Below are positions 1 to 64,000 of a stretch of 64,000 bases of DNA, one piece after another. The notes beneath the pieces are model-generated. The model worked only from the letters and a program-made list of their open reading frames with translations. It made no database searches and had not been told where the DNA came from. The DNA comes from Candidatus Wolfebacteria bacterium GW2011_GWE2_44_13 (GTDB taxonomy: Bacteria; Patescibacteriota; Minisyncoccia; UBA6257; UBA9933): positions 424,875-488,874 of the forward strand of contig LCHW01000001.1 of assembly GCA_001000675.1 (NCBI GenBank). Reading direction: 5' to 3'. The position numbers and the translations under genes are program-made. Positions within the stretch are counted from its first letter, which is position 1. The number at the start of each line of letters is the position of its first letter.

Positions 1-53
1 TCGTTAAGGGCTTTACGCGACGGCTGTTGGATCAGTTCCGTGACTTTACTCAT
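1..53 (-). CDS. Partial CDS running off the window start (N-terminus MSKVTELIQQPSRKALN...). Hypothetical protein.
   Basis: The reverse complement has an ATG at 53, preceded by ctaGGAGca about 9 nt upstream. The reading frame stays open to the window edge. Confidence 0.3.
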   Translation of the reverse strand, partial: MSKVTELIQQPSRKALN

Positions 54-220
54 GTGGGCGTGCTCCTAGGGAAAGATGATGGTGCTGATGACTATTGTAA
101 TCGTGCTTATTGATAATTGTCAACCGCGATAAGGCAGGTATGTGGTGGAAAGGCCGCTTGAAATGGCGTATACTTACTATATTCAAGGAATACCAACCGA
201 GGCTATTTTATTTTGCAATA

Positions 221-1756
221 ATGACAATACTTATTAAAAATATTTTATTGATTGATGGCTCGGGACAGCCGGCTGTGAAGGCCGATGTGCTTGTTAAGAA
301 TGAAAAGATTGCCGCCATCGGATCGTTTCCTCGGTACCAAGCTGATACTATCATCGACGGTATGGGCGCATACCTTGCGCCTGGTTTTATCGATTGCAAT
401 ACAAACTCGGATCGGTATTTAACTATTTTTTCTAACCCAACGCAACAAGACTTCTTGCTACAAGGCATTACCACAATCATAGGCGGACAGGATGGAGTTT
501 CGCTTGCTCCACTTTTATATGGTTCATTGGATTTGCAAAAAATATATACCAATCCGTATAAAATAAATGTGGATTGGCATACGGTTTCTGATTTTTTTGA
601 CGTAGTAAAGCGTCGACCACTCGGAGTTAATTTTGGAACATTTGTTGGTCACTCTACGTTGCGCCATACAATTATCGGCAATGATTTTCGCGACTTAACG
701 CCAAAAGAGCTTGGCGTCTTTCGGTATATGCTTGATGCTGCAATGAAAGATGGCGCGATGGGTGTTTCATTTGATTTGCAATCTCCTGTTGCGGCGCTTA
801 CTCCTGCGAAAGAAATAAAGCTTGCACTCGAAGTTGTGGAAAAGCACAAAGGGATTGCGGCGTTTAAGGTGCGGAGCGGTTCGGATACCACAGTGCATAA
901 AGGGGATACTAATAATCATTTTCTTCCCGCTGTTACTGAAATTATTAACGCGTCTAAAGAAACGGGCGCACGTGTATTGATTACGAACTTTTCTCCTCTT
1001 AATGGATTGGAAGAAGAATATCGCCATGCAATTGAGGTAATCGAAGAAAACGCTGCTGTTGCTGATGTGTACTTCACGATGCATCCGTTTGCTCATTCCA
1101 TCATTCCGATTGTGTCATTTTTGCCTGTGTGGGCTCAACGGGGAGGTATGGACGAAATTTTAAAGGTACTGCAATCTCCTGAGCTTTCAGCAAAAATAAT
1201 CAGTGAGCTGGAGCACTTTTTAGGAGATAGTATTGTTATTCATGATGCTCCTGGACTTGATCATTTAGTAGGGAAGACACTTCGACAATTTGGCGATGAT
1301 TGCGGTACCGCCATGCCAGAAACGTTGCTTATTTTAATGCGTACAACGAAATTGCGTGCAACGCTTGTGTATAACAACATTTCACTGCAGGAATTTAACC
1401 GTGCATTGCTATGTGACCGTTCACTCGTTGCCTCTTCTGGGATGAGTTTTGAGCGTACACGACCACAAGCGCGCTTGCGATTATTCTCTGACACCATCGC
1501 AACGTATTTACAGACAATAGTTACTGATAAAGCAATTTCAATCGAGTCTGCAATACGAAAATTGACTAGTGTTCCTGCACAGCGGTTAGGCATTAAACAG
1601 CGAGGGCTTATTCGGGAAGGATATTTTGCTGATCTTGTGATGATTCGTGATTTAAAAATTGAAACGGTATTTGTGAACGGAACGATTGCGGTTCGTGACG
1701 GGGCGCTTACTGAAACTCCATTAAGTGGAAGAATAGTAAATCATGCGAATGAATAA
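221..1756 (+). CDS. Amidohydrolase family protein (D-aminoacylase / N-acyl-D-amino-acid deacylase-like).
   Basis: The N-terminus ILLIDGSGQPAVKADVLVKNEKIAAIGSF...YLAPGFIDCNTNSD matches the D-aminoacylase/amidohydrolase-3 signature. The canonical HxH metal motif is replaced by CNTN. I trimmed the start to the ATG at 221. The gene overlaps ftsW by 14 nt. Confidence 0.65.
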   Translation: MTILIKNILLIDGSGQPAVKADVLVKNEKIAAIGSFPRYQADTIIDGMGAYLAPGFIDCNTNSDRYLTIFSNPTQQDFLLQGITTIIGGQDGVSLAPLLYGSLDLQKIYTNPYKINVDWHTVSDFFDVVKRRPLGVNFGTFVGHSTLRHTIIGNDFRDLTPKELGVFRYMLDAAMKDGAMGVSFDLQSPVAALTPAKEIKLALEVVEKHKGIAAFKVRSGSDTTVHKGDTNNHFLPAVTEIINASKETGARVLITNFSPLNGLEEEYRHAIEVIEENAAVADVYFTMHPFAHSIIPIVSFLPVWAQRGGMDEILKVLQSPELSAKIISELEHFLGDSIVIHDAPGLDHLVGKTLRQFGDDCGTAMPETLLILMRTTKLRATLVYNNISLQEFNRALLCDRSLVASSGMSFERTRPQARLRLFSDTIATYLQTIVTDKAISIESAIRKLTSVPAQRLGIKQRGLIREGYFADLVMIRDLKIETVFVNGTIAVRDGALTETPLSGRIVNHANE

Positions 1757-2867
1757 TTTTCTAAAAAATAATAAGGGAGGACATGCGCCTGATTACGTTT
1801 TTTTGTCTACATTAGGCATATTAGTTGTATTTGGAATCGTAATGCTTTCAAGCGCTTCTTCTGATCTTGGGAAGATAAAATTTGACGATACTTTTTACTA
1901 TCTTAAGCACCAAATATACTATGGACTTCTTCCAGGGATTGTTGGGTTTTTATTTGCCGCATTCTTCCACTATAAAAAATGGCAAACCGCGGCATTATAT
2001 TTATTAGTTGGAAGCGTTATTGCGCTGCTCCTTGTGTTTACCCCACTCGGTATCCATGCGGGTGGTGCAACTCGATGGGTGAGTATCGGGCCTATTTCTT
2101 TACAGCCTGCCGAATTACTTAAGCTGACATTTATTTTGTATATGGCTGCGTGGCTTGGAGGAAAGCGCACAAAACGACAAACGAGTTTTAAAGAAGGATA
2201 TTTACCGTTTATACTTATCTCCGGATTTATCGCATTGCTTATTGTACTACAGCCTGCAACGACAACGGTTGCCGTTATCATGCTTGCAAGTCTAATCGTA
2301 TATTATATGAGTGGTGCGAAGTTTCGTTATATTGCACTCACTGTCCTCCTTGGGTTTGTGGCGCTTGTGGGTTTGATTATCGCAACGCCGTATCGTGCTG
2401 AACGTGTTATGAACTATTTTAACCCTGAGAAAGTTGATGTGCTTGGTAAGGGATATCATCGACAACAGGCGCTTATTGCTATTGGATCAGGGGGTCCTGC
2501 GGGGGTTGGGTATGGGCAATCTACGACGAAATATAAATTCTTGCCTGAGCCAATTGGCGACTCGATATTTGCGGTTATCGCAGAAGAGTTGGGGTTTGCT
2601 GGGTCTATATTTGTCCTTGCACTCTTCACCTTGCTCTTTACGCGTGGACTTATGATTGCAAATAAGTGTAAGGATAAATTTGGACAGTTGGCTGTGATTG
2701 GTATTATCTCCGTACTTGCTATTCAAACGTTTGTGAATATTGGAGCCATATCGGGTGTGCTGCCCCTTACGGGTGTTCCGCTGCCCTTTATCAGCTATGG
2801 TGGAACTGCACTTGCGATTTTCTTGACGATGATGGGAGTTGTAACGAATATATCTAAACATACGTAA
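1743..2867 (+). CDS. ftsW: FtsW/RodA/SpoVE (SEDS) family peptidoglycan glycosyltransferase / cell division protein.
   Basis: The protein is multi-TM and carries the SEDS motifs GSGGPAGVGYGQSTTKYKFLPEPIGDSIFAVIAEELGFAGS. It lies immediately upstream of murG. Confidence 0.85.
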   Translation: MRMNNFLKNNKGGHAPDYVFLSTLGILVVFGIVMLSSASSDLGKIKFDDTFYYLKHQIYYGLLPGIVGFLFAAFFHYKKWQTAALYLLVGSVIALLLVFTPLGIHAGGATRWVSIGPISLQPAELLKLTFILYMAAWLGGKRTKRQTSFKEGYLPFILISGFIALLIVLQPATTTVAVIMLASLIVYYMSGAKFRYIALTVLLGFVALVGLIIATPYRAERVMNYFNPEKVDVLGKGYHRQQALIAIGSGGPAGVGYGQSTTKYKFLPEPIGDSIFAVIAEELGFAGSIFVLALFTLLFTRGLMIANKCKDKFGQLAVIGIISVLAIQTFVNIGAISGVLPLTGVPLPFISYGGTALAIFLTMMGVVTNISKHT

Positions 2868-2900
2868 TCACATAACTAATAATCGATCACTGTACTATCT

Positions 2901-4073
2901 ATGAGAATTCTATTTACCGGTGGAGTAACAGGGGGGCATATTTATCCACTCGTCTCAGTGGCTGAAAAAATTTTAAAGGCGGGTAATGCAGACGCCGGTT
3001 TTGCCGACCTTTATTATGTAGGGGTTCCAGGTGTTTACCAGCAACTACTGGAGTCAAAAGGAATAATCGTTTCTCGTATTGCATCGGCTAAGCTTCGTCG
3101 CGGTGATGTGTTGCGTAATCTTATCGATTTGCCGGTATTTTTTATCAGCGTATTACAAGCGCTGTGGCAAGTGTTTTGGATTATGCCCGACGTACTCTTT
3201 TCAAAAGGAGGTCCGGGTGCGCTCCCTGTTGTATTGGCTTGTGCATTTTATCGCATTCCGATTATTATTCACGAATCAGATTCGGTTGCGGGGCTTACGA
3301 GCGCTGCTTCTGCACGATTCGCGAAACGGATTGGCATTGCCTATGTAGCTGCAAAAGAGTCTTTTATTCCGCGTAATGCAAGTGAACGTAAGCGATCGAT
3401 GATAGAGCAAAAGATAGCACTTATTGGAAATCCAATTCGAGAGTTCTTTTTTGCTAATACCGAAGTAGATAAAGAAGGGGCAAAACGACTTTTTGATTTC
3501 GATCCCGCAAAGCCACTCATTCTTATTATGGGCGGATCTCAGGGCGCAGTGCGCATCAATGAATTTATACTATCGGTTGCAGAGGACTTGCTAAGTCAAA
3601 ATATGCAAATCTTGCATCAAGTAGGGACGAATAATTTTACTGCTGCAGAAGCGGAAATGCGCGTGATTACACAAAAATATTCCGATGCACTCCGACGTTC
3701 CTATCGCATGGTTCCGTATTTTGAACAAGACCTTAGGGAAGCGTATCTTGCTGCGGATCTTGTTATTTCACGAGCGGGGAGTGGTTCGATATTTGAAATC
3801 GCGGCTATGGGATGCCCTGCCATTCTTATTCCACTACCCGAATCTATTTCGCGCGATCAGGTAAAAAATGCCTTTGAATATGCCGCAACAGGGGCTGCGA
3901 TCACGTTGGAAGAGTCTAATCTCACGAAGCATATATTCTTCAATCAACTCGAACGACTTACGGCAAATCCTGAAACGTTTGCCTCTATGGCAGCTGCGGC
4001 AAAAGCGTTTGCTCGTCCAGATGCCGCTGAAACATTAGCATCAGAAATTATACGACTAGGAAGTAGACAATGA
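2901..4073 (+). CDS. murG: UDP-N-acetylglucosamine--N-acetylmuramyl-(pentapeptide) pyrophosphoryl-undecaprenol GlcNAc transferase.
   Basis: The N-terminus is MRILFTGGVTGGHIYP (G-loop), and the C-terminal glycosyltransferase domain is present. The gene sits in dcw-type context after ftsW. Confidence 0.9.
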   Translation: MRILFTGGVTGGHIYPLVSVAEKILKAGNADAGFADLYYVGVPGVYQQLLESKGIIVSRIASAKLRRGDVLRNLIDLPVFFISVLQALWQVFWIMPDVLFSKGGPGALPVVLACAFYRIPIIIHESDSVAGLTSAASARFAKRIGIAYVAAKESFIPRNASERKRSMIEQKIALIGNPIREFFFANTEVDKEGAKRLFDFDPAKPLILIMGGSQGAVRINEFILSVAEDLLSQNMQILHQVGTNNFTAAEAEMRVITQKYSDALRRSYRMVPYFEQDLREAYLAADLVISRAGSGSIFEIAAMGCPAILIPLPESISRDQVKNAFEYAATGAAITLEESNLTKHIFFNQLERLTANPETFASMAAAAKAFARPDAAETLASEIIRLGSRQ

Positions 4074-5944
4074 GCACATATATTCGATTTATAATTATAG
4101 GGTTGGTCACACTTTTTACGATACCTTCTACTGCGGGGGCATTTGAAGTACCCTATCAAAAAATATTTCAACAACGAGGGTCTATTATGGCTGTTGAAGT
4201 GTATGGAAAAACAGAGCCACTATCGATTCAGTGCGATCTCGATGCATGGACCTGTGCAAGCCATGGAACAACAACAATAAATCTTTTTCCTGAATTTATC
4301 GAGAAGCAAGTTATTCTTTCTAAAGATCAGTCACTCGCACTTGTTTCTGAAGGATATGGAGTTACACAACAATACGATTTATATACTCTTGGAGTAGGTG
4401 TAGCTACTAAAATAAAGACACTCGATTTTAGTGGAGAAACGAAGAAAGCGTTATTTAGCGATGATAATACAAAAATTCTATTTGCGACTACGCGCGGGGA
4501 ATTTATTGTTTTTGATATCGCAACAAATATAGGGATAAAAAGCATTCCCATTGTTGGGGGTGCCTCGTTTATTCGCTTCTCGCCTCATGGTAATTACATT
4601 GCTTATTATGCACCAAGTACGCTAAGCGGAATGGACCGAACATATACATTAGTAGACGTTGCTCAGGGCCATACCTATACATGGAAAGAAAAAAATGATT
4701 ATTGGGACTTGCTGAGCGAGGAAGAACAAGTATTCGACTTTTCGCCCGATGAGCGATACTTTTTGTATCTGAGTGATCGAGATGGAACGCAAACGATATA
4801 CACAACGCGTCTTTGGCTACTGGACGGAATTAATAATGGACGGCTAGGAAAGCGTACATTTACGGGGAATTTTACGGTAAATAATCTTCTCTTCGGTAAT
4901 GATGGATTATTATATGCTACTACGAATAGATCTAATCCATTAATTTGGTCGCTTGATTCGTATGATTTTGCAACACAAGTCTTGAAAGAAGTTGCAAGTG
5001 ATGTGCTGTACTATCCACCTCCGCAGCGAAGTGGAAATCACATTGTATTTGTGCGTTCAAAAAATGAATTACCCGCATTACACACGTTTAATACAAAGAC
5101 GCGCGTCGTTACTCCATTACCGACTGCTGTGGATGAAACGTTCTTGCTTGCGGTAGGTAAGATAAAGAATTTTTCTGGCACCTATGGAGTGCTATACACC
5201 CCAGACGATTATGATGCGAAAAAAACATACCCCATGATCGTATGGTTGCATGGTGGTCCTCATCGGCAAACATCGCCTTCGTTCCATTCGTATCATAGCT
5301 ACGGTATCTACGACGTGCTCTTAGAGAATCTTCGCAAGAATGGATTTATCGTATTAAAACTCGACTATCGCGGAAGCTATGGATATGGGAAAAAATTCGC
5401 AACAGAATTAAAAGGAAATGTCGGCAAGCTTGACGTGAAGGATGTTATAACTGCCACAACAGTACTTAAAAAAGAAATGGCTATCGGAGAGGTATATCCG
5501 ATGGGAACGAGCTATGGAGGATACTTGGCACTGCGTGCATTAGCGGATAAGCCGGCATTGTTTGCGGGAGCCATTTCTGTTAACGGGGTAACTGATTGGT
5601 GGACACTTATTAAGAACGATCCAGATTCCATTTTCAAAGTACATTTTAACGGAGCACCGTCTTCTAAAAATAAGATTTTGTATGATCAGGCCTCGATCTT
5701 TTTACGGTTGAATAACTTAAAAGGAAAGAAGATTGTTTTAGTGAATGGGGAGGATGATGCGACCATTCCCGCTCAGCAGACGACAATGCTCTTTGATGCG
5801 CTTGCAAAGAAAAACATCGGAGCAACCGTTATTTCATATGAAAAAGAAGGGCACATTCTAAGTGATAGCGCGAATTTGGATGATCTGTGTTCTCGGGTTA
5901 TGCAACTCCCGGAGGGGTATGGGGGAAAGACCTGTGTGCAGTAA
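4070..5944 (+). CDS. S9 family peptidase (prolyl oligopeptidase / dipeptidyl aminopeptidase-like) with an N-terminal signal/TM segment and a beta-propeller region.
   Basis: The C-terminal alpha/beta hydrolase carries the GxSxGG nucleophile motif GTSYGGYLAL plus WLHGGPH. The N-terminus is hydrophobic. The gene overlaps the murG stop by 4 nt. Confidence 0.7.
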   Translation: MSTYIRFIIIGLVTLFTIPSTAGAFEVPYQKIFQQRGSIMAVEVYGKTEPLSIQCDLDAWTCASHGTTTINLFPEFIEKQVILSKDQSLALVSEGYGVTQQYDLYTLGVGVATKIKTLDFSGETKKALFSDDNTKILFATTRGEFIVFDIATNIGIKSIPIVGGASFIRFSPHGNYIAYYAPSTLSGMDRTYTLVDVAQGHTYTWKEKNDYWDLLSEEEQVFDFSPDERYFLYLSDRDGTQTIYTTRLWLLDGINNGRLGKRTFTGNFTVNNLLFGNDGLLYATTNRSNPLIWSLDSYDFATQVLKEVASDVLYYPPPQRSGNHIVFVRSKNELPALHTFNTKTRVVTPLPTAVDETFLLAVGKIKNFSGTYGVLYTPDDYDAKKTYPMIVWLHGGPHRQTSPSFHSYHSYGIYDVLLENLRKNGFIVLKLDYRGSYGYGKKFATELKGNVGKLDVKDVITATTVLKKEMAIGEVYPMGTSYGGYLALRALADKPALFAGAISVNGVTDWWTLIKNDPDSIFKVHFNGAPSSKNKILYDQASIFLRLNNLKGKKIVLVNGEDDATIPAQQTTMLFDALAKKNIGATVISYEKEGHILSDSANLDDLCSRVMQLPEGYGGKTCVQ

Positions 5945-6010
5945 TACTATCAAAATCCACCTGTGAGGGTGGATTTTTGGGGTAAAATGTGGTAGGATAA
6001 TAGTACTTTT

Positions 6011-7456
6011 ATGAGCATACCTGAACCTATTCGGGTGCGTATTGCGCCGTCTCCGACTGGATTACTTCATTTCGGAACAGCCCGTACCGCCCTTTTTAAT
6101 TGGCTTTTTGCCCGTCATGCAGGAGGAACCTTTATCCTTCGCATTGAAGATACGGATACAGAACGTTCAACAAAGGCATTTGAAGAAGATATTGTCACCG
6201 GATTACGATGGCTTGGTTTTGATTGGGATGAAGGTCCTGATGTCGGTGGTCCGTATGGTCCGTATCGACAATCAGAGCGACTTCCGTTTTATCAAAAATA
6301 TCTCCAGCAATTGCTCGATGAGGATAAGGCATATCATTGTTTTTGCACAAAAGAACAGTTGGATACAGATAAACAAGAAATGCAACAGCGTGGCGAAACC
6401 CCGGTGTATTCTGGACGATGCAGTGCGCTTTCTAAAGAAGATCAGGCGAAGCATATTGCAAATGGCGACGCTTCTGTTATTCGATTACGCGTTCCTACTG
6501 AGGGTGCTATCGAATTTCATGACATTATTCGCGATACCGTTTCTGTGCAAGCTACATTGATTGGCGATATTATTATTGCGCGCAGTATTGACTTACCTTT
6601 GTTTGCGCTTGCGGGTGTTGTTGATGATTACGAAATGAAAATCTCTCATGTTATTCGTGGTGAAGATCATATTTCAAACACGCCGAAACAAATCGCAATT
6701 GCGAGAGCACTTGGTTTTCCTATCCCGGAATATGCGCACCTTCCGCTTATTCTTGCACCTGACCGCAGTAAGCTTTCTAAGCGATACATTGAAACGTCGT
6801 TGAATGATTTTAAAACACAAGGATATCTTCCTAATGCACTTGTTAACTTCATGGCGTTTATTGGATGGCACCCAAAGGATGATACCGAGGTTATGTTGCC
6901 TGATGATTTAATTCGCGATTTTGATATGGAACGCGTGCAAAAAGGCGGAGGTATTTTTAACTTGGAAAAATTAGAATGGCTTAACGCGCAGCATATTAAA
7001 CGGCTTTCGATTGATGCACTTGTTGATGCTATCACGCCGTTTATTCCTACTGCGTGGACCACGCAGTCGCAAGTATTGCGACGCGCAGTCGAGGCCGAAC
7101 AAGATCGCCTTAAGCGACTAACTGAGTTTGCAGAATCAGCCGAGTTCTTCTTTGCGATTGCGGCGTATGAACCAACACTTCTTGCTTGGAAAGATGCTGC
7201 CGCAGAAGTTACCAAGGCACATCTACAATCTGTTCTGCAATTACTGGAGCCGATTGACGGGGCACAATTCACAAAAGAAGGCCTTGAAAGCGTACTTATG
7301 CCGTTGGCTGATACAAAGGGCAGGGGAGACGTTTTGTGGCCTCTACGGGTCGCTTTAAGCGGTAAAAAGGCATCTCCTGGGCCATTTGAAATCATGCCGG
7401 CGCTCGGAAAAGATGAAACGCTCCGCAGAATTCAGATGGGAATTGATAAATTATAA
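6011..7456 (+). CDS. gltX: Glutamyl-tRNA synthetase.
   Basis: The HIGH-type motif PSPTGLLHFGTAR and the KMSKS-type motif KLSKR are both present. Overall GluRS architecture, 481 aa. Confidence 0.9.
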   Translation: MSIPEPIRVRIAPSPTGLLHFGTARTALFNWLFARHAGGTFILRIEDTDTERSTKAFEEDIVTGLRWLGFDWDEGPDVGGPYGPYRQSERLPFYQKYLQQLLDEDKAYHCFCTKEQLDTDKQEMQQRGETPVYSGRCSALSKEDQAKHIANGDASVIRLRVPTEGAIEFHDIIRDTVSVQATLIGDIIIARSIDLPLFALAGVVDDYEMKISHVIRGEDHISNTPKQIAIARALGFPIPEYAHLPLILAPDRSKLSKRYIETSLNDFKTQGYLPNALVNFMAFIGWHPKDDTEVMLPDDLIRDFDMERVQKGGGIFNLEKLEWLNAQHIKRLSIDALVDAITPFIPTAWTTQSQVLRRAVEAEQDRLKRLTEFAESAEFFFAIAAYEPTLLAWKDAAAEVTKAHLQSVLQLLEPIDGAQFTKEGLESVLMPLADTKGRGDVLWPLRVALSGKKASPGPFEIMPALGKDETLRRIQMGIDKL

Positions 7457-7491
7457 TACAAACCGAATTTGTATTTTTGTAAAGTATTTTT

Positions 7492-8751
7492 ATGAATATT
7501 GTAACAAAAAAGGGGATAGTTACTCTTGCAATTACTGCGATGGCCGCGGGGTCTTTTGGTGTTGCTTTTGCTCAAACACCAACTGAGCTTAAAGAAGCAA
7601 TCGAGAAAAAACGACAAGAAGAACAAGCGCTTGGTACGCAAATTAAAGCGGTGCAAGAAAAACTTGAAGTTACTGCCGGTGAAAAACAAACTCTGCAACG
7701 CGAATTAAATCAAATTAGTGGAACGGTTAAGCAACTTGATCTGGGTATTAAGCAAAGTGTTATTGTTGCTGAAAAGCTTGGCTATGAAATAAAAGATACA
7801 CAATATACCATTGAAGAATCTGAGGAGCGTATTTTGGAACGCAAAAAAGAAATTAGTGAAATGCTTCGACAGGTACAACGCAAGGACACATCATCAGGAC
7901 CCCTCATGTCTATCTTGAGCGGAAAAAAGTTGACGGACACCCTTACAGAGATTCAGGCGTTGCTTGATTTTCAAGATAAGTTTTCGCAAGATATTCGTGA
8001 GTTGCAAGATTATACTATTGAGCTCGGTGGACATTTAAAAACTGCCGAAGAGAAAAAACGCTTAAAAGAAATAGAAGGCGAAAATTATAAAAATAAGAAA
8101 GTTATTTTAAGTGAAACGGAACGCTATCAGCAACAGCTTCTTGCACAGACAAAAAATAAAGAACAGCTGTACCAGAATTCACTTGCAGAACTGAAGAAGC
8201 AGCAAGATAAGATTGACCTTGAAATTGCGCGATTAGAAGAAGAAGCGCGTAAGAGTATTAACTTTGGCGCATTGCCAAAAGTTGATACCAGTCCGTTAAT
8301 GATGCCGGCGCAAGGAAAACTTACGCAAGGGTATGGATCAACACCGTTTGCACTGCGTAATTACGCAAGTAAACGGCATAATGGTATCGATATTGCCGCA
8401 CCCGTGGGTACACCGATTTACGCAGCTGCCGATGGGCGAGTCGTAGGAGTTGCTGATCAAGACTTGTATTGTCGAAAAGGTGCATACGGTAAGTTCGTCG
8501 CCATTACGCATTACAATGGTTTAACTACCCTGTACGCGCATCTTTCGTTATGGAAGGTTCGTGAAGGGCAAGAAGTCAAAAAAGGAGATGTTATTGGCTA
8601 CATGGGCAATACCGGATTTTCTACGGGATCGCATTTACACTTTACGGTGTATGCAACACCGACGTTTAAGATTGCGCCAGCCGCAAAGACGTGTGGTCCG
8701 AAGATGCCGTTTGGAGGAGACCTCAATCCGTTCGACTACCTCGCTAAGTAA
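7492..8751 (+). CDS. M23 family metallopeptidase with a long N-terminal coiled coil (EnvC-like murein hydrolase / activator).
   Basis: There is a signal peptide and a roughly 250-aa coiled-coil region. The C-terminal M23 motifs are HNGIDIAAPVGTPIYAAADGRV and GNTGFSTGSHLHF. Confidence 0.85.
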   Translation: MNIVTKKGIVTLAITAMAAGSFGVAFAQTPTELKEAIEKKRQEEQALGTQIKAVQEKLEVTAGEKQTLQRELNQISGTVKQLDLGIKQSVIVAEKLGYEIKDTQYTIEESEERILERKKEISEMLRQVQRKDTSSGPLMSILSGKKLTDTLTEIQALLDFQDKFSQDIRELQDYTIELGGHLKTAEEKKRLKEIEGENYKNKKVILSETERYQQQLLAQTKNKEQLYQNSLAELKKQQDKIDLEIARLEEEARKSINFGALPKVDTSPLMMPAQGKLTQGYGSTPFALRNYASKRHNGIDIAAPVGTPIYAAADGRVVGVADQDLYCRKGAYGKFVAITHYNGLTTLYAHLSLWKVREGQEVKKGDVIGYMGNTGFSTGSHLHFTVYATPTFKIAPAAKTCGPKMPFGGDLNPFDYLAK

Positions 8752-8876
8752 AAACTTTGTTATTGGCGAGCTACTACGTTACGGGCCCCAATTAACTTGG
8801 TCGATGTACAACTCAGCACATCTTCCGCGTTAATTTTCCCGTGCCTTGCATCTCATCCAATAACAAAGTTTTTTCA
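8752..8876 (+). repeat. Perfect 15-bp inverted repeat (AAACTTTGTTATTGG / CCAATAACAAAGTTT) enclosing about 95 nt, followed by TTTT. Candidate structured 3'UTR element or small RNA.
   Basis: Seen directly in the sequence. The left arm starts right after the M23 stop codon. Confidence 0.5.
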
Positions 8877-8896
8877 CCACAGTAATAGGAAAAAGA

Positions 8897-8928
8897 TTCG
8901 CTACAGGGCTCTGTAGCGAATTTTTTCT
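8897..8928 (+). terminator. Rho-independent terminator (stem tcgctacag/ctgtagcga followed by attttttct).
   Basis: A 9-bp stem followed by a T-run, downstream of the M23 peptidase gene. Confidence 0.6.
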
Positions 8929-8943
8929 GTACGGCGGGGTAGT

Positions 8944-8957
8944 TATAGTGGTATAAT
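8944..8957 (+). promoter_or_regulatory. Extended -10 promoter element TGgTATAAT, placed 8 nt before the ATG at 8966 (likely a leaderless or near-leaderless transcript).
   Basis: The sequence gtgGTATAATgacgccatATG is read directly from the sequence. Confidence 0.4.
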
Positions 8958-8965
8958 GACGCCAT

Positions 8966-9136
8966 ATGACAGAACTTCTTAATCAGATCATCGATATTGC
9001 AAAAAGCATCGCTCATGTATTCGATGCAAGCATTTGGCCGCCGCTCGTAACAATAGTTAAGAGTATTGGCCACTTGTTCGTTAAAATCCTAGAGTTAAGT
9101 ATTATGGTGGTACAATGGCTTTTGGATAAATTTTAA
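8966..9136 (+). CDS. Small 56-aa hydrophobic/amphipathic peptide (MTELLNQIIDIAKSIAHVFDASIWPPLVTIVKSIGHLFVKILELSIMVVQWLLDKF).
   Basis: I translated this by hand, since it is below the cutoff of the ORF track. A promoter lies immediately upstream. The peptide is amphipathic and contains two Trp residues. It is overlapped by an antisense 86-aa ORF (8813..9073) with a GTG start, which I consider less likely. Confidence 0.3.
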   Translation: MTELLNQIIDIAKSIAHVFDASIWPPLVTIVKSIGHLFVKILELSIMVVQWLLDKF

Positions 9137-9207
9137 TTCGTTGTACGTTGTTTTTACACGTGCTATATGGTTTACTAATATTAGTACATCGATTTAATAT
9201 AAAGAAA

Positions 9208-9230
9208 TGATTATCTCGACGAGATAATCA
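9208..9230. promoter_or_regulatory. Perfect 23-bp palindrome TGATTATCTCG-A-CGAGATAATCA immediately upstream of the RBS of the 42-aa Cys-rich peptide gene. Candidate operator.
   Basis: The palindrome has 11-bp arms. No T-run follows it, so it reads as an operator rather than a terminator. Confidence 0.5.
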
Positions 9231-9249
9231 AGAAAGGAGAGTATTTTGT

Positions 9250-9378
9250 ATGGATAAAAAGCCGTACATCCCCCCGAAGATCGAAAAGGTTGAAAAAATG
9301 CAATTCCCAATCGAGATCATCCACGGCGGGAAGAAGATCATCTGCCGTCAATGCTCATCGTGCCATGGATGCAGGTAA
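9250..9378 (+). CDS. Small 42-aa Cys-rich peptide (MDKKPYIPPKIEKVEKMQFPIEIIHGGKKIICRQCSSCHGCR).
   Basis: Translated by hand. A strong SD (aaAGGAGAgtattttgtATG) precedes the ORF. The C-terminus ends in a CxxCxxCxxC motif. A rho-independent terminator follows directly. Confidence 0.4.
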   Translation: MDKKPYIPPKIEKVEKMQFPIEIIHGGKKIICRQCSSCHGCR

Positions 9379-9402
9379 AAACACCTCACGGTTTGTTTTC
9401 GT

Positions 9403-9431
9403 AAATGCCCCGCTGCTTGGGGCATTTTTTT
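9403..9431 (+). terminator. Rho-independent terminator (atgcccc-gctgctt-ggggcat followed by ttttttt).
   Basis: A hairpin plus a T-run directly after the stop codon of the small Cys peptide ORF. Confidence 0.7.
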
Positions 9432-9462
9432 AGCACGCATGCTTGTGATATAATTTATTATT

Positions 9463-10377
9463 ATGGCTGCTATTCAAAAGGATTTTAATTTTTTTAAAAA
9501 GCGTAGAAAGCAGGCTGTATATGTAAGGCCAAAGGTTATTTTAGTTGATGTCGATGGGACTGTAATCAAGCCACGTATTAAAATGTACTCGATGTCAGAG
9601 GAAAAACTTGGCAAACAAGCAGTCGCAAAAATAGAAAAAGATCGCATTAAGCCACTGCGGCAGCAGATGATTAAGCGACAGATTAGTTTTGAGGAGTATC
9701 TCCTTGGATTATCAAAAATCGATATCGAGCTGGGTGAATATTATCAGGATTATAAGCAATTCTTTTTTGATTTAGTGAAGCAGGGGATGCTTAACGAACC
9801 GCTTATACGCGCATTAGGGATACTTAAGAAAAAACATAACATGAAGGTTATTTTTCTTACGTCAAATCTGCGAATTTATGGGGAGATCATTAGTGACTAT
9901 GCGCTTCAATTATTAGGTGAAAAAGGCACGTTTGATGGCGCAGTTGGTGCGGAATATTTATTTGATAAAAAAGGCAAGGCAGTTGGTGTAAAAAGTCTTA
10001 TTAGCCATGATGATGCGAAATTAGGTGCGGTGTCTTTTATGACTAAAGAAACTGCGATCAAAAAATTTTTTAAAGTAAATAAGGTTACGGTTCGCGATGA
10101 AGAGATTGCCGTCGTGAGTGATGCCGATACGGCCTTGATGAAACTCTACGGACTTGGTGGTCTTGTGCTGTATCCACTAAGTGAATTATCAAGTCAGTTT
10201 AAAGAGATTGAGTATATCCGTAATGCGCGTGAGGGGTTGTTTGATTTTTGCGTGGATTATGCAAAAGGAAAAGACTTAGATATTGCACAAAAAAAGTGGG
10301 AGCTAGTACTAAGTGACCCCTCGATATTACGAATGTCTAACAGCGAAATAAAAACATATTTAAAAAATAATGACTAA
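9463..10377 (+). CDS. HAD-superfamily phosphatase-like protein.
   Basis: HAD motif I is VILVDVDGTV (DxDGT). Motif II is IFLTSN, and motif IV is VVSDADTAL. The gene overlaps the downstream P-loop kinase gene by 8 nt. Confidence 0.6.
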   Translation: MAAIQKDFNFFKKRRKQAVYVRPKVILVDVDGTVIKPRIKMYSMSEEKLGKQAVAKIEKDRIKPLRQQMIKRQISFEEYLLGLSKIDIELGEYYQDYKQFFFDLVKQGMLNEPLIRALGILKKKHNMKVIFLTSNLRIYGEIISDYALQLLGEKGTFDGAVGAEYLFDKKGKAVGVKSLISHDDAKLGAVSFMTKETAIKKFFKVNKVTVRDEEIAVVSDADTALMKLYGLGGLVLYPLSELSSQFKEIEYIRNAREGLFDFCVDYAKGKDLDIAQKKWELVLSDPSILRMSNSEIKTYLKNND

Positions 10378-10915
10378 GAAAAACAATATACTCGTTGCAC
10401 TCCATGGCCCTGCGGGCATAGGAAAAACAGCTGTCGCAGGAAAATTGTGTAAAAAGCTACCGGGCAAGACTGCGCGTATTTCGATCGACGTACTTCGTGA
10501 TATGACTTGTATGAGGTACACAAGCGGTCGCCAAAGCGATGAATATATCACTTTGTCCAAGAAACTTGCTCCTGGGCTAATACAGGACCTTTTTTCCAAT
10601 GGGTTTAATGTTGTTGTGGAGATAGCTCCGCCTACAGCAGCAGATAAGGGGAAAACTGATACGTGGCTTGTTAGTGAACTGTGGCGCTTAGGAGGAAGTG
10701 TTTTTTTACTTGATGCGCCGTTGGCTATGGTGTTACAGCGAAATAAAAAACGTACCGGTGAATTTGGCCAAGGAAATTTAACCAAAAAGTTAACTGAACA
10801 ATTATATCGATATTGTGAAAAATATTTAAATAGAAACGATTACATCGTTATTGAGACAACAAAGATTGGAGCGGATAAAGTAACATCGCTTATTATTGAG
10901 AAATTAGGGTTCTAA
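10370..10915 (+). CDS. P-loop kinase of the polynucleotide kinase (T4 Pnk-like) / zeta-toxin-like fold.
   Basis: The Walker A motif is LHGPAGIGKTAV. The segment LQRNKKRTGEF resembles the T4 PNK motif VKRNSKRGTK. Confidence 0.55.
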   Translation: MTKKNNILVALHGPAGIGKTAVAGKLCKKLPGKTARISIDVLRDMTCMRYTSGRQSDEYITLSKKLAPGLIQDLFSNGFNVVVEIAPPTAADKGKTDTWLVSELWRLGGSVFLLDAPLAMVLQRNKKRTGEFGQGNLTKKLTEQLYRYCEKYLNRNDYIVIETTKIGADKVTSLIIEKLGF

Positions 10916-11112
10916 GGAATAAAAATAGTATATGGGATATACGGTAGAACCGTAGTGTTTAAAAGAGCTCATATTATCCGTCGTAAAACCTACATTTTGC
11001 GACAGATGAATAATGAGCATTTATCTATCCTCTCGAATTAAGCTGTATCTTTTACGCGAGTATCATATTTAATTAATTTACATAGTGCTCACCTAGTAAT
11101 AATCTTAGGTAA

Positions 11113-11140
11113 AAAATTCCCACCGGTTGGTGGGTTTTTG
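11113..11140. terminator. Bidirectional rho-independent terminator (cccaccggttggtggg flanked by A and T runs).
   Basis: A palindromic hairpin with a T-run on the plus strand and a T-run on the minus strand. It serves the convergent kinase and Nudix genes. Confidence 0.7.
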
Positions 11141-11170
11141 TTTGTTGTTTGTACTATGGCGGCGTAGGTT

Positions 11171-11593
11171 TTACGCCGCCATAGCGAGTTCCTTCAGGCG
11201 CTTTAAATATGGGCGCCTGTGGGTCGACAAAAAGTCGTTCCGCTCAAGGACCTCTTGGGGGTCAAGGATCATGACCTCCTCCCCTTTGTTCCTTTGCGGG
11301 TGAATACCGGCGATGGAATCCACCGTAACCCGAAAGAACACGAGGTCGTGGTTCCACTTATGGACCACAGCGATCTCCTCAAGCTTCGAAGGGTCGACTC
11401 GTATCCCGATCTCCTCAAAGACTTCCCGTTCGGCACACTTTTTTCGGGTTTCGCCCTCCTCTACGTGTCCTCCAGGGAACTTACAGAGAATGGGATTCGG
11501 TTTCGATTTATCCCGAATTACCACAATCCCATAGCATCCGCCACGGGGATTGTTTACTTCAACAAACACTACTGTCGCTGCTGGTCTTTCCAT
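11171..11593 (-). CDS. Nudix hydrolase.
   Basis: The Nudix box GGHVEEGETRKKCAEREVFEEIGI (Gx5Ex7REUxEExGU) is present. The SD is AAGGAGG. The plus-strand ORF 11219..11641 is its antisense shadow. Confidence 0.85.
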   Translation of the reverse strand: MERPAATVVFVEVNNPRGGCYGIVVIRDKSKPNPILCKFPGGHVEEGETRKKCAEREVFEEIGIRVDPSKLEEIAVVHKWNHDLVFFRVTVDSIAGIHPQRNKGEEVMILDPQEVLERNDFLSTHRRPYLKRLKELAMAA

Positions 11594-11748
11594 CCTCTTT
11601 CGCCTCCTTTCGGCCTATTTCGAATAAATGCGCTGTCTTAAATAAAACATTATTATCTAGATTAGTCAAGGGCCACGGCCCTCGGCGTAGTCGGAGGGTT
11701 TCCGCTGGCTCCTAGGTTTGGTATACTAGGGCATACAAATTTTATTTT

Positions 11749-12507
11749 ATGTACTACAAAACCGGCGATGAATTTAAAGAAGTTTCTGGATACGACCTTG
11801 AACGTGGTTGGTATCCCCGTGTGACAAAAATATTGGAAATTAAAGCAAAGCCAGCACTCTATAAATTTTATGGCGAGCTGACGAGCTTTGACGAAGGTGA
11901 GCAGATTAAAGAAAAGTCTGCTTCAGAAGGAACGCTTATTCATGAGGCTGCTGAGCAAATATTTGCCGGTGTCTCCCCTATCGTTGACCCTGCGATACAA
12001 CCGTCGATCGATGCGTTTAATCAATTTTTGCAAGACACAAATATTCAAGTCGATAAAGAGTATATTGAGAAGCGTGTTGTTAATCACACTGAACGATACA
12101 CGGGAACATTGGATGCATTAGCGCTTATTGATGGTAAGTTTGGCGTTTTGGATATTAAAACGTCGCAATCAATATATCGCGACTATAATTTGCAAACCGC
12201 TGCGTACATGGGCGCGCTTGATAAAGAGTTCAAGAATTTACAGACACGTTGGATATTGCGTATTGATCAAGCAAAAGAATGTATCAAGTGTGGTGCTTCG
12301 TTGCGGCAAAAAGGTGGACGCGATAAAGTGCGCGCTGGATTTGGTAAGGGAGATCCAAACTGCGACCACGAGTGGTCTGACATGAAAGGCATCGTTGAGC
12401 TAAAAGAATTTCCCTATTGGCAGAATGATTACAAAGCATTTCTTGCGGCAAAGAAACTATGGGAATGGGAAAATGAATATTGGTTAAAACAAATCGGATA
12501 TTTGTGA
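11749..12507 (+). CDS. PD-(D/E)xK (RecB/Cas4-like) nuclease family protein with a Cys cluster.
   Basis: Motif II is TGTLDAL, motif III is VLDIKTS (D-x-K), and the QxxxY motif is YNLQTAAY. The Cys cluster CIKC...C.H sits downstream. An extended -10 (tggTATACT) lies upstream. Confidence 0.6.
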   Translation: MYYKTGDEFKEVSGYDLERGWYPRVTKILEIKAKPALYKFYGELTSFDEGEQIKEKSASEGTLIHEAAEQIFAGVSPIVDPAIQPSIDAFNQFLQDTNIQVDKEYIEKRVVNHTERYTGTLDALALIDGKFGVLDIKTSQSIYRDYNLQTAAYMGALDKEFKNLQTRWILRIDQAKECIKCGASLRQKGGRDKVRAGFGKGDPNCDHEWSDMKGIVELKEFPYWQNDYKAFLAAKKLWEWENEYWLKQIGYL

Positions 12508-12515
12508 GATGAAAA

Positions 12516-12541
12516 AAAAGGGAGCCACTAGGGCTCCCGTT
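12516..12541 (-). terminator. Rho-independent terminator (GGGAGCC-actag-GGCTCCC plus T8 on the minus strand). Copy 1 of an exact 26-bp repeat.
   Basis: The string aaaagggagccactagggctcccgtt also occurs at 13616..13641. Confidence 0.7.
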
Positions 12542-12562
12542 GTAGTTACACAGACATTGCGT

Positions 12563-13534
12563 TTAGACGAACAGGCTTCTTTCGAAAAACTGCACAAGAT
12601 TTTCTCCGACGACGGTGTGAGTTTTTTCGCCGGCGATATCACGAATACTATTCGCGATGTGCTCGAGCTTGTTCGGTCCGAGAAAGATCTCTGGGTGTTC
12701 CGGATACCGCGCACCCCATGTTCCCTGGGGGTCGATCTTCGTGCGCATCATTTCAAACTGCGCACGTGCTTGCTCCTCGTCCACGTTCGAGTATGTCCCG
12801 TCGCTTCCGATAACGACAGACTCGATGCCACACACATTAATTGCATGCCTGATGTGTGCTCGGAAATGATTAATGTCCTCGTTTCCGTTCCCGAGAATAA
12901 ATTCGAGTGTTGGGATGCCGATTACACCGCCACGTTCTGCAATCTCGCGCAATACCTGGTCGGGTAAATTGCGGAAATGCGGATACACTCCGTAGCACCC
13001 TGTGTGCGATGCCATTACTGGAAGAAACAGCCGAGCTTCGTGGATGAACCTGAGCACCTCCCTTGCCATGCGATGACTTGCATGAGCGAGATCGAGAATC
13101 ATGCCCTTTTCCTGATCCATCGCCCTGAGAACGTCTTTTCCTGCCTGCGTTAGTCCGACATCCAGGTTCATACACCCACTGCCGTACATATTCACGGTGT
13201 CGTACGCCAGTGAGATAACTTGAATGCCAGCGCCTTTAAGGGCAGTAATGTCCACATTGTCCGGAAGGTTTTGAAGCCCCAGGATAATAGCGGTCGAGTT
13301 ATCTTCGCGAGCCATCACGATGTCATCTGTGTGCGTTGCGATTGTAACCAGGCTATCTGCATTTTGGAACAGGGCCACCTTAAATTTCTCGGCCTCCTCC
13401 AGCACCATGCTGGTTGTTGGTGCCCACGGCGGAGCACATGTGACAAGCGCCAAGTCAATTGCCATGTCACTCGTGATTGTCGGGGGTTGTCCGGGCATTC
13501 CGAAAAATGCCATCGCGTCTGCTCTTCTTGCCAT
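12563..13534 (-). CDS. Membrane dipeptidase (peptidase M19 family). The gene is clearly GC-richer than its surroundings.
   Basis: Motifs LDLAHAS and VIGSDGTY and the overall renal-dipeptidase-like pattern are present. GC content is visibly higher than in neighbouring genes. Confidence 0.8.
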   Translation of the reverse strand: MARRADAMAFFGMPGQPPTITSDMAIDLALVTCAPPWAPTTSMVLEEAEKFKVALFQNADSLVTIATHTDDIVMAREDNSTAIILGLQNLPDNVDITALKGAGIQVISLAYDTVNMYGSGCMNLDVGLTQAGKDVLRAMDQEKGMILDLAHASHRMAREVLRFIHEARLFLPVMASHTGCYGVYPHFRNLPDQVLREIAERGGVIGIPTLEFILGNGNEDINHFRAHIRHAINVCGIESVVIGSDGTYSNVDEEQARAQFEMMRTKIDPQGTWGARYPEHPEIFLGPNKLEHIANSIRDIAGEKTHTVVGENLVQFFERSLFV

Positions 13535-13615
13535 TGTCTTGCTCCTTTTCTCTGTAGTTGTAGGATAGTGAACTGACTATATTATGAACATATTCTATAT
13601 ATTTGTCAAGGTACA

Positions 13616-13641
13616 AAAAGGGAGCCACTAGGGCTCCCGTT
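13616..13641 (-). terminator. Rho-independent terminator. Copy 2 of the exact 26-bp repeat.
   Basis: It is identical to 12516..12541. It lies downstream of the minus-strand gene 13646..14161. Confidence 0.7.
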
Positions 13642-13645
13642 TGGG

Positions 13646-14161
13646 TCATGCATCGGCATATCCGGCCCGCACTGCGGCATTGCGCAGACGTAACCCGATA
13701 AACGAATCAGCTGGGATTATTATTGCGTTAAGGAAGACTGCAGATATCTCGTTCACTGCTCGGTCAATGTAGTTCTTGTAGAAGTCCAGGTTGCCGCCGT
13801 TTGGTCTAAATGACTTCACGACATCGGTGAGCGTATTTTCAAAATCAAACGCCCATTCCATCAGTACGTCCTCGACATCCTCTGCGTATTCGATTGAGGG
13901 GGCGCATATAACAAGTATCCGTTGTCCACTAGGCGAATTGTGTAGATATTCCCCTACTGCGCCATCATCAATGATGATGCAAATAGTTCCAAGGGTTTCT
14001 TTTGGACAATCCTCCTCTTCGTAGTTTAAAAAGATGTCGTGACGTTCGATTAGCTCCCCGATGTAGTTTGTCAGCATTTCAACTACCAGATCTTCTTCCT
14101 CCTCATCCGCTCGAAATTCTGCTCGATCCGCGGGAGACATTCCAAGTAGTAGTTCTACCAT
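13646..14161 (-). CDS. Hypothetical acidic protein (171 aa).
   Basis: A long ORF in a GC-rich region, with a terminator downstream. No motifs were recognised. Confidence 0.5.
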   Translation of the reverse strand: MVELLLGMSPADRAEFRADEEEEDLVVEMLTNYIGELIERHDIFLNYEEEDCPKETLGTICIIIDDGAVGEYLHNSPSGQRILVICAPSIEYAEDVEDVLMEWAFDFENTLTDVVKSFRPNGGNLDFYKNYIDRAVNEISAVFLNAIIIPADSFIGLRLRNAAVRAGYADA

Positions 14162-14230
14162 CGGTCACTCTCCTTCCTTAAGATATATAAAGGTAACTAA
14201 CCCTAGTGTGCGCTATAAGGGCTAAGCCTG

Positions 14231-14458
14231 TCAATTGCCCGTGGCAGGAGGGCATTTTTGAATAATGATGGGCGTACGGTGTGCGTTATTGCCGACAATA
14301 TAACCAATTGCGAGGCTTAGAGTAACTGCAAGAAACAAGGCACATGTAAAAAGAAGCTCCTTTTTTCGCTCCGTTCGTGCTTTTCGCATGGTCATTTTGA
14401 GTAAGAAAACACGGTCATGTAGTCGCATAATGGATAAAATATGGCTTAAAATGAACAC
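14231..14458 (-). CDS. Possible small membrane protein (75 aa, one TM segment).
   Basis: An ORF with the hydrophobic stretch LLFTCALFLAVTLSLAIGYIV. Weakly supported. Confidence 0.25.
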   Translation of the reverse strand: MFILSHILSIMRLHDRVFLLKMTMRKARTERKKELLFTCALFLAVTLSLAIGYIVGNNAHRTPIIIQKCPPATGN

Positions 14459-14480
14459 GGTGTCAGGTCGGGGTAGCCCG

Positions 14481-14510
14481 TTGACAGAATAGCTAATTAT
14501 ACTCTATACT
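14481..14510 (+). promoter_or_regulatory. Sigma70-like promoter TTGACA-N18-TATACT upstream of rpmA.
   Basis: Read directly from the sequence. Confidence 0.5.
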
Positions 14511-14585
14511 GAGGTGTAATAAAAAGTAACGTAGATAGCGGTCATACGGCACCACGCTTTATGATCATTTTTTCTCAATAGCGAT

Positions 14586-14879
14586 ATGGCACATACCAAA
14601 GCCAAGGGGTCTACCAAAAATGGCCGAGACTCCCAGGCTCAACGATTAGGAGTAAAGCGACAGCACGGCCAGACTGTCGGCGCCGGTGAGATCTTGATCC
14701 GCCAGCGTGGAACTAAATATTTGCCAGGTCTCAATGTAGCCCGAGCAAAAGATGACAGCCTTTACGCGATGATTCCAGGAACTCTTCAGTTCTTGTCTCG
14801 CTCAAAAGTATGTTTTAACGGCAACCGTCGAGAAGTAAAAGTTTTGACGATTGTTGCAAAGACAGCTGTAGAAGCATAA
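14586..14879 (+). CDS. rpmA: 50S ribosomal protein L27 (with a C-terminal extension).
   Basis: The N-terminus [25 protein letters not shown]...RQRGTKY matches the L27 signature. Confidence 0.9.
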
Positions 14880-14890
14880 CCCTTTATAAA

Positions 14891-14920
14891 AACCCCTCAG
14901 CCTAGGCTGAGGGGTTTTTG
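14891..14920 (+). terminator. Rho-independent terminator (cccctcagcctaggctgagggg followed by tttttg).
   Basis: A hairpin plus a T-run after rpmA. Confidence 0.8.
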
Positions 14921-14938
14921 TTTCATCAATATTTGTTG

Positions 14939-15294
14939 TGTCATTCCGGCGGATGCGGGAATCCATCTTCATTTTTTAGAACATCTTTTCGTTCCACTTT
15001 TTTTATAAAAAGTAGAGTAAAAAATCGCGAGCGAATAAAAATAGGGGGATGTGTTCTGGAATTTCTAACAAAACTGCGAACTCGCTCTTGCGCACCGCTC
15101 AGACACCGCAGTTTTTGAGGAAATTTCTATCGCACATCTAATCCCCTATTTTCACAGGCTCGCAGATAAGGATTAATAGAAGAAACTCAGGCACCGAGCC
15201 CATCCGGCAAGCTCAGGGTAAAGTTTCTTCCAATATTTTTCCAGCGACCTTTCTCCGAAATATTTCCATGTTCGGAAAAATGCAATTAAAATTC
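14939..15294 (+). repeat. Copy A of a roughly 300-350 bp hairpin-rich repeat family (candidate structured ncRNA or MITE-like element).
   Basis: It shares the ordered blocks tgtcattccNg..cgggaatcca, the hairpin ACTTTTT..AAAAAGT, aaactgcgaactcgctcttgcgcaccgctcagacaccgcagtttttgaggaaattt, and ccgaaatatttccatgttcgg.aaatgcaa with 55217..55545. Confidence 0.6.
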
Positions 15295-15928
15295 AACGTA
15301 CTTGTGTTGTTGTTAGGATATTAATCGCCTCTTTTATTTTGTCATCAAAATTTTCGTCCATATTCAAAACGGCGAGTTTATATTTCTCCACTCCTTCTTT
15401 GAAGAAATTCCCGTAGGTGCAGATCATGTTCGCAATGCTTCGATATGTTTCTTTACTATGAGTGCGTCCCAATATCCAATCATCGGGAGTTGTGCTCTTC
15501 TCTATCCCCTCAATAAATTTTTCGAGGTCTGATTTTATAAGAAAAATACTTTTTATTTTTCCTGGATATTTTTGGATAAGCTTCGCGGCAAGCTCGGGTT
15601 CGATATGGTATCCTTCGATAATAAAATCATTGCCGTAAACGATCTCGCACTCTGCAAACATTTCTATTGCTTGATAGGAAGTTTTTGCTTGTTGTCGATA
15701 TGCATCGATAATTTCCTTTGCTGAATATTTAGAAAATTTTTCATCGTTAGTGGCGCTTCGCTGGCCTAATGTAGGAAACTTTCCCAATATGTCCTTTTCG
15801 TTGATATAGGGACGGATAATACATTCGAGTGTATCAGTTGAAACCCAAGGAAGCCCTAGTGATTTTGAAAGGGTTTTTGTTAGTGTTGTTTTGCCGCATT
15901 TTGGTGGTCCACCGATAAGATAAATCAT
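15293..15928 (-). CDS. P-loop NTPase / nucleotide kinase-like protein.
   Basis: The Walker A motif is IGGPPKCGKTTL. It is the last gene of the rplI operon. Confidence 0.55.
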   Translation of the reverse strand: MIYLIGGPPKCGKTTLTKTLSKSLGLPWVSTDTLECIIRPYINEKDILGKFPTLGQRSATNDEKFSKYSAKEIIDAYRQQAKTSYQAIEMFAECEIVYGNDFIIEGYHIEPELAAKLIQKYPGKIKSIFLIKSDLEKFIEGIEKSTTPDDWILGRTHSKETYRSIANMICTYGNFFKEGVEKYKLAVLNMDENFDDKIKEAINILTTTQVR

Positions 15929-15965
15929 ACTATTTATTTCTAGACAAAGAATTAATAGGGAGTAC

Positions 15966-16460
15966 TCAAAGACCCCATTCTTTCGAAGTATATTTCGCTT
16001 GCTGTAATAAGAGTTCGATTTGTTTTTGTATTTCTAAAACATCAGCATCCGTTAAGGATTCGACGTTGTCGTAGAATCCAGTTTCGCGATGTGGCGCTTG
16101 AATTGCATCACCCCATTTGTTTATAGGTGCGCTTTTTGCGCGGCCATACAAATGAATATGGAGATACGGACCTTCGGGCTTCAAAACACTCCAATTTCCA
16201 TTATCTTGGTAGTTTATTCTTCCAATATCAATGCCCTGATTATTAAGGCCAATAGTCATCGCTTCACCAACGAGCATTGTTAGGCGCATAAGTTCGATTG
16301 CTAGTTTAGGCGACAATTGTGTGCGATCAACAAGTCTAGTCTTAGGGGATATTCTAATATGCCCACCATCAGTACGTGAAACATGGGGATGATCGACTGC
16401 TTCAACAATAAAATTTTCCGTTTGATATATTTGTGCCATTGTGATATTTTCTACGATCAT
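15966..16460 (-). CDS. HIT (histidine triad)-like hydrolase/transferase.
   Basis: A histidine triad-like motif PYLHIHLYGR is present. Confidence 0.5.
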   Translation of the reverse strand: MIVENITMAQIYQTENFIVEAVDHPHVSRTDGGHIRISPKTRLVDRTQLSPKLAIELMRLTMLVGEAMTIGLNNQGIDIGRINYQDNGNWSVLKPEGPYLHIHLYGRAKSAPINKWGDAIQAPHRETGFYDNVESLTDADVLEIQKQIELLLQQAKYTSKEWGL

Positions 16461-16480
16461 CGCAGATGAAATGCGAAATA

Positions 16481-17086
16481 TTATTTATTTAGAATAACCA
16501 ATTCCCTAACCCTTCCTACTGGAGTGGTGTATAATATTTGCTCTGTAGTGCTAAATATTTTTGATAACCTATTTTTCCAGTCATCGTAATAAAATTTGCA
16601 TGGCTCATAGTCATCTTCTTCATTATAGACAGTCCCCTTTGCTGGATTATCGATAAGAATTAGTCCGTTAGTTTTTAACATATCCTTCGCTCTTTTAATT
16701 GTAGTCAATTGTGCCTCTTTTGAGAACTCCCCTATAACTGTCCATGGGAAAATAATTACATCAAAATTATTGCCTTGATAGTTTTCAAATGCAGAGTAGA
16801 TAACCATGTCCTCAACATTCTTTATTCCATTATTCGCTAAATAATTTTTAAAAAAAATGAGGTACGGTTGATGCTGTTCGATTCCTATGTATTTATAAAC
16901 GCTTATTAAATGCTTGCCTATCCTACCGGTCCCACACCCGACTTCTAGAATAGAATTATTGATTTTAAGATATTTTTCGAATTGTAAAAAATCAGCTGGA
17001 CTCTCGCCTCCTAACCCAGCTTGCTCGGCAAAGTAATTTAATTCTTCACAATTTACATTATCGTATACGGACATGTTTATTTCCAA
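16481..17086 (-). CDS. Class I SAM-dependent methyltransferase.
   Basis: Motif I is LEVGCGTGRIG, followed by an acidic motif II. Confidence 0.75.
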   Translation of the reverse strand: MEINMSVYDNVNCEELNYFAEQAGLGGESPADFLQFEKYLKINNSILEVGCGTGRIGKHLISVYKYIGIEQHQPYLIFFKNYLANNGIKNVEDMVIYSAFENYQGNNFDVIIFPWTVIGEFSKEAQLTTIKRAKDMLKTNGLILIDNPAKGTVYNEEDDYEPCKFYYDDWKNRLSKIFSTTEQILYTTPVGRVRELVILNK

Positions 17087-17106
17087 AGCATTTTATCTAT
17101 GCAATT

Positions 17107-17565
17107 TTACTGTTCCGGATTAAGCATTACTACTATCTTCGCATCAACGCCGTGGCCGAGGGGGATTGCGACTTCGTTTGCGCCGAGCGTTTTGATTGGC
17201 TTTTCTAGCTCAACTTTCACAACCCCCTTTTCTTTTCCGAGCGGAGATAGCTTTGATTTAATTGCCTCTTCTACTTCGTGTTTTGTTACGGAGCCAAATA
17301 CTTCATTATGCTTGCCAACTTTTGTTGTGAACGTAAAAGGGCTTTCGTTCATTGCTTTTACTGATGCGAGCAACTCTTCTACGAGTCTCTGTTGCTGCTT
17401 TTCCTTGCTTTCCTTTTGTACTTGCAACTCGTGTGTTGCTTGACCTGTCGCAACCTTAACTAATCCTTTTGGGATAAGGAGGTTTTTGGCATGGCCATCG
17501 GAGACGTTTTTCACGTCGCCTTTTTTACCGAGACCTTTTACGTCTGCTAGGAATATTACCTTCAT
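17107..17565 (-). CDS. rplI: 50S ribosomal protein L9.
   Basis: The N-terminus [35 protein letters not shown] is the typical L9 N-domain. Confidence 0.9.
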
Positions 17566-17589
17566 GTTTTTTTAAATATTCCTATATTT

Positions 17590-17700
17590 GTCGAACTGCT
17601 TCGTTGCGGGCCCCTGTTGTCTCGGTCATCGTACAATTAGCACGTTTCCCTCGCCAACTCTCCCCTGCCTACCGGCAGGCAGGCGCGCCTCGCATTTCAT
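17590..17700 (-). other. GC-rich, hairpin-containing leader region upstream of rplI.
   Basis: About 100 nt are far GC-richer than the surrounding AT-rich intergenic DNA. It includes the stem cctgcc-tacc-ggcagg and the palindrome ggcgcgcc. Confidence 0.3.
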
Positions 17701-17740
17701 CCAAATCTAGAAATATTTTTTAAATTATTCTGGATACTTT

Positions 17741-18997
17741 TTATTTCAGTTGTTCTTTAAGCACCTCAACTGCCTTATCGAATTGCGGATCTTTTTCTGC
17801 CTTTACATCTTCTTCGGTTATAGCAATTTTTACATCAGGGGTAAGCCCGTTTTTGTCGATGACGGTTCCGTTTGGCGTGAGCCAATGTGCAATCGTTATC
17901 TTTACCATCGCGTCCGCTTTGAGCGGAATTAATTCTTGCACGCTCCCCTTTCCAAAGCTTTTTTCTCCGACGAGCTTAGCGCCATTATTATCGCGTAATG
18001 CTCCAGCGAGAATTTCAGATGCCGATGCTGACCCTTGGTTAATAAGTACTACTGTTGGCGTGTTGCGAAATACCGGAAGACCTTGTGCTTCGAAATTTTC
18101 GTGCCCATCGTTATCTGCCTTAAACTTTTCGGTTACGACAACACTTCCTCGATCAACAAACCATCCCGCGATGTTTACTGATGCATCGAGATATCCTCCT
18201 GGATTGTTACGTAAGTCGAGAATAATCCCCTTTGGATTTTTGTCTATTGCTCCTGCAACTGCTTGATAGAAAAGAAGTGGAGATTTTTCGTAAAAGTTAT
18301 AAAGCTGAATGTATAGGATTTTTCCGTTAGCATCTTCTTTGCCTGCGTCATTGACCATCTTCCAATCGAGTGTTGGGATTTGAATCGCATCACGTACTAT
18401 TGGAAAATCTTTTGTATCAGACCATCCTTCGCGAAATAAGGTTAGTGTTACAGTTGTTCCCTTTTCGCCACGAATTTTCCCTACTGCAGTTTCTGTGGTA
18501 AGACCATGCGTATCTTCATCATTTATCTTTACAATTGCATCGCCCGCTTTTATGCCTGCTCGTTCAGCAGGTGTATTTTTTAACGGTGCTACTACAACAA
18601 GTTGTTCGTTTCGAATACCTATTTCTGCTCCAATACCTCCGAATTCTCCACTAATCTCTTGGGCAAAATCGTCTGCTTCTTTGGGTGGCATGAATACGGA
18701 ATAAGGATCACCAGTAGATGCGAGCATGCCCGAGATTGCCCCATAGACCTTCTCTTGCTCGGTTATATTCTTTGCATCGACGTATTTATCATCGAGAACC
18801 TTCCATGCGTCCCAAAACAAGCTAAAATCAGCGTTTGTTTCCTTGCCGTCTTCTAGATTCGTTACTCCTTTTACAATAGTGAGCTTTGGTTGTTCAGCTC
18901 CCTTGCGATATCCATACGAAAAACTCGCACCTCCGAGAAGGACGATTATTAGTACGATACTAACCGCAAGTGCTATGCGTGTTGCCAGTTTTTTCAT
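17741..18997 (-). CDS. ctpA: Carboxyl-terminal processing protease (S41) with a PDZ domain.
   Basis: There is an N-terminal TM segment and a PDZ domain (GIGAEIGIRNEQLVVVAPLKNTPAERAGIKAGD). The S41 serine region is LINQGSASASEILAGAL. Confidence 0.9.
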   Translation of the reverse strand: MKKLATRIALAVSIVLIIVLLGGASFSYGYRKGAEQPKLTIVKGVTNLEDGKETNADFSLFWDAWKVLDDKYVDAKNITEQEKVYGAISGMLASTGDPYSVFMPPKEADDFAQEISGEFGGIGAEIGIRNEQLVVVAPLKNTPAERAGIKAGDAIVKINDEDTHGLTTETAVGKIRGEKGTTVTLTLFREGWSDTKDFPIVRDAIQIPTLDWKMVNDAGKEDANGKILYIQLYNFYEKSPLLFYQAVAGAIDKNPKGIILDLRNNPGGYLDASVNIAGWFVDRGSVVVTEKFKADNDGHENFEAQGLPVFRNTPTVVLINQGSASASEILAGALRDNNGAKLVGEKSFGKGSVQELIPLKADAMVKITIAHWLTPNGTVIDKNGLTPDVKIAITEEDVKAEKDPQFDKAVEVLKEQLK

Positions 18998-19009
18998 TGC
19001 TCCATTGTA

Positions 19010-19591
19010 TCAAACGGAGGGCTTGAAGTCTATTGATTTTACAATCGAATATGTTGCCCCTGTGCTATCTAGGCGCGATTCCATAAGGTCTATGGTCGCA
19101 GGTGTAAATGTGAGCGTGCTCGGAAATGTGGTTACATGCCCCTCTATTTTTCTTCCCTCGGGAAGATTGGCGATATTAATATGCCCATGATATGCCGGAT
19201 GCGCTTCTCCTTTTTGAAAAATACCCTTTGCAGCGAGCCCCTGCTCAATCATATGTTTTAGCTGCCCAAGTGCTTCATTGGTTGGCGTTATGGTTGTTAT
19301 CCAAATCATACGCGGTGGTCGCTTTGGTGGTGCGGTTGTGAGCGTTCGCAGAGAAACAACCGGTGTACTTATTTTTGTTACCACAGTGTGTAACACATCC
19401 TCAATAACCGAAAGCGCTTCCTCGGGCTGGTTTCCTAAAAATTTAATTGTTAGATGCCAATTATTTTCTGGTATCGGATGCGCATCTGTATACAATTCCG
19501 CAACATTCTTTTTATCTAAATCAACCGCATTGCGAATAGTTGTTTTGATGTCTTGGGGAAGATTGATTGCGATAAATAGTTTATGTTCCAT
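19010..19591 (-). CDS. 2H phosphoesterase family protein (RNA 2',3'-cyclic phosphodiesterase ThpR/LigT-like).
   Basis: The first H-x-T-x motif is WHLTIKFLG. The second motif is degenerate (HGHINIA). Size and layout fit LigT. Confidence 0.5.
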   Translation of the reverse strand: MEHKLFIAINLPQDIKTTIRNAVDLDKKNVAELYTDAHPIPENNWHLTIKFLGNQPEEALSVIEDVLHTVVTKISTPVVSLRTLTTAPPKRPPRMIWITTITPTNEALGQLKHMIEQGLAAKGIFQKGEAHPAYHGHINIANLPEGRKIEGHVTTFPSTLTFTPATIDLMESRLDSTGATYSIVKSIDFKPSV

Positions 19592-19599
19592 ATATATGT

Positions 19600-20685
19600 T
19601 TACGGCTGAAGAATATCCTCTGTCCTTCCGTTTATTGCAATAACAACTTCCTTTACGCTTGGGAATTGTTTAAGTGTTTCGGTAATTTGTGCGCGAATAG
19701 CGGTTACGCGACATGAACCACCAACTGCTTTATCAAGCTCTTCGGAAAAATCTATATACGCCACTCCATTTTCGATAGTGAGCGTGTTAATGCGCACGTT
19801 CGGATTGATGTTGGTAAAATAATCAGCAGCCTTCTCTGCCTCCATTGGTCCTTTAAGAAGTTCTTCGATTGCTGCACGCCCTATCCCTTCGGTCCATGGT
19901 ATTTCGCGTGTCGATGGAAAAACTTTGTCACAGAGAAATGCCGGATCAAGTTTGCTGTTATTAAAAAAGACATTAATTTTTATCGACGATAACTCAAAAT
20001 TAACAGGCACCTCAAACGATTTTTCGTGTTCCTTTAATCCGCTTGGATTGTCATTTCTAAAAATTAAGAATCCGGTTTTTGTGGTTGGCTTTTTGAATTC
20101 GAATTCTCCCTTGAACGGAACGAGTGATTCGGACATCCAGTCTTCGGTAGCAGTTACATAATGCTTCCCGAGTAGTTTTCGGTTTGCATCGATAATTTCT
20201 ACGCCAAACACTGCCTCGAAGTACCACATACCTCTCGCTAATCCTTCGACGAGTAATGGGCTTGTTGCTACAGTATTTTCTGTTGGGATCGTTATAATAA
20301 TTTCTGGACTTGTGATGATACGAATATCATTCGCGAGCATTGCATTTTTTGCGATTGACTCCCCTTTTCCTTCTATAGTGTATCCAATATGTATAAGCGA
20401 ACTTTCTACGGATTTATTTTTTTCATCAACAAATTTTGTTTCTGGGGTAAAGGCTATTTGTATTTCTTCTGTTGTTGATACATCTTTTATGGTTATGATT
20501 TTTGCGCTTTGCATAACCTGAATAACTTCACCACGCACCGTTTTGTTCATGCGTATAATACCATCTTTTTGTGAAGTGGGTGGGACGATTTTTTCTGGCC
20601 TCTGTTGCCATAGCACAACCATGCCAATAATAAGCGCAGCTCCGATTAGTGCAACTGTTGTGAAGAAAAAGGCTCGTGATCTCAT
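19600..20685 (-). CDS. GerMN domain-containing membrane-anchored protein.
   Basis: There is an N-terminal TM segment. A C-terminal GerMN-like domain runs ...GVAYIDFSEELDKAVGGSCRVTAIRAQITETLKQFPSVKEVVIAINGR. I trimmed the start to the ATG at 20685 to avoid overlap with the upstream gene. Confidence 0.5.
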   Translation of the reverse strand: MRSRAFFFTTVALIGAALIIGMVVLWQQRPEKIVPPTSQKDGIIRMNKTVRGEVIQVMQSAKIITIKDVSTTEEIQIAFTPETKFVDEKNKSVESSLIHIGYTIEGKGESIAKNAMLANDIRIITSPEIIITIPTENTVATSPLLVEGLARGMWYFEAVFGVEIIDANRKLLGKHYVTATEDWMSESLVPFKGEFEFKKPTTKTGFLIFRNDNPSGLKEHEKSFEVPVNFELSSIKINVFFNNSKLDPAFLCDKVFPSTREIPWTEGIGRAAIEELLKGPMEAEKAADYFTNINPNVRINTLTIENGVAYIDFSEELDKAVGGSCRVTAIRAQITETLKQFPSVKEVVIAINGRTEDILQP

Positions 20686-20696
20686 ATGGTTACAGT

Positions 20697-21998
20697 CTAT
20701 TGCTTGTTTGTTATTGGTGCAAGTCGATATATAACGCCTGCCTTGTCGTCGGAAATATATGCGGCTCCGTTTGCGTGAAATAGAATATCTACTGGGCGAC
20801 CAAGCGTTTTTTGTTCGCCATCTATCCACCCCGTGATAAAGTCCGTTACACCTTCATATGTGCCATTTGCATTGAACTGATGGCGTACGATTTTGTAACC
20901 GGTTGGCACGCTGCGATTCCATGATCCATGATATGCGACTAAAAGGTCGTTATGATATTCTTCTGGCCAGCTATTCGGAATAAATGCGAGCCCAAGTGGG
21001 GCAGAATGCGCTTGAATGTCGATGTAGCTCGGGGTTTCGAAAGGCTCCATGCACGGGTTGCGGAAATAGGTATTTTTATCAAATTCCGTATCATGGCTGT
21101 TTTTCCCGTAACAAATTGGCCACCCATAATTGCCGCCCTGCTTGATGATATTGATCTCGTCCGGAGGGGTATTATCGCCTAAGAGGTCTCGGCCCATTTC
21201 CGTGGCCCAAATGTCTCCTGTGAGTGGGTTAAAAGCCATAAAAACGGCGTTACGAAGCCCTCTAGCGAACGTTTCTGTCTTTCCTGTACCGATGTCTATT
21301 TTTGCAATTGTCGCCCTATTGGGGTCGTTTTCGTTGCAAACATTGCAGGACGAACCAATGGAAACAAGGAGGTTGTTTTTGTACGGCAACAGTGTTCGCG
21401 TACTGTGCCCTCCGCCACTCGGGAGGGATGCAATAACCCGTTTGTTAGTTGCGGTTAAGGCTGCTGCGTCGTAGGTAAATTCACTTACTTTATCTGTTTC
21501 AGCGACGTATAGTTTGCATATATTTTCTTGTGCGCACTGCACAAGAATGCCATGGGGTGCGTTTAATCCGGAAACGACTATTTTTGTCTCGTCGCTTTTA
21601 CCGTCGTTGTTTGTATCGATAAGCGCGACTACGTTCCCCTTACCCGGAATACTTGCGAGTAAAACATTGCTAGGATCAGTCGTTAGTACGCGCGGATCAT
21701 TTAAATCTTTAGCAAAAATAGAAAGTGAAAATCCTTGCGGTATACGGAGCGGTCCTTGGGATATAACTGGCGCTGTTTGTTTAGGCGGCTTTGGCGTTGC
21801 CGTCGTGGTTGTTGGTGTCGCCTGCTCTTCTGGTTGCGATACCGATGTAGATGCTTGTTCGATAAGTCTCACGATGTCTTGCTCCGGCTTTGTGATTGCG
21901 GGCCAAATACCTCGGAGTTGTGTCCAATATACTATCGTTCCTCCGACAACCGCGAGTGCAATAAGTATTCCTCCTGTGGTGAGAATTATTTTTTTCAT
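20697..21998 (-). CDS. PQQ-dependent sugar dehydrogenase (soluble glucose/sorbosone dehydrogenase-like beta-propeller) with an N-terminal TM segment and a Pro/Thr-rich linker.
   Basis: Motifs LAFIPNSWPEEYHNDLLVAYHGSWNRS and GRPVDILFHANGAAYISDDKAGVIYR are present. The gene overlaps sodA by 4 nt. Confidence 0.7.
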   Translation of the reverse strand: MKKIILTTGGILIALAVVGGTIVYWTQLRGIWPAITKPEQDIVRLIEQASTSVSQPEEQATPTTTTATPKPPKQTAPVISQGPLRIPQGFSLSIFAKDLNDPRVLTTDPSNVLLASIPGKGNVVALIDTNNDGKSDETKIVVSGLNAPHGILVQCAQENICKLYVAETDKVSEFTYDAAALTATNKRVIASLPSGGGHSTRTLLPYKNNLLVSIGSSCNVCNENDPNRATIAKIDIGTGKTETFARGLRNAVFMAFNPLTGDIWATEMGRDLLGDNTPPDEINIIKQGGNYGWPICYGKNSHDTEFDKNTYFRNPCMEPFETPSYIDIQAHSAPLGLAFIPNSWPEEYHNDLLVAYHGSWNRSVPTGYKIVRHQFNANGTYEGVTDFITGWIDGEQKTLGRPVDILFHANGAAYISDDKAGVIYRLAPITNKQ

Positions 21999-22606
21999 AT
22001 ATGTTCAGTATAATTTTGTCCTACAACTTTCCAGTCGAGTACGTTCCACCAGTTTTGAATATATTCGGCTCTTCGATTTTGATAATGAAGATAATATGCG
22101 TGTTCCCAAATATCGATAACCATAAGGGGCGTGTCTCCCGTCATGAGTGGATTATCATGTCCTTGGGTTGAAGTAATGGTAAGTTTTTTATTGGTCGCGT
22201 CGAATACTAACCATACCCAGCCGCTTCCGAAAAGATTTGTTGCTGCCACAGTAAACTGTTCTTTAAATGCGACAATACTACCGAAGTCGTCGACAATTGC
22301 CTTCCCTAATTCTTCGGGAATATCTTCCTGCGCAGTTGGGCTCATGCAATTCCAATAGAATGTATGGCTAAAATGTCCGCCTGCGTTATTACGAACGGTT
22401 GTGCGAATTGTTTCAGGGATTTCATCGAGCATCGCGATGAGCTCTTCGGCGGTTTTGTCTTGTAGTTCGGGATATTTTTCAAGCGCTGTGTTGAGTTTAT
22501 CGACGTACGATTGATGATGTTTGCTGTGATGAATTTCGAGTGTTCGCGCATCGATAAATGGCTCGAGTGCATTGTATGCATACGGAAGCGGTGAAAGTTG
22601 GTGCAT
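21995..22606 (-). CDS. sodA: Fe/Mn superoxide dismutase.
   Basis: Motifs HHSKHHQSYV and DIWEHAYYL are present. Confidence 0.9.
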   Translation of the reverse strand: MHQLSPLPYAYNALEPFIDARTLEIHHSKHHQSYVDKLNTALEKYPELQDKTAEELIAMLDEIPETIRTTVRNNAGGHFSHTFYWNCMSPTAQEDIPEELGKAIVDDFGSIVAFKEQFTVAATNLFGSGWVWLVFDATNKKLTITSTQGHDNPLMTGDTPLMVIDIWEHAYYLHYQNRRAEYIQNWWNVLDWKVVGQNYTEHI

Positions 22607-22656
22607 AAAAATAAGTTGGTTAGGTTACGCTCGACGTTGCTTCTATTATATCAAAT

Positions 22657-22689
22657 AGTAACAAAAAACGCCCCCGAGTGGGGGCGTTG
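22657..22689 (-). terminator. Terminator/repeat unit T1 (aacgcccccgagtgggggcgtt plus T-run on the minus strand).
   Basis: A member of a 4-copy repeat family. The other copies are at 23365, 24050 and 24458. Confidence 0.7.
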
Positions 22690-22692
22690 AAA

Positions 22693-22983
22693 CTACTTGT
22701 GAAACGTGTAATTGAATAACACGTTTGAGTCCAGAAAATAGGTAATCGTCTGGCTTCCTTCACGCACAGTGATCTCTGAGTAGCTAAAGAGATTTCGTTT
22801 TGTCTTGATGACTTCGGTGATAGTTGGATGATCTACTCGCAGTTCTTTTAGAACGCCGTCCGACGTCCACCATGCATTGTTCGTGGGGATGACTACTACG
22901 TTCACTACCACGATTAGCGCGATAACGATAACGATTATCAGCTCGATAAGCGTGTATCCTTTGCAATTACGAAGGTTGGTCAT
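22693..22983 (-). CDS. Type IV pilin / pseudopilin-like protein (96 aa) with a class III signal peptide.
   Basis: The prepilin motif is MTNLRNCKG-YTLIELIIVIVIALIV. The SD is aaAGGAGcagggccATG. I trimmed the start to the ATG at 22983. Confidence 0.65.
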   Translation of the reverse strand: MTNLRNCKGYTLIELIIVIVIALIVVVNVVVIPTNNAWWTSDGVLKELRVDHPTITEVIKTKRNLFSYSEITVREGSQTITYFLDSNVLFNYTFHK

Positions 22984-23021
22984 GGCCCTGCTCCTTTTGT
23001 TGAATGCTTTGAACGATGCGT

Positions 23022-23303
23022 TTATGCCTCGTCCAAGAACTTGATGAAGATCAACGGCATCTTGCGTATTTCGTGCCGTCCATGCAACAAATTCACGACT
23101 CGCTGCACTTCCTGGAATGCTTTGATATCCGGGGCGACGCATTCGAGATACGGAAACGGATCGCCTAAATGATCGGCGACTTTTGACTGAACAATTTCGG
23201 TCACGAGTTTATGTGCCATACGGGATGACAACGCGGTAACGATTTCTCGGCGAATTTTTTCCGCCTCCACTTCTCCAACTCCATGAATCTTCACAATAAT
23301 CAT
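23022..23303 (-). CDS. Small protein (93 aa), paralog A, with a tautomerase-like N-terminus.
   Basis: The sequence MIIVKIHGVGEVEAEKIRREIVTALSSRM is paralogous to 23426..23707, sharing PYL.C.A.D..F.EVQRVV.LL.GR.EI.KMPL. The SD is AGGAGG. Confidence 0.5.
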   Translation of the reverse strand: MIIVKIHGVGEVEAEKIRREIVTALSSRMAHKLVTEIVQSKVADHLGDPFPYLECVAPDIKAFQEVQRVVNLLHGRHEIRKMPLIFIKFLDEA

Positions 23304-23364
23304 CGGTTGTCCTCCTGTGTGAGAGTTAATAGTGCTGATTAGATTAAATAATAATATATAAAAT

Positions 23365-23399
23365 ATGTCAAACTAAAAACGCCCCGAGGTGGGGCGTTG
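23365..23399 (-). terminator. Terminator/repeat unit T2 (atgtcaaactaaaaacgccccgaggtggggcgttg).
   Basis: The hairpin plus T-run is on the minus strand. The conserved flank atgtcaaac is shared with T3 and T4. Confidence 0.7.
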
Positions 23400-23425
23400 G
23401 GTGTATTTCGAGTTATCAAATACAG

Positions 23426-23707
23426 CTATGAAGCATCGGAGAGCTCCACGTATAACAAAGGCATTTTTGGAATTTCGTAACGCCCCTGCAGTATCGTAAC
23501 AACTCGCTGCACTTCCCTGAAGCTTCGACGATCATGCGCAGTGCATTTGAGATACGGGCACTTCTCTTCCCTGTGGTTCTCGATGTTGGACAAAATAATT
23601 TCAATCACGAGAACTCTTTGTAATGGGATTGATGCTGCGTTGAATATCTTTGTCCGCAGTGCCTGTGCGTCGCTCGTGTTGGCGCCGTGAATTTCTAAGA
23701 TCGTCAT
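23426..23707 (-). CDS. Small protein (93 aa), paralog B (MTILEIHGANTSDAQALRTKIFNAASIPL...).
   Basis: Paralog of 23022..23303. The SD is GGGAGGT. I trimmed the start to the ATG at 23707. The Arg-rich N-terminal extension in the ORF track is read-through. Confidence 0.5.
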   Translation of the reverse strand: MTILEIHGANTSDAQALRTKIFNAASIPLQRVLVIEIILSNIENHREEKCPYLKCTAHDRRSFREVQRVVTILQGRYEIPKMPLLYVELSDAS

Positions 23708-23727
23708 GCGGGCTACCTCCCTTTGTC

Positions 23728-23988
23728 TTAGTCTGCCGCGGGGCGCAAGCGCCCAGTTTCCTCGAAATACTCGATCTCCTCGAGAATCATGAGTCGCGCG
23801 CCGACGATATCGAGTGCGTCGGGAGTTGCCTCGTAAAAGAGGAGCAACTGCAAGACCTTTTCGATAATGTGTTGGCTTAACGTTTCCGGCTCTATGCCGG
23901 TGGGGCCCTTCTTTTCCGTTGCCCATCGATAGAGGTCTCCGTAATTCGCGAGTTTTGCCACCTCGTCGCCGATCTGTTCGCTGTCCAT
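23728..23988 (-). CDS. Small acidic protein (86 aa, MDSEQIGDEVAKLANYGDLYRW...).
   Basis: The SD is GAGGTGA. It lies 20 nt upstream of paralog B and is co-transcribed with it. I trimmed it from the longer ORF. Confidence 0.4.
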   Translation of the reverse strand: MDSEQIGDEVAKLANYGDLYRWATEKKGPTGIEPETLSQHIIEKVLQLLLFYEATPDALDIVGARLMILEEIEYFEETGRLRPAAD

Positions 23989-24049
23989 AGACGTCACCTC
24001 GTTTTTAGGATGTTTTGAGCTGTCCCTACTGTATTTATTTTTTGTAACG

Positions 24050-24084
24050 ATGTCAAACAAAAAACGCCCCGAGATGGGGCGTTT
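24050..24084 (-). terminator. Terminator/repeat unit T3 (atgtcaaacaaaaaacgccccgagatggggcgttt).
   Basis: A repeat family member with a hairpin plus T-run on the minus strand. Confidence 0.7.
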
Positions 24085-24088
24085 GGCA

Positions 24089-24391
24089 TTACCGCGGACG
24101 GTATGCGATAACCTGCACGACTTCGATGTCGTACGTTTCTGCTGCGCAGAGATGTTCGCAGGAATCGATGAGCCCGATGATGCTGCGATGGTCCTCATCG
24201 GGAGTGATGTATGCCCGCAGAAACGGACGATTTCCTTGGCGCTCAACGCGCTCGCATACGCCGTTGACGACCGTGATACGGCAATCTTTTCCTGGTCTGT
24301 GATGCCGGATGTGCCTCCTGAGCTTGTTTCGATCGTGAATCATTTCTTCGAATTCGTGTCCTGGTCTGCCTCCAAACTCGATGTGTATCAT
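24089..24391 (-). CDS. Small protein (100 aa) with a Cys pattern C-x8-C...C-x3-C.
   Basis: The SD is gAGGAGGtttccATG. Repeat unit T3 follows it. Confidence 0.4.
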   Translation of the reverse strand: MIHIEFGGRPGHEFEEMIHDRNKLRRHIRHHRPGKDCRITVVNGVCERVERQGNRPFLRAYITPDEDHRSIIGLIDSCEHLCAAETYDIEVVQVIAYRPR

Positions 24392-24457
24392 GGAAACCTC
24401 CTCTCTCCTTCGATTAGGGTGATGGAGCTACTCGCACTGTAAGTATTTTAGGAGAAA

Positions 24458-24489
24458 ATGTCAAACTAAAAACGCCTCGCGGCGTCTTT
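24458..24489 (-). terminator. Terminator/repeat unit T4 (atgtcaaactaaaaacgcctcgcggcgtcttt), a degenerate copy.
   Basis: The same conserved flank with a mutated stem. It lies downstream of the S51 peptidase gene. Confidence 0.55.
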
Positions 24490-25114
24490 ATGCTGAAATT
24501 ATTTTAAGTGTATCGTTATCGACCCATATTGCTTGGTTGTCATGCAGTAATATGAGCGGTTCTGCGTGGTTGGAGAGCTCCTTAATAATCTCGGCATATT
24601 CACTTGCGAATTCCGGATTATTGCAGTGCGGAATGACGCCGAAGTTGATAAGCCCTAATCCCCTTCTGTTGGGGACGGTATCGAGAAATTCTTTCTCACC
24701 CTCGTCAAACGCAAATAGGGCGAGTGATTCAGAAATAATCATTGAGCCTGCGCTTGATCCTGTATAGATAACAGATTCGCTTTTTACTGCGTCGATAATA
24801 CTCTGCCCTAGATTTTTTTCTCGTAATAATCCGACGAGATAAAAAACACTTCCGCCGGCAATATGTAGAATGTCTGTATCCTCGAGTGCCTGTGTGAGCG
24901 CTCCCGTCGAAGTGGTTCGTAGGTCTATATCAGTCAGCTTGTAGCCGAGCTCCGTGAATTTAATTCGATCATTACTTACCCACCATGCATCTTTTGTAGG
25001 ATAGTTGTCAGATGCATTTGCAATAAATAAAACTTTTGTAGCCGCTTTGTTTTGCAAAAGCGGCTTAAGGAGTGGAAGGGTTTTATCGATTGCGGATGCG
25101 AGGAAGAGTTTCAT
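24488..25114 (-). CDS. Peptidase S51 (dipeptidase E / cyanophycinase-like).
   Basis: The serine motif YTGSSAGSMI lies in a class I glutamine-amidotransferase-like fold. Confidence 0.7.
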   Translation of the reverse strand: MKLFLASAIDKTLPLLKPLLQNKAATKVLFIANASDNYPTKDAWWVSNDRIKFTELGYKLTDIDLRTTSTGALTQALEDTDILHIAGGSVFYLVGLLREKNLGQSIIDAVKSESVIYTGSSAGSMIISESLALFAFDEGEKEFLDTVPNRRGLGLINFGVIPHCNNPEFASEYAEIIKELSNHAEPLILLHDNQAIWVDNDTLKIISA

Positions 25115-25717
25115 TTATTTAACCTTTGCTCCTGATTCAATATCTTTTTCTGGAGTAAGGAGTACTGGGTTTTCCGCTCCGCCTGCAGCGAGTAGCATAC
25201 CATGGCTTTCCACACCCATTAACGCGCGTGGGGCGAGGTTGGCAACGATGATAATTTCTTTACCAACAAGCTCTTCTGGGCCATATGCTTTACCGATGCC
25301 GGCAACAATCTGTCGTTTTTCATCCCCTACTTCGAGCTGAAGCTTAATTAATTTTTCGGACTTCTCTACTCGCTCAGCTTCCATAATCTTCGCCACCTTT
25401 AATTCTACTTTTGCAAAATCGTCGTAGGTAATTTCTCCCTCGTTTGTTGTAGTGTGTTCTTCCTTCGTTACGGCTGGTGCTTCTACTAGCTTCTCATGTT
25501 TTGTCGCCACCTTTGGCTGACGCTTGGCATAGAGATAATACACATCAAGGATTCCTAGTGTGTTTATGAGAAGCAATACGACGAACCAAACTCTTTCCTT
25601 TCGCTCAAATGCTCGTAATAACGCAGCTCCTTTTATTGTGAATGTCCATATAAATAACAAAAGAAATTCGACTGGATGATTAAGAATAAATATGAATAGT
25701 AAATATTGTATTTCCAT
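25115..25717 (-). CDS. Membrane-anchored tRNA-binding domain protein (CsaA/Myf-like OB fold).
   Basis: There are N-terminal TM helices. The C-terminal tRNA-binding domain runs ITYDDFAKVELKVAKI...KAYGPEELVGKEIIIVANLAPRALMGVESHGMLLAA. Confidence 0.65.
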   Translation of the reverse strand: MEIQYLLFIFILNHPVEFLLLFIWTFTIKGAALLRAFERKERVWFVVLLLINTLGILDVYYLYAKRQPKVATKHEKLVEAPAVTKEEHTTTNEGEITYDDFAKVELKVAKIMEAERVEKSEKLIKLQLEVGDEKRQIVAGIGKAYGPEELVGKEIIIVANLAPRALMGVESHGMLLAAGGAENPVLLTPEKDIESGAKVK

Positions 25718-25781
25718 AAATGTGTAATTAAATAAATTGCTCTTAGTGCTAGTATGATTGTTTTGCTCCTAAAATACTATA

Positions 25782-26600
25782 TCAGTCATCATCCTCATCG
25801 TCATCACCTCTATTATTGCTTGCTCCCACGGGGACGGTTGGACTTGTGGTTTGTTGTATTGTTTGCGTATTTGCTACTTGGCCAACTGCGCCTACGAAGA
25901 ATGATGCAAGTAGTTGGTGCGCGTTCGTTGAATGAGGAAGACCTTCAAATGCTGCTCCCCCATCTTTGCCACAATAGCGCAATATTGCAGAAGTGCCTCC
26001 CGGATGTCGTGGTAAATAACTCGTTACATTATACACATTATTATTAACGATCATCCAACAATCTTGTGCTATGTTATGCTTTGCTATTTCTTGTATGGAT
26101 AATGCTACAGATGCATTTGGTTGCGTGGATGGAGCTGTTGGCTGTGTTGCCGGTGTATTTGATTGTGGTTTAGTAGTGGGGCTCGCAGTTGGAGCAACTG
26201 CAATCGCTTCTTGTCCGAGATCACCGATATAGTAAGCCTTTAATAGTTCGTGTGCATTTTGAGAATGCGGAGATGGGCTCGTGGTTCTTCCTTTCGTGCT
26301 ATATGCTCGTGTTGCGTCTGTGCCGCATGTTGGCAGAATTGTATCTGCATCGCCAGGATGTTGATTTAAATACGAAGTAACGTCATATATCTTTTTATCA
26401 ATCAATAGCCAGCAACTTGATGCGCTCGCATGCTTTGCCAGCTCTTCTTTTGTTAAGATTGTACCCTGTGCGATTAATTGCGCGGGATTGTTTTGCGGCG
26501 TTGGATTGTTTGTTTTTTCCTGGAGTGCAAAGCCCGCGGTAAAAAGCGACGTAACAAATGCCCAAAATATAAAGAGTGATATGAGCGTTAATTTTTTCAT
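25782..26600 (-). CDS. Secreted protein with two tandem cytochrome b5-like heme-binding domains.
   Basis: There is a signal peptide and two HPGG-type motifs (LNQHPGDADTILPTCG and LPRHPGGTSAILRYCG). The C-terminus is acidic. Confidence 0.7.
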   Translation of the reverse strand: MKKLTLISLFIFWAFVTSLFTAGFALQEKTNNPTPQNNPAQLIAQGTILTKEELAKHASASSCWLLIDKKIYDVTSYLNQHPGDADTILPTCGTDATRAYSTKGRTTSPSPHSQNAHELLKAYYIGDLGQEAIAVAPTASPTTKPQSNTPATQPTAPSTQPNASVALSIQEIAKHNIAQDCWMIVNNNVYNVTSYLPRHPGGTSAILRYCGKDGGAAFEGLPHSTNAHQLLASFFVGAVGQVANTQTIQQTTSPTVPVGASNNRGDDDEDDD

Positions 26601-26605
26601 GGGTT

Positions 26606-27913
26606 TTAACGTAACGTGAATTCTTCGGTGTGAATATGGGCTCGACTAACGCCTTTCGCAGCAAGCTGCTTTTTGAGACTGTGCATCAGCGGTACTGGCC
26701 CACAGATAAGGATCTCGTTTGCAAAGATATCTTCTCCCATTGCTTGCAACGCATCTGCAGAAATATATCCGCGCTCGTTTGAGCAAAAAGTTGCGATGGT
26801 GATATTTGGATTCTTTTGCGCGACAGCGATGAGCTCTTCGAGAAATACCGCTTCTGTTTTGTTGGCAACACAGTAGTATATTTTTATACGGTATGCGGGG
26901 TCGATAATTGCTTTTGCCATACCAATAAACGGAGTGATTCCAATACCGCCCGCAATCCATAGCTGATTTTTCCCTGGGGCGCGCTCGTTTGAAAAAACGC
27001 CGAAAGGCCCCTCTATTTTTGCGACGGTGTTCTTCGCGATTAATTTAAATTTCCCTGTGTGATCTCCGAGTGTTTTTACGGCGATTGCTAGCCGTGGCTC
27101 ATCGGGTGACGACACAATGGAAAATGGATGAAATTCATCCCCCACTATTTCAGTTTTAAAACTAATAAATATAAATTGCCCTGCTTTATATGTAAACGGC
27201 TTGAACACGGGCTTCATAAATATCTCTACTGTATGCTCATCCATGGGGCGTACTTCATCAACAATATATTCTATGTATGAAACAAAAAGTTTTGGAGCAA
27301 CTGTTCTGTATATGATTGGGATTAAGCCGAGTACGACAAAGAATACCATATACCAATACAATAGCGATGATACTTGTGTGTCGCTATAAATAATAAGGGT
27401 ATGTATAGATGCGAGTATAAAAGAAGCTGCGAGAAACTTGTGTGTAATCCTCCACTTGTCATACGCAAAAGAAACAAAAAACGTAAGCACAAGAAATAAC
27501 ATCATAGATAGCAACGCAAATATCCCCCAGAGAATAGGCGGGTTTGTAGAAAGAAGAAATAATGCAGCGTCACGTGGTGAAGCTACGAACGCAAATTTAA
27601 GAGCGAGGAATATTGGGTGGAATAATAGCAGTGAAAATGCAATTGCACCAAACGTGTGGTGTGCAAGATATACCCGATTCATTCCATTAAAAAAGCGCTC
27701 CAAAATCGGGTGGCGTGTACTTAGAATGAGATTGAGCGCAAACATAGCCATGCCGACGAGGCCGAGCATTTGGCCAATGCTGGTTAGCGTTGTGGTAAAC
27801 GTTGCAAAACGTTCAGATAATGGCTGTATTGTAGCCCAAATAAACAACGGTGACACTGAAAGTGCCCCTACAATGAACCACCCTGATAGACCTTTCATCT
27901 TCTGTACTAGCAT
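26606..27913 (-). CDS. Ferric reductase-like transmembrane domain fused to an FAD/NAD(P)-binding domain (bacterial NOX-like oxidoreductase).
   Basis: The TM region carries paired His (HHTFG, HTLII). The HPFS motif (HPFSIVSS) and GGIGITPF are present. It sits 6 nt upstream of the di-cytochrome b5 gene on the minus strand. Confidence 0.7.
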   Translation of the reverse strand: MLVQKMKGLSGWFIVGALSVSPLFIWATIQPLSERFATFTTTLTSIGQMLGLVGMAMFALNLILSTRHPILERFFNGMNRVYLAHHTFGAIAFSLLLFHPIFLALKFAFVASPRDAALFLLSTNPPILWGIFALLSMMLFLVLTFFVSFAYDKWRITHKFLAASFILASIHTLIIYSDTQVSSLLYWYMVFFVVLGLIPIIYRTVAPKLFVSYIEYIVDEVRPMDEHTVEIFMKPVFKPFTYKAGQFIFISFKTEIVGDEFHPFSIVSSPDEPRLAIAVKTLGDHTGKFKLIAKNTVAKIEGPFGVFSNERAPGKNQLWIAGGIGITPFIGMAKAIIDPAYRIKIYYCVANKTEAVFLEELIAVAQKNPNITIATFCSNERGYISADALQAMGEDIFANEILICGPVPLMHSLKKQLAAKGVSRAHIHTEEFTLR

Positions 27914-27949
27914 ATAGCTTATTATACTGAATTGTTTGTTGTTTGGATA

Positions 27950-27975
27950 TAAAAAGCCCCCGATGGGGGGCTTAG
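27950..27975 (-). terminator. Rho-independent terminator (agcccccgatggggggct).
   Basis: A hairpin plus T-run on the minus strand after gene 27989..28423. Confidence 0.6.
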
Positions 27976-27988
27976 GGCGGCATGGATC

Positions 27989-28423
27989 TCATGCCGGAAT
28001 GGGCGGGACGAATAGGACCGCCATCTTCGCTCCCGATCCGAGGATTGGGAGGGGGATGATCTTGCTTTCGACCCCGGCGGCCTTGAGGATATCATAATAG
28101 CGCCGAGCCTCCCCTAACCGGGCTTTGTATCCGTCGAAGCCGCAGGGGTACAGGATGGTGCCATCCTCCAGCGACATGCCTGCAGTCGCTTCGATACGTT
28201 CGAAAAACCCCCGCTCACCTTCCTTTACGACAACATAAAAACCCCGCTCTATCGGCTTGGTGGAGGGCGAAATGTCGTTCCGTTGCAGAATGTCGATAAT
28301 CGGCATGCTGCGCAACAGCCGTTGCTGTGCAGGGCCACGCGTTGCCGTGTAGGCTTCTTTTGCCGCTTCTTGTGCGATCTTCTCTGCTCGTTCAATGAGG
28401 TCGCCTCTTTCGATTGTTCGCAT
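27989..28423 (-). CDS. Hypothetical protein (144 aa), GC-rich.
   Basis: An ORF with a terminator. No motif was recognised. Confidence 0.4.
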   Translation of the reverse strand: MRTIERGDLIERAEKIAQEAAKEAYTATRGPAQQRLLRSMPIIDILQRNDISPSTKPIERGFYVVVKEGERGFFERIEATAGMSLEDGTILYPCGFDGYKARLGEARRYYDILKAAGVESKIIPLPILGSGAKMAVLFVPPIPA

Positions 28424-28518
28424 ATCTCTCCTCCATTGGGACGTTAATTGTGTGGTGCTAGCAATAATTTAGCCCTTAAAAGGCCAGTTTGTCAAATGAT
28501 TGTACTTGTTAAAATCGG

Positions 28519-29556
28519 TCAACGGATCAGCATCCCATCCCCGAAGGAAAAGAATCGGAACTTGTGTTTGATCGCCAGACGGTAGAGCTCAAAGAGTTTG
28601 TCCTTGCCGATGAGGGCGGCGACGAGCATAAGAAGGCTTGATTGCGGAACATGAAAGTTGGTTATCATGCCATCGATAAAGGTAAATCGATACCCTTCTT
28701 GAATAAAGATGCTCGTGTTGTCGGATAAGTTTTTAAGCTCCCCTTTCTTTGTGGCTGATTCTAACGTACGAACAACGGTTGTACCTACACCAATAATAGG
28801 GCGGCCTTCTTTTTTTGCGTTATTTAAAAATGCCGCAGTCTCTTTGTCTATCTCGTACTGTTCGATGTGGAGCGCTCCCGTGTCGAGATGCTCCTGCGTC
28901 AGTGGTGCAAATGTGCCGATGTTTACGTGCAACGTTACGAAACGAATATCAATTCCCGATCGCTGCAACTTTTTAAGCAGTCGATCGGTGAAATGTAAAG
29001 AAGCCGTGGGAGCAGCGACTGAGCCGGAGTGTTTTGCGAAAACCGTTTGGTATCTTTTTCGCAAAGCGCTTTCGGTGAGCGGGGTTTTTTTAATGTACGG
29101 AGGAATGGGCGTAATACCATGACGCTCAAGTACGGCCGCAAGCTGTTGTATAGGAAACGACGGCTTTAGGAGATACTGTTTTTCGTCGTGGCTTACGACG
29201 GTTAAAAATAAGTCTTTTGCGATAAGAACATTTGTGCCTACAATAAGTTTTCTATCAGACATGACCCGAATGCAATCCCCTTCTGTTGCGATATATAATA
29301 TGCGTGCTTCGCCACCTGTTGGTTTTGTTACCTTGAGACGAGCGGGAAATACTTTTGTCTGATTAAAAACCAGTACCGCGTTTTTCGGAAGATATTCTCC
29401 GATATGCGCGAAAGTGCTTTCTGCTACCTCGTCATTCTTCCTGTCGTATATTAATAGCTTTGCGCTGTCGCGTGGCGATGCGGGGTTTTGCGCAATAAGC
29501 GTTTCGGGGAACGCGTAATCGTATGCCTGTATTGTTTGCTCTAATAATTGCTTCAC
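28519..29556 (-). CDS. queA: S-adenosylmethionine:tRNA ribosyltransferase-isomerase.
   Basis: The N-terminus LLEQTIQAYDYAFPETLIAQNPASPRDSAKLL is the QueA signature. Confidence 0.9.
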   Translation of the reverse strand: MKQLLEQTIQAYDYAFPETLIAQNPASPRDSAKLLIYDRKNDEVAESTFAHIGEYLPKNAVLVFNQTKVFPARLKVTKPTGGEARILYIATEGDCIRVMSDRKLIVGTNVLIAKDLFLTVVSHDEKQYLLKPSFPIQQLAAVLERHGITPIPPYIKKTPLTESALRKRYQTVFAKHSGSVAAPTASLHFTDRLLKKLQRSGIDIRFVTLHVNIGTFAPLTQEHLDTGALHIEQYEIDKETAAFLNNAKKEGRPIIGVGTTVVRTLESATKKGELKNLSDNTSIFIQEGYRFTFIDGMITNFHVPQSSLLMLVAALIGKDKLFELYRLAIKHKFRFFSFGDGMLIR

Positions 29557-30719
29557 AACTTTCCTTTTTTGATTTCTTCTCGTACTTTTTTCACAAACCC
29601 ATGAAAGAAATACATATTATGAAATGTAAGTAGCTTCAATGGAGTAATTTCGTTTGCCTTGAGAAGGTGTGTGATATATCCCTTGCTATAGTTTTGGCAC
29701 ACAAAACATGAGCACTTCGGGTCGAGCGGTTTTTTATCAGTAAGGAACGCTTTCTTCTTTAAATCTAGGCGTCCCTTTGATGTGAACGCCATGCCATGGC
29801 GAGCGTAGTGGGTTGGTGCAATGCAGTCGAAGGTATCGATGCCTGACTTCATAATAGGGATGATGTCGTCGAGGTGTCCGATGCCGAGCAAGTGGCGTGG
29901 TTTATTTTCCGGTAATTCGTTTGTAACGATGTCGAGCATTCCCGTCATCATGCTTTTATCGGCACCGAATTCTCCGCCAATACCAAAGCCGTCGAAAGGA
30001 AGGCCTCCGATAAACTTTGCACTTTCTGTACGGAGATCTTTGAACTTACCTCCTTGTACGATGCCATAAAGCGCTTGATCCGTCTTCTTTGTTTTGAGAC
30101 AAACCTTTGCCCAATCATTTGTATGCTCGAGTGATTTTTTCGTATACGCATGATCGGCCATGGGTGACGTGCATTCGTCGAATGCAAAAATAATATCAGC
30201 GCCAATTTGCTCCTGAATTTTTATGGATTCCTTTGGTCCTAAGAACATTTCACTCCCGTCATGATAGGAGCGAAACATAACTCCCTCAGGGGTTATTTTA
30301 AGTAGCTTCGGTTGCTGGCCGAGCTCAATAACCGAGTCACTCTCCTGCTTCATTATTTTCCCAGTCTGAAAATCTCGTCCAAACCCAAGACTGAATACCT
30401 GAAACCCGCCGGAGTCGGTCATAATAGGGCGCTTCCAGTTCATAAACTTGTGCAACCCGCCGTGCTTTTTCAGTACGGCTTCCCCTGGGCGAATATGCAA
30501 GTGATAGGTGTTGGCGATAAGCAACTGTGCTCCCGTTGCCTCAACCTCTTCTGAGGTAAGTGTCTTAATGACGCCTTGCGTTGCAACGGAAACATACGCA
30601 GGGGTTTCTACTGTGCCATGGGGCGTTTTAAGAAGACCTAAGCGCGCCCTGCTTTTCGTGGATCGTTTTTTGATTTTGAATTCAATCATAAGATTATTAG
30701 TATGCGGAATATAGTGCAA
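29553..30719 (-). CDS. tgt: Queuine tRNA-ribosyltransferase.
   Basis: The pattern RLGLLKTPHGTVETPAYVSVATQG and the C-terminal Zn site CSCFVCQ..H fit Tgt. The gene overlaps queA by 4 nt. Confidence 0.9.
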   Translation of the reverse strand: MHYIPHTNNLMIEFKIKKRSTKSRARLGLLKTPHGTVETPAYVSVATQGVIKTLTSEEVEATGAQLLIANTYHLHIRPGEAVLKKHGGLHKFMNWKRPIMTDSGGFQVFSLGFGRDFQTGKIMKQESDSVIELGQQPKLLKITPEGVMFRSYHDGSEMFLGPKESIKIQEQIGADIIFAFDECTSPMADHAYTKKSLEHTNDWAKVCLKTKKTDQALYGIVQGGKFKDLRTESAKFIGGLPFDGFGIGGEFGADKSMMTGMLDIVTNELPENKPRHLLGIGHLDDIIPIMKSGIDTFDCIAPTHYARHGMAFTSKGRLDLKKKAFLTDKKPLDPKCSCFVCQNYSKGYITHLLKANEITPLKLLTFHNMYFFHGFVKKVREEIKKGKL

Positions 30720-30755
30720 ATTGCAACCCCAGTGTGCTCGTGCTGTGCCTCGTGG

Positions 30756-33434
30756 TTATTTGCGCTTTCGAAGGAATATCGCGTACTTTGCGCTTTCGAT
30801 GAGTGCTATTTCTACTAAACCAATGCCACCAATAATTGCCCAGTGGATTGGCTCAAGCGGAACAGTACGTACGATTGTTTGTACGCCTGGTATATAAATT
30901 GCAGCGAGGAGCAAGAGTAATCCTAGTGCTGCTGCGCCATTAACATATTTGTTCGTAAAGATTCCTCGTGTAAACATGGTTGATTTAAGTGAACGAACAC
31001 TGAATGAAAATAGGAGTGAATCTATGCATGAAAAAGCAAATACGGCGGTACGCGCGAGCGCAACATCCCCTGTTTTTGCAAGGAATACCGAATAGATTCC
31101 AATTGCAGCGGATCCTGTCACGAGGAAAATAAATCCTAACCAATATTTCATCTGATTGTTAAGAAACGGCTCTGCTGGGTTGCGCGGCGGCTCCTCCATG
31201 ATTCCATGACGCTCACGTTCAGTAGTTAATGCTATGTTTGGAAGACCATCCTCTACGACGTTGATCCAGAGTAATTGCGTTGGTAAAAGTGGAATTGGTA
31301 ATGCAAATGAAATAGTTGTGATAAATAATAATAATTCGGCAAAACTATCTGCAATTAAATACATAAAAATCTTGCGAATATTGTTGTACATAATTCGTCC
31401 CTCCTCTATCGTTTTTAAAACGGTCTTGAGGTTGTTGTCGAGTAGCACAATATCAGACGCTTCTCTTGCTGCGTCTGTGCCTGACCCCAGCGCAATGCCG
31501 ATGTCGGATTTCTGTAGTGCGGGTGCATCATTTACGCCATCGCCAATCATCGCGACAACTTCACCATTTTGTTGTAATGCTTGCACAATACGTAACTTAT
31601 GATGTGGTGAAACACGTGCATAGAGGCAAACACCCCGTGCGATTTCTCTGAGCTCTTTGTCGGTTGCAATATCAATCTCAGACCCCTCCATAATACACGT
31701 TTCTTCTGCGGGAATGCCCACTTCTTGCGCAATTGCGCGTGCCGTTAATCGATGGTCCCCGGTAATGAGCACGGTTCTAATTCCCGCAGTTTTAGCGAGA
31801 TTAATCGTGTGCCGTGCATCAACACGCAAGGGGTCTTTAATAGCAATGAGGCCTATTAGCGTTAGGCCCTTTACGATTTCATTAAACTCAGTATATGTCG
31901 GACGTTTTGTGAATGTTTTTCGTGCACATGCAATAACCCGTAATCCGGTGGACGTTGTCATCTCCATATGACGAATAATGCGGTCTTGTTCTGGTTCTCC
32001 AATGTGTTGGTGGACGCCGTTTTTGTCTACGGAGTTTGCAAGTGCTGTAATTTGTTCTGCGGCGCCGACTACTAGTAACTCATACGTATCAATGCCCGTT
32101 CCAAAAAGCGTTGCTGCGTACTTTGTTTCTGAGTCAAACAACGTCATATCCTCTATCCACCGATTTTTCCAAAGCTCATCACGATCAACGCCTGCGTGCA
32201 TGGCGGCAATAAGGAGTGCGCGTTCGGTTGGTGTGCCACGAATAATAAGATCGTGTAGCTCATCTTGTGGATTTTCTATGTATGCTTCACTAACCAATGC
32301 GGTAATACGCAATGCGGTGATGTGTGAATCTTCTGGCCCACCATTATTTGTAATGCCATGAATGTCATCTTCACTCGCAATAGGTAATTCGTGTGTCGCA
32401 GTAAGAATATGGCTTACTTGCATCGTGCCTTCCGTTAAGGTGCCGGTTTTGTCTGTACAGATAACCGTTACACTCCCGAGCGTTTCTGTGGCGGCAAGTT
32501 TTCGAACCAGCCCTTTTTCTTGTAAAATGCGCCGCATGCCCATGACTAGCACAATCGTAATAGCGGGCAATAAGCCTTCTGGAATCGCAGACGCTGCAAG
32601 TGCAAGCGAGGCAATAAGAATATCTGCAAACGGTTCACCGCGCAGAACGCCCAAAATAATAATGCCTACAATAATACTGCTGATAATTGCGCCCAGTACG
32701 CGTGACATGCGCGCTATCTTTTTTTGCAGTGGTGTTGGGCGACGTTCAGCATCCTGAAGCGATACCGCTATTTTCCCAAATTCAGTATCACCTCCTGTTG
32801 CTACGACTAATAACGTGGCGCGCCCTGTTTCCACAGTCGTACCCATAAAAACCATATTATGGCGTTCGAAAATTAATGCGTCCGCAGCTACCTTGCTCGG
32901 ATTTTTATCTACTGGCGACCATTCCCCTGTAAGGGTTGATTCATTGACTGTTAGTCGCGTTGCTTCAATAACGCGTGCATCTGCTGGAATCTTGTTCCCT
33001 GCCTTTACAACAATAATATCTCCCGGAACAAGCTCTGTAGCGTCGATTTCTTTACGGTTGCCTTCGCGAATAACACTTGCCATTGTGTGCGCTATTTTAC
33101 GCAATGCTTGCAGCGATGCGTTCGCTTTGTTTTCTTGTAAAAATCCAACAACTCCGTTAATGGCAAGGACCACTAACATAAATATCCCATCAATAAAATG
33201 GTTTAGCGCAAATGCAATTATCGCAGCTCCAAATAAAATGTATATGAGCGAGTTATTAAACTGCTCAATAAACAATTTGATGCGTGAATAGGGCTTTCCT
33301 TCGGGGATATTATTTTTGCCCACAAGCTTCGCAATATCGACTACTTGGTTTTCTGAAAGTCCCCCCGGACCACTACCCGTTATATCGTACGCTTCTTCGG
33401 GCGTTAAGTTATGCCAGTGTATCTTTATTGCCAT
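30756..33434 (-). CDS. P-type cation-transporting ATPase (type II, Ca2+/Mg2+-like).
   Basis: The phosphorylation site is ICTDKTGTLT. The hinge is MIGDGVNDAPAL. There are 10 TM segments. Confidence 0.9.
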   Translation of the reverse strand: MAIKIHWHNLTPEEAYDITGSGPGGLSENQVVDIAKLVGKNNIPEGKPYSRIKLFIEQFNNSLIYILFGAAIIAFALNHFIDGIFMLVVLAINGVVGFLQENKANASLQALRKIAHTMASVIREGNRKEIDATELVPGDIIVVKAGNKIPADARVIEATRLTVNESTLTGEWSPVDKNPSKVAADALIFERHNMVFMGTTVETGRATLLVVATGGDTEFGKIAVSLQDAERRPTPLQKKIARMSRVLGAIISSIIVGIIILGVLRGEPFADILIASLALAASAIPEGLLPAITIVLVMGMRRILQEKGLVRKLAATETLGSVTVICTDKTGTLTEGTMQVSHILTATHELPIASEDDIHGITNNGGPEDSHITALRITALVSEAYIENPQDELHDLIIRGTPTERALLIAAMHAGVDRDELWKNRWIEDMTLFDSETKYAATLFGTGIDTYELLVVGAAEQITALANSVDKNGVHQHIGEPEQDRIIRHMEMTTSTGLRVIACARKTFTKRPTYTEFNEIVKGLTLIGLIAIKDPLRVDARHTINLAKTAGIRTVLITGDHRLTARAIAQEVGIPAEETCIMEGSEIDIATDKELREIARGVCLYARVSPHHKLRIVQALQQNGEVVAMIGDGVNDAPALQKSDIGIALGSGTDAAREASDIVLLDNNLKTVLKTIEEGRIMYNNIRKIFMYLIADSFAELLLFITTISFALPIPLLPTQLLWINVVEDGLPNIALTTERERHGIMEEPPRNPAEPFLNNQMKYWLGFIFLVTGSAAIGIYSVFLAKTGDVALARTAVFAFSCIDSLLFSFSVRSLKSTMFTRGIFTNKYVNGAAALGLLLLLAAIYIPGVQTIVRTVPLEPIHWAIIGGIGLVEIALIESAKYAIFLRKRK

Positions 33435-34635
33435 GTTCGTGTGTTATAAGCCCCGTTAATAGATGTGCGTGTGTTTTATTTGCGACTAGGAATATAAGCG
33501 ACATACATCCTGCTAATACAAAACTGATTGAAAAAAATGTACTAGTGGATGTGGTATATGCGATATACATTAATATCGGGATAAACACGACGCGCGCACT
33601 ATTGTAGAGTAACTCGCGACTGATAATAAATGCAGTAGCATCGGAAACGGTTTTAGTAATCTTATAATACTGGCTTGCCCATGCGACCATTAGCCCTGAA
33701 TATATTACATTTCCGCCAACATGCATGCCTGCAACCATGGGAGGTTGCCCAATAAACGGACGTATAAACCATACAAGTGCATTAGCGATGGATGCCCATC
33801 GAATAACATTGCGGCGCTTCCCATAATCCGAAAGGAATCCGACAAGATAGGTTACAACGGCGGTAACGACAAGCCCGAGTGATATAACACCGCCAAATTC
33901 TTTAACACCGCCAATAGCAAGAAATATAAAGAGGGGCCAAATTGTTTTGCTGATCACTACTTCTATTGCATATCCAATTCCTGATAGCGTAAAAGGAAGC
34001 AACTCCTTGTTCTTAAAGAATGGAACTATTGATTTGATCGTTAAATCTGAAGCGAGGTTTCTGTTTTTGAAAAAGAACAATGGTAATACTGAAATTAATA
34101 AGATTGCACTTCCAATAAGAAATGTTTCTTGAAAGCCTGCGGCTTCGATAAGCGCACCACCGAAAAAGGGAGCAGCAAGCCCGAGAACCGATCCAAGAAC
34201 GTACCGCACGCCAATTTCTTCTCCAATCCGTTCTTTGTCTGAGGCGCTTGAAAAATCAATGTGATATCCGATATTAAATAACAATGTGTGCATTGCGCTC
34301 GCAACCGGCAATAAAAAAAATATAAATGATTCCACCTCCACCATACTCAACCCAAAGAAATAAAGGACAAGAAAAGGAATGCTGAGAAACATCATCATCT
34401 TATCGCTTAATTTTTTAATGATAGGTAAAAGAATAAGGGTGAAGATTAAAAATAAGGCTGAGTGTAGAAAATAAAATAGCAAAATTTTCCATAGAGGAAA
34501 TCCTAGATTCCAAAAAAATATGGGCACGAAAACACTTAACAGCCCTTCTGCAAAAGCTAAAAAGCCAAGCGTTGCGTAGAGCGCATTTATTTCTTTATTG
34601 CCGAATATATGTAAGTGGTGTTTGTCACTAATCAT
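33409..34635 (-). CDS. MFS-type transporter.
   Basis: About 12 TM helices. Confidence 0.55.
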   Translation of the reverse strand: MISDKHHLHIFGNKEINALYATLGFLAFAEGLLSVFVPIFFWNLGFPLWKILLFYFLHSALFLIFTLILLPIIKKLSDKMMMFLSIPFLVLYFFGLSMVEVESFIFFLLPVASAMHTLLFNIGYHIDFSSASDKERIGEEIGVRYVLGSVLGLAAPFFGGALIEAAGFQETFLIGSAILLISVLPLFFFKNRNLASDLTIKSIVPFFKNKELLPFTLSGIGYAIEVVISKTIWPLFIFLAIGGVKEFGGVISLGLVVTAVVTYLVGFLSDYGKRRNVIRWASIANALVWFIRPFIGQPPMVAGMHVGGNVIYSGLMVAWASQYYKITKTVSDATAFIISRELLYNSARVVFIPILMYIAYTTSTSTFFSISFVLAGCMSLIFLVANKTHAHLLTGLITHEHGNKDTLA

Positions 34636-35876
34636 GGATTTGGTGTTTTTGCAAAAAGCGAAATGTGATTAATTTTCTTTTCTAATATGATAAAGAGTAG
34701 TGATGCGATAATCGCCATACTTCCTCCAAAAAGGAATGGCGCTGCTGAGCCAAGGCTTTCCCACATAACTCCGGCGATGAGTGATGCTAATAGGACGGCA
34801 AACCCAATCATTGTTTGGTAAAAACCGATTGCGGTTGCCGTGTGCTCTTCTTTGACGAGGTTTGATACATACGCAACCGACACGCCTTCTGTTAATCCAC
34901 GATAAAATCCAAACAAAGGGAAGAGTAGCCAGAGAAAGAAAGGTGCTGTAATTGATCCGAATAGTATATATGCCAATGCGAAGAGCAGGAATCCAATTAA
35001 AAGCACTTTTTTCGGGCCAATTTTATCGGAGACGATACCTGCGGGATATGATGATAATGAATGAGTCAGGTTTAGTAGTGCATACAGTACTAAAATTAAT
35101 TCAATTGGCATACCCATATCTTTTGCCTTAAGAATCATAAATGCATCCGCGCTGTTTCCGAGTGCAAACACAATACTAATAGCCAAGAACACCTTAAACG
35201 ATGGGCTTAAATCGGTAAGCTTAAAACGAAATACCGTGTGATTAACTGGTTTTGTATGAATATCTTTAACAAAGAGAATAAGACAAATAACGCCGATCAA
35301 TGCCGGAATAAATGCGATATAAAAAATTGAACGTATTTCTATGTGTAAGAAAAATAAAAGATAAATCGCAAGTAATGGTCCGATAATTGCCCCTGCGTTA
35401 TCGATTGCTCGATGGAGTCCAAAAGCCCTCCCTCTGTGTCCTGCTAATGTGCTGTCCGCAATAAGCGCATCGCGCGGTGAAGACCGTGCCCCCTTTCCTG
35501 TTCGGTCAAGCACTTTTCCAAACATAGCAGTATGCCATCCGGATGACATAGCTACTACGAGCTTTGCTAGCGCAGATATTGAATATCCAACAACTACGAT
35601 AATTTTTCGTTTTTGATATTTGTCAGATAGCCATCCAGAAACAATCTTTAGCATATTTAGCGCCGATGCCGCGAGGCCTTCCATAAGCCCTACAATAGTC
35701 ATCGGTGCTCCTAATGTTGCGGTAAGAAAGATTGGTAAAATTGGATACACCATTTCCGAGGCTACGTCGGTAAAAAAACTTACCACTCCCATAATGACAA
35801 CGTTTTTGCTCACCTCTGGTTGCACCTGCCCTCCTTTTTGTGTGTCAGGAGAAAGAATGTCGTGTACGGGTTCCAT
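34632..35876 (-). CDS. MFS transporter.
   Basis: About 12 TM helices, with an MFS loop motif LDRTGKGARSSPRDALIADS. Confidence 0.7.
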   Translation of the reverse strand: MEPVHDILSPDTQKGGQVQPEVSKNVVIMGVVSFFTDVASEMVYPILPIFLTATLGAPMTIVGLMEGLAASALNMLKIVSGWLSDKYQKRKIIVVVGYSISALAKLVVAMSSGWHTAMFGKVLDRTGKGARSSPRDALIADSTLAGHRGRAFGLHRAIDNAGAIIGPLLAIYLLFFLHIEIRSIFYIAFIPALIGVICLILFVKDIHTKPVNHTVFRFKLTDLSPSFKVFLAISIVFALGNSADAFMILKAKDMGMPIELILVLYALLNLTHSLSSYPAGIVSDKIGPKKVLLIGFLLFALAYILFGSITAPFFLWLLFPLFGFYRGLTEGVSVAYVSNLVKEEHTATAIGFYQTMIGFAVLLASLIAGVMWESLGSAAPFLFGGSMAIIASLLFIILEKKINHISLFAKTPNP

Positions 35877-35922
35877 AGTGTATAGTATAGCCGAAAATAG
35901 TGCTCTTGATAATCAAAACTCC

Positions 35923-36996
35923 TTACGTAAATTTTTCAATCTTTACGCCAAGAAGGCGTATCGGTTTTCTTTTTGGGTTCTCACGGGCATCAAGAAATGG
36001 CAATAGCAATTTCAAGGTTTCAAATTCCAAAACTGCGCTATCGTTTGTTGGCTCGGGCAATGTTTTTGAACGAGTTTTTGTTTCAAACCCTTCGAACCGC
36101 ACGGTAATTCCGACTGTTTTAAAGGTTGCAAATTCGCTTTTTGTAAAACGATCAAATACTTGTGCGCATAATTTTTGAAAGAGCTCGAGCAAGATATCCG
36201 GGGCAAGTGTATCGCGTTGTAGGGTTTCCTGTTCTCCTATAGATTGTGCTATCCATTCTTCGACAAGCGGGGTGTCATCGATGCCTCGTACCTTTGTGTA
36301 TAAATCGATGCCTGATTTACCTAATAACAGTTCTAAATCAATTGGCTCGAGTGCTTGGAGCTGTTTTGTTGTGGTTATGTCTTGTTCTTGTAACGCCAAC
36401 TCCATTTTAGGTCCGATGCCTGGGATTTTTCGCAATCCGATTTGTGCAATAAACGATTCGACTTCTGATGGCTTTACTACGGTTAACCCTTGTGGTTTCT
36501 TAAAATCGGAGGCGATTTTTGCAACGAGCTTGTTTGGCCCGATGCCAATAGAAGCGGTTAATGATTCTTTTTCTTGTATTTCTTTTTGAATTTTTTTTGC
36601 CACTGTTACCGCCTTTGCAAAATTTCCCAAGCGACTTAGATCGAAATATGCTTCATCGATACTCGCCTCTTCGATATGTTCGGCGTATGTCCGCACTATA
36701 GCCATAATACGATATGAAACTTCCATATACTTATGCATATTTGGCGTTATAAAGGCTACCCCGGGTTCGCCTCGCTTAACTGCTTCTTGTGAAAGTTTCC
36801 ATGCGGTTGATATGGGGAGTGCTGAATGGATGCCGTATGCACGTGCCTTATAATTTGCTGTTGATACAACCCCTCTTCCCTTTCCCTCTTCTGGATCTGA
36901 TCCAATTGCAATCGGCATACCACTGAGCCACGGCTTATCGCGCTCTTCTACTGCGGCAAAAAAGGCATCCATATCGATATGCGCGATGATTCTCAT
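35923..36996 (-). CDS. dinB: DNA polymerase IV (Y-family).
   Basis: The sequence MRIIAHIDMDAFFAAVEERD gives the catalytic DMD motif. The start is trimmed to the ATG at 36996. A terminator and a TATAAAT box lie upstream. Confidence 0.85.
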   Translation of the reverse strand: MRIIAHIDMDAFFAAVEERDKPWLSGMPIAIGSDPEEGKGRGVVSTANYKARAYGIHSALPISTAWKLSQEAVKRGEPGVAFITPNMHKYMEVSYRIMAIVRTYAEHIEEASIDEAYFDLSRLGNFAKAVTVAKKIQKEIQEKESLTASIGIGPNKLVAKIASDFKKPQGLTVVKPSEVESFIAQIGLRKIPGIGPKMELALQEQDITTTKQLQALEPIDLELLLGKSGIDLYTKVRGIDDTPLVEEWIAQSIGEQETLQRDTLAPDILLELFQKLCAQVFDRFTKSEFATFKTVGITVRFEGFETKTRSKTLPEPTNDSAVLEFETLKLLLPFLDARENPKRKPIRLLGVKIEKFT

Positions 36997-37022
36997 ATAT
37001 GTATTTATACCATATTTATGGT

Positions 37023-37047
37023 AAAAAATGCCCGCAGGTAAGCGGGC
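37023..37047 (-). terminator. Rho-independent terminator (gcccgcttacctgcgggc plus T-run on the minus strand).
   Basis: A hairpin after gene 37061..37468. Confidence 0.6.
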
Positions 37048-37060
37048 ACGGAGAACCGTC

Positions 37061-37468
37061 CTAAAAAGGACTTGAAACATGTTTCAGCGCCGCAATCAAT
37101 GCGATGCGCAGCGATTCAACTTCTTCGGTTAACGAAATGGTTATGACGGGGACACGATTTCGTACGAAGAAGTTTGATATGCCCTCCTTGCCGAGTTCAT
37201 TTACAAGAATTGCATACACTTTTTTTCGTCGCTGTCTTGCATATCGCACGATGCGCAGGGAATCCTCCTGTATGTTCGTGTCCAATATTGCGGTATCAAA
37301 TTGCATATACCGCTTGCTGCTGATTCCAAAATTTTGCTCCAATTCTCGGAGCAGGATATGGAGGTTGTGCCCTCGGTATGGGAGGGACACCCAGAGCAGT
37401 TTTTTGTCCAAGCTTTGCCCAGCCCCAAGAAATCCGGGCTGGAGTAATGGTTGCTCGTTCGTATCCAT
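37061..37468 (-). CDS. Hypothetical protein (135 aa).
   Basis: An ORF only. There is a weak receiver-like pattern. Confidence 0.4.
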   Translation of the reverse strand: MDTNEQPLLQPGFLGAGQSLDKKLLWVSLPYRGHNLHILLRELEQNFGISSKRYMQFDTAILDTNIQEDSLRIVRYARQRRKKVYAILVNELGKEGISNFFVRNRVPVITISLTEEVESLRIALIAALKHVSSPF

Positions 37469-37547
37469 CGCAGCTCAGCTCCTTTCGACGCTATTAAGAG
37501 GTGAAATATCTACGCAAAGCCTATCAAATCAAGACGTGCATAGCAAA

Positions 37548-38789
37548 TTATTCAGAGCGCAACGCTTCCATAGGACTTTTTTTGGCTGCTTGCGTTGCGG
37601 GGAAAATGCCGAAGATAAATCCAATGGCTATCGCAACGATTGCACCAATGATTGCGCCTTGTAGTGGGAAGAAGAAGCGAAAATCAATGCTATATATTTG
37701 GCCAAGAATAATGGTTAATAAAATACCTCCGCCCCATCCAATAAGTATGCCGATAAGCGCCCCGCTCATCGTGAGAATAAGTGCTTCAAAAAGAAACTGG
37801 CGCAGAATATCTTTGTCCGTTGCCCCGAGCGCTTTGCGAAGGCCAATTTCTTTGGTGCGTTCAGTTACTGATACAAACATAATATTCATAATACCAACGC
37901 CGCCAACCACGAGCGAAATTGCCGCTATGGTTGTTAGTAATATCGTAAGAATATCCGTGATTGTCGTAAGAAGTGCAGCTGCATCTTCCATGGTCATGGT
38001 GTAAAAATCATCCTTGGTGCTGTCAGTAATATCATGGCTTTCACGCACGGTTCTTTTAATGTCTTGCACCATTGCCGGAATACTTTCTTCGGTGCGTGCT
38101 TCCACGATAATGTGACTAATGTAATGAACCCCCATAACGTATAACTGTGCGGTTGTATAGGGAATGACAAACGCACTATCGAACTCACCTGCCGCGCCCG
38201 AGCCTTTTTTCTTTAGTATTCCTATGACGCGATAATTTTTATCCTTTATTTTTACATGCTTACCAATTGACTCTTCCAATCCAAATAATTTTTCTGCCAC
38301 TTTACTTCCAATAACAACTACCCCAGCTTTTTGTGCAACGTCTTCATCGGTAAATATATCACCTGCCTCAAGCTCGAGTTGGAAAATTCTAAAGATCACC
38401 TCCTCTCCTCCAAGGAGCGGACCGTTAAAAAGCTGTGAACCATAGGTTGCGGTTACGCTGCTTTCCATATAAGGCATAACTGTTTCTGCATCTGGTACAT
38501 TTTCCATTCTGCGGAGTGCTACAACGTCTTCCTCCTGTAGGGAGTCATTCATGATTGAGCTACTAAACCCAGAAAAACCCTCGGGTTGTTTCCCAGGGAG
38601 TACAAACACATTTTTAGGGCCAAAACTTTGTACCTCGCGAATAATTAATTCTTGTGCGCTGCTTCCGATTGCAAGAATAAGAATGATTGATGTTATGCCA
38701 ATCACGATACCAAGGATCGTTAACAATGATCGCGATTTATGCATAACAACCCCTTCGTATGCGGCTTTTAGTCTGTCAGTATTAGTCAT
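37548..38789 (-). CDS. ABC transporter permease (FtsX/MacB-like).
   Basis: There is an N-terminal TM segment, a periplasmic domain and the C-terminal FtsX 3-TM region. It is a paralog of the next gene. Confidence 0.8.
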   Translation of the reverse strand: MTNTDRLKAAYEGVVMHKSRSLLTILGIVIGITSIILILAIGSSAQELIIREVQSFGPKNVFVLPGKQPEGFSGFSSSIMNDSLQEEDVVALRRMENVPDAETVMPYMESSVTATYGSQLFNGPLLGGEEVIFRIFQLELEAGDIFTDEDVAQKAGVVVIGSKVAEKLFGLEESIGKHVKIKDKNYRVIGILKKKGSGAAGEFDSAFVIPYTTAQLYVMGVHYISHIIVEARTEESIPAMVQDIKRTVRESHDITDSTKDDFYTMTMEDAAALLTTITDILTILLTTIAAISLVVGGVGIMNIMFVSVTERTKEIGLRKALGATDKDILRQFLFEALILTMSGALIGILIGWGGGILLTIILGQIYSIDFRFFFPLQGAIIGAIVAIAIGFIFGIFPATQAAKKSPMEALRSE

Positions 38790-38790
38790 A

Positions 38791-40032
38791 TTATTCGTAG
38801 CGAAGCGCTTCCATAGGGCTTTTTTGTGCTGCTTTTCGTGCAGGGAAAATTCCAAATACAAATCCTACGATTGTCGATACTGCAAGGCCAGCGATTGCTC
38901 CTCCAACAGGGAATATAAATGTGAACGCAATGCCGAACATATACTTAATAAGAAGTGAGATAGTGATTCCTATGGCAACGCCAATAATAAGGCCAATTAC
39001 TCCACCGCTAAACGTTAATATGATTGCTTCGGAAAGAAACTGCTGTAAAATATCGCGATTAGTTGCTCCAAGTGCCTTGCGCAGACCGATTTCCCTGGTG
39101 CGTTCCATTACTGAAACGAGCATGATGTTCATAATGCCAACACCGCCAACAATCAATGAGATTGCCGCAACGGCAGAAAGAAGGATGGTCATGATATTCG
39201 TAACCGTCCCGATGCGCTCGACGATGTCGTCTTGCGTCATAATAAAAAAGTCATCCTTTGTTGGATCATCAATATCATGATTATTACGCAAGAGCGTTTC
39301 TATGTCTCGCGATGCATTTGCTATGTTCACTTCCTCATCTACCTCTACAACCATACGCTGAAAATGCTTAATACCTAATATGTATTGCTGAACAATGGTG
39401 TAGGGCGCGATCACTGTTTCGTCAAAGTTAACAAATGAACCTTGTCCTTTTTGTGCAAGCACTCCGACTACGCGATAATTTTTGTTTTTTATTTTTATTT
39501 TTTGTCCAACTGGATCTTGTGTTGGGAATAATTCATCAGCTACTTTTTTCCCAATAACCACTACCTCCTCTTTTTGACGGACGCTTTCATCGGGGAAAAA
39601 ATCTCCCGTTGCGAGCGTGAGGTCAAATAAGCGTACAAGATCAGGCGTGCTTCCCATAATAAGCCCCATGTACGATTCATTTTCGAATATGGATGTTATG
39701 TTTCCAAATACAATAGGGGTCACTGAAACTGCGTTAGGAACGTTTGCCTTCTCCTCGAGGTCTCTAAGATCGCTTTCTCGTAATGAATCGGTAAATAAGG
39801 TCGAACCCGCGCCACCAACATCTGTCGGTTCGCGTCCAGGGACGATAAATACATTCTTCGGCCCCATGTTTTGTATCTCTCCCACAATGAGTTGCTTACC
39901 GCTTTCACCTAAGGCCACAACGACAATAATAGCGCCGATACCAATAACAATACCAAGAATCGTCAATAAAGAACGCGACCGATGCGTCGCTAACCCTATG
40001 GCCGCCATGCGAATGGTATCCCATAGTCGCAT
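38791..40032 (-). CDS. ABC transporter permease (FtsX/MacB-like).
   Basis: Same architecture as the preceding permease. The N-terminus is RSRSLLTILGIVIGI. Confidence 0.8.
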   Translation of the reverse strand: MRLWDTIRMAAIGLATHRSRSLLTILGIVIGIGAIIVVVALGESGKQLIVGEIQNMGPKNVFIVPGREPTDVGGAGSTLFTDSLRESDLRDLEEKANVPNAVSVTPIVFGNITSIFENESYMGLIMGSTPDLVRLFDLTLATGDFFPDESVRQKEEVVVIGKKVADELFPTQDPVGQKIKIKNKNYRVVGVLAQKGQGSFVNFDETVIAPYTIVQQYILGIKHFQRMVVEVDEEVNIANASRDIETLLRNNHDIDDPTKDDFFIMTQDDIVERIGTVTNIMTILLSAVAAISLIVGGVGIMNIMLVSVMERTREIGLRKALGATNRDILQQFLSEAIILTFSGGVIGLIIGVAIGITISLLIKYMFGIAFTFIFPVGGAIAGLAVSTIVGFVFGIFPARKAAQKSPMEALRYE

Positions 40033-40035
40033 ATA

Positions 40036-40788
40036 TTATTTAATCGTATCGGTTTCTTTTACGCGGTGACGATGTTCGACCCATTCGTCGCTTTCAATCA
40101 GTCCATCTTTGATATGGATAATGCGTTCTGCTGCTGCTGCCACGTACGATTCATGGGTTACCATAACAATCGTGTGACCTTGCTCGTGCAACTCTTGCAG
40201 AAAAGCTAGTATAACGGCACCCGACTTTGAATCAAGACTTCCTGTTGGCTCATCGGCAAAAATGACTTTGGGGTCGTTTACCAGTGCTCGCGCAATTGCA
40301 ACACGTTGTTTTTGCCCGCCTGAAAGCTTAACGGTTGGAAAATTTTCTCGTTCGCCGAGGCCAACCATCGTTACCATCTCTCGAGCAATGCGCGTTCGTT
40401 CTGGTTCGTATATATTTGCGTAAATAAGCGGCAACTTTACATTGTCGATTACTGAAAGGCGCGGCAACAAGTTGAATGCTTGAAAAATAAACCCGATTTT
40501 TTTATTGCGAATGTGTGCAAGTTCGTCATCGGAATAATGCTCAAGATCTTTTCCGTCGAGCAAATATTTTCCATCGGTTGGGCGCTCAAGACATCCTAAT
40601 ATTTGCAGTAAGGTCGACTTTCCCGATCCTGAAGGACCCATGATCGACACGAATTCACCCTCATGAATATCGAGTGAAATGTCGCGTAATGCAATCGCTT
40701 CCAGATCTTCTATCATGTACACTTTGCGCAAATTTTTTGTCGAAAGTACGAGTGGTCGATCGTTGTGCCTGTGTTGTTCTGTGGCCAT
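40036..40788 (-). CDS. ABC transporter ATP-binding protein (MacB/LolD-like).
   Basis: Walker A is [10 protein letters not shown], the ABC signature is LSGGQKQR, and Walker B is IFADEPT. Confidence 0.9.
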
Positions 40789-40797
40789 ACCGTTTTA

Positions 40798-42468
40798 TTA
40801 GTTAGTTACTATGGCGTCTCCTTCTGCGACCCCCGATAGTATTTCTGTTCTTCCGTCAGATCCACGTAAGCCGGTCACTACTTCAATTTCTTGCACGGTA
40901 CCGGTTTCCTTGTTAGTAAGTACTTTTACATACTTCTTACCCTCACGCGAAATAATATTTCTTGTTGGTATATACAAAATATTTGTTCGTTCACCAGACA
41001 GTACATCAATATTTGCTGTAAGACCAGAAAGGATGCGACTATCTTCTTGTGTAAATTCAAACGTTGTTTTGTAGGTCGCAACTCCCTCTATGGTTGTTGC
41101 TGATAAATCGATAAGGATTACCTTTGCGTTGAATAATGCATCCGATCCATAGGCATCAAGTGTTACGCGCGCTTCGTTTCCGATTTTCACTTTTGCAATA
41201 TCTGCTTCTGCCACATACGATTCAATCAAAAATCTTCCCGATCCGATAATAGAAACAACTGGCGTATTCGGTGAGATAATATCTCCGAGCGTTGGAACTA
41301 TTTTTGTTATTGTGCCCGCAAATGGGGCTTTCAATATTGTTTTCTCTATTTGTGCTTGATAATAATCTGCGTTTGCGCGAGCGTTTTCTACCTGACTTTC
41401 TTGGTACGCTACATCTTGTACGGAAGCTGCAGCCGTTTTTAACGTTAGCTCGCGTTCTGCTTGATCGAGCGTGCTTTGTGCCGTCGTGATACTTGCTTGT
41501 GCATTCGAAATCGCGCTTTGGTTGATTGATTTTTGCGATGCAATCGATTGCCTTTGCTTGTTCACGTTCGTAAGCGCGGTTACGATACTGCTGCGTGCTG
41601 TTGATACTGCAGTTTTGTATGTGTTGAGTGTTGTTGTGTCTAAACCACTTGGGCTATTTACGACATCTTGCAAGTTACCAAAAAATGCAAGGAAAACATC
41701 GAGATTCACTTTTGCATTTTCAAGTGTGCTATTTAATACGGTTGCATCTCCGTTTGCGTTGCGTGCTGCTGTTACATTTTTTGAAAATGCAGCAAGATTA
41801 TCCGTTGCTTGCACGCGACCTGATTCTGAATTTATCTTTGCCTGGCTGTTGAAGGAGCTAAATGAAAGTGTTGGTCGATCGGTCTCGTCGTTTAAAAAGA
41901 GCCCATCGATTTGGTTTCTGATGGCGTCGTCTGATTTTGTGTATGCGTCTGTTAGTGTATCCGGTACTGAGCTATGTATATTTGCTAAGTCAGTCGTCGC
42001 TTTTTCAGTGACGTTGATCGCATTGCGCTGTGCGTCTGCAAGCGTATTCTTTGCATTTTCTACGCGTGCTTGCGATATTGCGATATCTTCTGCACGAGCC
42101 CCTTCTCGTAATTGTGCAAGCTTTGCTTCTTGCGAACGCACGTTAGCACGTGCTTGTGCAAGCTGTGCATACAAATCTGCATTGTCGAGCTGCATCATTT
42201 CTTGTCCTTGCCCTACGGTGTCCCCTACTGCTACGCGAATGCGCGAAACACGACCTCCTTTTTCAAATGCAATATCAAGATTTTGTGACGGTTTTACTTT
42301 GCCGGTAATGCTTACCTCCTCCTTAATATCTCCGCGCACTACGGGGATGGTCGGATATGTTTGAGGACGACTATTTTGGTACGATGTATATCCAACGATT
42401 GCAAGAATTATAAGAATAATCGCAATGACAATTTTATTTTTTAGAAAATGCAGTACTGTTTGTATCAT
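40798..42468 (-). CDS. Periplasmic adaptor (HlyD/MacA-like membrane fusion protein) with a long coiled coil.
   Basis: There is an N-terminal TM segment, a biotinyl/lipoyl-like region, about 300 aa of coiled coil, and a C-terminal beta-barrel. Confidence 0.8.
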   Translation of the reverse strand: MIQTVLHFLKNKIVIAIILIILAIVGYTSYQNSRPQTYPTIPVVRGDIKEEVSITGKVKPSQNLDIAFEKGGRVSRIRVAVGDTVGQGQEMMQLDNADLYAQLAQARANVRSQEAKLAQLREGARAEDIAISQARVENAKNTLADAQRNAINVTEKATTDLANIHSSVPDTLTDAYTKSDDAIRNQIDGLFLNDETDRPTLSFSSFNSQAKINSESGRVQATDNLAAFSKNVTAARNANGDATVLNSTLENAKVNLDVFLAFFGNLQDVVNSPSGLDTTTLNTYKTAVSTARSSIVTALTNVNKQRQSIASQKSINQSAISNAQASITTAQSTLDQAERELTLKTAAASVQDVAYQESQVENARANADYYQAQIEKTILKAPFAGTITKIVPTLGDIISPNTPVVSIIGSGRFLIESYVAEADIAKVKIGNEARVTLDAYGSDALFNAKVILIDLSATTIEGVATYKTTFEFTQEDSRILSGLTANIDVLSGERTNILYIPTRNIISREGKKYVKVLTNKETGTVQEIEVVTGLRGSDGRTEILSGVAEGDAIVTN

Positions 42469-42497
42469 GATGTCGAATGAATAATAAAAGCGTTCTT

Positions 42498-42514
42498 TCC
42501 TATAGTATATAGGA
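42498..42514. promoter_or_regulatory. Palindrome TCCTATA-gta-TATAGGA overlapping a -10-like TATACT in the efflux operon promoter region.
   Basis: Read directly from the sequence. Confidence 0.3.
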
Positions 42515-42559
42515 CATTTAGATGCTTCACAACGATATTACCGTTCTGTTTTTATGGTA

Positions 42560-42590
42560 CAAAAAAGCCCCTGTCTTGCGACGGGGGCTG
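42560..42590 (-). terminator. Rho-independent terminator after the PhoH-like gene.
   Basis: The hairpin is agcccctgtcttgcgacgggggct, with a T-run on the minus strand. Confidence 0.7.
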
Positions 42591-42611
42591 TGAAATGCAG
42601 CACGCTCGTTG

Positions 42612-44066
42612 TTACATGCGCGTTGCGACCAGCTCAGCGAGGCGCGAACGCTCGCTCTTGAGCAGGGTAACGTGGCCGATGCAGTCGAGATCTTTCAGAC
42701 TCTCGGCTGCATACACGAATCCGTTACTGATTGAATCAACTCGGGGGTTATCGATTTGCTCAACATCCCCTGTGAAAATTATTTTGGTTCCTTCTCCTGC
42801 GCGCGATATGATTGTCTTTGCCTCGTGTGGCGTAAGGTTCTGCGCCTCATCAACGATCACATAGCACTTGTGAATGCTTCGACCGCGGAGGTATACGATT
42901 GGGGAAATTTCCAAAATTCCCAGCTTGATCATTTCAGTGACAGGGTTCGCCTTACCTTTGAATTCACCCGGCTTGCCAGTGTCGAGCTCCTTGCCCAAGA
43001 TAAGACGCATGTTGTCTATTATCGGGAGCATCCATGGGGCAAATTTTTCACTGATATCTCCTGGCAAGAATCCGAGGTCTTCGCCCAAGGGGCAGTTCGG
43101 ACGATACACCAGTACTTGATCGTATACACCCTCATCGAGGAGTTTTAATCCGGCAGTAAGCGCCACGAGCGTCTTTCCGGTGCCGGCATGGCCGCCGAGC
43201 GACGTAAAAGCAATCTCGGGGTCTATCGCAAGGTAATACGCAAACCATTGCTCATCGTTGATAGGCTTAACGCCGCCGTCTTTGATGCATTGCTTGTCGA
43301 TTACCCTGAAGTACGCCGCATCTTTCTTGTAGATTGCCAAGAGTTTTTTGTCGCAGACTGTAAGTTCGCAGCACTGATTATGCAAGAGGCTGTCGAGGTC
43401 GATCTCGGAAGCAAGCACTCCCGCAGGGATGCGGTAATTCGTCCAGACGGGACTTGCACCATTGAGCAAGTCGCCCATTGCATCGGAAAGTGTGAACGAC
43501 CGTATTCCGGTGTACATTTCGCCGACGTTCTTGACTAACTTGTCGTGGAGATAGTCTTCCGAGAGAATCCCGCACGCATCTGCCTTTAAGCGAAGGTTGG
43601 CATCTTTCGAAATGATCCACGCCTCTGAGAATGTAACCTCAGGCAGCGGGTCACGTTTTTGCGACCCGATTCGTTTTTGCTGTGGCCGTTTCGGCTGGCT
43701 AGCGGTCCACGCTTGCCCGATTAAAGGAATGCGGTTATCGCGGTTTCGCTCGAGCCCCACGGGAAGAAGGCTAAAATCATTCCCATTATAGTCAACGATA
43801 ATCAAGCCGCCGCCTTCAGTGGGGACTCCTTTTGCCAGTGACCCTTGTTTTTTGTACGCGTCTAGTTTTCGCGACATTGTGCGTGCGTTCGCGCCAACTT
43901 CGTCTTGTCGTTTCTTGAGCCCGTCGAGCTCTTCTACTGCCCAGATCGGTATGACGACGATATTGTCGCCAAATTTCTCGATACATCCTGTGTCGTGTAC
44001 CAGTACGCATGTGTCGAGGATAAAAACTTTCTTTTTTCCGCCTTCCTTCTTTTTCGATGGGGGCAT
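42612..44066 (-). CDS. PhoH2-type protein (N-terminal PIN domain plus PhoH-like P-loop ATPase).
   Basis: The PIN-like N-terminus is VFILDTCVLVHD. Walker A is GHAGTGKT and Walker B is IVDEAQN. Confidence 0.85.
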   Translation of the reverse strand: MPPSKKKEGGKKKVFILDTCVLVHDTGCIEKFGDNIVVIPIWAVEELDGLKKRQDEVGANARTMSRKLDAYKKQGSLAKGVPTEGGGLIIVDYNGNDFSLLPVGLERNRDNRIPLIGQAWTASQPKRPQQKRIGSQKRDPLPEVTFSEAWIISKDANLRLKADACGILSEDYLHDKLVKNVGEMYTGIRSFTLSDAMGDLLNGASPVWTNYRIPAGVLASEIDLDSLLHNQCCELTVCDKKLLAIYKKDAAYFRVIDKQCIKDGGVKPINDEQWFAYYLAIDPEIAFTSLGGHAGTGKTLVALTAGLKLLDEGVYDQVLVYRPNCPLGEDLGFLPGDISEKFAPWMLPIIDNMRLILGKELDTGKPGEFKGKANPVTEMIKLGILEISPIVYLRGRSIHKCYVIVDEAQNLTPHEAKTIISRAGEGTKIIFTGDVEQIDNPRVDSISNGFVYAAESLKDLDCIGHVTLLKSERSRLAELVATRM

Positions 44067-44144
44067 GATCTTGCTCCTTCCTTCGTTAGGGGTTAATTAC
44101 TACGCAATCCCTTTCTGTATGCTATTTGAAATGCTACTGTCTGC

Positions 44145-44172
44145 AGTATACCCCCTCCCCTGTGTTTGTCAA
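44145..44172 (-). promoter_or_regulatory. Sigma70-like promoter TTGACA-N16-TATACT (minus strand) for the PhoH2 gene.
   Basis: Read directly from the sequence. Confidence 0.5.
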
Positions 44173-44207
44173 AAAAAACAGGCTTATCGTATGATAAGCC
44201 TGTTTTT
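44171..44207. terminator. Bidirectional terminator (A8-acaggcttatc-gtat-gataagcctgt-T5).
   Basis: Read directly from the sequence. Confidence 0.7.
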
Positions 44208-44211
44208 ATGT

Positions 44212-45033
44212 TTAGCGGATTTCGTATCGAAGTGATACGGTTACCGTTACTTCTTGAGACCCTGGTTCAATAGATGGAGCTTGCGCTGCTTCGAGTGATA
44301 CGCTTTTTGCATATCCTCCCATTGCATCGCGATACATTGGTACGGGCATATAGCCGCTTTCATCGATGTTGAGCAACTTTCCAATACGGAAGCTTGCTGC
44401 TTTTGCGGTCGCCTCCGCCTTGTCTTGCGCCTGCTTAATTGCCTCTTCTCGAGCCGCTGCCTCTACTTTTGCTGGCTCGTCAATCGTGAACGAAAGCTGA
44501 GAGATTGAGTTAGCCCCTTTCTTTGATAGCTGGCCCATAATCTCCCCTATTTTTTCGAAATCACGAACCTTTACGAGTGCGCTTTGTGTAATTGTATACC
44601 CTACGATATCAGGAGGAGGACACGGACGTGCTGCTGATGTTGAACCTCCCGTTGCCCATATAACTGTTTGAGAACAATCATAATACTGATATCGTGGCTC
44701 AATACTAAATTGTTGTGTTTTGATATCCTTATCTTCGACACCCTGTTCTTTAATGAAGCCAATAATAGCATTCATCTTTTCTGTGTTTTGTTTTTGCGCT
44801 GCTGATACGTTTTTATCGCCCTGCGTTACTACGCCAAATGAAAATTCGGCAACATCAGGGATTGCGGTCACCTTTCCTTCTCCTGTTACGGAAAAACTGC
44901 GAAACGAGGACGGTTCAATTGATTCCGAAAATGCTCGCGCATAGACAAGCCCTGAGTATGCAATTGTTACTACTGCTAATGCGCCTACGATCCATAATCC
45001 ATTTTTTATTTTAGTATCCATTTGTTCTGTCAT
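44212..45033 (-). CDS. SIMPL domain (DUF541) periplasmic protein.
   Basis: There is a signal/TM segment and the SIMPL-like repeat organisation. Confidence 0.7.
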   Translation of the reverse strand: MTEQMDTKIKNGLWIVGALAVVTIAYSGLVYARAFSESIEPSSFRSFSVTGEGKVTAIPDVAEFSFGVVTQGDKNVSAAQKQNTEKMNAIIGFIKEQGVEDKDIKTQQFSIEPRYQYYDCSQTVIWATGGSTSAARPCPPPDIVGYTITQSALVKVRDFEKIGEIMGQLSKKGANSISQLSFTIDEPAKVEAAAREEAIKQAQDKAEATAKAASFRIGKLLNIDESGYMPVPMYRDAMGGYAKSVSLEAAQAPSIEPGSQEVTVTVSLRYEIR

Positions 45034-45428
45034 ATTGCTTTTAAGACTTCTTTAAGTTTAATAATGATATCATCTATCTTCCAGTTCGACTTCAGGAGAT
45101 AATATGATGGTTGAACGAGTACAATATCCTTTAGCATTGCATCGGTGGTGTCAAAATTGGTTAAAATAATTACCTTTGCCGTTTCCCCCCATGCATCCTT
45201 ACGTAACTCCTTGACCATTGTGATGCCATCCATTTTCGGCATCAAAATATCAACAAGCAATAGGTCGGGATGTTCTTGCAATGCAAGCGCAAGCCCCTCT
45301 TCGCCGTTCTTTGCTAAGAGCGGCTCTGCAAACCCTTCTCGCCGCACCTTGTCGGCGATCGCATTTCGCATTGCGCCCTCGTCTTCTGCGATAAGTATTT
45401 TTATGGTTTTCTCTGGCTGCTGTTCCAT
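45030..45428 (-). CDS. Stand-alone response regulator receiver domain protein.
   Basis: The acidic pocket is KILIAEDE...DLLLVDILMPKMDG. There is no output domain. Confidence 0.8.
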   Translation of the reverse strand: MEQQPEKTIKILIAEDEGAMRNAIADKVRREGFAEPLLAKNGEEGLALALQEHPDLLLVDILMPKMDGITMVKELRKDAWGETAKVIILTNFDTTDAMLKDIVLVQPSYYLLKSNWKIDDIIIKLKEVLKAI

Positions 45429-45473
45429 GTGTATAGTATATAGCTAATACAATAAAAATTCCATTCGCATGCA

Positions 45474-47705
45474 TTACATAGCAAGCGGCCTGCTCCCTTC
45501 GCGAGATTTCATCCCTCTGAGTGGAATTTCAACATAAAATGCCGTCCCTTTATTTTCTTCTGATGTAAACCAAATCTTTCCCCCAGAACTTTCAATAAGT
45601 GATTTTATAATGTAGAGCCCTAGGCCATTTCCGTCGGGTTCTTTTGCACGCGCATTGTCTGCTCTATAGAATTTAGTAAATATCTTAGCTTGCTGGTGCG
45701 CTGGTATGCCGAAGCCAGTGTCTGCAACGGTAATAAGCACCGTTTCTTCTTGTTTAACAAGTGATACTGTAATAGTTCCTTCCTCGTGCGTATATTTGAC
45801 TGCGTTTGTTAATAAATTCTGTAGTATTATATGTAATAATCTCGGATCTGCATTAATGAGCGGTATCGCCTTGTCGTAGTGTTTTATCAGATGTAATTTT
45901 TTGCGTGCAATTTGTAGAGATAATTCTTTGAGTGCGTCTTCCATGGCTGCTACAAAATCTACCGTTTCTACATCTACCATAAACGTACCCATGTCGATGC
46001 GAGAAACATTAAGTAATGCGTTAACAAGGTCAACCATGCGCTTACTCGCATGTTCAATTTCTTCAAGATATTTTCTTTGCTTATCCGTAAGAGTGATATC
46101 TTTTGGATCAGTAAGCATTTCGATATACCAATTAATAATTGTCAGTGGCGTACGGAGCTGATGCGACGCGACGGACACGAACTCTGTTTTTGACTTGTCG
46201 ATTTCTTTTTGTCGCGTAATATCTCGCTCAACCGCAACAAATCCATATAATGCTCCTTGCTCATCGGAAATGGGAGAGATGTTTGTTTCTGCGATATATA
46301 ATCGTCCGTCTTTTCGCTTGTTAGTCACTTCCCCGTGGAAATTCTTACGCTCTTCTTTAATTGTGTGCCACATATTTCTATAAAATTCTTCTGGCATTTG
46401 TTTTCCCCAGAGTGATGGGCGGTTTCCTACCATTTCTTTATTGGAATACCCTGTAATTTCCTCGGCCGCTTTGTTTGCATATAAAATAACGCCTTCTTTA
46501 TCGGTTATGACTACATGGTCTGATGTACCCTCAACTGCAAGCTTAAATTTCTCAAAATTGCTTGTTACCTCGCGTATTTTTCGAAACAGTACACGATGGG
46601 AATCCTCCAACTTTTGCGCCATGCTATTAAACGCATTACTTAAGTCCCCTAGCTCATCGCGAGATGTAATATTTGCACGGATATCTAAATTGCCATCCCC
46701 GAGTTTTTGTGCCGAAAGTGCGAGCATTTTTATCGGATCAATAACTCTCCGATTCATAAAATACGTTATCAGTAAAATAAATATCACTAAAATTCCTGCA
46801 AGATAGAATAAATCATTGCGCAGTTCGGTGATTGCTTGCAAAGCTTGCGACTGCGGAATCTCCGTTATTAGTGTCCATCCATTATTAATACAGAGCGCTG
46901 ATCCAATTACTAGTACATTATTAATATTATAGTACTCTTTTTGCTCGCCACAGGACGCTTTTTTAGACACATCAAGATGTTGTGTTAAGCGCGAGCCATC
47001 AAAATAGCGTTCATCAACAATGTACCCATCTTTATTGGTAATAAATACCGACATCAAGGCATAGCGCTCCCCGGCGCTCGCAAGCACTGCATTTCTTGTA
47101 CGTATCATATTGGCAACTTTTCCGGCATCTACAAAATTTATAAGCGTACCAATCTTTCTTCCTTGTGTTGTATCGATTAGTGGAGCAGAAACTGTTAACG
47201 CAATCATACTGCGGTTGAACTTATCGGTAATCGCGAAGTCGCTTACTCGAGTCGCCCCGTAGGTAATATCTTCGGATTGAAGGTTTGTTACCCATATTGA
47301 TTCGTCTTTCCCCAACTCCTGCTCTTCTGTTGAGGCGATAACTATGCCATTTTCATCTAAAATATTAATGCCGTATATTGCAGAATCAAGAACCATCTTG
47401 TTGTTTCTTAGATGGTTTCCCAGTGCTTCCATTGCTTTTACATCTCGCGTTTCAACTATCTGTTGTGTTGTTTCTCTAATAAAGCCGTCCGAAGAAAAAT
47501 CTGCTGTTCTGTAGGTTAAACGTTCTATGGCGTCTGTAATAATGATTTCGCCCGTGTTGTTGATCAAACTTAATTCCGCTGATATGCCGTCGGTAATGCT
47601 CTTGCGTTGTGTAATAAAAATAGCAATGTTGGCAAAAATTACAAGCGTTAGAATAATTGCCAAACTCCCCACTATTTTAAATCCAATGGTGCGTCGCTTA
47701 AACAT
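45474..47705 (-). CDS. Sensor histidine kinase (periplasmic sensor, HAMP, PAS, HisKA, HATPase).
   Basis: The H-box is HQLRTPLT. The G-boxes are DTGFGIP and GNGLGLYI. Confidence 0.85.
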   Translation of the reverse strand: MFKRRTIGFKIVGSLAIILTLVIFANIAIFITQRKSITDGISAELSLINNTGEIIITDAIERLTYRTADFSSDGFIRETTQQIVETRDVKAMEALGNHLRNNKMVLDSAIYGINILDENGIVIASTEEQELGKDESIWVTNLQSEDITYGATRVSDFAITDKFNRSMIALTVSAPLIDTTQGRKIGTLINFVDAGKVANMIRTRNAVLASAGERYALMSVFITNKDGYIVDERYFDGSRLTQHLDVSKKASCGEQKEYYNINNVLVIGSALCINNGWTLITEIPQSQALQAITELRNDLFYLAGILVIFILLITYFMNRRVIDPIKMLALSAQKLGDGNLDIRANITSRDELGDLSNAFNSMAQKLEDSHRVLFRKIREVTSNFEKFKLAVEGTSDHVVITDKEGVILYANKAAEEITGYSNKEMVGNRPSLWGKQMPEEFYRNMWHTIKEERKNFHGEVTNKRKDGRLYIAETNISPISDEQGALYGFVAVERDITRQKEIDKSKTEFVSVASHQLRTPLTIINWYIEMLTDPKDITLTDKQRKYLEEIEHASKRMVDLVNALLNVSRIDMGTFMVDVETVDFVAAMEDALKELSLQIARKKLHLIKHYDKAIPLINADPRLLHIILQNLLTNAVKYTHEEGTITVSLVKQEETVLITVADTGFGIPAHQQAKIFTKFYRADNARAKEPDGNGLGLYIIKSLIESSGGKIWFTSEENKGTAFYVEIPLRGMKSREGSRPLAM

Positions 47706-47714
47706 ATAATTGCT

Positions 47715-50006
47715 TTATTTTACTGATGGTTCTTTTTGTCGTGTGTTTTTCGGGCTTGTGAGTGGCAATAGTATGGAGAATGTCGTGCCCTTGTCTTCTT
47801 CAGAGGTAAATTCAATAGACCCTTTAATTTCTTTAATGATCGCCTTTACGATATAGAGGCCAAGACCATTCCCATCCGGTTCTTTTTCCCGTGCGTTATC
47901 GGCGCGGAAAAATTTCGTAAATATTTTCGATTGTTGTTTTGCGGGAATGCCATATCCTGTGTCCGTGATTGTGATCGCGACGTGCTTTTGATCTGGTTGT
48001 TTTTTAATGCTGATCGAAACAGAACCTCCTTGTGGTGTGTATTTTATTGCATTTCCAATAAGGTTTTGGAATATAACGCGCAACAAGCTTGGGTCTGCGC
48101 TCATTTCTTTAAGGGATGCGTCATACTCCGTCTTAATATGGAGCGCCTTTTTTTCGATAATCTGCTTTGACTCTTCGAGAACCGAATCGATGACAGTTGC
48201 AAGTAGTACCGGTTCCGGTTCTACATAAAATGCTCCCATATCAATACGCGAAACACTAAGGAGTGAGTTCACTAGCTCCACCATGCGTTTACTTGCTAGA
48301 TAAACTTGCTCAAGGTATTTGCGTTGTTCCTTGTTAAGTGTACCTACCTCTTCTTTCGTCAGCATTTCTATATACCAATTTATTACCGCAAGCGGTGTGC
48401 GTAATTGATGCGATGCAATAGAAACAAACTCAGTTTTTACTCGGTCAACTTCTTTTTGAACCGTAATGTCCCGCTCAATACCTACAAACCCATACAATAG
48501 GCCTTTATCCATAATAAGCGGCGTGATGCGTAATTCTGCAACGTAAAGTTCCCCGTTTTTGCGTTTATTTGTTATCTCTCCAACAAAAACTTTTTTCTTT
48601 GTTTTTATGGTTTCCCATAAGTCTTTATAAAATTCACTGGACATCATTTTACCCCACAATGAAGGGCGGTTGCCTACGAGCTCGGCTCGAGAGTATCCCG
48701 TAATATTTTCAGCGGCTTTATTTGCATAGATAACACGCCCGTCGAGGTCTGTGATAATAATATGATCGGATGCGCTTTCAACGGCAAGCTTAAACTTTTC
48801 AAAATCAGCTGCGCGTTCCCATATCTTCTCTTCGATATTTCCGTAGACAGTCCCTAACCTTTGCGAAAGTGCTCCCAATGCATTTCCTATGTGTTCAAAT
48901 TCATCACCTGTTTTAATTACTATTGGTTGTGCGAAGTTGCCCTGGTTAAGCTGTTCAACCGCCTTGGTGATTGTTTCTAGCGGGCGTAATAATCGCTCAA
49001 TGAGAAATGCCAATATAACGCTCATAATTATTAGTAAGAGTGCAATAATAATACCGCCCATTACAACGAGCTGCTTTGCTGTGTATATAAATGTTTCCCG
49101 CGTTTCTTCGATAACTAGGGCGAATGATGTGTTTCCGATACGCGTGATACCGATAATCTCATCTCGTTCATGCACGGGGTCGTGAATCGTTTGCGATTGC
49201 GTCCTTAATAATTTTGTTGTATCAATTCCCAGTGTGTCGTATTGCAATGATGAGATGGCAATCGAGCCAAATCGTTTTGCATCAGAAATCTCTCGCTGTA
49301 CTTCGGGCGTAAGTGCCCCGAGGCTTCGAAAGACCATTTCAGGTCGATTTGATTGCACTACTATGCCATGCTCATCAACAATCATCGAAGTGCTCTCAGC
49401 TGCTGCCACGGCTGGCCTTACGGCAGTATTAAGTATGTCTGGTTTTAGCTTTACCGCAATAATACCAAGCACCTTTCCATCCGCATTTATTACTGGATGA
49501 GAAAAATAATATCCAAATGTTTTAGTGACAGCACTAATGGCCCCTTCCATGGTGGGGGTGCCCGCAGCGGCCTGTTTAAAATATTCGCGAAATGCAAAAC
49601 TTTGCCCCACTGCCATTGGATTTGTGGATACGAGGTCTACCCCACTTATATCCATAATATTAATTGACTCGTAGGTGTGGCCTGCATCAGCCATAGTAAG
49701 GCTTTCTAGCACTGCGGGGTTTTGCAAGGCTGGACTTTTTTGTTGTAAATAATCAACTACGATATGCTGAGAAGCAATTTGTTTTGTGAAAAGCTCCGCA
49801 TTTGTAAACACTACTTCGACAGCCGACCCTTGTTGTATCGCGATTGATTCAACGTGTTTAAGGCCCAATTGTGAAGCAATATTGTTATTTATCTGAAACG
49901 TCATGATGAGCACGAGCGTTCCAAAAAATAGTACGATTACGCTGATCGTCAGAATAAGTTTTCGTTTAAATGAAATGCGTGGTTGCATACGTTTGGTTAC
50001 TCGCAC
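47715..50006 (-). CDS. Sensor histidine kinase, paralog of 45474..47705.
   Basis: The H-box is HQLRTPLA. The G-boxes are DTGYGIP and GNGLGLYI. Confidence 0.85.
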   Translation of the reverse strand: MRVTKRMQPRISFKRKLILTISVIVLFFGTLVLIMTFQINNNIASQLGLKHVESIAIQQGSAVEVVFTNAELFTKQIASQHIVVDYLQQKSPALQNPAVLESLTMADAGHTYESINIMDISGVDLVSTNPMAVGQSFAFREYFKQAAAGTPTMEGAISAVTKTFGYYFSHPVINADGKVLGIIAVKLKPDILNTAVRPAVAAAESTSMIVDEHGIVVQSNRPEMVFRSLGALTPEVQREISDAKRFGSIAISSLQYDTLGIDTTKLLRTQSQTIHDPVHERDEIIGITRIGNTSFALVIEETRETFIYTAKQLVVMGGIIIALLLIIMSVILAFLIERLLRPLETITKAVEQLNQGNFAQPIVIKTGDEFEHIGNALGALSQRLGTVYGNIEEKIWERAADFEKFKLAVESASDHIIITDLDGRVIYANKAAENITGYSRAELVGNRPSLWGKMMSSEFYKDLWETIKTKKKVFVGEITNKRKNGELYVAELRITPLIMDKGLLYGFVGIERDITVQKEVDRVKTEFVSIASHQLRTPLAVINWYIEMLTKEEVGTLNKEQRKYLEQVYLASKRMVELVNSLLSVSRIDMGAFYVEPEPVLLATVIDSVLEESKQIIEKKALHIKTEYDASLKEMSADPSLLRVIFQNLIGNAIKYTPQGGSVSISIKKQPDQKHVAITITDTGYGIPAKQQSKIFTKFFRADNAREKEPDGNGLGLYIVKAIIKEIKGSIEFTSEEDKGTTFSILLPLTSPKNTRQKEPSVK

Positions 50007-50067
50007 TACTACACTTCTTATCTTATGTAAGTATACATCTTTTTTACTCGTAGCTACAGGGTATGTA

Positions 50068-51195
50068 TTATATTGCTCGATGGTTTACTCCGGTTGCTTC
50101 AGTGATGGTTGTAAGTCCGTCGCGCATGAGTAATGTTTTTAATCCCTGATTAATTTCGCCAATCAATTGAGGTCCCTCAAAAATCATTCCCGTGATGAGT
50201 TGTACGAGCGATGCGCCTTGTTTTATTTTTTCATAGGCATCGTGTGCTGAAAAAATACCTCCACAACCGATGATACAATAGGCGCCGTTTGTTTTCTTGT
50301 AGATATGGCCAATCATTATGTTAGAACGATCTCGCACTACCTTGCCACTCATGCCTCCATATGCGGGAATGTTTTTGTCCTTGATATGCTTATTTTCTCG
50401 GTTTTTTGTTAAATTCGTGCAAATAAACCCGTGGACTCGGTGCTGTTTAGCTACAACAATAATCGCATCGATTTGTACATCGGTTAAATCTGCAGAGAGT
50501 TTTAGAAAGATTGGCTTTTTAGTTTGAATCGCATCAATCCGTGTCAATAACGCGTCGAGTGCGCCTGGTTCTACAAATGGCTCTCCCATGCAAGTGTTTG
50601 GGCAACTGATATTAATCGTAAAGTAATCTCCAATTGTTGCAAATGCGGAAAATGCTTTTGCATAGTCTGCAATACCCGCCTCTTGCGTTGCGGTTGTGCT
50701 ATCGTTTGTCATTGCAATACTTGTCCCTAAGGGCGTGCGAAACTGCTTTTGCGTAAGACGATGGGCTATTGCAGCGCACCCAGAATTTTTTAACCCATAA
50801 TACACAATAAGGCCTTTAGATTTTTTCATACGCCACAAGCGTGGTCGTGTATTTCCTTTGCACGCATTCCCTGTTATTGATCCAATTTCAGTAAAACCAA
50901 AGCCAACTGCTCCGATAATATCCGTAAGAACGCCGTCTTTATCAAACCCTGCTGCAAGTCCCACTGGATTTGCAAAGCGAATACCCGCAACGTTCTGTTC
51001 CAATATTGGATCTGCATATGCAAATAAGCTTTTTGTTAATGCTCGCGTTATTGCGTAGTTACCTAAAAACACACCTACCTGTGTCATCGCATCGTGTACG
51101 TCTTCAGGATCAGCTGCAAAAAAGATACGCTTTAGGATAGTCCGATAGATAAATCCTATTACGATGTTTCTATTCCGTATAAAAATGTCTTTCAT
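50068..51195 (-). CDS. pyrD: Dihydroorotate dehydrogenase (quinone, class 2).
   Basis: The N-terminal membrane-association helix is followed by GFDKDG and the catalytic-serine region. Confidence 0.85.
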   Translation of the reverse strand: MKDIFIRNRNIVIGFIYRTILKRIFFAADPEDVHDAMTQVGVFLGNYAITRALTKSLFAYADPILEQNVAGIRFANPVGLAAGFDKDGVLTDIIGAVGFGFTEIGSITGNACKGNTRPRLWRMKKSKGLIVYYGLKNSGCAAIAHRLTQKQFRTPLGTSIAMTNDSTTATQEAGIADYAKAFSAFATIGDYFTINISCPNTCMGEPFVEPGALDALLTRIDAIQTKKPIFLKLSADLTDVQIDAIIVVAKQHRVHGFICTNLTKNRENKHIKDKNIPAYGGMSGKVVRDRSNIMIGHIYKKTNGAYCIIGCGGIFSAHDAYEKIKQGASLVQLITGMIFEGPQLIGEINQGLKTLLMRDGLTTITEATGVNHRAI

Positions 51196-51255
51196 AAAAA
51201 TAATAAAAATCAGTACTTGTGCGTACTGATTTGTATTATAGCATAGATTGTCTTG

Positions 51256-51504
51256 TTACTTCTGCATCGCTGCGAATCTTCCCGCGATTGCTTGCTGCGC
51301 TTTTTTAACCGCATCATTAAACGTATCTTTCATAATGCCCTCCAATTTTGCTGCTGCGATGTCTTCAGAAATAGTAACTTTCTTTACTTCAAAAGCACCG
51401 TTCATGCTAATAGTAACCCCGTCGCGCTCCACCGTTACCTCTTCTTGCTGAATTGCGCTCTGCAACTCCTTGAGCTGTTTTAATTGTTTAAATGAATCAA
51501 ACAT
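51256..51504 (-). CDS. ybaB: YbaB/EbfC family nucleoid-associated protein.
   Basis: The sequence MFDSFKQLKQLKELQSAIQQ...GRFAAMQK is the typical YbaB. Confidence 0.85.
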   Translation of the reverse strand: MFDSFKQLKQLKELQSAIQQEEVTVERDGVTISMNGAFEVKKVTISEDIAAAKLEGIMKDTFNDAVKKAQQAIAGRFAAMQK

Positions 51505-51560
51505 AGTTATGGATTTATTTTTATTGAGTACGCCATACGATTATAGCAGAAAATTTCTGT

Positions 51561-51588
51561 AAAAAAAGACCGTAGCAGTGCTACGGTC
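51561..51588 (-). terminator. Rho-independent terminator (gaccgtagc-agtg-ctacggtc).
   Basis: A hairpin plus T-run on the minus strand. Confidence 0.6.
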
Positions 51589-51623
51589 CATGATGAACAC
51601 ACCTTGGCAAGGGGCGGTGAATG

Positions 51624-52457
51624 TTATCTGCGCGCGGGAATCAGGATAAGCTCCTGCCCCTTGATTCCAGCGATGATTTGCGTTGCTCCGACGACCTGCT
51701 CTTGCAGGTGTCCGAAAACAGCGGTCACTTTTTGGCAGAACCCGTCAAACGGAGCAACATGTGCTTCGGTGCGCGTAATTGTTACGATGAATGTCGTTTC
51801 ATCGCTTAACGTCAGTGCCGCTGTTTTGTCGGGCTGTACGCGTCCGAGAAACGCGACGCTTTTTTGCGCCACATACATCGTGACTGCGACTTGCTCCCAA
51901 CACTCGTTTATCTGCGAAAGCCCAAGATACTTCAAGCAGGGTCCCGTAGTAAATAGTATCCCGTTCCCCTCGTTAAGAAGGCGGATATTCTTTGCCACGG
52001 GGGTTGCTTTTCGCAGCAGGTCGAGGCCGAATCCGAAGAAATATTCGGTCGGCTCCTTTGGCGTTCCACACGGGAAAAATGCGGTTACAATGTCTTGGAC
52101 ATGTAATTGCGTTGCCAAAGCGGCGATAACCTCCTTAACCGGTCCAGTCATCGCGCCCATCACCTCAACAATCAGAAGCCGTTTTTTCAGTTGCGCGCTT
52201 TTGATGGCGGTAATTGCCGCGCACTGTGAAAAGCGCATAGCAGGGACGATGAGACCTTTCTTACTTTCGATGGAAACAGGCACGTCCAGCGTCTGCACGT
52301 GCACCACATTTCCCTCCACAGCGATACCGCAAATCTGCCTGAGGTTCATGTTGCCGACTTCCGCTACGAACTTCGGGACCGTGTATATTCGTTCGGTGTA
52401 GTTCAAGTGACACCCCTTAAAAGTGAATGGTTTCGTATATGCCCCTTGCCAAGGCAA
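51624..52457 (-). CDS. Hypothetical protein (277 aa), GC-rich.
   Basis: A long ORF. The opposite-strand ORF 51604..52401 is low-complexity Cys/Ser/Thr and looks like an antisense artefact. Confidence 0.4.
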   Translation of the reverse strand: MPWQGAYTKPFTFKGCHLNYTERIYTVPKFVAEVGNMNLRQICGIAVEGNVVHVQTLDVPVSIESKKGLIVPAMRFSQCAAITAIKSAQLKKRLLIVEVMGAMTGPVKEVIAALATQLHVQDIVTAFFPCGTPKEPTEYFFGFGLDLLRKATPVAKNIRLLNEGNGILFTTGPCLKYLGLSQINECWEQVAVTMYVAQKSVAFLGRVQPDKTAALTLSDETTFIVTITRTEAHVAPFDGFCQKVTAVFGHLQEQVVGATQIIAGIKGQELILIPARR

Positions 52458-52580
52458 TATAAAAATAAATTTGAAATGTGCGAGTGAGTCGCTATCTTTA
52501 CATATACACGATAGTCTGTCAACCGTGTCGTTACGTAATATAAAAATCCCCCATCACAGAGATGGGGATTTTTATATTAC

Positions 52581-53234
52581 TTATTCCTCCCTAACTGTTG
52601 CAGAAAGAATTTTTACTGGGCTAACAGGGGCAGATGGCTCACCACCGCGACTCATGGTCACTGGTGCGTTTGCGATTGCATCTACTGCATCCATACCCTG
52701 AATTACTTTTCCAAAAATGGTGTAATTTTTTGGTAATGCATAATCGGCGTGCATGATAAAGAATTGGCTGCCGTTTGTGTTTGGCCCTGCGTTTGCCATA
52801 GCCACTGTTCCTCGTGAGTATTCTCCAACGAATGGTTCATCCGCAAACGTATATCCTGGGCCACCCGTGCCATCCCCTCGTGGATCCCCTCCTTGGATCA
52901 TAAACCCTTTGATTGCGCGGTGAAATATTGTGTTATCGTAGTACCCTTTTTTAGCGAGCGTTACAAAATTATCAACCGTTTTCGGTGTTTGGTCGGTATT
53001 GAGCGCGATTACAATTGCGCCTGCAGTTGTCTGTAGTGTTACTTCGATTTTAGTTTTTTGTGATCCTGTGGTTTCCATAGGTTTTTTTGGTTCTGTATTA
53101 GGTGAAGTTATTTGCGTTTGCTTTGTTACTGAACCCGTATCTTTTTTTGTGGTGTCGGATTTTCCGTAGATTCCAACTCCAATAACGAGCAGTACCAAGA
53201 AGATCACGATTGCGATGCCTTCTTTATTGTTCAT
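52581..53234 (-). CDS. ppiB: Peptidyl-prolyl cis-trans isomerase (cyclophilin type) with a signal/TM anchor.
   Basis: Motifs FHRAIKGFMIQGGDP and GTVAMANAGPNTNGSQFFI are present. Confidence 0.9.
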   Translation of the reverse strand: MNNKEGIAIVIFLVLLVIGVGIYGKSDTTKKDTGSVTKQTQITSPNTEPKKPMETTGSQKTKIEVTLQTTAGAIVIALNTDQTPKTVDNFVTLAKKGYYDNTIFHRAIKGFMIQGGDPRGDGTGGPGYTFADEPFVGEYSRGTVAMANAGPNTNGSQFFIMHADYALPKNYTIFGKVIQGMDAVDAIANAPVTMSRGGEPSAPVSPVKILSATVREE

Positions 53235-53326
53235 AGTTCTGTATATATGATTATCTTTTCTCTATTGTACAAAAGAACAATCCCTTTATGCAATAACAGC
53301 GCTCGAGGCGCTGTTATTGAAAATCA

Positions 53327-55213
53327 TTATTTGCCCTTTGCTGATTTGTTTCGATCAGTTTCGTTTAAATATTTTTTGCGTAATCGAATGCTCTTCGGAG
53401 TAACTTCGAGATATTCATCTTCAGCCATTACTTCGAGGCCGCGTTCTAATGATACGGTAAGTGGTGGAATTAGTTGGATAGCTTCATCAGCTCGTGACGA
53501 ACGCATGTTTGTGAGCTGCTTACCCTTGATTGGGTTAACGGTCATGTCTTGTCCCTTTGCAGTATTGCCAATGACCATACCTTCGTACACTTCAGTGTTG
53601 GCATCGATAAAGAGTGTGCCGCGTTCCTGTAAGTTTGCGAGCGAGAACGCAAGCGCCTTACCCGCTACCATGGAAATCATAGACCCTAATTCTGTCTTTA
53701 CGATTTCTCCTGCAAATGGGCGAAATCCGATGAACCGGCTACATAAAATTCCTTCGCCGCGCGTATCAATTGTAAACTGTCCGCGATAGCCAAGTAGTCC
53801 TCGTGTAGGAATCTCGAACAAGACGCGCGTGTAGCTTTCGATCTGCTTCATTTGCGTCATAATACCGCGACGCTTTCCGAGTGTTTCGATAACAACACCA
53901 GCCATTTTTTCTGGTACGTCAATAACAACCTCTTCGTATGGTTCCATTTTCTTCCCATCCTCTTCTCGCATAATAACCTGTGGCTGCGATACTTGCAGCT
54001 CGTACCCTTCGCGACGCATGTTTTCCAAAAGAATTGCGATGTGCATTTCTCCACGACCGTATACCTTAAAGGTATCTCCGCCAGAAAAATCTACTTTTAA
54101 GCCGACGTTAACTTCAAGCTCCTTTTCTAGGCGCTCTTTAATCTGTCGTGTTGTTACAAATTTACCTTCTTTTCCTGCAAATGGAGAATCGTTTACCAAG
54201 AAGTTTAGCGAGATTGTAGGCTCATCAATTGCGATTGCTGGCAGTGCTTCTTGGTCTGCACTTACACACAATGTTTCGCCAATGTCGATGTTTGGTAACC
54301 CTGCAATCATAACAATATCACCTGAGCTTACTGATAGTGAATCGATGCGCTCCAGGCCTTTAAAGGTGAAGAGTTTTGTAATTTTACCGGTGCGTGTTTC
54401 ACCTGTTGGCTTTTTGATAATGAGCGTATCGCCCACTTTTGTTGTTCCTTCATAGACACGTGCGATCGCAAGTCGACCCAAGAAATTGTCATACGCCAAG
54501 TTAAATGGCTGTGCACGAAAAGGTGCATCATCACGCATATGGCTTGGCTGAACTTCGTCAATGATTACGTCTAATAATGGGGTCAGATCTTTTGAATCAT
54601 CAGTCAAGTTCTTTTTTGCAATACCTTCGCGCCCGATTGCATAGACAGTGGTAAAGTTCAGCTGCTCATCGGTTGCTCCTAAGTCCATAAATAATTCAAG
54701 AACCATCTCATGTGCTTCTTCTGGATTTGCGGCTGGCTTGTCGATTTTATTGATAATAACAATCGGCTTTAATCCGAGCTCGAGCGACTTCTTCAATACG
54801 AATCGTGTCTGTGGCATTGGGCCTTCTTGTGCATCAACAACCAATAATACGGAGTCAATGGAGCGTAATACGCGCTCTACTTCAGATCCGAAATCGGCGT
54901 GTCCTGGGGTATCCACAATATTGACCTTTGTACCTTTGTACATGATCGATGCATTTTTTGCATAGATAGTAATACCACGCTCTTTTTCAAGCGTGTTGCT
55001 GTCCATGCTTACTCCTTCAACAGCGGCTCCTGTTTGTTTTAGGATTGCGTCGGTGAGTGTTGTTTTGCCGTGGTCTACGTGTGCGATAATCGCAATATTG
55101 CGGATTTCCATATAAAAAAGCCCTTTGGGGCAGTATCTATTAATTGAGTTACCATTATAACGTAAAGGTTGAAAATTGTCCAGCCTTTTTAAGGCTTCCG
55201 AAATACTTCCCAA
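53327..55213 (-). CDS. typA: Translational GTPase BipA/TypA.
   Basis: The G1 motif is AIIAHVDHGKTTL. The EF-G-like domain order is present. Confidence 0.9.
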   Translation of the reverse strand: MGSISEALKRLDNFQPLRYNGNSINRYCPKGLFYMEIRNIAIIAHVDHGKTTLTDAILKQTGAAVEGVSMDSNTLEKERGITIYAKNASIMYKGTKVNIVDTPGHADFGSEVERVLRSIDSVLLVVDAQEGPMPQTRFVLKKSLELGLKPIVIINKIDKPAANPEEAHEMVLELFMDLGATDEQLNFTTVYAIGREGIAKKNLTDDSKDLTPLLDVIIDEVQPSHMRDDAPFRAQPFNLAYDNFLGRLAIARVYEGTTKVGDTLIIKKPTGETRTGKITKLFTFKGLERIDSLSVSSGDIVMIAGLPNIDIGETLCVSADQEALPAIAIDEPTISLNFLVNDSPFAGKEGKFVTTRQIKERLEKELEVNVGLKVDFSGGDTFKVYGRGEMHIAILLENMRREGYELQVSQPQVIMREEDGKKMEPYEEVVIDVPEKMAGVVIETLGKRRGIMTQMKQIESYTRVLFEIPTRGLLGYRGQFTIDTRGEGILCSRFIGFRPFAGEIVKTELGSMISMVAGKALAFSLANLQERGTLFIDANTEVYEGMVIGNTAKGQDMTVNPIKGKQLTNMRSSRADEAIQLIPPLTVSLERGLEVMAEDEYLEVTPKSIRLRKKYLNETDRNKSAKGK

Positions 55214-55216
55214 TGT

Positions 55217-55545
55217 TTGTCATTCCCGTGCAGACGGGAATCCAGGCTTTCGTACTTTTTCAAAAAAGTACGTCCGTCGGATTCGAAAAGGAAGGATCAA
55301 ATCCGACAGCCCGGCACGTTGCACGCTTGCTCCGCTCGCTAGCAACGCCAAGGCTCAAAACTGTGAACTCGCTCCTGCGCACCGCTCAAACAACCCAGTT
55401 TTTGAGGAAATTTTTTTCGCCTATTTTATCCGTCATTTTTACGGATGCTTGGGGAATACGAATTAATGCGCCCTTAATCCGAAATATTTTCATGTTCGTA
55501 GATGCAAAATACATTCTCTGTCATTCCCGTCCTTCGACACTCAGA
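55217..55545 (+). repeat. Copy B of the hairpin-rich repeat family. It is flanked by the direct repeat tgtcattcccgt (55217 and 55519).
   Basis: It contains the perfect stems cattcccg/cgggaatg, CGTACTTTTT/AAAAAGTACG and gtcggatt/aatccgac. It shares ordered blocks with 14939..15294. Confidence 0.6.
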
Positions 55546-55552
55546 GCGCATA

Positions 55553-55581
55553 ATAAAAAAAAGCCGCTCGTATAGAGCGGC
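55553..55581 (-). terminator. Rho-independent terminator (agccgctc-gtata-gagcggct plus T8 on the minus strand).
   Basis: A hairpin after gene 55612..56100. Confidence 0.7.
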
Positions 55582-55611
55582 TGTTATAGTGAAAGACTAT
55601 TTACGAGGATT

Positions 55612-56100
55612 CTAGATAAGGCTTCCTCCCCAGTATTCGTGATAGCCAAGTACTCGGCCCGTTTCGATGCTTTTAATTACTTCATACCCCCTCATCTCGC
55701 GAAAAGACGCACTCGTGCAATTATTGATATACAATAGATCACCTTCTTCGCAAGATTGCGGGCCACGACACCCCACGGAACTGCCTGTCGTATATGCCTT
55801 CGTGAGAGCAGCCTTTAAAAATGAGATAACCTTCTTTGGATACGACCCTCCGTACGACATTAGCCAAATTGGCTTACCCTTGTAGAATATCGTTGTTGTT
55901 CCGACTGAGTAAGTCGATCGAGGCATTGTGTAGTAGCGATCTACTACCGTGAAGCCTTCTTCGATACATGTAATCGTCGTATACCCATCAGTTGTCTTAA
56001 TCTTGGGTACGCCATCGCCCTCTTCGCTTGCATATCCAGACAGCATTGCAGCGATGAAAGCCTTTTTTGCCCAATCTAATATCTCATTTCGTTTGTCCAT
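55612..56100 (-). CDS. Hypothetical protein (162 aa).
   Basis: An ORF with a terminator. Confidence 0.45.
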   Translation of the reverse strand: MDKRNEILDWAKKAFIAAMLSGYASEEGDGVPKIKTTDGYTTITCIEEGFTVVDRYYTMPRSTYSVGTTTIFYKGKPIWLMSYGGSYPKKVISFLKAALTKAYTTGSSVGCRGPQSCEEGDLLYINNCTSASFREMRGYEVIKSIETGRVLGYHEYWGGSLI

Positions 56101-56210
56101 TACTAGTCCCTCTCTTATTTTTTGGTTGGATTTAAATTAGCTAAAAATAGCATACCTTTTCTTGTTATTTTGTCAAACAAAAAACCGCCGGAAAATCCGG
56201 CGGATCTTTT

Positions 56211-56687
56211 TTATTTACACCAAAGGCACTTTTTCCATTTCGCAGGAATCATTTTTGAACGTTCGATCATGCCATCGATTCCCCAGTTACTACCCGCATT
56301 AAATACCATTAAAACGATGAAGCCGGTAATATAGACAATGTGTTCGTCCACGATGTACGAATGCTCCCCTACGTACGGGAACTTGAGGATTGGAATATAG
56401 TACAACGCCATCATTATTGCGCCAAGAAGCGATGCTGCTCGTGTAGCGAACCCAAGCAGTAATGTTGCGCCGATGAGGAAAAGTCCCCATTCATTCAAGA
56501 AATCGACCCATACAATGTTTTGCGGTGCTCCGAGCCACTGATAGAATCCTGACATAAACTGCGCCCCTTTAAGATACCCGGCTGACGTCCATGCTGCGTT
56601 CATGAGCTTAGCGATGCCGGCGTAGAGAAACAAAAACCCAAGAGAAACACGCAAAAGAAGCAATGCTATTTTTTGTGATTTTGTCAT
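56211..56687 (-). CDS. DoxX family membrane protein.
   Basis: Four TM helices, with LLLRVSLGFLFLYAGIAKL. Confidence 0.75.
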   Translation of the reverse strand: MTKSQKIALLLLRVSLGFLFLYAGIAKLMNAAWTSAGYLKGAQFMSGFYQWLGAPQNIVWVDFLNEWGLFLIGATLLLGFATRAASLLGAIMMALYYIPILKFPYVGEHSYIVDEHIVYITGFIVLMVFNAGSNWGIDGMIERSKMIPAKWKKCLWCK

Positions 56688-56737
56688 AGTGATATTAGTA
56701 TACCACTTCTACTCTATTTTATGTACTGCGCAACAAC

Positions 56738-59725
56738 TTACTGCATCATATCGCGCAGCGCACAATATTCACATTCTGCATCGTCGCACCGCTTCTCCCA
56801 AAAGATGCCGTCGAGAATCTCTTGCCCTACTCGTTTAATTTCTTCTTCGAGCGCTGTAAGCTCTTCAGGTACTATCTCAAACATCTCCTTGCGATATACT
56901 CCCCTTTCGTTTGGTTCTATAAAATCAATATCGCCTGAGAGCATTCGATATTTGCCGTCCTCATGGCGATCGAGTAGTAGCTTATAAAATATCAATTGGC
57001 GTTTAATGTTGCCCTCTGACGCTTGTGTGTTTCCTTCAATATCGTTACGCGATTTTGGTTTTCCTGTTTTGTAATCGACTACGTTTACTTCGTTACCCGC
57101 ACCGATAAATTCTATCTTATCGATTTTTCCCGTTAATCGAATTTCTGGCGTTAGCATGATTCCGTTCACCGCAAATTCGGTCAATGCGTTTATTCGCCAT
57201 GCACCTTTGTAGGTGTCGTAATATCCACCTAGCGCTTTTAAGCCCTTTGCGAGCGATTCCTCGTACTCACTTTTTACGAGCGGTTGTCGTGTAAGATAGT
57301 ACGTAAATTTATCCAACAAGAATTGTTTGTCCACCTCGCGCTCTTTTATGGTGTCAAAGAAATCTTTTAACGCACTATGGATCGCGATCCCATACATTTG
57401 ATGCTTGCTGGGTGCCTTGGGGATGCGAAGCAGGTTTGTATAAAAATATTTCCATGGACATTCGAGGTAGTTATTCAACGCGGTAACAGAAAATCCATTG
57501 CGCAAAAATAATTCTCGGATGTATTCCTTATCTTTGATATCAACGCCACTTAACATGCGCGGCGCAAATAATAATTCTTTTTGTGCGCCTAACTCCGCCT
57601 CGTATGGTGCGGCATCCGCTTGTGTAAGCAAATCCTCTCGCAACTCTCCGATAAATTGTGACGGGAGCTGTGCGCGGCCGTTACTATTTATTGCCGCATA
57701 GGTAATAACGATTTCTTTCTTTGCTCGCGTTAACGCAACGTAAAAGAGTCTTCGCTCGTCTGCGTTTTCGTCCTCCTCCTCTGTGAAATCACTCCCTGCG
57801 AGTGAGAATAGTCGCTTTGGTAGCTCAAATCCGGTCTTTTTGCGTTTATTACCCCAATGGCCATCAAATGCATTAATAATATATACGTATTCAAATTCAA
57901 GCCCTTTTGATTTGTGTGCGGTCATTAAACGTACTTTGCCTGAGCCATGCCCGGCTATACTTTTCTTGATGCGAATGTTGTGCGTTTTTAATGTTTCGAT
58001 ATACGCAAAGAAATCAGCGAGGCCATATTCTCGATGCGCTTCGATTAACTTCTTAATCTCTTCGAACAGCCCACCCACAACCTCTATTTTTTCTACAGGA
58101 TTTTCACTTGCCAATATATGCCCTAAAAATCCTGACTCTCGCATAACAATTTCGAACAGTTCGGCTAATCCTTTATTGCGACTCACCACACTCCATTGCG
58201 CAATTTTCCCATACCATGCGTTAATAATCTGGGGCTTTTCGAGCTTAAGGTCGGGAGTCTGTAAGACGTCTAACGAGCGCGCTACTTCATACACTGACAC
58301 TTTGCTTCGATTTGCATAATCCATGACCTTATACAGATCAAGTGGATCAATACCTAAAAAGTCCACATGCATTGCTTCAATAAAAGACTCCTGTGAACCG
58401 AACTCATTCACTGCGCGCAATAGCATGAGTAATTTTCGAATATCCTCGTCCTCTAAAATATCCTGATCGGATGAAACCGTAAAAGGTATCTGCATTTTTT
58501 GCAGCATGTCCGCAATCGGATCCATATCTCGGTTATTTCTGTATAGCACCGCAATCTCATCTGCTGCAACTCCAGCGGCAATATGATTTGCAATATCTTT
58601 TGCAATAAGATAACGCTCCACCTGCTCATCGGCGCAATTAAAAATGCGTATGGGTGCTTCTGTGTGCGCTACATTTGCCTTCAGCTCCTTTTTCCCAGGG
58701 ATGACATTGTGCGCCGAATCAAGGATCGTTTGCGTTGATCGATAATTTTCTTCAAGCACAATTAATACAGCCTCTGGATACAGGTTCTTGAAGTAGAGGA
58801 AATTTTCAAGCGATGCTCCTTGAAAACGATAGATTGCCTGCTTTTCGTCACCCACTACAAACAGATTTGGATTGGGATGAAAGTTACACAACAATTCAAT
58901 AATCTTGTTTTGTGCGTTGTTTGTATCTTGGTGTTCATCGACAAGAATATACTGATACTGCTCTTGCAGCATTAATAAGAGGTTCTTATTAGTTGTAAGC
59001 ACCTCAAGCACTTCCATGATCATATCACTATAATCATATTTTTTATCGTCAGTTAGTCGTTTTTGATAATAGGCGTATACCAATGCAAGCTCGGCATTTT
59101 TTCTGATGCTTTTGTCGAGCTTCTGATAGTGTCCTTTCATTTTCCCTTTGTGCGCACCCTTGTCGTGATAAAGGTCTTCGATGTGCTCAAATCGTTCGCG
59201 CTCTTTGTCCACCTCCTGCGTGAATCTATCAGCACTAACGCCTTCGCGTTTCAGTTCATTAATGGCCATTAAGATGGCGCCTAAATAATGCAATGTATCG
59301 CCAAAAGGTCGCAACTCAGCGAGCGGGATTGTTTCGATTGCATCTTCAAGAATGCGAATCTGATCGACATCGGTAATGTTTTCCGAACCAATGATACGGG
59401 GAAATTCTTCTGGGTAGTCTTTTATAACATCGTTACAGAATCCGTGAAATGTATTGATGGCTACGGAATATGCTGGCCCTCCGATAAGATCCATAAGCCG
59501 ACGGCGCATAGAAGCAACGCCCGATTCTGTAAACGTCAACGCTAATACGCTACTCGGCTCCATATCGGTTGTGCGCAAAATATTCGCAATGCGTAGGGTA
59601 AGAATTTGCGTCTTGCCTGTCCCAGGGCCTGCAATAACCATAACGGGTCCTTCTATGGTGTCTACGGCGGTTTTTTGTTGCGGATTGAGTTTAGCGTATG
59701 CGTTTTTGAATGCTTCGTTCGTCAT
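56738..59725 (-). CDS. UvrD/PcrA-like ATP-dependent helicase fused to a C-terminal Cas4/RecB-like PD-(D/E)xK nuclease with a Cys cluster (AddA/AdnB-like).
   Basis: Walker A is AGPGTGKTQ. UvrD helicase motifs are present. The C-terminal Cys pattern is C...CDDAECEYC. Confidence 0.85.
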   Translation of the reverse strand: MTNEAFKNAYAKLNPQQKTAVDTIEGPVMVIAGPGTGKTQILTLRIANILRTTDMEPSSVLALTFTESGVASMRRRLMDLIGGPAYSVAINTFHGFCNDVIKDYPEEFPRIIGSENITDVDQIRILEDAIETIPLAELRPFGDTLHYLGAILMAINELKREGVSADRFTQEVDKERERFEHIEDLYHDKGAHKGKMKGHYQKLDKSIRKNAELALVYAYYQKRLTDDKKYDYSDMIMEVLEVLTTNKNLLLMLQEQYQYILVDEHQDTNNAQNKIIELLCNFHPNPNLFVVGDEKQAIYRFQGASLENFLYFKNLYPEAVLIVLEENYRSTQTILDSAHNVIPGKKELKANVAHTEAPIRIFNCADEQVERYLIAKDIANHIAAGVAADEIAVLYRNNRDMDPIADMLQKMQIPFTVSSDQDILEDEDIRKLLMLLRAVNEFGSQESFIEAMHVDFLGIDPLDLYKVMDYANRSKVSVYEVARSLDVLQTPDLKLEKPQIINAWYGKIAQWSVVSRNKGLAELFEIVMRESGFLGHILASENPVEKIEVVGGLFEEIKKLIEAHREYGLADFFAYIETLKTHNIRIKKSIAGHGSGKVRLMTAHKSKGLEFEYVYIINAFDGHWGNKRKKTGFELPKRLFSLAGSDFTEEEDENADERRLFYVALTRAKKEIVITYAAINSNGRAQLPSQFIGELREDLLTQADAAPYEAELGAQKELLFAPRMLSGVDIKDKEYIRELFLRNGFSVTALNNYLECPWKYFYTNLLRIPKAPSKHQMYGIAIHSALKDFFDTIKEREVDKQFLLDKFTYYLTRQPLVKSEYEESLAKGLKALGGYYDTYKGAWRINALTEFAVNGIMLTPEIRLTGKIDKIEFIGAGNEVNVVDYKTGKPKSRNDIEGNTQASEGNIKRQLIFYKLLLDRHEDGKYRMLSGDIDFIEPNERGVYRKEMFEIVPEELTALEEEIKRVGQEILDGIFWEKRCDDAECEYCALRDMMQ

Positions 59726-59767
59726 ATTCTTACTATCATACCATAAAAAATGACCGCGATTAAACGG

Positions 59768-60283
59768 TCATTTTGCCTCCTTAATTGCCATCTCTTGTAT
59801 GCCTTCGTCTACTTTTGTTTCAATGCGACGTTCCCATTCTAATCGGCGCTCAAACCCGCTCTTTTCTACGCGATCTGAAATGCGCCAAATGCCTTTGTAT
59901 ATTTTTTGAATCTCACTAAGGAGTTCTGGCATTGTATGCTTTGTTGCAACCAATATCGATTTCTTTGTTTTAAAGAATCGCCAAATAACTGGATCGATTA
60001 AATATGCCTTTCCTCCATATTCAACGATTAATAAATCATGATGCGCACTTCGATCAATAATACCCTTGATCACATAGATGCGCGCATGGGGAAGCTCGTC
60101 GAGAATCCAATTTCCAGCAAGGTGTGCTATTTCATCGCAATATTTTTGCGATAACACTGTAAGCGGCTTATCCCCCACCTTTCCTAGGAGTGTGGCCATC
60201 ATTTTTTGCACCTGCTCGATTAGCTCCTTGTTCATATGCAAATTATATACTGTTTCTCTAGGAATGTCACCAAAAAATAACAC
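59768..60283 (-). CDS. Hypothetical protein (171 aa).
   Basis: An ORF preceded by a GC-rich leader with a terminator-like hairpin. Confidence 0.45.
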   Translation of the reverse strand: MLFFGDIPRETVYNLHMNKELIEQVQKMMATLLGKVGDKPLTVLSQKYCDEIAHLAGNWILDELPHARIYVIKGIIDRSAHHDLLIVEYGGKAYLIDPVIWRFFKTKKSILVATKHTMPELLSEIQKIYKGIWRISDRVEKSGFERRLEWERRIETKVDEGIQEMAIKEAK

Positions 60284-60302
60284 CCTGACCGAAATCAGGG
60301 TG
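60271..60302 (-). terminator. Terminator/attenuator hairpin (caccctga-ccgaaa-tcagggtg plus T-run on the minus strand) between a 27-aa leader ORF and gene 59768..60283.
   Basis: Read directly from the sequence. Confidence 0.5.
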
Positions 60303-60328
60303 TTTGCTGCGTGAGCAGGGCAACGGGG

Positions 60329-60412
60329 CTACATACACCCGTTACCCGATCGTCGGCAACCTTCTTTACAGCGGGTTACCGGGCGAAGTGCGTAGGTACG
60401 GTTTGTCCACAT
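60329..60412 (-). CDS. 27-aa mini-ORF (MWTNRTYALRPVTRCKEGCRRSGNGCM) with a strong SD gaaAGGAGGa. Candidate leader peptide or small protein.
   Basis: Translated by hand on the minus strand. It lies in a GC-rich island and is followed by a hairpin plus T-run. Confidence 0.3.
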   Translation of the reverse strand: MWTNRTYALRPVTRCKEGCRRSGNGCM

Positions 60413-60474
60413 GGGGCTCTTCCTCCTTTCTTGGCGATAGGTACTGCGAGGAATATATAACAAACTCGTGACCT

Positions 60475-60502
60475 TGTCAATATCTTTGGTATCTGCTATA
60501 GT
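60475..60502 (+). promoter_or_regulatory. Sigma70-like promoter TTGTCA-N16-TATAGT for obg, with a short leader.
   Basis: Read directly from the sequence. Confidence 0.5.
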
Positions 60503-60511
60503 ATACCCACT

Positions 60512-61516
60512 ATGTTAATCGATGATGTTGTAATCAAGGTGAGCTCTGGCCGAGGAGGGCGCGGGGCGGTTGCATTTAACAAAAACATGAAGAGCCTCGG
60601 ACCTGCGGGCGGAAGCGGCGGTAACGGCGGAGACGTCGTTGTTGAGGCCGCCTCAGATCTTAGCTTATTGAACCAATTTCGCTTCAAGAAAGAGATTTCT
60701 GCAGAAAGTGGCGAACCGGGAAAGCCGCAGTTTAACGATGGGCACACGGGCGTTGATCTTGTCCTCAAGGTGCCGGTCGGTACAATCATCCACAATATGA
60801 CAACAGGCGCCGACTACGAACTCGTAAAAATCAACGAGCGTATTGTGATTGCAAAGGGCGGCAAAGGTGGTCGTGGTAACTTCCATTTCAAATCTTCAAC
60901 CAATACCAGCCCTGTGCAGTATCAGAATGGTACACCAGGGGAAGAGTTTATGCTGCGCCTTGAGTTAAAGCTTATTGCCGACGTTGGTATTATTGGGCTT
61001 CCGAGTGCCGGTAAATCGAGTCTTCTTAATGAACTTACTAATGCACAAAGCAAGGTTGGAAACTATCCATTTACAACATTAGAGCCAAGCCTTGGTGTTT
61101 ACTATGAATTGATTCTGGCAGACATTCCTGGGCTTATCGAAGGATCAAGTCAAGGAAAAGGATTGGGAGATAAATTCCTTCGCCATATCGAGCGTACGGA
61201 AATATTATTCCACCTTGTGCCTGCTGATTCTCTCGACCCAGTGCATGATTACGAAATTATTCGTAAAGAACTCGGTGCGCATAACCCCGCGTTGCTTACG
61301 AAAAAAGAATATTTGTTCTTAAGTAAGAGTGATATGGTTAGCGAGCCGGAACTTGATGCAAAGATTGCGTTACTAAAAAAACTCAATCCGACGGTCATTC
61401 CTATCTCGGTGTACAACTGGGAAAGCCTCGACGCTGTAAAGCGTCTCCTCAATGCAGTAATCAAGGAAAAGCATTACACTACACCAGAAGTAAAAGAAGT
61501 TGTTACTGAAGAATAA
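60512..61516 (+). CDS. obg: GTPase Obg/CgtA.
   Basis: The Obg fold N-terminus is Gly-rich (GGRGGRGAVAF, GGSGGNGGDV). The G-domain motifs GLPSAGKSS and DIPGLIEGS are present. Confidence 0.9.
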   Translation: MLIDDVVIKVSSGRGGRGAVAFNKNMKSLGPAGGSGGNGGDVVVEAASDLSLLNQFRFKKEISAESGEPGKPQFNDGHTGVDLVLKVPVGTIIHNMTTGADYELVKINERIVIAKGGKGGRGNFHFKSSTNTSPVQYQNGTPGEEFMLRLELKLIADVGIIGLPSAGKSSLLNELTNAQSKVGNYPFTTLEPSLGVYYELILADIPGLIEGSSQGKGLGDKFLRHIERTEILFHLVPADSLDPVHDYEIIRKELGAHNPALLTKKEYLFLSKSDMVSEPELDAKIALLKKLNPTVIPISVYNWESLDAVKRLLNAVIKEKHYTTPEVKEVVTEE

Positions 61517-61548
61517 AAAAACAAACCCCTAGGGGTTTGTTTTTTATT
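61514..61548. terminator. Bidirectional terminator (caaacccctaggggtttg flanked by A and T runs).
   Basis: Read directly from the sequence. Confidence 0.7.
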
Positions 61549-61987
61549 TACTCAATTCTTTCTGCACATGCCCTAGGATTTCTTCCATGTGTCGTTCACA
61601 TACGTTCTTTTTCAAGCGCATCGTCACAAGCTTCTTTGCGGTCACGGGTAAGAGCTGTTCAATCTCTGCGATTACCGGCGAGATGATTGTTATCTGGGTA
61701 GGGAGCACTCGTGTAACAACATCCTTTGCAGTTACTTTAAACTTCGCTACAAACGCCTGCTGGTATAGTTCCTTAGGTGAATTCGAGCTTCCTCCGGTTA
61801 CCCCTGTTTTTCCGGTTCTTACCGAAAGGCCTTCTCTATCTGAAAACTTTATTTTCGGCACTCGAAACATTTCAATCTTTTCGATAACGCCATCCCCTGC
61901 AAGATAGAACTCAGCCTCTTGCGTGCCGGTTACAATGAGTAACGCCCTTTCTTTCTTGAATTGTGGAAATTGTTGTGCGATTTTCAT
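61544..61987 (-). CDS. Hypothetical protein (147 aa).
   Basis: An ORF only. Confidence 0.45.
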   Translation of the reverse strand: MKIAQQFPQFKKERALLIVTGTQEAEFYLAGDGVIEKIEMFRVPKIKFSDREGLSVRTGKTGVTGGSSNSPKELYQQAFVAKFKVTAKDVVTRVLPTQITIISPVIAEIEQLLPVTAKKLVTMRLKKNVCERHMEEILGHVQKELSK

Positions 61988-62019
61988 ATAGCTTCAGTAT
62001 ACTCCATCTCGCTTATTTA

Positions 62020-63018
62020 TTACAGATATCCTTCTTTGCGCAATGTATTCGTAACGTCATTTTTATCGCGAGAAGCCATAAGTTTTGCGCGCAATTCCCT
62101 TGCGCCATCAAATCCGTGTATATATGCCTTATAGTGTTTCTTCATTACATCAAAACGGTTTCCCATCCCAAAAAACTGTTCAAACAACTCTGTATGTTCT
62201 AGTAAAGCCGCTATCTTTTCTTGCAGGAGTATTTCTGTTGTCACAACACTTCCCCTCTTCTTTGCCTTGTCCTTATCTGCAAAAAACCAGGGGTTGCCAA
62301 ACATACCTCGCCCTACCATTACTCCATCAACACCATACTGCCTTACCTTATCAAATGCTTCTTCCAATGTTTGCACATCGCCGTTACCCAATACGAACGG
62401 GCGATCTTTTCCTCCATAATACTGCTCTGTTAACGCAACTCCATGTGCGATAACATCCCAATGTGCAGGCACATCCGACATTTCTTTCTTCGTTCGTCCA
62501 TGAATAGTAATTGCGGCTGGCTCGGTTTCTAAAATATACGGTAACCATTCATCGAGCGTATTTTTTGTGTATCCGATACGCGTTTTTACTGACACGGGCA
62601 ACTTCCCGGCTCCCCGCTTTGTTTCTGTAATAATTGCTTGCGCCAGCTTTGGGCTTTGTATTAACTTTGCTCCGGCATTTTGTTTCTGTATGTTTTTATC
62701 GGGGCACCCCATGTTAATATCAATACCATCAAACCCGAGTTCTTGCATTAATAGGGCTGTCTGATAAAAATGTTCTGGCGTTGCGCCAAAAACTTGCGCC
62801 ACGATAGGGCGTTCTTTTTTGTCATATTGCAGATCGCGCAATAACGCATCTTTTCCTTGTGAGCAGAGGCCATCACATGCAACGAACTCTGTCCACATAA
62901 CATCGGGCTTGCCATATTTTGCAATCATAAAGCGAAATGCGGCATCAGTTACTCCCGCCATCGGCGCAAGTGCAAAAATTGGCTTCTTCAGTTTTTTCCA
63001 AAACCCATAGTTAATCAT
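62020..63018 (-). CDS. dus: tRNA-dihydrouridine synthase.
   Basis: The sequence ALAPMAGVTDAAFRFM...DINMGCP is the Dus signature with the catalytic Cys. Confidence 0.85.
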   Translation of the reverse strand: MINYGFWKKLKKPIFALAPMAGVTDAAFRFMIAKYGKPDVMWTEFVACDGLCSQGKDALLRDLQYDKKERPIVAQVFGATPEHFYQTALLMQELGFDGIDINMGCPDKNIQKQNAGAKLIQSPKLAQAIITETKRGAGKLPVSVKTRIGYTKNTLDEWLPYILETEPAAITIHGRTKKEMSDVPAHWDVIAHGVALTEQYYGGKDRPFVLGNGDVQTLEEAFDKVRQYGVDGVMVGRGMFGNPWFFADKDKAKKRGSVVTTEILLQEKIAALLEHTELFEQFFGMGNRFDVMKKHYKAYIHGFDGARELRAKLMASRDKNDVTNTLRKEGYL

Positions 63019-63022
63019 ACGC

Positions 63023-63238
63023 TTATAGCCCTAGTCCCGCAGGTATCTGTAGTGTATTTAAGAATGCTGGGATTGCAAACATGAGTCCAATCGCTGGCAA
63101 TACGATCACTGCGATACTAATAATAAGTGTCCACTTAAAATAATTGCGCGTTTTTTCAACCGAAACAAATATCTGATCCATCTTCTTTTGCTGCTCATCA
63201 AGCTTGGTTATAAGTATTACTAGTTCGTTTGTATCCAT
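63023..63238 (-). CDS. Small membrane protein (71 aa), hypothetical.
   Basis: A single TM segment. It lies 5 nt downstream of dus on the same strand. Confidence 0.3.
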   Translation of the reverse strand: MDTNELVILITKLDEQQKKMDQIFVSVEKTRNYFKWTLIISIAVIVLPAIGLMFAIPAFLNTLQIPAGLGL

Positions 63239-63430
63239 ATTGGTATTATCCCATTAATTTGAAAAATAATATACTCACGTAGCCTTATACTATAAAAGAC
63301 GCCTATCGAATGACAGGCGTCTTTTATAGTTTGATACCCTTATTTGAAAAAGTCCTCACTCAATTTTCAAACAAAAGATCTTAGTAGTATTGTATCATAC
63401 GCGCCATAACGGAGCAAGTAATACCGCTTC

Positions 63431-64000
63431 TTATTTGCGCTGCATATCTTTCGCGAGCCTTTTTAAAACTGCGTCAATTAATTGTGGATCTCTCCCGACT
63501 ATTTCCGTAAAACGATTATGTGTTGCCATTGAATCATTTTTTAGACTTCCCATAAGTGCCGATGCAATTCTTCTTGGCACCCCCGTGATCCTTTGCACTG
63601 CCATTGCGGCAAGTGATATGGGAAATAGTCGCATATGGAGCAATCGGTTCTTTTTTCCTCGTACAATACTTCCGCTGCGCATAAGTAACTCATCATAGCC
63701 CATTACCTCTGATCCAATTTCAAAAATTTCATGTCCTACCTCATCTCGATTTATCAATGCCGCAATCATAGCAACTGCATCTTCTAACGCAATTGGGGAG
63801 CATTTTGTTTTGCTCCATTTTGGCATTATGAGAATTGGTAATCGCCTTGAAAGCCAGTACACCATTTGATATGAAACACTACATAAGCCTAATAAGATAC
63901 TTGCGCGTACCTCGGCGACAGGAACGCCCGCACTTGCAAGTGCCTTGCCCGTATCTTGTCTACTGCGTAAATGTTTGGAAAGTCCCTCTTTTGCAGGAAT
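63431..64000 (-). CDS. C-terminal part of a Rossmann-fold NAD(P)-binding (NmrA/epimerase-like) protein. It probably extends beyond the window end.
   Basis: The frame stays open upstream of the listed ATG at 63865 through to position 64000. The C-terminal pattern ALEDAVAMIAALINRDEVGHEIFEIGSE is present. Confidence 0.35.
   Translation of the reverse strand: MPAKEGLSKHLRSRQDTGKALASAGVPVAEVRASILLGLCSVSYQMVYWLSRRLPILIMPKWSKTKCSPIALEDAVAMIAALINRDEVGHEIFEIGSEVMGYDELLMRSGSIVRGKKNRLLHMRLFPISLAAMAVQRITGVPRRIASALMGSLKNDSMATHNRFTEIVGRDPQLIDAVLKRLAKDMQRK

What the first reader, a model, noticed from the sequence alone, without database searches (positions are those of the whole stretch)
14939..15294. Two copies of a ~300-bp hairpin-rich repeat family with compensatory stem changes (candidate novel structured ncRNA or miniature mobile element)
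Regions 14939..15294 and 55217..55545 share the same order of blocks. The first is a stem cattcc(c/g)g...cgggaatcc. The second is a stem ACTTTTT..AAAAAGT in copy A versus CGTACTTTTT..AAAAAGTACG in copy B. That is different sequence with the same pairing, which means covariation.

Next comes a 60-nt near-identical block aaactg(c/t)gaactcgctc(t/c)tgcgcaccgctca(g/a)aca...cagtttttgaggaaattt. Its flanks pair as AAACTGCG/CGCAGTTT and it ends in a T-run. The last block is ccgaaatattt.catgttcg..a.atgcaa.

Copy B is bounded by the direct repeat tgtcattcccgt. Neither copy contains a credible ORF. The covariation argues for an RNA-level function rather than neutral duplication.
Basis: seen in the sequence. 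Interest (0 to 1): 0.65.

Follow-up and report, generated by a model that had tools for sequence, protein, structure and literature searches.

The report
Hairpin-rich mosaic intergenic DNA repeat
The two regions are copies of a small, non-coding, palindrome-rich intergenic repeat in a Candidatus Wolfebacteria genome; it starts with a hairpin of the widespread type cut by Ssn single-strand DNA nucleases and sits next to strain-variable gene islands, so it looks like a DNA-level recombination or mobile element rather than a new RNA gene.

Summary
The ordered shared blocks are real. They are a 25-nt GC hairpin, an AT-rich palindrome, an 87-nt block (83% identical) and a 31-nt block (87%). Only about half of each ~300 nt aligns.

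The organism is Candidatus Wolfebacteria GW2011_GWE2_44_13 (CPR, Rifle groundwater). A sister strain with 99% identical backbone has an orthologous but remodelled copy B and a third copy at a new site, and it lacks copy A.

Hairpin 1 (TGTCATTCCCGYGNAGRCGGGAATCCA) is the NTS/SRM hairpin, an extended Neisseria dRS3. SsnA GIY-YIG nucleases cut it as ssDNA, not RNA. It occurs in more than 120 unrelated viral contigs. The other modules are lineage-restricted long quasi-palindromes.

No Rfam family, promoter or credible ORF was found. Copy B lies upstream of the typA promoter and downstream of a terminator. Three of four strain-variable islands abut a copy, and the gene between copies A and C is 93.5% identical against 99% for the backbone.

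One loop shows a flip/flop inversion, typical of DNA palindromes.

Best reading: a NIME/BIME-like mosaic repeat headed by an Ssn-type hairpin. I could not check whether the genome has an ssn gene. Interest is modest.

The parts
14939..14966 (+). Copy A, module H1: an NTS/SRM-like hairpin, TGTCATTCCGGCGGATGCGGGAATCCAT. The arms are 14943-14950 and 14955-14962, with one G-G mismatch in the stem.
   Evidence: 5 mismatches to the 28-nt NTS consensus. The GTC upstream of the palindrome and the C after it are both present.
14996..15013 (+). Copy A, module M2: the AT-rich palindrome ACTTTTTTTATAAAAAGT.
15027..15162 (+). Copy A, long quasi-palindrome (LP). The arms are about 50 nt (GCGAGC...AATAGGGGGATGTG...GGAATTTCTAACAAAACTGCG, pairing with CGCAGTTTTTGAGGAAATTTC...CACATCTAATCCCCTATT...GCTCGC). 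They surround a conserved 28-nt centre.
   Evidence: Folding (z -5.5 to -6.5).
15069..15155 (+). Copy A, the 87-nt block shared with copy B at 83% identity. The inner stem is 15070-15078 pairing with 15107-15115. The conserved centre AACTCGCTCTTGCGCACCGCTCAGACAC lies at 15079-15106.
   Evidence: (family D3).
15179..15230 (+). Copy A only: an extra hairpin, GAAGAAACT...AGTTTCTTC. It corresponds in position to the inner stem of the sister-strain copy C.
15222..15276 (+). Copy A, right-end block M5c-M6 (TTCCAATATTTTTCCAGCG..TCCGAAATATTTCCATGTTCGGA). It is 91% identical over 53 nt to copy C and 87% over 31 nt to copy B. It contains the small hairpin TCCGAA/TTCGGA at 15254-15276. The kinase-like gene's stop codon follows at 15293-15295.
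   Evidence: (family D11).
55218..55245 (+). Copy B, module H1: TGTCATTCCCGTGCAGACGGGAATCCAG. The arms are 55222-55229 and 55234-55241. It is an exact dRS3 core (ATTCCC-N8-GGGAAT) and matches the published SRM search pattern.
   Evidence: PMC11893778.
55251..55272 (+). Copy B, module M2: the palindrome CGTACTTTTTCAAAAAAGTACG. Its loop TCAA is the reverse complement of the loop TTGA in copy C.
55276..55347 (+). Copy B only: two hairpins, GTCGGATT..AATCCGAC at 55276-55307 and CGTTGC..GCAACG at 55317-55347. They replace the left arm of the long palindrome that the sister-strain ortholog B' still has.
55356..55442 (+). Copy B, the 87-nt block. The inner stem is reduced to 7 bp (55357-55363 pairing with 55396-55402). 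The right arm of the palindrome is orphaned and forms a local hairpin, ATCCGT..ACGGAT, at 55428-55446.
55468..55514 (+). Copy B, right-end block M6 (55468-55498) plus a shared tail ending in ATACAT (55509-55514). Homology with the sister strain stops at 55514.
55519..55530 (+). An isolated half-NTS (TGTCATTCCCGT) at the start of the strain-specific island that carries the DUF5680 gene. It is not part of copy B.
   Evidence: Half-site plus full-hairpin arrangements are common elsewhere.
55154..55182 (-). Context: the typA promoter-like site, TGGACA-17-TATAAT (11 of 12 matches). It lies between H1 and the typA ATG at 55111, so copy B is upstream of the promoter and is not a 5' leader.
   Evidence: gene calls.
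55562..55582 (-). Context: the intrinsic terminator of the DUF5680 gene, which lies between that gene and copy B.
14890..14920 (+). Context: the terminator hairpin of rpmA (L27), immediately left of copy A.

Best explanation
The two regions are copies of a lineage-restricted, non-coding, 220-340-bp mosaic intergenic repeat in Candidatus Wolfebacteria. The repeat is built from palindromic units.

**Layout of each copy**
1. An oriented NTS/SRM-type hairpin (extended dRS3, ATTCCC-N8-GGGAAT with GTC upstream and C downstream).
2. An AT-rich palindrome.
3. One or two long quasi-palindromes around a conserved centre (GAACTCGC..CGCTCARACA).
4. A conserved right end (..TCCGAAATATTTCCATGTTCGG..ATACAT).

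**Shown**
- The anatomy above.
- Membership of hairpin 1 in the widespread NTS/SRM sequence family.
- Absence of coding, Rfam and promoter signals.
- Presence/absence differences and module swapping between strains that are 99% identical.
- Location next to strain-variable islands.

**Inferred mechanism**
The element acts as DNA, not RNA. I infer the following, by analogy with Neisseria NTS/NIME.
- Its hairpins extrude in single-stranded DNA, for example during uptake by transformation, replication or repair.
- Hairpin 1 is then recognised by an Ssn-type GIY-YIG ssDNA nuclease, or by another hairpin-specific recombinase.
- The repeated palindromes serve as breakpoints or substrates for recombination with incoming DNA and with each other.

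This would explain why neighbouring genes are replaced or more divergent. Paired arms are kept by palindrome dynamics (template switching, loop flip/flop) and by selection for the ssDNA hairpin.
For: **Identity and repeat structure**
- The organism and contig were identified.
- The shared ordered blocks are far above chance.
- A third copy (C) and the ortholog B' occur in sister strains.
- Copy A is absent from the sister strain.
- No further copies occur in the window plus or minus 10 kb, or in the sister-strain tiles.

**Hairpin 1**
- It matches the dRS3 core and, in B and B', the published SRM pattern. It differs from the NTS consensus by 2-5 mismatches.
- The same hairpin occurs in more than 120 viral contigs with 32-72% GC.
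- Its partner SsnA cuts ssDNA only (PMC11893778).

**The other modules are lineage-restricted**
- Zero hits in genome representatives and viral contigs, and only chance hits in metagenomes.
- The 4 viral-contig matches to the M2 pattern look like chance perfect palindromes.

**No RNA or coding signal**
- No Rfam family, no tRNA or tmRNA, and no Pfam domain in any ORF.
- No promoter-like site inside the copies. Copy B lies between a terminator and the typA promoter.

**Folding and pairing**
- Complete copies fold with z -5.5 to -6.5, on both strands and with DNA parameters.
- 95% of cells are paired and 5 pairs have changes on both sides.
- The M2 loop is TCAA in copy B and TTGA in copy C, a flip/flop.

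**Strain comparison**
- The backbone is about 99% identical.
- Islands at window 14920-15310, 15943-17112 and 55515-56177 each abut a copy.
- The kinase-like gene between A and C is 93.5% identical.
- L002 and L007 diverge just past the right end of copy C.

**Parallel in Neisseria**
NIME arrays are dynamic between strains, flank more divergent CDS, and hold recombination end points (PMC1797815).
Against: - Only two hairpin-1 copies occur in 64 kb, and three loci in about 84 kb across two strains. Genomes with active Ssn/NTS systems typically carry hundreds.
- No GIY-YIG ORF was seen in the window or the fetched loci (regex only). The rest of the genome could not be searched.
- Copy A's hairpin has a stem mismatch and misses the SRM pattern. 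Copy C also misses it.
- Each element has a single dRS3, not RS units flanked on both sides as in NIMEs.
- The association with variable islands rests on three loci and could simply reflect that the repeat is itself part of the variable DNA.
- No expression data exist, so read-through transcription is not excluded. In all three loci the element lies 3' of a gene on the same strand.
Confidence: 0.55

Rival explanations
1. The element is a non-autonomous mobile element moved as a unit through a single-stranded DNA intermediate. The mover would be a trans-acting hairpin-specific enzyme: an IS200/IS605-type TnpA or RAYT, an Ssn-like GIY-YIG nuclease, or an IS110/Piv-type recombinase. Hairpin 1 would be the left subterminal hairpin and the M6 hairpin the right one.
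For: - The element occupies different loci in 99%-identical strains: copy A in one and copy C in the other.
- Its ends are discrete. Contexts diverge just beyond the right end in L002, L007 and B/B'.
- It has hairpins near both ends with no terminal inverted repeat or target-site duplication, as expected for IS200/605-like PATEs.
- The Ssn paper notes that NTS-ssnA-NTS resembles an IS.
Against: - No clean empty site exists. Where a copy is missing, unrelated DNA replaces it and the break points lie inside neighbouring genes or terminators.
- There is no conserved tetranucleotide at the left junctions (TTG, GTT, GCT, TTC).
- No transposase was found in about 84 kb.
- Copy number is very low.
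- Internal modules are swapped between orthologs, which points to recombination rather than transposition.
Confidence: 0.2
2. The element is a structured RNA. It could be a small RNA gene, or a 3'-UTR element transcribed from the window's minus strand by read-through from the upstream gene. In that case its hairpins would stabilise the mRNA, as REP elements do, or present the conserved 28-nt loop to a binding partner.
For: - Predicted structure is strong.
- Some compensatory changes exist and the loop is conserved.
- All three loci have the same orientation relative to the upstream gene: M6 lies nearest that gene's stop, 17-24 nt away for A and C.
Against: - No Rfam family and no internal promoter.
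- Copy B is separated from its upstream gene by a strong terminator.
- It is not conserved at orthologous sites between near-identical strains.
- It folds equally well on both strands.
- The same orientation in 3 of 3 loci has a chance probability of 0.25.
- Hairpin 1's known partner does not act on RNA.
Confidence: 0.1
3. The repeats are functionless remnants. They would be scars of past recombination or duplication of spacer DNA that happen to contain common palindromes, drifting neutrally.
For: - Copy number is low.
- Copy A's hairpin 1 is degenerate, and copy B's long palindrome is broken (z only -2 to -2.8).
- Half of each copy is unalignable.
Against: - The same order of four modules is kept in three unlinked loci.
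- 95% pairing is maintained, with compensated changes.
- Hairpin 1 keeps the oriented flanks needed for Ssn binding and cutting in all copies (PMC11893778).
Confidence: 0.15

Closest known systems
NTS / SRM hairpins, the targets of Ssn (cd10448 GIY-YIG) single-stranded DNA nucleases (Nat Commun 2025, PMC11893778)
   Same: - Hairpin 1 has the dRS3 core ATTCCC-N8-GGGAAT.
- It has GTC upstream of the palindrome and C after it, the positions the paper reports as affecting cleavage and as most crucial for binding.
- Copies B and B' match the published SRM search pattern.
- The hairpins are intergenic, oriented, and near variable genes.
   Different: - There are 2-5 mismatches to the 28-nt Neisseria NTS consensus.
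- Only about 2 copies occur per 64 kb, not hundreds per genome.
- No ssn gene was seen in the DNA available.
- The host is a CPR bacterium. CPR names do not occur in that paper's main text, and its supplementary files were not held for checking.
Neisserial intergenic mosaic elements (NIMEs: RS units flanked by dRS3; PMC1797815)
   Same: - A mosaic of repeat modules is attached to a dRS3-type hairpin.
- Structure differs between strains at syntenic sites.
- Neighbouring CDS are more divergent or replaced.
- Break points lie at or next to the repeats.
   Different: - There is one dRS3 per element rather than RS units bracketed by dRS3 on both sides.
- There are no arrays.
- The 'RS' part is itself long quasi-palindromes.
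- The phylum is different.
REP/BIME clusters of enterobacteria and pseudomonads (with RAYT transposases)
   Same: - They are clusters of imperfect palindromes with conserved linkers in intergenic DNA, often 3' of genes.
- They act both as DNA (protein binding, recombination) and as RNA (3' stabilisers).
   Different: - The sequences are unrelated.
- The palindromes here are much longer (arms up to about 50 nt).
- Copy number is tiny.
- No RAYT was identified.
ERIC and Correia-type long palindromic repeats, and MITEs
   Same: Elements of 100-150 nt fold into one long imperfect hairpin, are intergenic, and vary between strains.
   Different: There are no terminal inverted repeats at the element ends, no target-site duplication and no clean empty site. 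A genuine MITE-like insertion in the sister strain (L021:17334-17537) shows all of these, which makes the contrast clear.

Membership tests
NTS/SRM (Ssn-related motif) hairpin | dRS3 core ATTCCC-N8-GGGAAT | tested here: met
   Copy B has ATTCCCGTGCAGACGGGAAT exactly, and B' and C also match. Copy A has ATTCCG on the left arm, one mismatch.
NTS/SRM (Ssn-related motif) hairpin | The 28-nt NTS consensus CGTCATTCCCGCGMAVGCGGGAATCYRG with at most 1 mismatch, which is the paper's search criterion | tested here: not met
   Mismatches are A 5, B 3, B' 2 and C 3.
NTS/SRM (Ssn-related motif) hairpin | The degenerate SRM pattern HGTCWY N0-2 YYVSBRH N0-5 WNVSBRG N0-2 RNCYNB | tested here: inconclusive
   B and B' match exactly. 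A and C do not. There is one match in the window against 0.16 in shuffles.
NTS/SRM (Ssn-related motif) hairpin | Oriented flanks: GTC immediately 5' of the palindrome and C immediately 3' (reported as affecting cleavage and as most crucial for binding) | tested here: met
   All four versions read TGTC-ATTCC...GGAAT-CC (PMC11893778).
NTS/SRM (Ssn-related motif) hairpin | An ssn (cd10448 GIY-YIG, about 94 aa) gene in the same genome, usually flanked by the hairpin | not testable with these tools
   No GIY-YIG-like ORF was found by regex in the window or related loci.
NTS/SRM (Ssn-related motif) hairpin | Strong genome-wide enrichment (tens to hundreds of copies) | tested here: not met
   There are two copies in 64 kb and none in the additional flanks.
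NIME (Neisseria intergenic mosaic element) | RS repeat units of about 50-150 bp flanked on both sides by dRS3, usually in arrays | tested here: not met
   There is one dRS3-type hairpin per element. The second 'half-site' near copy B lies outside the element.
NIME (Neisseria intergenic mosaic element) | Syntenic arrays differ between strains, and adjacent CDS are more divergent or hold recombination end points | tested here: met
   B and B' are remodelled. The kinase-like gene is 93.5% identical against about 99% for the backbone. Three of four islands abut a copy.
MITE | Terminal inverted repeats, a target-site duplication, and a precise empty site in a related genome | tested here: not met
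   The ends (TGTCATTCC... and ...GTTCGG..ATACAT) are not inverted repeats. Alternative alleles carry unrelated DNA.
IS200/IS605-derived PATE or REP-RAYT | Subterminal hairpins at both ends without TIR or TSD | tested here: met
   Hairpin 1 starts 4 nt from the left end. The M6 hairpin lies at the right end.
IS200/IS605-derived PATE or REP-RAYT | A conserved target tetra- or pentanucleotide abutting the left end, and a cognate Y1 transposase or RAYT in the genome | tested here: inconclusive
   The left flanks differ (..GTTG..TGTT..TGCT..TTTC). No transposase appears among the called genes of about 84 kb. The whole genome was not searchable.
Any curated RNA family (Rfam 15) | A match at the gathering score | tested here: not met
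   There were 0 matches in the window. In E-value mode only terminator-driven hits appeared, far below threshold.
Integron attC site | R'' (RYYYAAC) and R' (GTTRRRY) core sites closing an imperfect palindrome, near an integrase | tested here: not met
   By inspection, the left side has TTCTAAC but the right side reads TTTGAGG with no GTTRRRY. No integrase appears among the neighbouring genes.

The most novel reading that the evidence does not exclude
The composite (Ssn-type hairpin, then long palindromes, then a right-end hairpin) would be a previously undescribed hairpin-ended element in a CPR bacterium, moved or exchanged as single-stranded DNA through an Ssn-like GIY-YIG nuclease. That would link Ssn/NTS systems to element mobility, or to control of DNA taken up by competence, in organisms thought (from my general knowledge of CPR biology) to rely on DNA uptake. 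A variant of this reading is that its conserved 28-nt loop marks a new CPR-specific structured RNA.
Probability: 0.12. Interest if true: 0.6.

Novelty: new variant of a known kind. Interest (0 to 1): 0.3.

Why it matters
If the reading is right, NTS/SRM hairpins extend into the Candidate Phyla Radiation. Until now these hairpins have mainly been studied in Neisseria and other Pseudomonadati. Here the hairpin sits at the junctions of strain-variable gene islands, the same association described for Neisseria NIME arrays. That would make CPR population genomes a place to test whether Ssn-type hairpins shape recombination tracts.

It also gives a practical warning. Hairpin-rich repeats with 'covarying' stems are not by themselves evidence for an RNA gene. 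Gene callers also place spurious ORFs over them, such as the 120-aa hypothetical protein UW32_C0001G0471.

On present evidence it is a low-copy, lineage-restricted repeat of modest general interest.

Tried and rejected
- **Known RNA family.** The Rfam gathering scan of the window gave nothing. E-value scans of both regions gave only terminator-like sub-threshold hits. ARAGORN found nothing.
- **Coding remnant, including a decayed ssn gene between hairpin 1 and the half-site.** Nine ORFs from copies A, B and C have no Pfam hit at E<=10, apart from two noise hits. The 120-aa ORF has only its ortholog as a homolog among 5.8 billion proteins. The peptide NSLLRTAQT resembles the TrmH motif only by chance.
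- **typA 5' leader or riboswitch.** Rejected, because an 11/12 promoter lies between the element and typA.
- **Finding more copies in public collections.**
  - The 24-nt and 27-nt block patterns gave 0 hits in 185,579 representative genomes.
  - The 20-nt centre gave 6 metagenome hits, all chance matches inside high-GC genes.
  - The block patterns gave 0 hits in viral contigs.
  - The M2 palindrome gave 4 unrelated perfect palindromes.
- **More copies within this lineage.** Tiling the window plus or minus 10 kb in two or three strains with seven contig look-ups found none beyond A, B/B' and C.
- **An ssn gene nearby.** A regex scan for GIY-YIG motifs found nothing in the window, the related loci, or the 120 viral loci carrying hairpin 1. 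The paper's supplements were not available.
- **attC and MITE readings.** Rejected on their defining features (see the membership test).
Full report
**Source and setting**

The window is a reversed part of a 541-kb groundwater metagenome contig (ENA ERZ909587 k127_247000, Rifle project PRJNA268031). An ORF over copy B is identical to a GenBank protein of Candidatus Wolfebacteria bacterium GW2011_GWE2_44_13, which has a contig of 608,601 bp. The organism is therefore a small-genome CPR (Parcubacteria) bacterium.

- Copy A (14939-15294) lies between the terminator of rpmA/L27 (+, 14586-14879) and the stop codon of a 211-aa P-loop kinase-like gene (-, 15293-15928). This is a convergent spacer.
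- Copy B (55217-55545) lies between the start of typA (-) and the terminator of a DUF5680 gene (-, 55612-56100). The true typA ATG is at 55111, giving 594 aa.

**Checking the observation**

The ordered shared blocks are real and far above chance.
- GTCATTCCSG-N6-CGGGAATCC gives 2 matches against 0.02 expected.
- The 87-nt block 15069-15155 matches 55356-55442 at 83%.
- The 31-nt block 15244-15274 matches 55468-55498 at 87%.
- Both copies carry the AT palindrome ACTTTTT..AAAAAGT.

However, only about half of each region aligns.
- Stem 2 has the same core sequence in both copies. It is longer in B, with no covariation.
- The A-to-B change in the 60-nt block's stem breaks a pair.
- Copy A's C-to-G change in hairpin 1 makes a mismatch.
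- The right-hand 'tgtcattcccgt' (55519-55530) lies outside the element. Homology with the sister strain ends at 55514.

**More copies from related strains**

Contig look-ups with window proteins recovered a sister lineage: GCA_003508115.1, JGI Ga0209212_1000008 and several ENA and Logan assemblies. Its backbone is about 99% identical to the window.

- This lineage has an identical L27 protein but a completely different spacer downstream of it. That spacer has a different terminator and a 48-aa ORF, and no copy A.
- It carries a third copy (C, L002:7349-7575) on the other side of the kinase-like gene. A further strain has copy C next to pyrG (L007:4037-4262).
- It has an ortholog of copy B (B', L021:6025-6305). 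In B' the middle part is different and a 39-nt segment is absent.
- No further copies exist in the window, its 10-kb flanks, or the sister-strain tiles.
- Short-read assemblies repeatedly break inside copy B.

**Anatomy**

- Every copy starts with hairpin 1, TGTCATTCC(C/G)G-N6-CGGGAATCCA.
- Next comes the palindrome GTACTTTTTYRAAAAAGTAC. Copy A has a shorter version.
- Then comes a long quasi-palindrome with arms up to about 50 nt around a conserved centre, GAACTCGC...CGCTCARACA.
- The arm sequences differ between copies but pair within each copy:
  - A: AATAGGGGGATGTG with CACATCTAATCCCCTATT.
  - B': AAAATGACGGAATAGGC with GCCTATTTTACCCGTCATTTT.
  - C: the right arm is the conserved end block TTCCGATATTTTTCCAGCG..TCCGAAATATTTCCACGTTCG.
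- In window copy B, two unrelated hairpins have replaced the left arm. This explains its weaker fold (z -2.1 and -2.8, against -5.5 to -6.5 for A, B' and C).
- Folding is equally good on both strands and with DNA parameters.
- Counting four helices on the five-sequence alignment gives 95% of cells paired and five pairs with changes on both sides:
  - the hairpin-1 closing pair C-G, T-G (B') and T-A (B);
  - two A-T to G-C changes in C's inner stem;
  - two outer pairs of the AT palindrome.
- These come from only about three independent lineages.
- The AT palindrome's loop is TCAA in B and TTGA in C, which are reverse complements. A flip/flop inversion explains this more simply than two substitutions. 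It is behaviour typical of DNA palindromes.

**What hairpin 1 is**

Some have recognisable Neisseria repeat context.
- A full-text search led to Nat Commun 2025;16:2388 (PMC11893778).
- That paper defines the 28-nt NTS, CGTCATTCCCGCGMAVGCGGGAATCYRG, an oriented extension of the Neisseria dRS3 ATTCCC-N8-GGGAAT. It also defines a degenerate Ssn-related motif (SRM).
- It shows that the 94-aa GIY-YIG protein SsnA (cd10448) binds and cuts this hairpin as single-stranded DNA. SsnA does not act on dsDNA or RNA.
- SsnA modulates integration of transforming DNA. SRM-ssn pairs occur across phyla.
- In this window, B and B' match the SRM pattern exactly.
- All copies keep GTC before the palindrome and C after it. 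[quoted passage not shown]
- Mismatches to the Neisseria NTS consensus number 2-5, and copy A's stem is damaged.

**The other modules**

The remaining modules are restricted to this lineage.
- They gave zero hits in 185,579 representative genomes.
- The block patterns gave zero hits in viral contigs.
- They gave only chance hits in metagenomes.

**RNA or DNA?**

- Nothing in Rfam matches.
- There are no tRNA or tmRNA genes in the window.
- No promoter-like site lies within either copy.
- For copy B, an 11/12 promoter (TGGACA-17-TATAAT, 55182-55154, minus strand) lies between the element and typA, and a strong terminator (55582-55562) separates the element from the upstream gene. Copy B is therefore predicted to be untranscribed spacer.
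- The copies occupy convergent (A), tandem (B, C) and divergent (C in L007) spacers.
- No ORF in any copy has a Pfam match.
- The annotated 120-aa ORF over copy B has only its own ortholog as a homolog.

Together with the ssDNA specificity of the only known partner of hairpin 1, this favours a DNA-level element. The one observation in favour of RNA is orientation. In all three loci the element lies 3' of a minus-strand gene, with the M6 end nearest its stop. With three loci, this has a chance probability of 0.25.

**Association with variable DNA**

Across about 84 kb compared between strains there are four replaced or inserted segments.
- Window 14920-15310 is copy A itself.
- Window 15943-17112 corresponds to copy C plus a 304-aa membrane protein gene in L002.
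- Window 55515-56177 starts right after copy B. It holds the DUF5680 gene, where the sister strain has HAD plus a divergent DUF5680.
- The fourth is an unrelated 204-nt insertion in the sister strain.

The kinase-like gene bracketed by A or C is 93.5% identical against about 99% for the backbone. L002 and L007 diverge within a few bases of the end of M6 (GTTCG). B and B' diverge 16 nt later, after a shared ATACAT.

This mirrors what is described for Neisseria NIME arrays. They are dynamic between strains, flank more divergent CDS, and hold most tbpB recombination end points (PMC1797815).

The contrast with a true MITE is instructive. The sister-strain insertion L021:17334-17537 has roughly 16-22-nt terminal inverted repeats, sits in a T-run, and has a clean empty site in the window at about 44172. 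The elements studied here have none of these features.

**Conclusion**

The finding is a real repeat family. It is best described as a lineage-specific mosaic of palindromic units headed by an Ssn-type (NTS/SRM, dRS3-like) hairpin.

I infer that it works as DNA: its hairpins extrude in ssDNA, and it acts as a recombination junction or nuclease target. Maintenance as an ssDNA-mobilised unit is the main rival, and an RNA role is a minor one.

- It is not a member of NIME, because it has a single dRS3 and no arrays.
- It is not a MITE, an attC site, or any Rfam family.
- Hairpin 1's membership of the NTS/SRM family is supported by sequence. The defining partner gene could not be looked for in the rest of the genome, and copy number is low.

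I rate novelty as a new variant of a known kind, and interest as modest.

Noticed in passing
L021:17334-17537 (also L022, L023, L163); empty site in the window at about 44172-44175: There is a 204-nt MITE-like insertion in the sister strain, between a terminator and the promoter of the PhoH/PIN gene. It has terminal inverted repeats CCCGTAGTAGATTTT / AAAATCTACTACAGG, internal hairpins and a flanking T-run. It is absent from the window strain, and its end motif does not match anywhere else in the window.
   Followed up: partly
window 12515-12541 and 13615-13641: Two 100% identical 27-nt hairpin repeats (AAAAAGGGAGCCACTAGGGCTCCCGTT) lie in direct orientation on either side of the Peptidase_M19 gene (12563-13534, minus strand). 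The arrangement looks like a cassette bracketed by duplicated terminators.
   Followed up: no
window 22642-24494 (also 27941-27977 and 56158-56192): A family of 35-37-nt units (ATGTCAAAC(A/T)AAAAACGCCCCGAGNTGGGGCGTT) repeats every 400-700 nt between small genes. Read on the minus strand, each unit is a terminator hairpin fused to a TTGACA-like promoter box. The same 'terminator-TTTTTTGACAAA' arrangement recurs elsewhere, for example L021:4570-4610.
   Followed up: no
window 14880-14920 compared with L002:6295-6335: Directly after the identical L27 stop codon, the two strains have different terminator hairpins (CCCCTCAGCC/GGCTGAGGGG against CCACCCATC/GATGGGTGG). The strain break point therefore lies exactly at the end of the coding sequence.
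   Followed up: partly
L002:6403-6549: Where the window has copy A, the sister strain has a 48-aa ORF (MFVIPGGLAERLGFKDF...) with a strong AGGAAGGAG ribosome-binding site and its own terminator. It has no Pfam match. A 24-nt remnant (TTCACAGGCTCACAGATAA, L002:6659-6682) matches the right arm of copy A's long palindrome.
   Followed up: partly
L035, L036, L048, L069, L081, L110, L114, L124, L147 (viral contigs): In many unrelated genomes the full NTS hairpin is preceded, 12-14 nt upstream, by a lone half-site (G)TCATTCCCG. The window has such a lone half-site at 55519-55530. I did not see this 'half-site plus hairpin' arrangement described in the passages of the Ssn paper that I read.
   Followed up: no
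window 55213-55575 (+): GenBank annotates a 120-aa hypothetical protein (UW32_C0001G0471) across copy B. Its only homolog in 5.8 billion proteins is the 86-aa ORF over the orthologous copy B'. It is most likely a spurious call on repeat DNA.
   Followed up: yes
L012, L023, L024, L027, L151, L152 (Logan and ENA contigs): Independent short-read assemblies end or start inside copy B at different points. This is consistent with repeat- or strain-induced ambiguity in the assembly graph at this element.
   Followed up: no

Follow-up and report, generated by a model that had tools for sequence, protein, structure and literature searches.

Integron arrays, such as those of Vibrio with their VCRs, consist of short genes that are each followed by a hairpin repeat, and their content varies among relatives. 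They have an integrase (IntI) and an attI site, attC sites of 57-141 nt, and cassettes without promoters of their own. In compact genomes, terminators and sigma-70 promoters can stand back to back. The array of five small genes described here lies within a 64-kb stretch of DNA (“the window”, meaning the whole stretch that was analysed) and is like an integron array in its outward form. However, its hairpins are perfect terminators of 20-23 nt with T-runs, its units have their own predicted TTGACA promoters, it is syntenic in a relative (L010), and the ORFs scanned in the window contain no recognisable domain of an integrase or other recombinase. An integron cassette array was rejected on these grounds. 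The array has the same succession of hairpin, T-run, TTGACA, 17 nt and -10 box as the compact-genome junctions, and this succession recurs elsewhere in the window and in L010. It differs from such junctions in that three or four adjacent copies have almost identical hairpin sequences.

Three of the five gene products have a predicted fold of the tautomerase superfamily. Within that superfamily, MIF, D-dopachrome tautomerase, fused 4-OT, cis-CaaD and MSAD are Pro1-dependent proteins of 110-150 aa, with 2-15% identity to the family found here. The DUF1904/VC0714-like proteins (PDB 1u9d, 4m1a) have 108-122 aa as compared to 93-100 aa here, and are 12-16% identical to our family in structural alignments, with no Pfam match at E <= 1. 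Superfamily sequences lacking Pro1 have been described as well, 346 in number, and the known ones can still be placed in their subgroup by sequence alignment and retain the remaining residues of its active site (PMC5818174). Such members (e.g. 8U6, PDB 9c6d) can be aligned with a subgroup; our family, by contrast, hits none of the sequence models of the superfamily.

Results

An initial annotation of this DNA had described five short minus-strand genes with strong Shine-Dalgarno motifs, laid out in three blocks. The five ORFs were confirmed at the positions listed in Table 1, each with its described motif 6-9 nt 5' of the ORF, and the layout was borne out: the Cys-type gene stands alone, the acidic protein gene is paired with paralog B, and paralog A with the prepilin-like gene. 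As judged from their sequence context, the five genes appear to make up three transcription units. Public records do not annotate the Cys-type gene; its place is taken by an antisense ORF on the plus strand (24050-24442). Paralog A is taken to be a real gene because its differences between strains are four synonymous and none non-synonymous. No tRNAs were found in a tRNA search.

The region had also been called markedly GC-richer than its surroundings. This is clear at third codon positions, where GC (GC3) is 0.54-0.69 in the five genes versus 0.41 +/- 0.07 in 53 other ORFs, all five lying 2-4 SD over the window mean, but it is modest in total GC (0.482 for the array versus 0.433, about +2 SD and in the top 3% of equal-size windows). 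A foreign origin would fit these GC3 values too.

Table 1. Genes, terminators and predicted promoters of the array (positions within the window)
Feature	Position	Strand	Remarks
Terminator 1 (repeat copy 1) of the upstream S51 peptidase gene	24467-24490	minus	GACGCC-GCGA-GGCGT, T-run; -13.3 kcal/mol, z -4.1
Promoter 1, predicted, for the Cys-type gene	24436-24464	minus	TTGACA, 17 nt, TACAGT; 10/12 consensus positions
Cys-type gene	24089-24391	minus	100 aa; monocistronic; tautomerase-superfamily fold predicted; distant paralog of A/B
Terminator 2	24062-24084	minus	AAACGCCCC-ATCTC-GGGGCGTTT, T-run; -15.6 kcal/mol
Promoter 2, predicted, for the acidic protein/paralog B operon	24028-24056	minus	TTGACA, 17 nt, TACAGT; 10/12 consensus positions
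Acidic protein gene	23728-23988	minus	86 aa, pI 4.4; opens unit 2, 20 nt upstream of B
Paralog B	23426-23707	minus	93 aa; predicted tautomerase-fold family
Terminator 3	23378-23398	minus	AACGCCCC-ACCTC-GGGGCGTT, T-run; -14.7 kcal/mol
Promoter 3, predicted, for the paralog A/prepilin operon	23343-23371	minus	TTGACA, 17 nt, TTTAAT
Paralog A	23022-23303	minus	93 aa; predicted tautomerase-fold family; predicted beta-alpha-beta-beta-alpha-beta
Prepilin-like gene	22693-22983	minus	96 aa; leader MTNLRNCKG cut before YTLIEL; last gene, 38 nt 3' of paralog A
Terminator 4, 3' of the prepilin-like gene	22667-22688	minus	AACGCCCCC-ACTC-GGGGGCGTT, T-run; -18.1 kcal/mol; no TTGACA box
Probable sodA extended -10 promoter	22645-22653	minus	TGATATAAT; outside the repeat; L010 counterpart TGGTATAAT upstream of sodA

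A repeat of about 33 bp had been noted in four copies, and was thought to be a separate element as its identity extended past the hairpin. Hairpins are indeed present at all four places, far beyond chance: within the 64 kb counted, out of some 790 kb or more of genome, the pattern ACGCC-N4-10-GGCGTTTTT occurs four times versus 0.00 expected, always inside the array, and GGCGTTTTTNGTTTGACAT has three exact occurrences versus 0.26 expected. However, the full element exists in three copies only: terminator 4 has the hairpin and lacks GTTTGACAT. In copy 1, which follows the S51 peptidase gene, the stem is shorter. All four hairpins lie just 3' of stop codons, in gene orientation and with a T-run next, and RNA folding gave z values of about -4. 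What continues past the hairpin is in fact this T-run and a TTGACA -35 box, and the same T-run/GTTTGACA junction, TTTTTTGTTTGACA, also follows an unrelated hairpin at 56203, which argues for terminators plus promoters with no separate element. T-run/TTGACA junctions occur at 44205 and 13638 as well. The T-runs lead directly into the next -35 box because intergenic space is minimal. Promoters 1 and 2 are 73% identical over 55 nt, a likeness that extends past the hexamers, and an orthologue of promoter 1 is kept in L010. Promoter 3, whose -10 box is without the usual A at position 2, was missed by the consensus scan; it was read from the sequence and aligns with the other promoters. No Rfam family matched at its gathering score, the sub-threshold matches being of the kind expected by chance. 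On its sequence, the 33-bp repeat is most likely an intrinsic terminator joined to the next promoter, not a mobile element.

The alternative is that the repeat is a recombination or mobile element (attC-like, REP/BIME or MITE) and that the genes are cassettes captured or amplified by hairpin-specific recombination. Such an origin would be consistent with the restriction of near-identical hairpins to the array within the 64 kb and with the high GC3 of all five genes, but short perfect GC stems with T-runs after stop codons are terminators rather than imperfect attC sites of 57-141 nt, and each unit has a predicted promoter to itself. The ORFs of at least 90 aa scanned across the 64 kb include no integrase, transposase or RAYT gene. 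A second case, in which identical 26-nt terminators (12538/13638) stand on either side of a GC3-rich M19 dipeptidase gene, speaks in favour of such an origin. Variation of gene content among relatives and homogenisation of the hairpin loops within each genome would also agree with capture or amplification, whereas the synteny of the core genes in L010 does not. Nor does the distribution of a 19-mer of the repeat: in 185,579 species genomes plus metagenome contigs, the window's own genome not being among them, it was found as singletons only, in unrelated taxa, the two Patescibacteria loci that have it (L020, L021) being unrelated to the array in context. We consider a mobile element unlikely. 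A dispersed, many-copy repeat of the REP/BIME type was rejected as improbable: in the 64 kb searched, the four copies are all confined to the array, and those met in the public collections are singletons in other taxa.

In L010 the gene order is tRNA-binding gene, Cys-type, A/B-type and sodA, and each of the two small genes has its own terminator and TTGACA promoter. Finding Cys-type and A/B-type genes in the same slot, together with the lack of any integrase or transposase among the ORFs scanned in the window, speaks against the earlier proposal of a horizontally acquired cassette array; the duplication that was part of that proposal fits. The synteny comparison that had been recommended showed that the slot's gene content and copy number differ between relatives, and that flanking proteins are 77-82% identical between them versus 22-35% for the tautomerase-fold proteins. 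The hairpin loops are alike within each genome and different between genomes, and this within-genome likeness is beyond what terminator function alone accounts for. That three or four neighbouring copies have near-identical hairpins, loops included, is better explained by duplication or gene conversion than by separate origins. Because L010 has a syntenic terminator-promoter layout, the core was most likely passed down at this locus and grew as whole units were duplicated in tandem. Our preferred reading, to which we assign a probability of roughly 0.7, is a lineage-specific small-gene cluster in the core chromosome of an uncultured bacterium from groundwater, probably one of the CPR/Patescibacteria, with three independently transcribed units whose terminator-promoter junctions are the repeat.

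The prepilin call was substantiated by Pfam N_methyl (30.7 bits, cutoff 21.2; 2.1e-7) and TIGR02532 (25.2 bits, cutoff 16.3; 1e-5). A class III signal peptide, i.e., a short basic leader, Gly at -1, Glu at +5 and a hydrophobic N-terminal helix, is recognisable in the leader MTNLRNCKG followed by YTLIELIIVIVIALIVVV, a motif that is unique in the six-frame translation of the window. By these sequence features the prepilin is genuine but an orphan within the 64 kb, since no pilus machinery, including a prepilin peptidase and assembly ATPase or platform genes, was found among the ORFs scanned there. This bears on the suggestion that all five genes represent one type IV pilus system, with the tautomerase-fold and acidic proteins as accessory or chaperone factors for the pilin. 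Paralog A and the prepilin do seem to share one unit, as the gap between them is 38 nt and contains no terminator, but L010 keeps Cys-type and A/B-type genes without any pilin, and another family member (P0004, in L011) has no pilin neighbour. The non-synonymous differences of the prepilin between strains are concentrated at residues 74-79, towards the C-terminus, a pattern typical of exposed pilins; against this stands the absence of pilus assembly genes from the 64 kb. No tautomerase-superfamily protein is known to act in pilus biogenesis. A common pilus system is therefore decidedly improbable, and the broader description of the locus as a pilus or surface array did not hold, given that one gene in five encodes a pilin and that three products are predicted to be of the tautomerase/MIF type and show no signal peptide. 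A link to the Pam pili of CPR bacteria was rejected, as Pam pilins are Ig-like, assemble by donor-strand exchange and are unrelated to the type IV-type prepilin (bioRxiv 10.64898/2026.03.03.709456).

The acidic protein matched only itself among 5.8 billion clusters and had no match in Pfam, NCBIfam, PHROGs, PADLOC or PDB sequences; it shows no similarity to a 64-aa acidic protein of L011. Its position raises the question of a type II toxin-antitoxin-like pair with paralog B, with the remaining paralogs as orphan homologs of the toxin. The two-gene operon with its 20-nt spacing, the sizes of 86 and 93 aa and the pI of 4.4 of the upstream partner have the look of such a pair. However, paralog B is near neutral (pI 7.8) and not basic, neither A nor the Cys-type protein is paired with an acidic one, and no toxin, antitoxin or defence model was matched in Pfam, NCBIfam or PADLOC. 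The tautomerase fold is not known from toxins. All of this makes a toxin-antitoxin pair very improbable indeed.

The paralogy of A and B was borne out, with 42% identity over all 93 residues without gaps (E 1e-27), as compared to 22-28% identity of either to P0003, the family member of the A/B type in L010. The Cys-type protein, whose ortholog in L010 (P0005) is 35% identical to it, is a third, distant paralog that had been missed in the initial annotation: the A/B profile aligned with the Cys-type profile at E 1.4e-4 and a probability of 52% (hhalign). An alignment of six family sequences is coherent over its whole length, with Gly8 and Arg18 as the only invariant residues. No further paralogs were found by profile search of the six-frame translations of the window and of the other loci examined. 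A word-indexed search of 5.8 billion clusters returned nothing but A and B themselves and, for the Cys-type protein, one ortholog, and an exhaustive HMMER search added just P0003 and P0004. Four of the six known members came from the exhaustive search (representatives of about 15 billion proteins) and the fifth from the word-indexed search, while the sixth has no annotation. For A, B and the Cys-type protein, neither Pfam nor NCBIfam yielded a family at E <= 1, superfamily models such as Tautomerase, MIF, CHMI and DUF1904 included, and PHROGs and PADLOC yielded none either; PDB sequences searched by profile had no hit under E 0.37, and viral contigs contained no relatives of any of the proteins.

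AlphaFold gave a pLDDT of 87.6 and a pTM of 0.76 for paralog A and a pLDDT of 77 for the Cys-type protein, with the same topology, both models being built on one shallow alignment of six sequences. In a Foldseek search the paralog A model matched PDB 1u9d with a probability of 1.00 and a TM score of 0.68. Each modelled chain has two beta-alpha-beta building blocks, as in fused members of the superfamily. A and B had initially been described as having a tautomerase-like beta-alpha-beta N-terminus without Pro1. The N-termini are MII (A), MTI (B), MIH (Cys-type), MLM (P0003) and MST (P0005); P0004, whose strand is two residues out of register, is the only one to start with MPE. Taken together, A, B and the Cys-type protein are predicted from these models to be one very rare family with a tautomerase/MIF-superfamily fold, nearest to DUF1904/VC0714. 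By analogy to other superfamily members, which assemble as trimers or hexamers and have their active sites where subunits meet, they might be small cytoplasmic, probably oligomeric proteins, and they may act as non-canonical small-molecule-binding or enzymatic proteins rather than as Pro1-dependent tautomerases, both suggestions being tentative.

Discussion

According to our preferred reading, a unit would consist of a sigma-70-type promoter (TTGACA, 17 nt, TAnAnT), exactly one family member of 93-100 aa and a strong terminator. The array would have grown by tandem duplication of such promoter-gene-terminator units through unequal recombination at the repeated junctions, and the same recombination would also hold the junctions alike. 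The acidic ORFan and the prepilin gene would have been added later inside existing units, and would use the units' signals for that reason.

These ideas could be combined into a wider picture, which we regard as rather doubtful: a CPR symbiont might diversify a fast-evolving trio of tautomerase-fold proteins for interaction or stress, in an integrase-free array that reshuffles at terminator-promoter hairpin modules. Recombination at these modules would duplicate units, homogenise junctions and admit new genes into units, examples being the prepilin, the acidic ORFan, the S51 peptidase and the M19 dipeptidase with its identical flanking terminators.

For the organism, these results suggest that: the suspected cassette element is ordinary transcription punctuation; a compact genome can yield repeat-like terminator-promoter junctions that resemble mobile elements; and terminator hairpins homogenised within a genome, loops included, are a small mechanistic puzzle for CPR genomes. 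One member of the protein family, the Cys-type, is mis-annotated on the opposite strand in public records. What is new is modest, namely a family that sequence searches do not detect as belonging to the superfamily, with a predicted tautomerase/MIF fold and without Pro1. As such, it may serve as a small, extreme case for the question of what role the non-Pro1 members of the superfamily play.

Array genes and predicted transcription units

A minus-strand reading of window positions 22600-24500 confirmed the five short ORFs with ribosome-binding sites of the initial annotation, at exactly its coordinates (see table); every ORF has a GGAG-type site 6-9 nt 5' of its ATG. Three minus-strand transcription units are predicted, each with its own promoter and terminator: the Cys protein gene (unit 1), the genes for the acidic protein and paralog B (unit 2), and those for paralog A and the prepilin (unit 3). 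Next after unit 3 stands sodA, with a predicted extended -10 promoter.

Coordinates of features (window positions unless stated otherwise)
Feature	Position	Strand
Prepilin	22693-22983	minus
Paralog A	23022-23303	minus
Paralog B	23426-23707	minus
Acidic protein	23728-23988	minus
Cys protein	24089-24391	minus
Public ORF call (96-130 aa) over Cys gene	24050-24442	plus
Identical 26-nt terminators	12512-12538; 13612-13638	minus
M19 dipeptidase ORF	12563-13534	
TTTTTTGTTTGACA junction	56203	
Other T-run/TTGACA junctions	44205; 13638	
QueA-to-sodA interval	24488-28423 (L010: 2589-3332)	
144-aa ORFan	27989-28423	
Two adjacent same-domain gene pairs	45474-50006; 37548-40032	minus
Promoter modules in L011 (L011 positions)	83-157; 762-844	

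Total GC of the array is 0.482 versus 0.433 (about +2 SD; top 3% among same-size windows). Third-position GC (GC3), at 0.54-0.69 in the five genes versus 0.41 +/- 0.07 in 53 other ORFs, is the clearer compositional signal. Strain differences, 4 synonymous and 0 non-synonymous in paralog A and 3 of each kind in the prepilin (the non-synonymous ones grouped at residues 74-79), are sequence-level evidence of real coding. The prepilin call holds, as both Pfam N_methyl and TIGR02532 score over cutoff; its genuine class III signal motif is the sole one in the window. The acidic protein (86 aa, pI 4.4) matched only itself among 5.8 billion clusters.

Public annotation overlooks the Cys-type gene through an antisense ORF call, whose start is the ATG that TTGACAT gives in reverse complement; the searched protein collection lacks the conserved minus-strand product. 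Paralog B is often left out too, being uncalled in several public records.

The repeat as a predicted terminator-promoter junction

The repeat reported in the initial annotation is real and non-random: GGCGTTTTTNGTTTGACAT has 3 exact copies versus 0.26 expected, and the hairpin pattern ACGCC-N4-10-GGCGTTTTT has 4 versus 0.00 expected, all within the array stretch and 0 elsewhere in the 64 kb. Each copy has a GC-rich stem of 6-9 perfect pairs, a loop of 4-5 nt and a T-run, and the hairpins (free energies -13 to -18 kcal/mol; z about -4) stand a few bases past a stop codon, oriented as the genes. In 3 copies the T-run passes directly into GTTTGACA, with a -10 box 17 nt further on (TACAGT twice, TTTAAT once). 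Therefore the identity "beyond the hairpin", previously taken as the mark of a special repeat element, is a U-tract plus a consensus -35 hexamer. The copy 3' of the prepilin gene is a hairpin alone, and in that 3' of the upstream S51 peptidase gene the stem is shorter.

Scanning the window for terminators turned up the TTTTTTGTTTGACA junction after an unrelated hairpin as well, and two further T-run/TTGACA junctions; thus terminator-promoter fusion appears to be a habit of this compact genome. From the 64 kb covered by the repeat census, a special element is not supported, and the favored reading is a predicted terminator fused to a predicted promoter, a junction that recurs after an unrelated hairpin. 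No Rfam family matches the repeat. Across 185,579 species genomes and metagenome contigs, the 19-mer occurred only as singletons in unrelated taxa, and its two Patescibacteria matches have unrelated contexts.

A rare protein family with three members in the array

Paralogs A and B share 42% identity with zero gaps (56% at the nucleotide level), upholding their proposed paralogy, and no model in Pfam, NCBIfam, PHROGs or PADLOC matched them. Only two members were added when 1.84 billion representatives were searched exhaustively with HMMER: P0003, from the syntenic locus L010 of a relative, and P0004, a distant member from locus L011. The Cys protein has an ortholog, P0005 (35% identity), which adjoins P0003; the Cys protein and P0005 both open with an xIEIHG-type strand, the same as A and B. 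Profile-profile comparison of the A/B and Cys types gave an E-value of 1.4e-4 (probability 52%), and a joint alignment of the six sequences holds together from end to end, P0004 forming a bridge between the two groups. The initial annotation overlooked that the array has a third paralog, the Cys protein.

Confident AlphaFold models built from this one shallow six-sequence alignment have a beta-alpha-beta-beta-alpha-beta topology for both paralog A (pLDDT 87.6, pTM 0.76) and the Cys protein (pLDDT 77, pTM 0.68). Together with a Foldseek match of a predicted model to 1u9d (probability 1.00, TM 0.68), the predicted topology supports the earlier tautomerase-like idea at the fold level. The catalytic proline, Pro1, is missing in all three proteins, whose N-termini are MII (A), MTI (B) and MIH (Cys protein). 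Superfamily proteins without Pro1 are known and uncharacterised, the residue after Met typically being Ser, Ile or Ala (PMC5818174). The family is best read as very rare, fast-evolving and Pro1-less, with a predicted tautomerase-superfamily fold.

Chromosomal context

The window is ordinary core chromosome. Upstream of the array on the minus strand lie, in order, genes for an S51 peptidase, a tRNA-binding protein, cytochrome b5, a ferric reductase, QueA and TGT; downstream are sodA and genes for a GSDH-like protein, Gmad2, LigT, an S41 peptidase and L9. The whole window (1-64000) contains 0 tRNA genes and 0 Rfam families at gathering score. The window ORFs scanned yielded no gene for an integrase, a transposase or pilus assembly, and the array's one pilin speaks against the pilus or surface system once proposed.

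In L010 the order is TGT, QueA, tRNA-binding gene, P0005, P0003, sodA and the same downstream genes, and each small gene comes with a predicted hairpin terminator of its own that adjoins a TTGACA promoter. Given the same slot and layout, the core pair (Cys-type and A/B-type) was therefore inherited in place. This synteny and the lack of integrase or transposase genes among the ORFs scanned speak against horizontal acquisition of a cassette array. The raised GC3 of all five genes is not accounted for by a recent transfer of the syntenic core. Relative to L010, the window lineage has one extra paralog, A and B resembling each other more than either resembles P0003, and the acidic gene, prepilin and S51 peptidase are extra, each inside an existing promoter-terminator frame. 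Identity to L010 is 77-82% for flanking proteins and 22-35% for the small proteins, which by this comparison evolve much faster.

Between QueA and sodA lies a hotspot of gene gain and loss. The window extras include a 144-aa ORFan (GC3 0.63, no Pfam match), a ferric-reductase-like protein, a double cytochrome b5 protein and the S51 peptidase, whose start codon abuts the tRNA-binding gene's stop codon. Against strain locus L001 (GCA_003508115.1), differences over 17000-29300 are mosaic: 23250-25250 is identical, and differences cluster at 17000-17500, 18750-19000, 25500-26000 and 22500-22750, the last comprising the prepilin-sodA spacer and sodA start with a 17-nt indel. This pattern suggests recombination tracts.

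Probable local duplication of transcription units

The promoters are alike beyond their hexamers (repeat family D1), which fits duplication of entire units. Within one genome the hairpins are more alike, even in their loops, than between genomes (83% identity over 42 nt in the window; 97% over 31 nt in L010). That the hairpins are alike, yet the A and B genes share 56% nucleotide identity, suggests that the junction modules undergo gene conversion or unequal crossing-over locally.

The habit seen in the array recurs at the M19 dipeptidase gene, the second case in which duplicated terminators frame a gene; its ORF (GC3 0.57, own predicted TTGACA promoter) lies between identical copies of AACGGGAGCC-CTAGT-GGCTCCC plus a T-run. 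In L011, a duplicated promoter module of about 75 nt (AATACTTTATAC..GGGGATTGACA..GATATAAAATCAT) precedes two small-gene groups, one containing P0004. Elsewhere in the window, one pair of adjacent genes encodes HAMP-PAS histidine kinases (743 and 763 aa) and another pair MacB/FtsX-type permeases (437 and 413 aa), with the same domains within each pair; duplication in tandem thus seems frequent in this genome.

The array would thus consist of short transcription units duplicated locally, with one rare-family member per unit, and the pilin and the acidic ORFan would ride along. The family proteins may, tentatively, be small and cytoplasmic, are probably oligomeric by analogy with other superfamily members, and might function in ligand binding or non-canonical catalysis.

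What the first reader, a model, noticed from the sequence alone, without database searches (positions are those of the whole stretch)
25782..27913. Operon pairing a NOX-like ferric-reductase/FAD-NAD(P)H oxidoreductase with a secreted double cytochrome b5 protein
The 435-aa protein has the heme-binding His pairs of the ferric reductase/NOX transmembrane domain plus the HPFS and GGIGITPF FNR-like module. It sits 6 nt upstream of a signal-peptide protein with two HPGG cytochrome b5 domains.

This reads as a two-gene transmembrane electron-export unit: cytoplasmic NAD(P)H to membrane hemes to extracellular b5 hemes. A sodA-PQQ-dehydrogenase operon lies nearby at 20697..22606.

Bacterial NOX homologs are little characterised, and a dedicated extracytoplasmic di-b5 acceptor is unusual.
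Basis: partly seen in the sequence, partly recalled or inferred. Interest (0 to 1): 0.55.

Follow-up and report, generated by a model that had tools for sequence, protein, structure and literature searches.

The report
NOX-like reductase with tethered cytochrome b5
Two tightly coupled genes encode a membrane enzyme of the bacterial NADPH-oxidase (SpNOX) type and an outward-facing protein with two cytochrome b5 haem domains, most likely a route for sending electrons from NAD(P)H out of the cell; the pairing is real and widespread but had already been noted, and its final electron acceptor is unknown.

Summary
On the minus strand, 26606..27913 encodes a 435-aa SpNOX-type protein. It has six TM helices, four invariant haem-ligating His, HPFS and GGIGITPF. 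Five nt downstream, 25782..26600 encodes a 272-aa protein with an N-terminal hydrophobic helix, two bis-His cytochrome b5 domains on disordered linkers and an acidic tail.

The pairing is not chance. Of 80 loci fetched with the b5 family, 54 have a NOX homologue nearby, and 43 of those are co-directional with a median gap of 4 nt. Of 70 usable loci fetched with the NOX family, 21 have a b5 gene directly downstream.

The pair occurs in Patescibacteria (CPR), in an archaeal Micrarchaeota contig and in Gammaproteobacteria (Haliea).

Best reading (inferred, untested): NAD(P)H to FAD to two membrane haems to the tethered b5 haem(s) to an unknown external acceptor. This fits the 2024 SpNOX structure papers, which proposed an unidentified protein acceptor.

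A 2021 preprint already reported ferric-reductase/cytochrome-b5 colocalisation in 185 CPR genomes, so this is a new member of a known, uncharacterised module.

The b5 protein is probably membrane-tethered rather than freely secreted. The nearby SOD/GSDH pair is not linked to it in other genomes.

The parts
27954..27973 (-). Terminator-like hairpin (8-bp stem, 6 G-C pairs, T-rich tail) between the upstream 144-aa gene and the NOX start. It suggests that NOX-b5 starts its own transcript.
   Evidence: pattern scan only; function not shown
26606..27913 (-). SpNOX-type NAD(P)H-dependent transmembrane reductase, 435 aa: six TM helices with two bis-His haem sites, followed by a cytoplasmic FAD/NAD(P)H dehydrogenase domain.
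   Evidence: Best PDB sequence hit is SpNOX 8qq7, E 6e-36. AF2 model pLDDT 90.4; Foldseek top hit SpNOX, TM-score 0.80/0.86.
27410..27766 (-). Ferric_reduct transmembrane haem domain (residues 50-168). Haem ligands are H85/H158 (inner) and H99/H171 (outer), assigned by alignment to SpNOX H69/H129 and H83/H142.
27044..27253 (-). FAD-binding subdomain (residues 221-290) with HPFS at 262-265.
26672..26956 (-). NAD(P)H-binding subdomain (residues 320-414) with GGIGITPF at 322-329 and CGP at 404-406. The invariant F432, fourth residue from the C-terminus, corresponds in position to SpNOX F397.
26601..26605 (-). 5-nt spacer (AACCC) between the NOX stop and the b5 start; translational coupling is likely.
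   Evidence: In related loci the median gap is 4 nt, and 13 of 43 have a 4-nt overlap.
25782..26600 (-). Di-cytochrome-b5 protein, 272 aa: N-terminal TM helix, disordered linker, b5 domain 1, disordered linker, b5 domain 2, acidic tail.
26517..26600 (-). N-terminal hydrophobic helix (residues 1-28, MKKLTLISLFIFWAFVTSLFTAGFAL). It is a probable signal-anchor and is as conserved as the haem domains.
   Evidence: (51.7% mean pairwise identity against 10-12% for the linkers)
26211..26462 (-). b5 domain 1 (residues ~47-130). Axial His are H81 (HPGD) and H112; conserved Cys are C63 and C92.
   Evidence: (best PDB hit 1cxy, with Cys at the same positions)
25878..26111 (-). b5 domain 2 (residues ~164-241). 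Axial His are H199 (HPGG) and H223; conserved Cys are C181 and C210.
25785..25817 (-). Acidic C-terminal tail (NNRGDDDEDDD), conserved in character in CPR/DPANN homologues; role unknown.

Best explanation
This is a two-gene, co-translated electron-export module.

The 435-aa protein is a SpNOX-type enzyme. Its cytoplasmic domain takes a hydride from NAD(P)H onto FAD. Single electrons then cross the membrane through an inner haem (H85/H158) and an outer haem (H99/H171). The outer loops are short, so the outer haem should be solvent-exposed.

The 272-aa partner is held at the outer face of the membrane by a conserved N-terminal helix. It carries two bis-His cytochrome b5 domains on flexible Pro/Thr/Gln-rich linkers.

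I propose that the b5 haems are the direct physiological acceptor of the outer haem. They would relay electrons away from the membrane to an acceptor that is not encoded next to the pair. The most likely acceptors are ferric iron, or another soluble, mineral or host-surface oxidant. This would serve iron reduction, NAD(P)+ regeneration, or both, in an organism without a respiratory chain.

Shown here: domain make-up, ligand conservation, fold, topology logic, and conserved gene coupling across phyla.

Inferred: haem loading, NOX-to-b5 electron transfer, anchor retention, and the terminal acceptor.
For: Anatomy of the reductase:
- Pfam domains above cut-off.
- SpNOX is the best sequence hit (E 6e-36) and the best fold hit (TM-score 0.80/0.86).
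- The four haem His, HPF, GGIGITPF, CGP and the C-terminal Phe are invariant in 23 homologues.
- The AF2 model (pLDDT 90.4) has six TM helices and short outer loops at residues 30-38, 111-124 and 175-182.

Anatomy of the b5 protein:
- Two Cyt-b5 domains (E 1.6e-44) with both axial His invariant.
- The model has the b5 fold (1cxy TM-score 0.90) and looks like beads on a string.
- The motif C[WYF]..H[PSA]..CG..H[ST] is kept in 140 of 155 domains.
- The Cys pair lies at the same positions as in periplasmic E. vacuolata b558.

Coupling:
- The spacer is 5 nt.
- 54 of 80 b5-family loci have a NOX homologue. 43 of these are ordered NOX then b5 on one strand, with a median gap of 4 nt and 13 four-nt overlaps.
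- 21 of 70 NOX-family metagenome loci have a b5 gene directly downstream, including NOX homologues only 27-32% identical to the query.
- The same arrangement is found in Haliea sp. (Gammaproteobacteria) and three related contigs, and on an archaeal contig.
- No third conserved gene accompanies the pair.

Anchor:
- The N-terminal helix is as conserved as the haem domains.
- NOX-linked b5s in CPR and in Gammaproteobacteria share an MKK..F.FW N-terminus. The solo Ectothiorhodospira b558 precursors have ordinary AxA signal peptides.

Literature:
- SpNOX has a highly exposed outer haem and reduces cytochrome c directly under anaerobic conditions. Its authors state that oxygen may not be the physiological acceptor and that a protein acceptor may exist (PMC11564096; PMC11031084).

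From my own knowledge, not tested here: b5 midpoint potentials are well above those of NOX haems. That makes NOX-to-b5 transfer downhill and makes b5 a poor generator of superoxide.
Against: - There is no experimental datum for this pair or for any homologue. No multimer prediction could be run, so no interface is shown.
- Most NOX-like genes lack a neighbouring b5: 49 of 70 in my metagenome sample and 1242 of 1427 pFre-bearing CPR genomes in the preprint. The reductase family therefore works without b5 in most organisms.
- About a quarter of b5-family loci have no NOX within 8 kb.
- Cleavage of the N-terminal helix by signal peptidase cannot be excluded, because small residues follow it (TAG in CPR, LHA in Haliea).
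- The organism probably cannot make haem and would need to acquire four haems per complex.
- No neighbouring gene points to a terminal acceptor, so the physiological role is a guess.
Confidence: 0.6

Rival explanations
1. Assimilatory ferric reductase. The pair exists specifically to reduce extracellular Fe(III) chelates to Fe(II) for uptake, with b5 as the iron-facing reductase. This is a special case of the main model with a defined purpose.
For: - The family carries the Pfam ferric-reductase domain.
- Homologous 'MsrQ-like' NAD-binding FRD proteins paired with extracytosolic flavoproteins were linked to VIT1 iron transporters and proposed to be assimilatory iron reductases (PMC8238504).
- SpNOX shows weak direct ferric reductase activity.
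- The acidic C-terminal tail could bind cations; this is speculation.
Against: - No iron transporter or iron-regulated gene recurs next to the pair in 160 loci.
- SpNOX ferric reductase efficiency is very low (kcat 0.05 per s).
Confidence: 0.25
2. True NADPH oxidase. The reductase reduces O2 to superoxide at its outer haem as in eukaryotic NOX, and the b5 protein is an accessory: a regulator, a superoxide or peroxide handler, or simply co-transcribed.
For: - SpNOX consumes O2 and was first characterised as a NOX (PMC5676040).
- A Fe/Mn SOD gene lies 3 kb away in the window.
- In one Ectothiorhodospira-like contig the solo b558 gene is followed by a glutathione peroxidase gene.
Against: - Mutating the candidate O2-site residues of SpNOX did not reduce activity. 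Its authors question O2 as the physiological acceptor.
- Those SpNOX positions (N84, S86) are P100 and F102 here (alignment).
- A conserved, translationally coupled haem protein with intact bis-His electron-transfer sites is hard to explain as a bystander.
- SOD is not a conserved neighbour.
Confidence: 0.12
3. Electron supply to an extracytoplasmic enzyme, following MsrQ-MsrP logic. Here b5 is an adaptor that feeds a reductase, oxygenase or desaturase encoded elsewhere in the genome or belonging to the host cell.
For: - MsrQ, the only prokaryotic FRD protein with a known role, donates electrons to periplasmic MsrP. Both SpNOX structure papers draw this parallel.
- From my own knowledge, eukaryotic b5 typically serves as an adaptor to enzymes.
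- In one variant operon the multi-b5 protein is co-encoded with a membrane-anchored cyclophilin. This shows dedicated extracytoplasmic maturation, but it does not identify a target enzyme.
Against: - No candidate client enzyme is conserved near the pair.
- From my own knowledge, not tested: CPR genomes generally lack molybdenum-cofactor enzymes such as MsrP.
Confidence: 0.15
4. Haem capture. The surface b5 domains bind and relay exogenous haem for a haem-auxotrophic cell, by analogy with NEAT-domain proteins, and the reductase is only one of the consumers.
For: - Tandem haem-binding domains on a surface tether.
- From my own knowledge, CPR organisms are thought to lack haem synthesis.
Against: - From my own knowledge, bis-His HPGG-type b5 sites are classical electron-transfer sites that bind haem tightly.
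- The same pair occurs in Haliea, a free-living gammaproteobacterium.
- No haem transporter is linked to the pair.
Confidence: 0.04

Closest known systems
SpNOX (Streptococcus pneumoniae NADPH oxidase; PDB 8qq7, 8qt6) and the prokaryotic NOX family of Hajjar et al. 2017
   Same: - Same architecture and size: six-TM bis-haem domain plus an FAD/NAD(P)H domain with no regulatory add-ons.
- Same four His and same motifs, with short outer loops.
- Sequence E 6e-36 and full-length fold match.
   Different: - About 25% identity only.
- SpNOX has no reported partner gene, and its physiological acceptor is unknown. Here a b5 protein is encoded 5 nt downstream.
- The candidate O2-site residues N84 and S86 of SpNOX are not conserved here.
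pFre / cytochrome-b5-domain colocalisation in CPR bacteria (bioRxiv 10.1101/2021.11.17.468889)
   Same: Same kind of pairing. A PF01794 protein lies within 10 kb of a PF00173 protein in 185 of 1427 pFre-bearing CPR genomes. The authors proposed a membrane complex of unknown function.
   Different: - That work centred on tyrosine-ligated MAPR-like cytb5MY proteins, atypical b5-like proteins and two-component regulators.
- The window has a classical bis-His di-b5 and no regulator.
- The preprint states that the colocalisation is absent outside CPR. I find it on an archaeal contig and in Gammaproteobacteria.
MsrQ-like flavinylation-associated systems (Méheust et al. 2021, eLife, PMC8238504)
   Same: [quoted passage not shown] NAD(P)H is proposed as the cytosolic donor.
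   Different: - The outside partner there is an ApbE-flavinylated FMN-binding protein, mostly in Actinobacteria.
- That paper reports extracytosolic flavinylation as strikingly under-represented in CPR.
- Here the outside partner is a haem b5 protein, and no ApbE gene is nearby.
MsrPQ (E. coli YedYZ)
   Same: An FRD-family dihaem membrane protein with an exposed outer haem hands electrons to a dedicated extracytoplasmic partner encoded in the same operon.
   Different: - MsrQ has no fused dehydrogenase domain and draws on quinol or Fre.
- Its partner is a molybdoenzyme with a defined substrate.
- Here the donor domain is fused and the partner is a pure electron carrier.
Ectothiorhodospira vacuolata cytochrome b558 (PDB 1cxy), the classical bacterial b5
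   Same: It is the best PDB match to b5 domain 1 (E 6e-16). It has the same bis-His ligands and the same two Cys positions, and it is periplasmic.
   Different: - It is a single domain, soluble, with an ordinary cleavable signal peptide.
- Its gene is not next to a NOX-like gene.
Eukaryotic NADH-cytochrome b5 reductase / cytochrome b5 pair
   Same: An FNR-type flavoprotein reduces a b5 haem with NAD(P)H. PDB b5 reductases 2eix and 7rom match the dehydrogenase domain.
   Different: - In eukaryotes both proteins face the same compartment, and no membrane is crossed.
- Here two membrane haems lie between the flavin and b5, and b5 is on the other side of the membrane.

Membership tests
Prokaryotic NOX family (criteria of Hajjar et al. 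2017, PMC5676040) | Two His-X12/14-His haem-binding patterns, at least 20 residues apart, in transmembrane helices 3 and 5 | tested here: met
   The ligand pairs are H85/H99 (13 residues between them) and H158/H171 (12 between them). They lie in modelled helices 78-110 and 151-174. They are invariant in 23 homologues and align to SpNOX H69/H83/H129/H142.
Prokaryotic NOX family (criteria of Hajjar et al. 2017, PMC5676040) | FAD-binding motif H[PSA]F[TS][LIMV] | tested here: met
   HPFSI at residues 262-266; H, P and F are invariant.
Prokaryotic NOX family (criteria of Hajjar et al. 2017, PMC5676040) | [quoted passage not shown] | tested here: met
   GIGITP at residues 323-328.
Prokaryotic NOX family (criteria of Hajjar et al. 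2017, PMC5676040) | Six transmembrane helices followed by a C-terminal dehydrogenase domain; full-length fold like SpNOX | tested here: met
   AF2 model pLDDT 90.4 with six long helices followed by an FNR-like fold. Foldseek top hits are SpNOX 8qt6 and 8qq7, TM-score 0.80/0.86.
Prokaryotic NOX family (criteria of Hajjar et al. 2017, PMC5676040) | NAD(P)H-dependent reduction of O2 to superoxide | not testable with these tools
   This is an enzymatic property. Even for SpNOX, O2 as the physiological acceptor is questioned.
Cytochrome b5 family (Pfam PF00173, bis-His class) | Match to the Cyt-b5 profile above the gathering score, and a b5 fold | tested here: met
   150 bits against a cut-off of 23.7, in two stretches. 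The model matches b5 structures, with TM-score to target 0.8-0.9.
Cytochrome b5 family (Pfam PF00173, bis-His class) | Two axial His (an HPGG-type motif and a downstream HS) in each domain | tested here: met
   The axial His are H81 and H112 in domain 1, and H199 and H223 in domain 2. All are invariant in 19 homologues. The full Cys/His pattern is kept in 140 of 155 domains. Domain 1 reads HPGD.
Cytochrome b5 family (Pfam PF00173, bis-His class) | Binds haem b and is redox-active | not testable with these tools
   Needs spectroscopy on expressed protein.
pFre/cytb5 module of CPR bacteria (bioRxiv 10.1101/2021.11.17.468889) | PF01794 gene and PF00173 gene within 10 kb in a CPR genome | tested here: met
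   The two genes are adjacent. The NOX protein is 100% identical to an NCBI record named 'MAG: membrane flavodoxin oxidoreductase [uncultured bacterium]'. A 66%-identical homologue is labelled Candidatus Wolfebacteria, and the best b5-family locus is also Wolfebacteria.
pFre/cytb5 module of CPR bacteria (bioRxiv 10.1101/2021.11.17.468889) | Presence of a Tyr-ligated cytb5MY protein and a two-component regulator (their proposed ancestral operon) | tested here: not met
   Only a bis-His di-b5 is present. The neighbours are a 144-aa protein of unknown function, queA, tgt, a tRNA-binding-domain protein and a peptidase S51.
MsrPQ system | Molybdopterin MsrP partner; MsrQ without a fused dehydrogenase domain | tested here: not met
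   The partner is a b5 protein and the FRD is fused to an FAD/NAD domain. The pair works like MsrPQ in outline but is not a member.
MsrQ-like flavinylated system (PMC8238504) | [quoted passage not shown] | tested here: not met
   Neither was found in the genes flanking the pair. The pair is analogous, not a member.

The most novel reading that the evidence does not exclude
The tethered b5 protein is the long-sought physiological protein acceptor of SpNOX-type bacterial NOX enzymes. Together they would form a haem-b-based extracellular electron-transfer pathway. A variable string of one to seven b5 domains would act as a wire through the cell envelope. This would let respiration-less CPR bacteria and DPANN archaea, and some Proteobacteria, discharge NAD(P)H electrons onto iron, oxygen or the surface of a host cell. 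The conserved MKK..F.FW helix would be the intramembrane docking element.
Probability: 0.3. Interest if true: 0.7.

Novelty: new member of a known kind. Interest (0 to 1): 0.5.

Why it matters
The physiological role and electron acceptor of bacterial NOX homologues are open questions. The SpNOX structure papers state this explicitly.

A conserved, translationally coupled b5 partner gives that question a concrete and testable candidate. The version in the named gammaproteobacterial genus Haliea could be a more tractable system than the CPR organisms.

For CPR and DPANN organisms, which lack respiratory chains, an NAD(P)H-driven route to external acceptors would bear on how they balance redox, how they obtain iron, and how they interact with hosts.

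The value is tempered. The colocalisation in CPR was already reported, and nothing here is experimental.

Tried and rejected
- **Third conserved partner or terminal acceptor gene.** I clustered all neighbours in 80 b5-seeded and 80 NOX-seeded loci. Only housekeeping synteny appeared (prfB, ftsE/X, lepA, dnaX, ABC ATPases, assorted P-type ATPases). No iron transporter, ApbE or client enzyme was found.
- **Link to the nearby SOD/GSDH pair.** It does not recur in other loci.
- **Whether E. vacuolata b558 itself sits beside a NOX gene.** It does not: the two Ectothiorhodospira-type genes are solo. Four Haliea-type homologues are coupled.
- **Natural NOX-b5 fusion as Rosetta-stone evidence.** None was seen. 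The 574-aa NOX P0173 has only a Pro/Thr-rich N-terminal extension.
- **Small upstream gene in the proteobacterial loci.** A ~93-aa gene upstream of NOX in the Haliea-type loci and a 109-145-aa gene in the high-GC metagenome loci show no similarity to each other or to Pfam.
- **Multimer prediction.** It was not available. The two genes are in different frames, so no read-through construct was possible.
- **Reverse electron flow (outside to NAD(P)+).** Rejected on thermodynamic grounds, from my own knowledge.
- **Rfam scan of the window.** It found nothing.
- **Literature searches for an experimental bacterial NOX-b5 link.** They found none.
Full report
**1. The observation**

The ORF at 26606..27913 (435 aa) matches three Pfam families above their curated cut-offs:
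- Ferric_reduct, residues 50-168
- FAD_binding_8, residues 221-290
- NAD_binding_1, residues 320-414

HPFS lies at residues 262-265 and GGIGITPF at 322-329.

The ORF at 25782..26600 (272 aa) matches Cyt-b5 twice, E 1.6e-44.

The NOX stop codon (26608-26606) and the b5 start codon (26600-26598) are separated by five bases, AACCC.

Two details need correcting. Only the second b5 domain has HPGG; the first has HPGD, and its second axial His is 31 rather than 24 residues further on. The N-terminal hydrophobic stretch is about 22 uncharged residues and is modelled as one helix covering residues 3-28. It looks more like a signal-anchor than a typical cleaved signal peptide.

The neighbour at 20697..22606 is a Fe/Mn superoxide dismutase overlapping by 4 nt a GSDH/TrAA12-like beta-propeller.

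**2. The reductase**

Its best match among solved structures is SpNOX, the Streptococcus pneumoniae NADPH oxidase (8qq7, E 6e-36, residues 45-420).

In that alignment H85, H99, H158 and H171 fall on SpNOX H69, H83, H129 and H142. These are the ligands of the inner (H69/H129) and outer (H83/H142) haems.

In an alignment of 23 homologues at 40-73% identity, several features are invariant:
- the four His
- HPF
- the glycine-rich NAD(P)H motif
- CGP at residues 404-406
- F432

F432 is the fourth residue from the C-terminus, like SpNOX F397, which stacks on the flavin.

The AlphaFold model is confident (pLDDT 90.4, pTM 0.84). It shows six long helices and an FNR-like domain. The outer loops are only 8-14 residues long, at positions 30-38, 111-124 and 175-182. 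Its best fold matches are the three full-length SpNOX structures, TM-score 0.80/0.86.

Charged residues follow the positive-inside rule, read from the sequence on the model's helices. The N-terminus and loops 67-82 and 149-159 are net positive. The three outer loops are neutral or -1. The dehydrogenase domain is therefore cytoplasmic, as in SpNOX.

The protein meets every sequence criterion that Hajjar et al. used to define prokaryotic NOX. Activity cannot be tested here.

**3. The b5 protein**

Nineteen homologues align along their whole length. In each domain the following are invariant:
- the two axial His: H81 and H112 in domain 1, H199 and H223 in domain 2
- a Cys-Trp in the first strand
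- a Cys-Gly before the third helix

Across 155 b5 domains in 78 related proteins, 140 keep the whole pattern.

The closest solved structure to domain 1 is 1cxy, the periplasmic cytochrome b558 of Ectothiorhodospira vacuolata. It has Cys at exactly these two positions. I recall that 1cxy contains a disulfide, but I did not verify this. A conserved Cys pair shared with a periplasmic protein argues for an extracytoplasmic location.

The AlphaFold model has mean pLDDT 78.5 and shows, in order:
- a helix, residues 3-28
- a disordered linker
- a well-folded b5 domain
- a second disordered linker, residues 138-159
- a second b5 domain
- a disordered acidic tail

Foldseek returns only b5 structures; 1cxy has a TM-score to target of 0.90.

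Mean pairwise identity in the 19-sequence alignment is as follows:

| Region | Identity |
|---|---|
| N-terminal helix | 52% |
| b5 domains | 51-54% |
| Linkers | 10-12% |

A targeting signal that is merely removed would not normally be as conserved as the catalytic domains.

The number of b5 domains varies from one to seven (three in P0014, seven in L078). In most of the CPR/DPANN homologues with one to three domains the same helix and acidic tail are retained.

**4. Gene coupling across genomes**

A scan of one genome per GTDB species with the b5 alignment found relatives in 383 genomes. The best 80 loci were kept.

- In 54 of them a NOX homologue (E below 1e-10) lies in the flank.
- In 43 the order is NOX then b5 on one strand. 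The median gap is 4 nt, and 13 have a 4-nt overlap.
- In five the two are divergent.
- In one the order is reversed.
- Of the 25 without a NOX, five are cut at the contig end.

A converse scan of metagenome contigs with the NOX alignment gave 70 loci with enough downstream sequence. In 21 of these a b5 gene follows directly. These include NOX proteins only 27-32% identical to the query, from high-G+C organisms.

No third gene is conserved beside the pair.

In the window, a strong terminator-like hairpin at 27973..27954 separates the upstream gene from the NOX start. No terminator was detected after b5.

**5. Taxonomic spread**

Most loci are labelled Patescibacteria (CPR). The window's NOX protein is 100% identical to an NCBI record from an uncultured bacterium. 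Close relatives are labelled Wolfebacteria: a NOX homologue at 66% identity and the best b5-family locus, L001.

The pair also lies on a contig of Micrarchaeota archaeon RBG_16_49_10. That contig carries ribosomal protein S4e, RNase P subunit p29 and SUI1, so it is genuinely archaeal.

I searched with the b558 sequence and inspected six hits. The two Ectothiorhodospira-type genes are solo. Four others lie immediately downstream of a NOX-like gene with a 4-nt overlap. One of these is from Haliea sp. E1-2-M8 (Gammaproteobacteria). The Haliea NOX is 31% identical to the window's (E 5e-47) and keeps the four His.

The NOX-linked proteobacterial b5s begin MKKVVFATFVAFWSS. This resembles the CPR consensus MKKLTxISLFIFWA. 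The solo Ectothiorhodospira precursors instead have ordinary AxA signal peptides.

Among the genome loci, the F-W motif goes with NOX adjacency: 23 with against 1 without when the motif is present, versus 22 against 20 when it is absent (Fisher p 2e-4). This test is not corrected for phylogeny, and close variants of the motif (FIFF, FIFG) are also NOX-linked.

**6. Mechanism**

The parts fit a chain: NAD(P)H, then FAD, then inner haem, then outer haem, then b5 haem(s).

Shown here:
- domain make-up
- ligand conservation
- folds
- topology logic
- gene coupling

Inferred:
- haem loading
- actual electron transfer from the outer haem to b5
- retention of the helix as an anchor
- direction of flow

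The inference is supported by published work on SpNOX. Its outer haem is highly solvent-exposed. It reduces cytochrome c directly under anaerobic conditions. Mutating the candidate O2-site residues did not reduce activity. The authors write that oxygen may not be the physiological acceptor and that a protein acceptor may exist, by analogy with MsrQ and MsrP.

From my own knowledge, b5 potentials lie well above those of NOX haems. The transfer is therefore downhill, and b5 is a poor source of superoxide.

Two features point to an acceptor outside the operon and away from the membrane: the lack of any conserved client gene, and the variable string of b5 domains on long flexible linkers. Candidates are ferric iron, another soluble or mineral oxidant, oxygen, or a host surface. 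I cannot choose among these.

**7. Rivals**

- A dedicated assimilatory ferric reductase is a narrower form of the same model. It has no support from neighbouring genes.
- A true oxygen-reducing NOX with b5 as a bystander is hard to square with the conserved coupling and with the SpNOX mutagenesis.
- An MsrPQ-like supply line to a client enzyme is possible, but no client is linked.
- A haem-capture role is unlikely, given bis-His electron-transfer sites and the occurrence in free-living Haliea.

**8. Comparison with what is known**

The reductase is a member of the prokaryotic NOX (SpNOX-type) family. The partner is a bis-His cytochrome b5 of the bacterial b558 type.

The pairing itself was already reported. 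A 2021 preprint found a PF00173 gene within 10 kb of a PF01794 gene in 185 of 1427 pFre-bearing CPR genomes. It proposed a membrane complex of unknown, CPR-specific function.

The window lacks the Tyr-ligated cytb5MY protein and the two-component regulator that the preprint emphasised. My data also contradict its statement that the pairing is confined to CPR.

The closest functional analogues are MsrQ-MsrP and the 'MsrQ-like' NAD-binding FRD proteins paired with ApbE-flavinylated proteins. That study reports extracytosolic flavinylation as strikingly under-represented in CPR. A b5 carrier may fill that role there; this is my inference.

**9. Verdict**

It is a new member of a known but uncharacterised module, so its novelty is moderate.

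What this check adds:
- the tight coupling statistics
- the conserved anchor helix and its cross-phylum motif
- the conserved Cys pair
- the variable domain number
- the spread to archaea and Gammaproteobacteria
- the link to the open question of the SpNOX acceptor

Confidence that the two proteins work together is high. Confidence in direct NOX-to-b5 electron transfer is about 0.6. The terminal acceptor is unknown.

Noticed in passing
window 20697-22606 (-): A Fe/Mn superoxide dismutase (21995-22606) overlaps by 4 nt a GSDH/TrAA12-like beta-propeller with an N-terminal hydrophobic segment (20697-21998). This pairing of an antioxidant enzyme with a putative sugar dehydrogenase was not seen near NOX-b5 in other loci.
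   Followed up: partly
window 23022-23303 (-), ~23426-23707 (-), 24089-24391 (-): Two clearly paralogous small ORFs of about 93 aa share the motifs IHG, PYLxC and FxEVQRVVxxLxGRxEIxKMPL. A possible third copy lies in tandem. None has a Pfam match. The region is dense with overlapping ORFs on both strands.
   Followed up: partly
window 22693-23142 (-): A small protein with a type IV pilin-like N-terminal methylation motif (PF07963, E 4e-7).
   Followed up: no
window 25115-25717 (-): The gene directly downstream of b5 fuses a DUF5652 membrane domain to a tRNA-binding domain of the methionyl-tRNA-synthetase C-terminal type. A tRNA-binding domain on a membrane anchor is odd.
   Followed up: no
L015, L023, L029, L042, L051, L074 (around 6000-9400 in each): A variant arrangement. 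The NOX gene is divergent from a two-gene unit that encodes a membrane-anchored cyclophilin-type prolyl isomerase (PF00160, E 4e-37) and a longer protein with three or four b5 domains. That protein ends in a conserved ...C instead of the acidic tail. In L074 the b5 ORF was not called.
   Followed up: partly
L030 8871-9158, L031 851-1174, L039 8569-8970, L049 3821-4093: In di-b5 loci without a NOX gene, the b5 gene is followed by a 90-133-aa two-TM, His-bearing protein. It has only sub-threshold similarity to PepSY_TM, DUF4405 and cytochrome b561. It may be an alternative membrane partner.
   Followed up: partly
L078 4986-9332; L052, L053, L054, L058: Very long proteins with four to seven tandem b5 domains (up to 1448 aa) and no NOX gene within 8 kb. 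L078 is labelled Actinomycetes.
   Followed up: no
L161 5001-5399, L163 1126-1485: The Ectothiorhodospira b558-type genes stand alone beside pnp/rpsO. In L163 the gene is followed by a glutathione peroxidase gene. Both have ordinary cleavable signal peptides, unlike their NOX-coupled homologues.
   Followed up: yes
L164 2442-3654, L165 2275-2559, L166 1612-2774, L167 597-881: In the Haliea-type loci a conserved gene of about 93 aa lies just upstream of NOX-b5. In two loci a 273-aa gene lies there as well. Neither has a Pfam match.
   Followed up: partly
window 56211-56687 (-): A DoxX-family membrane protein (PF07681, E 8e-8), which is another small redox-associated membrane protein in this genome.
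   Followed up: no
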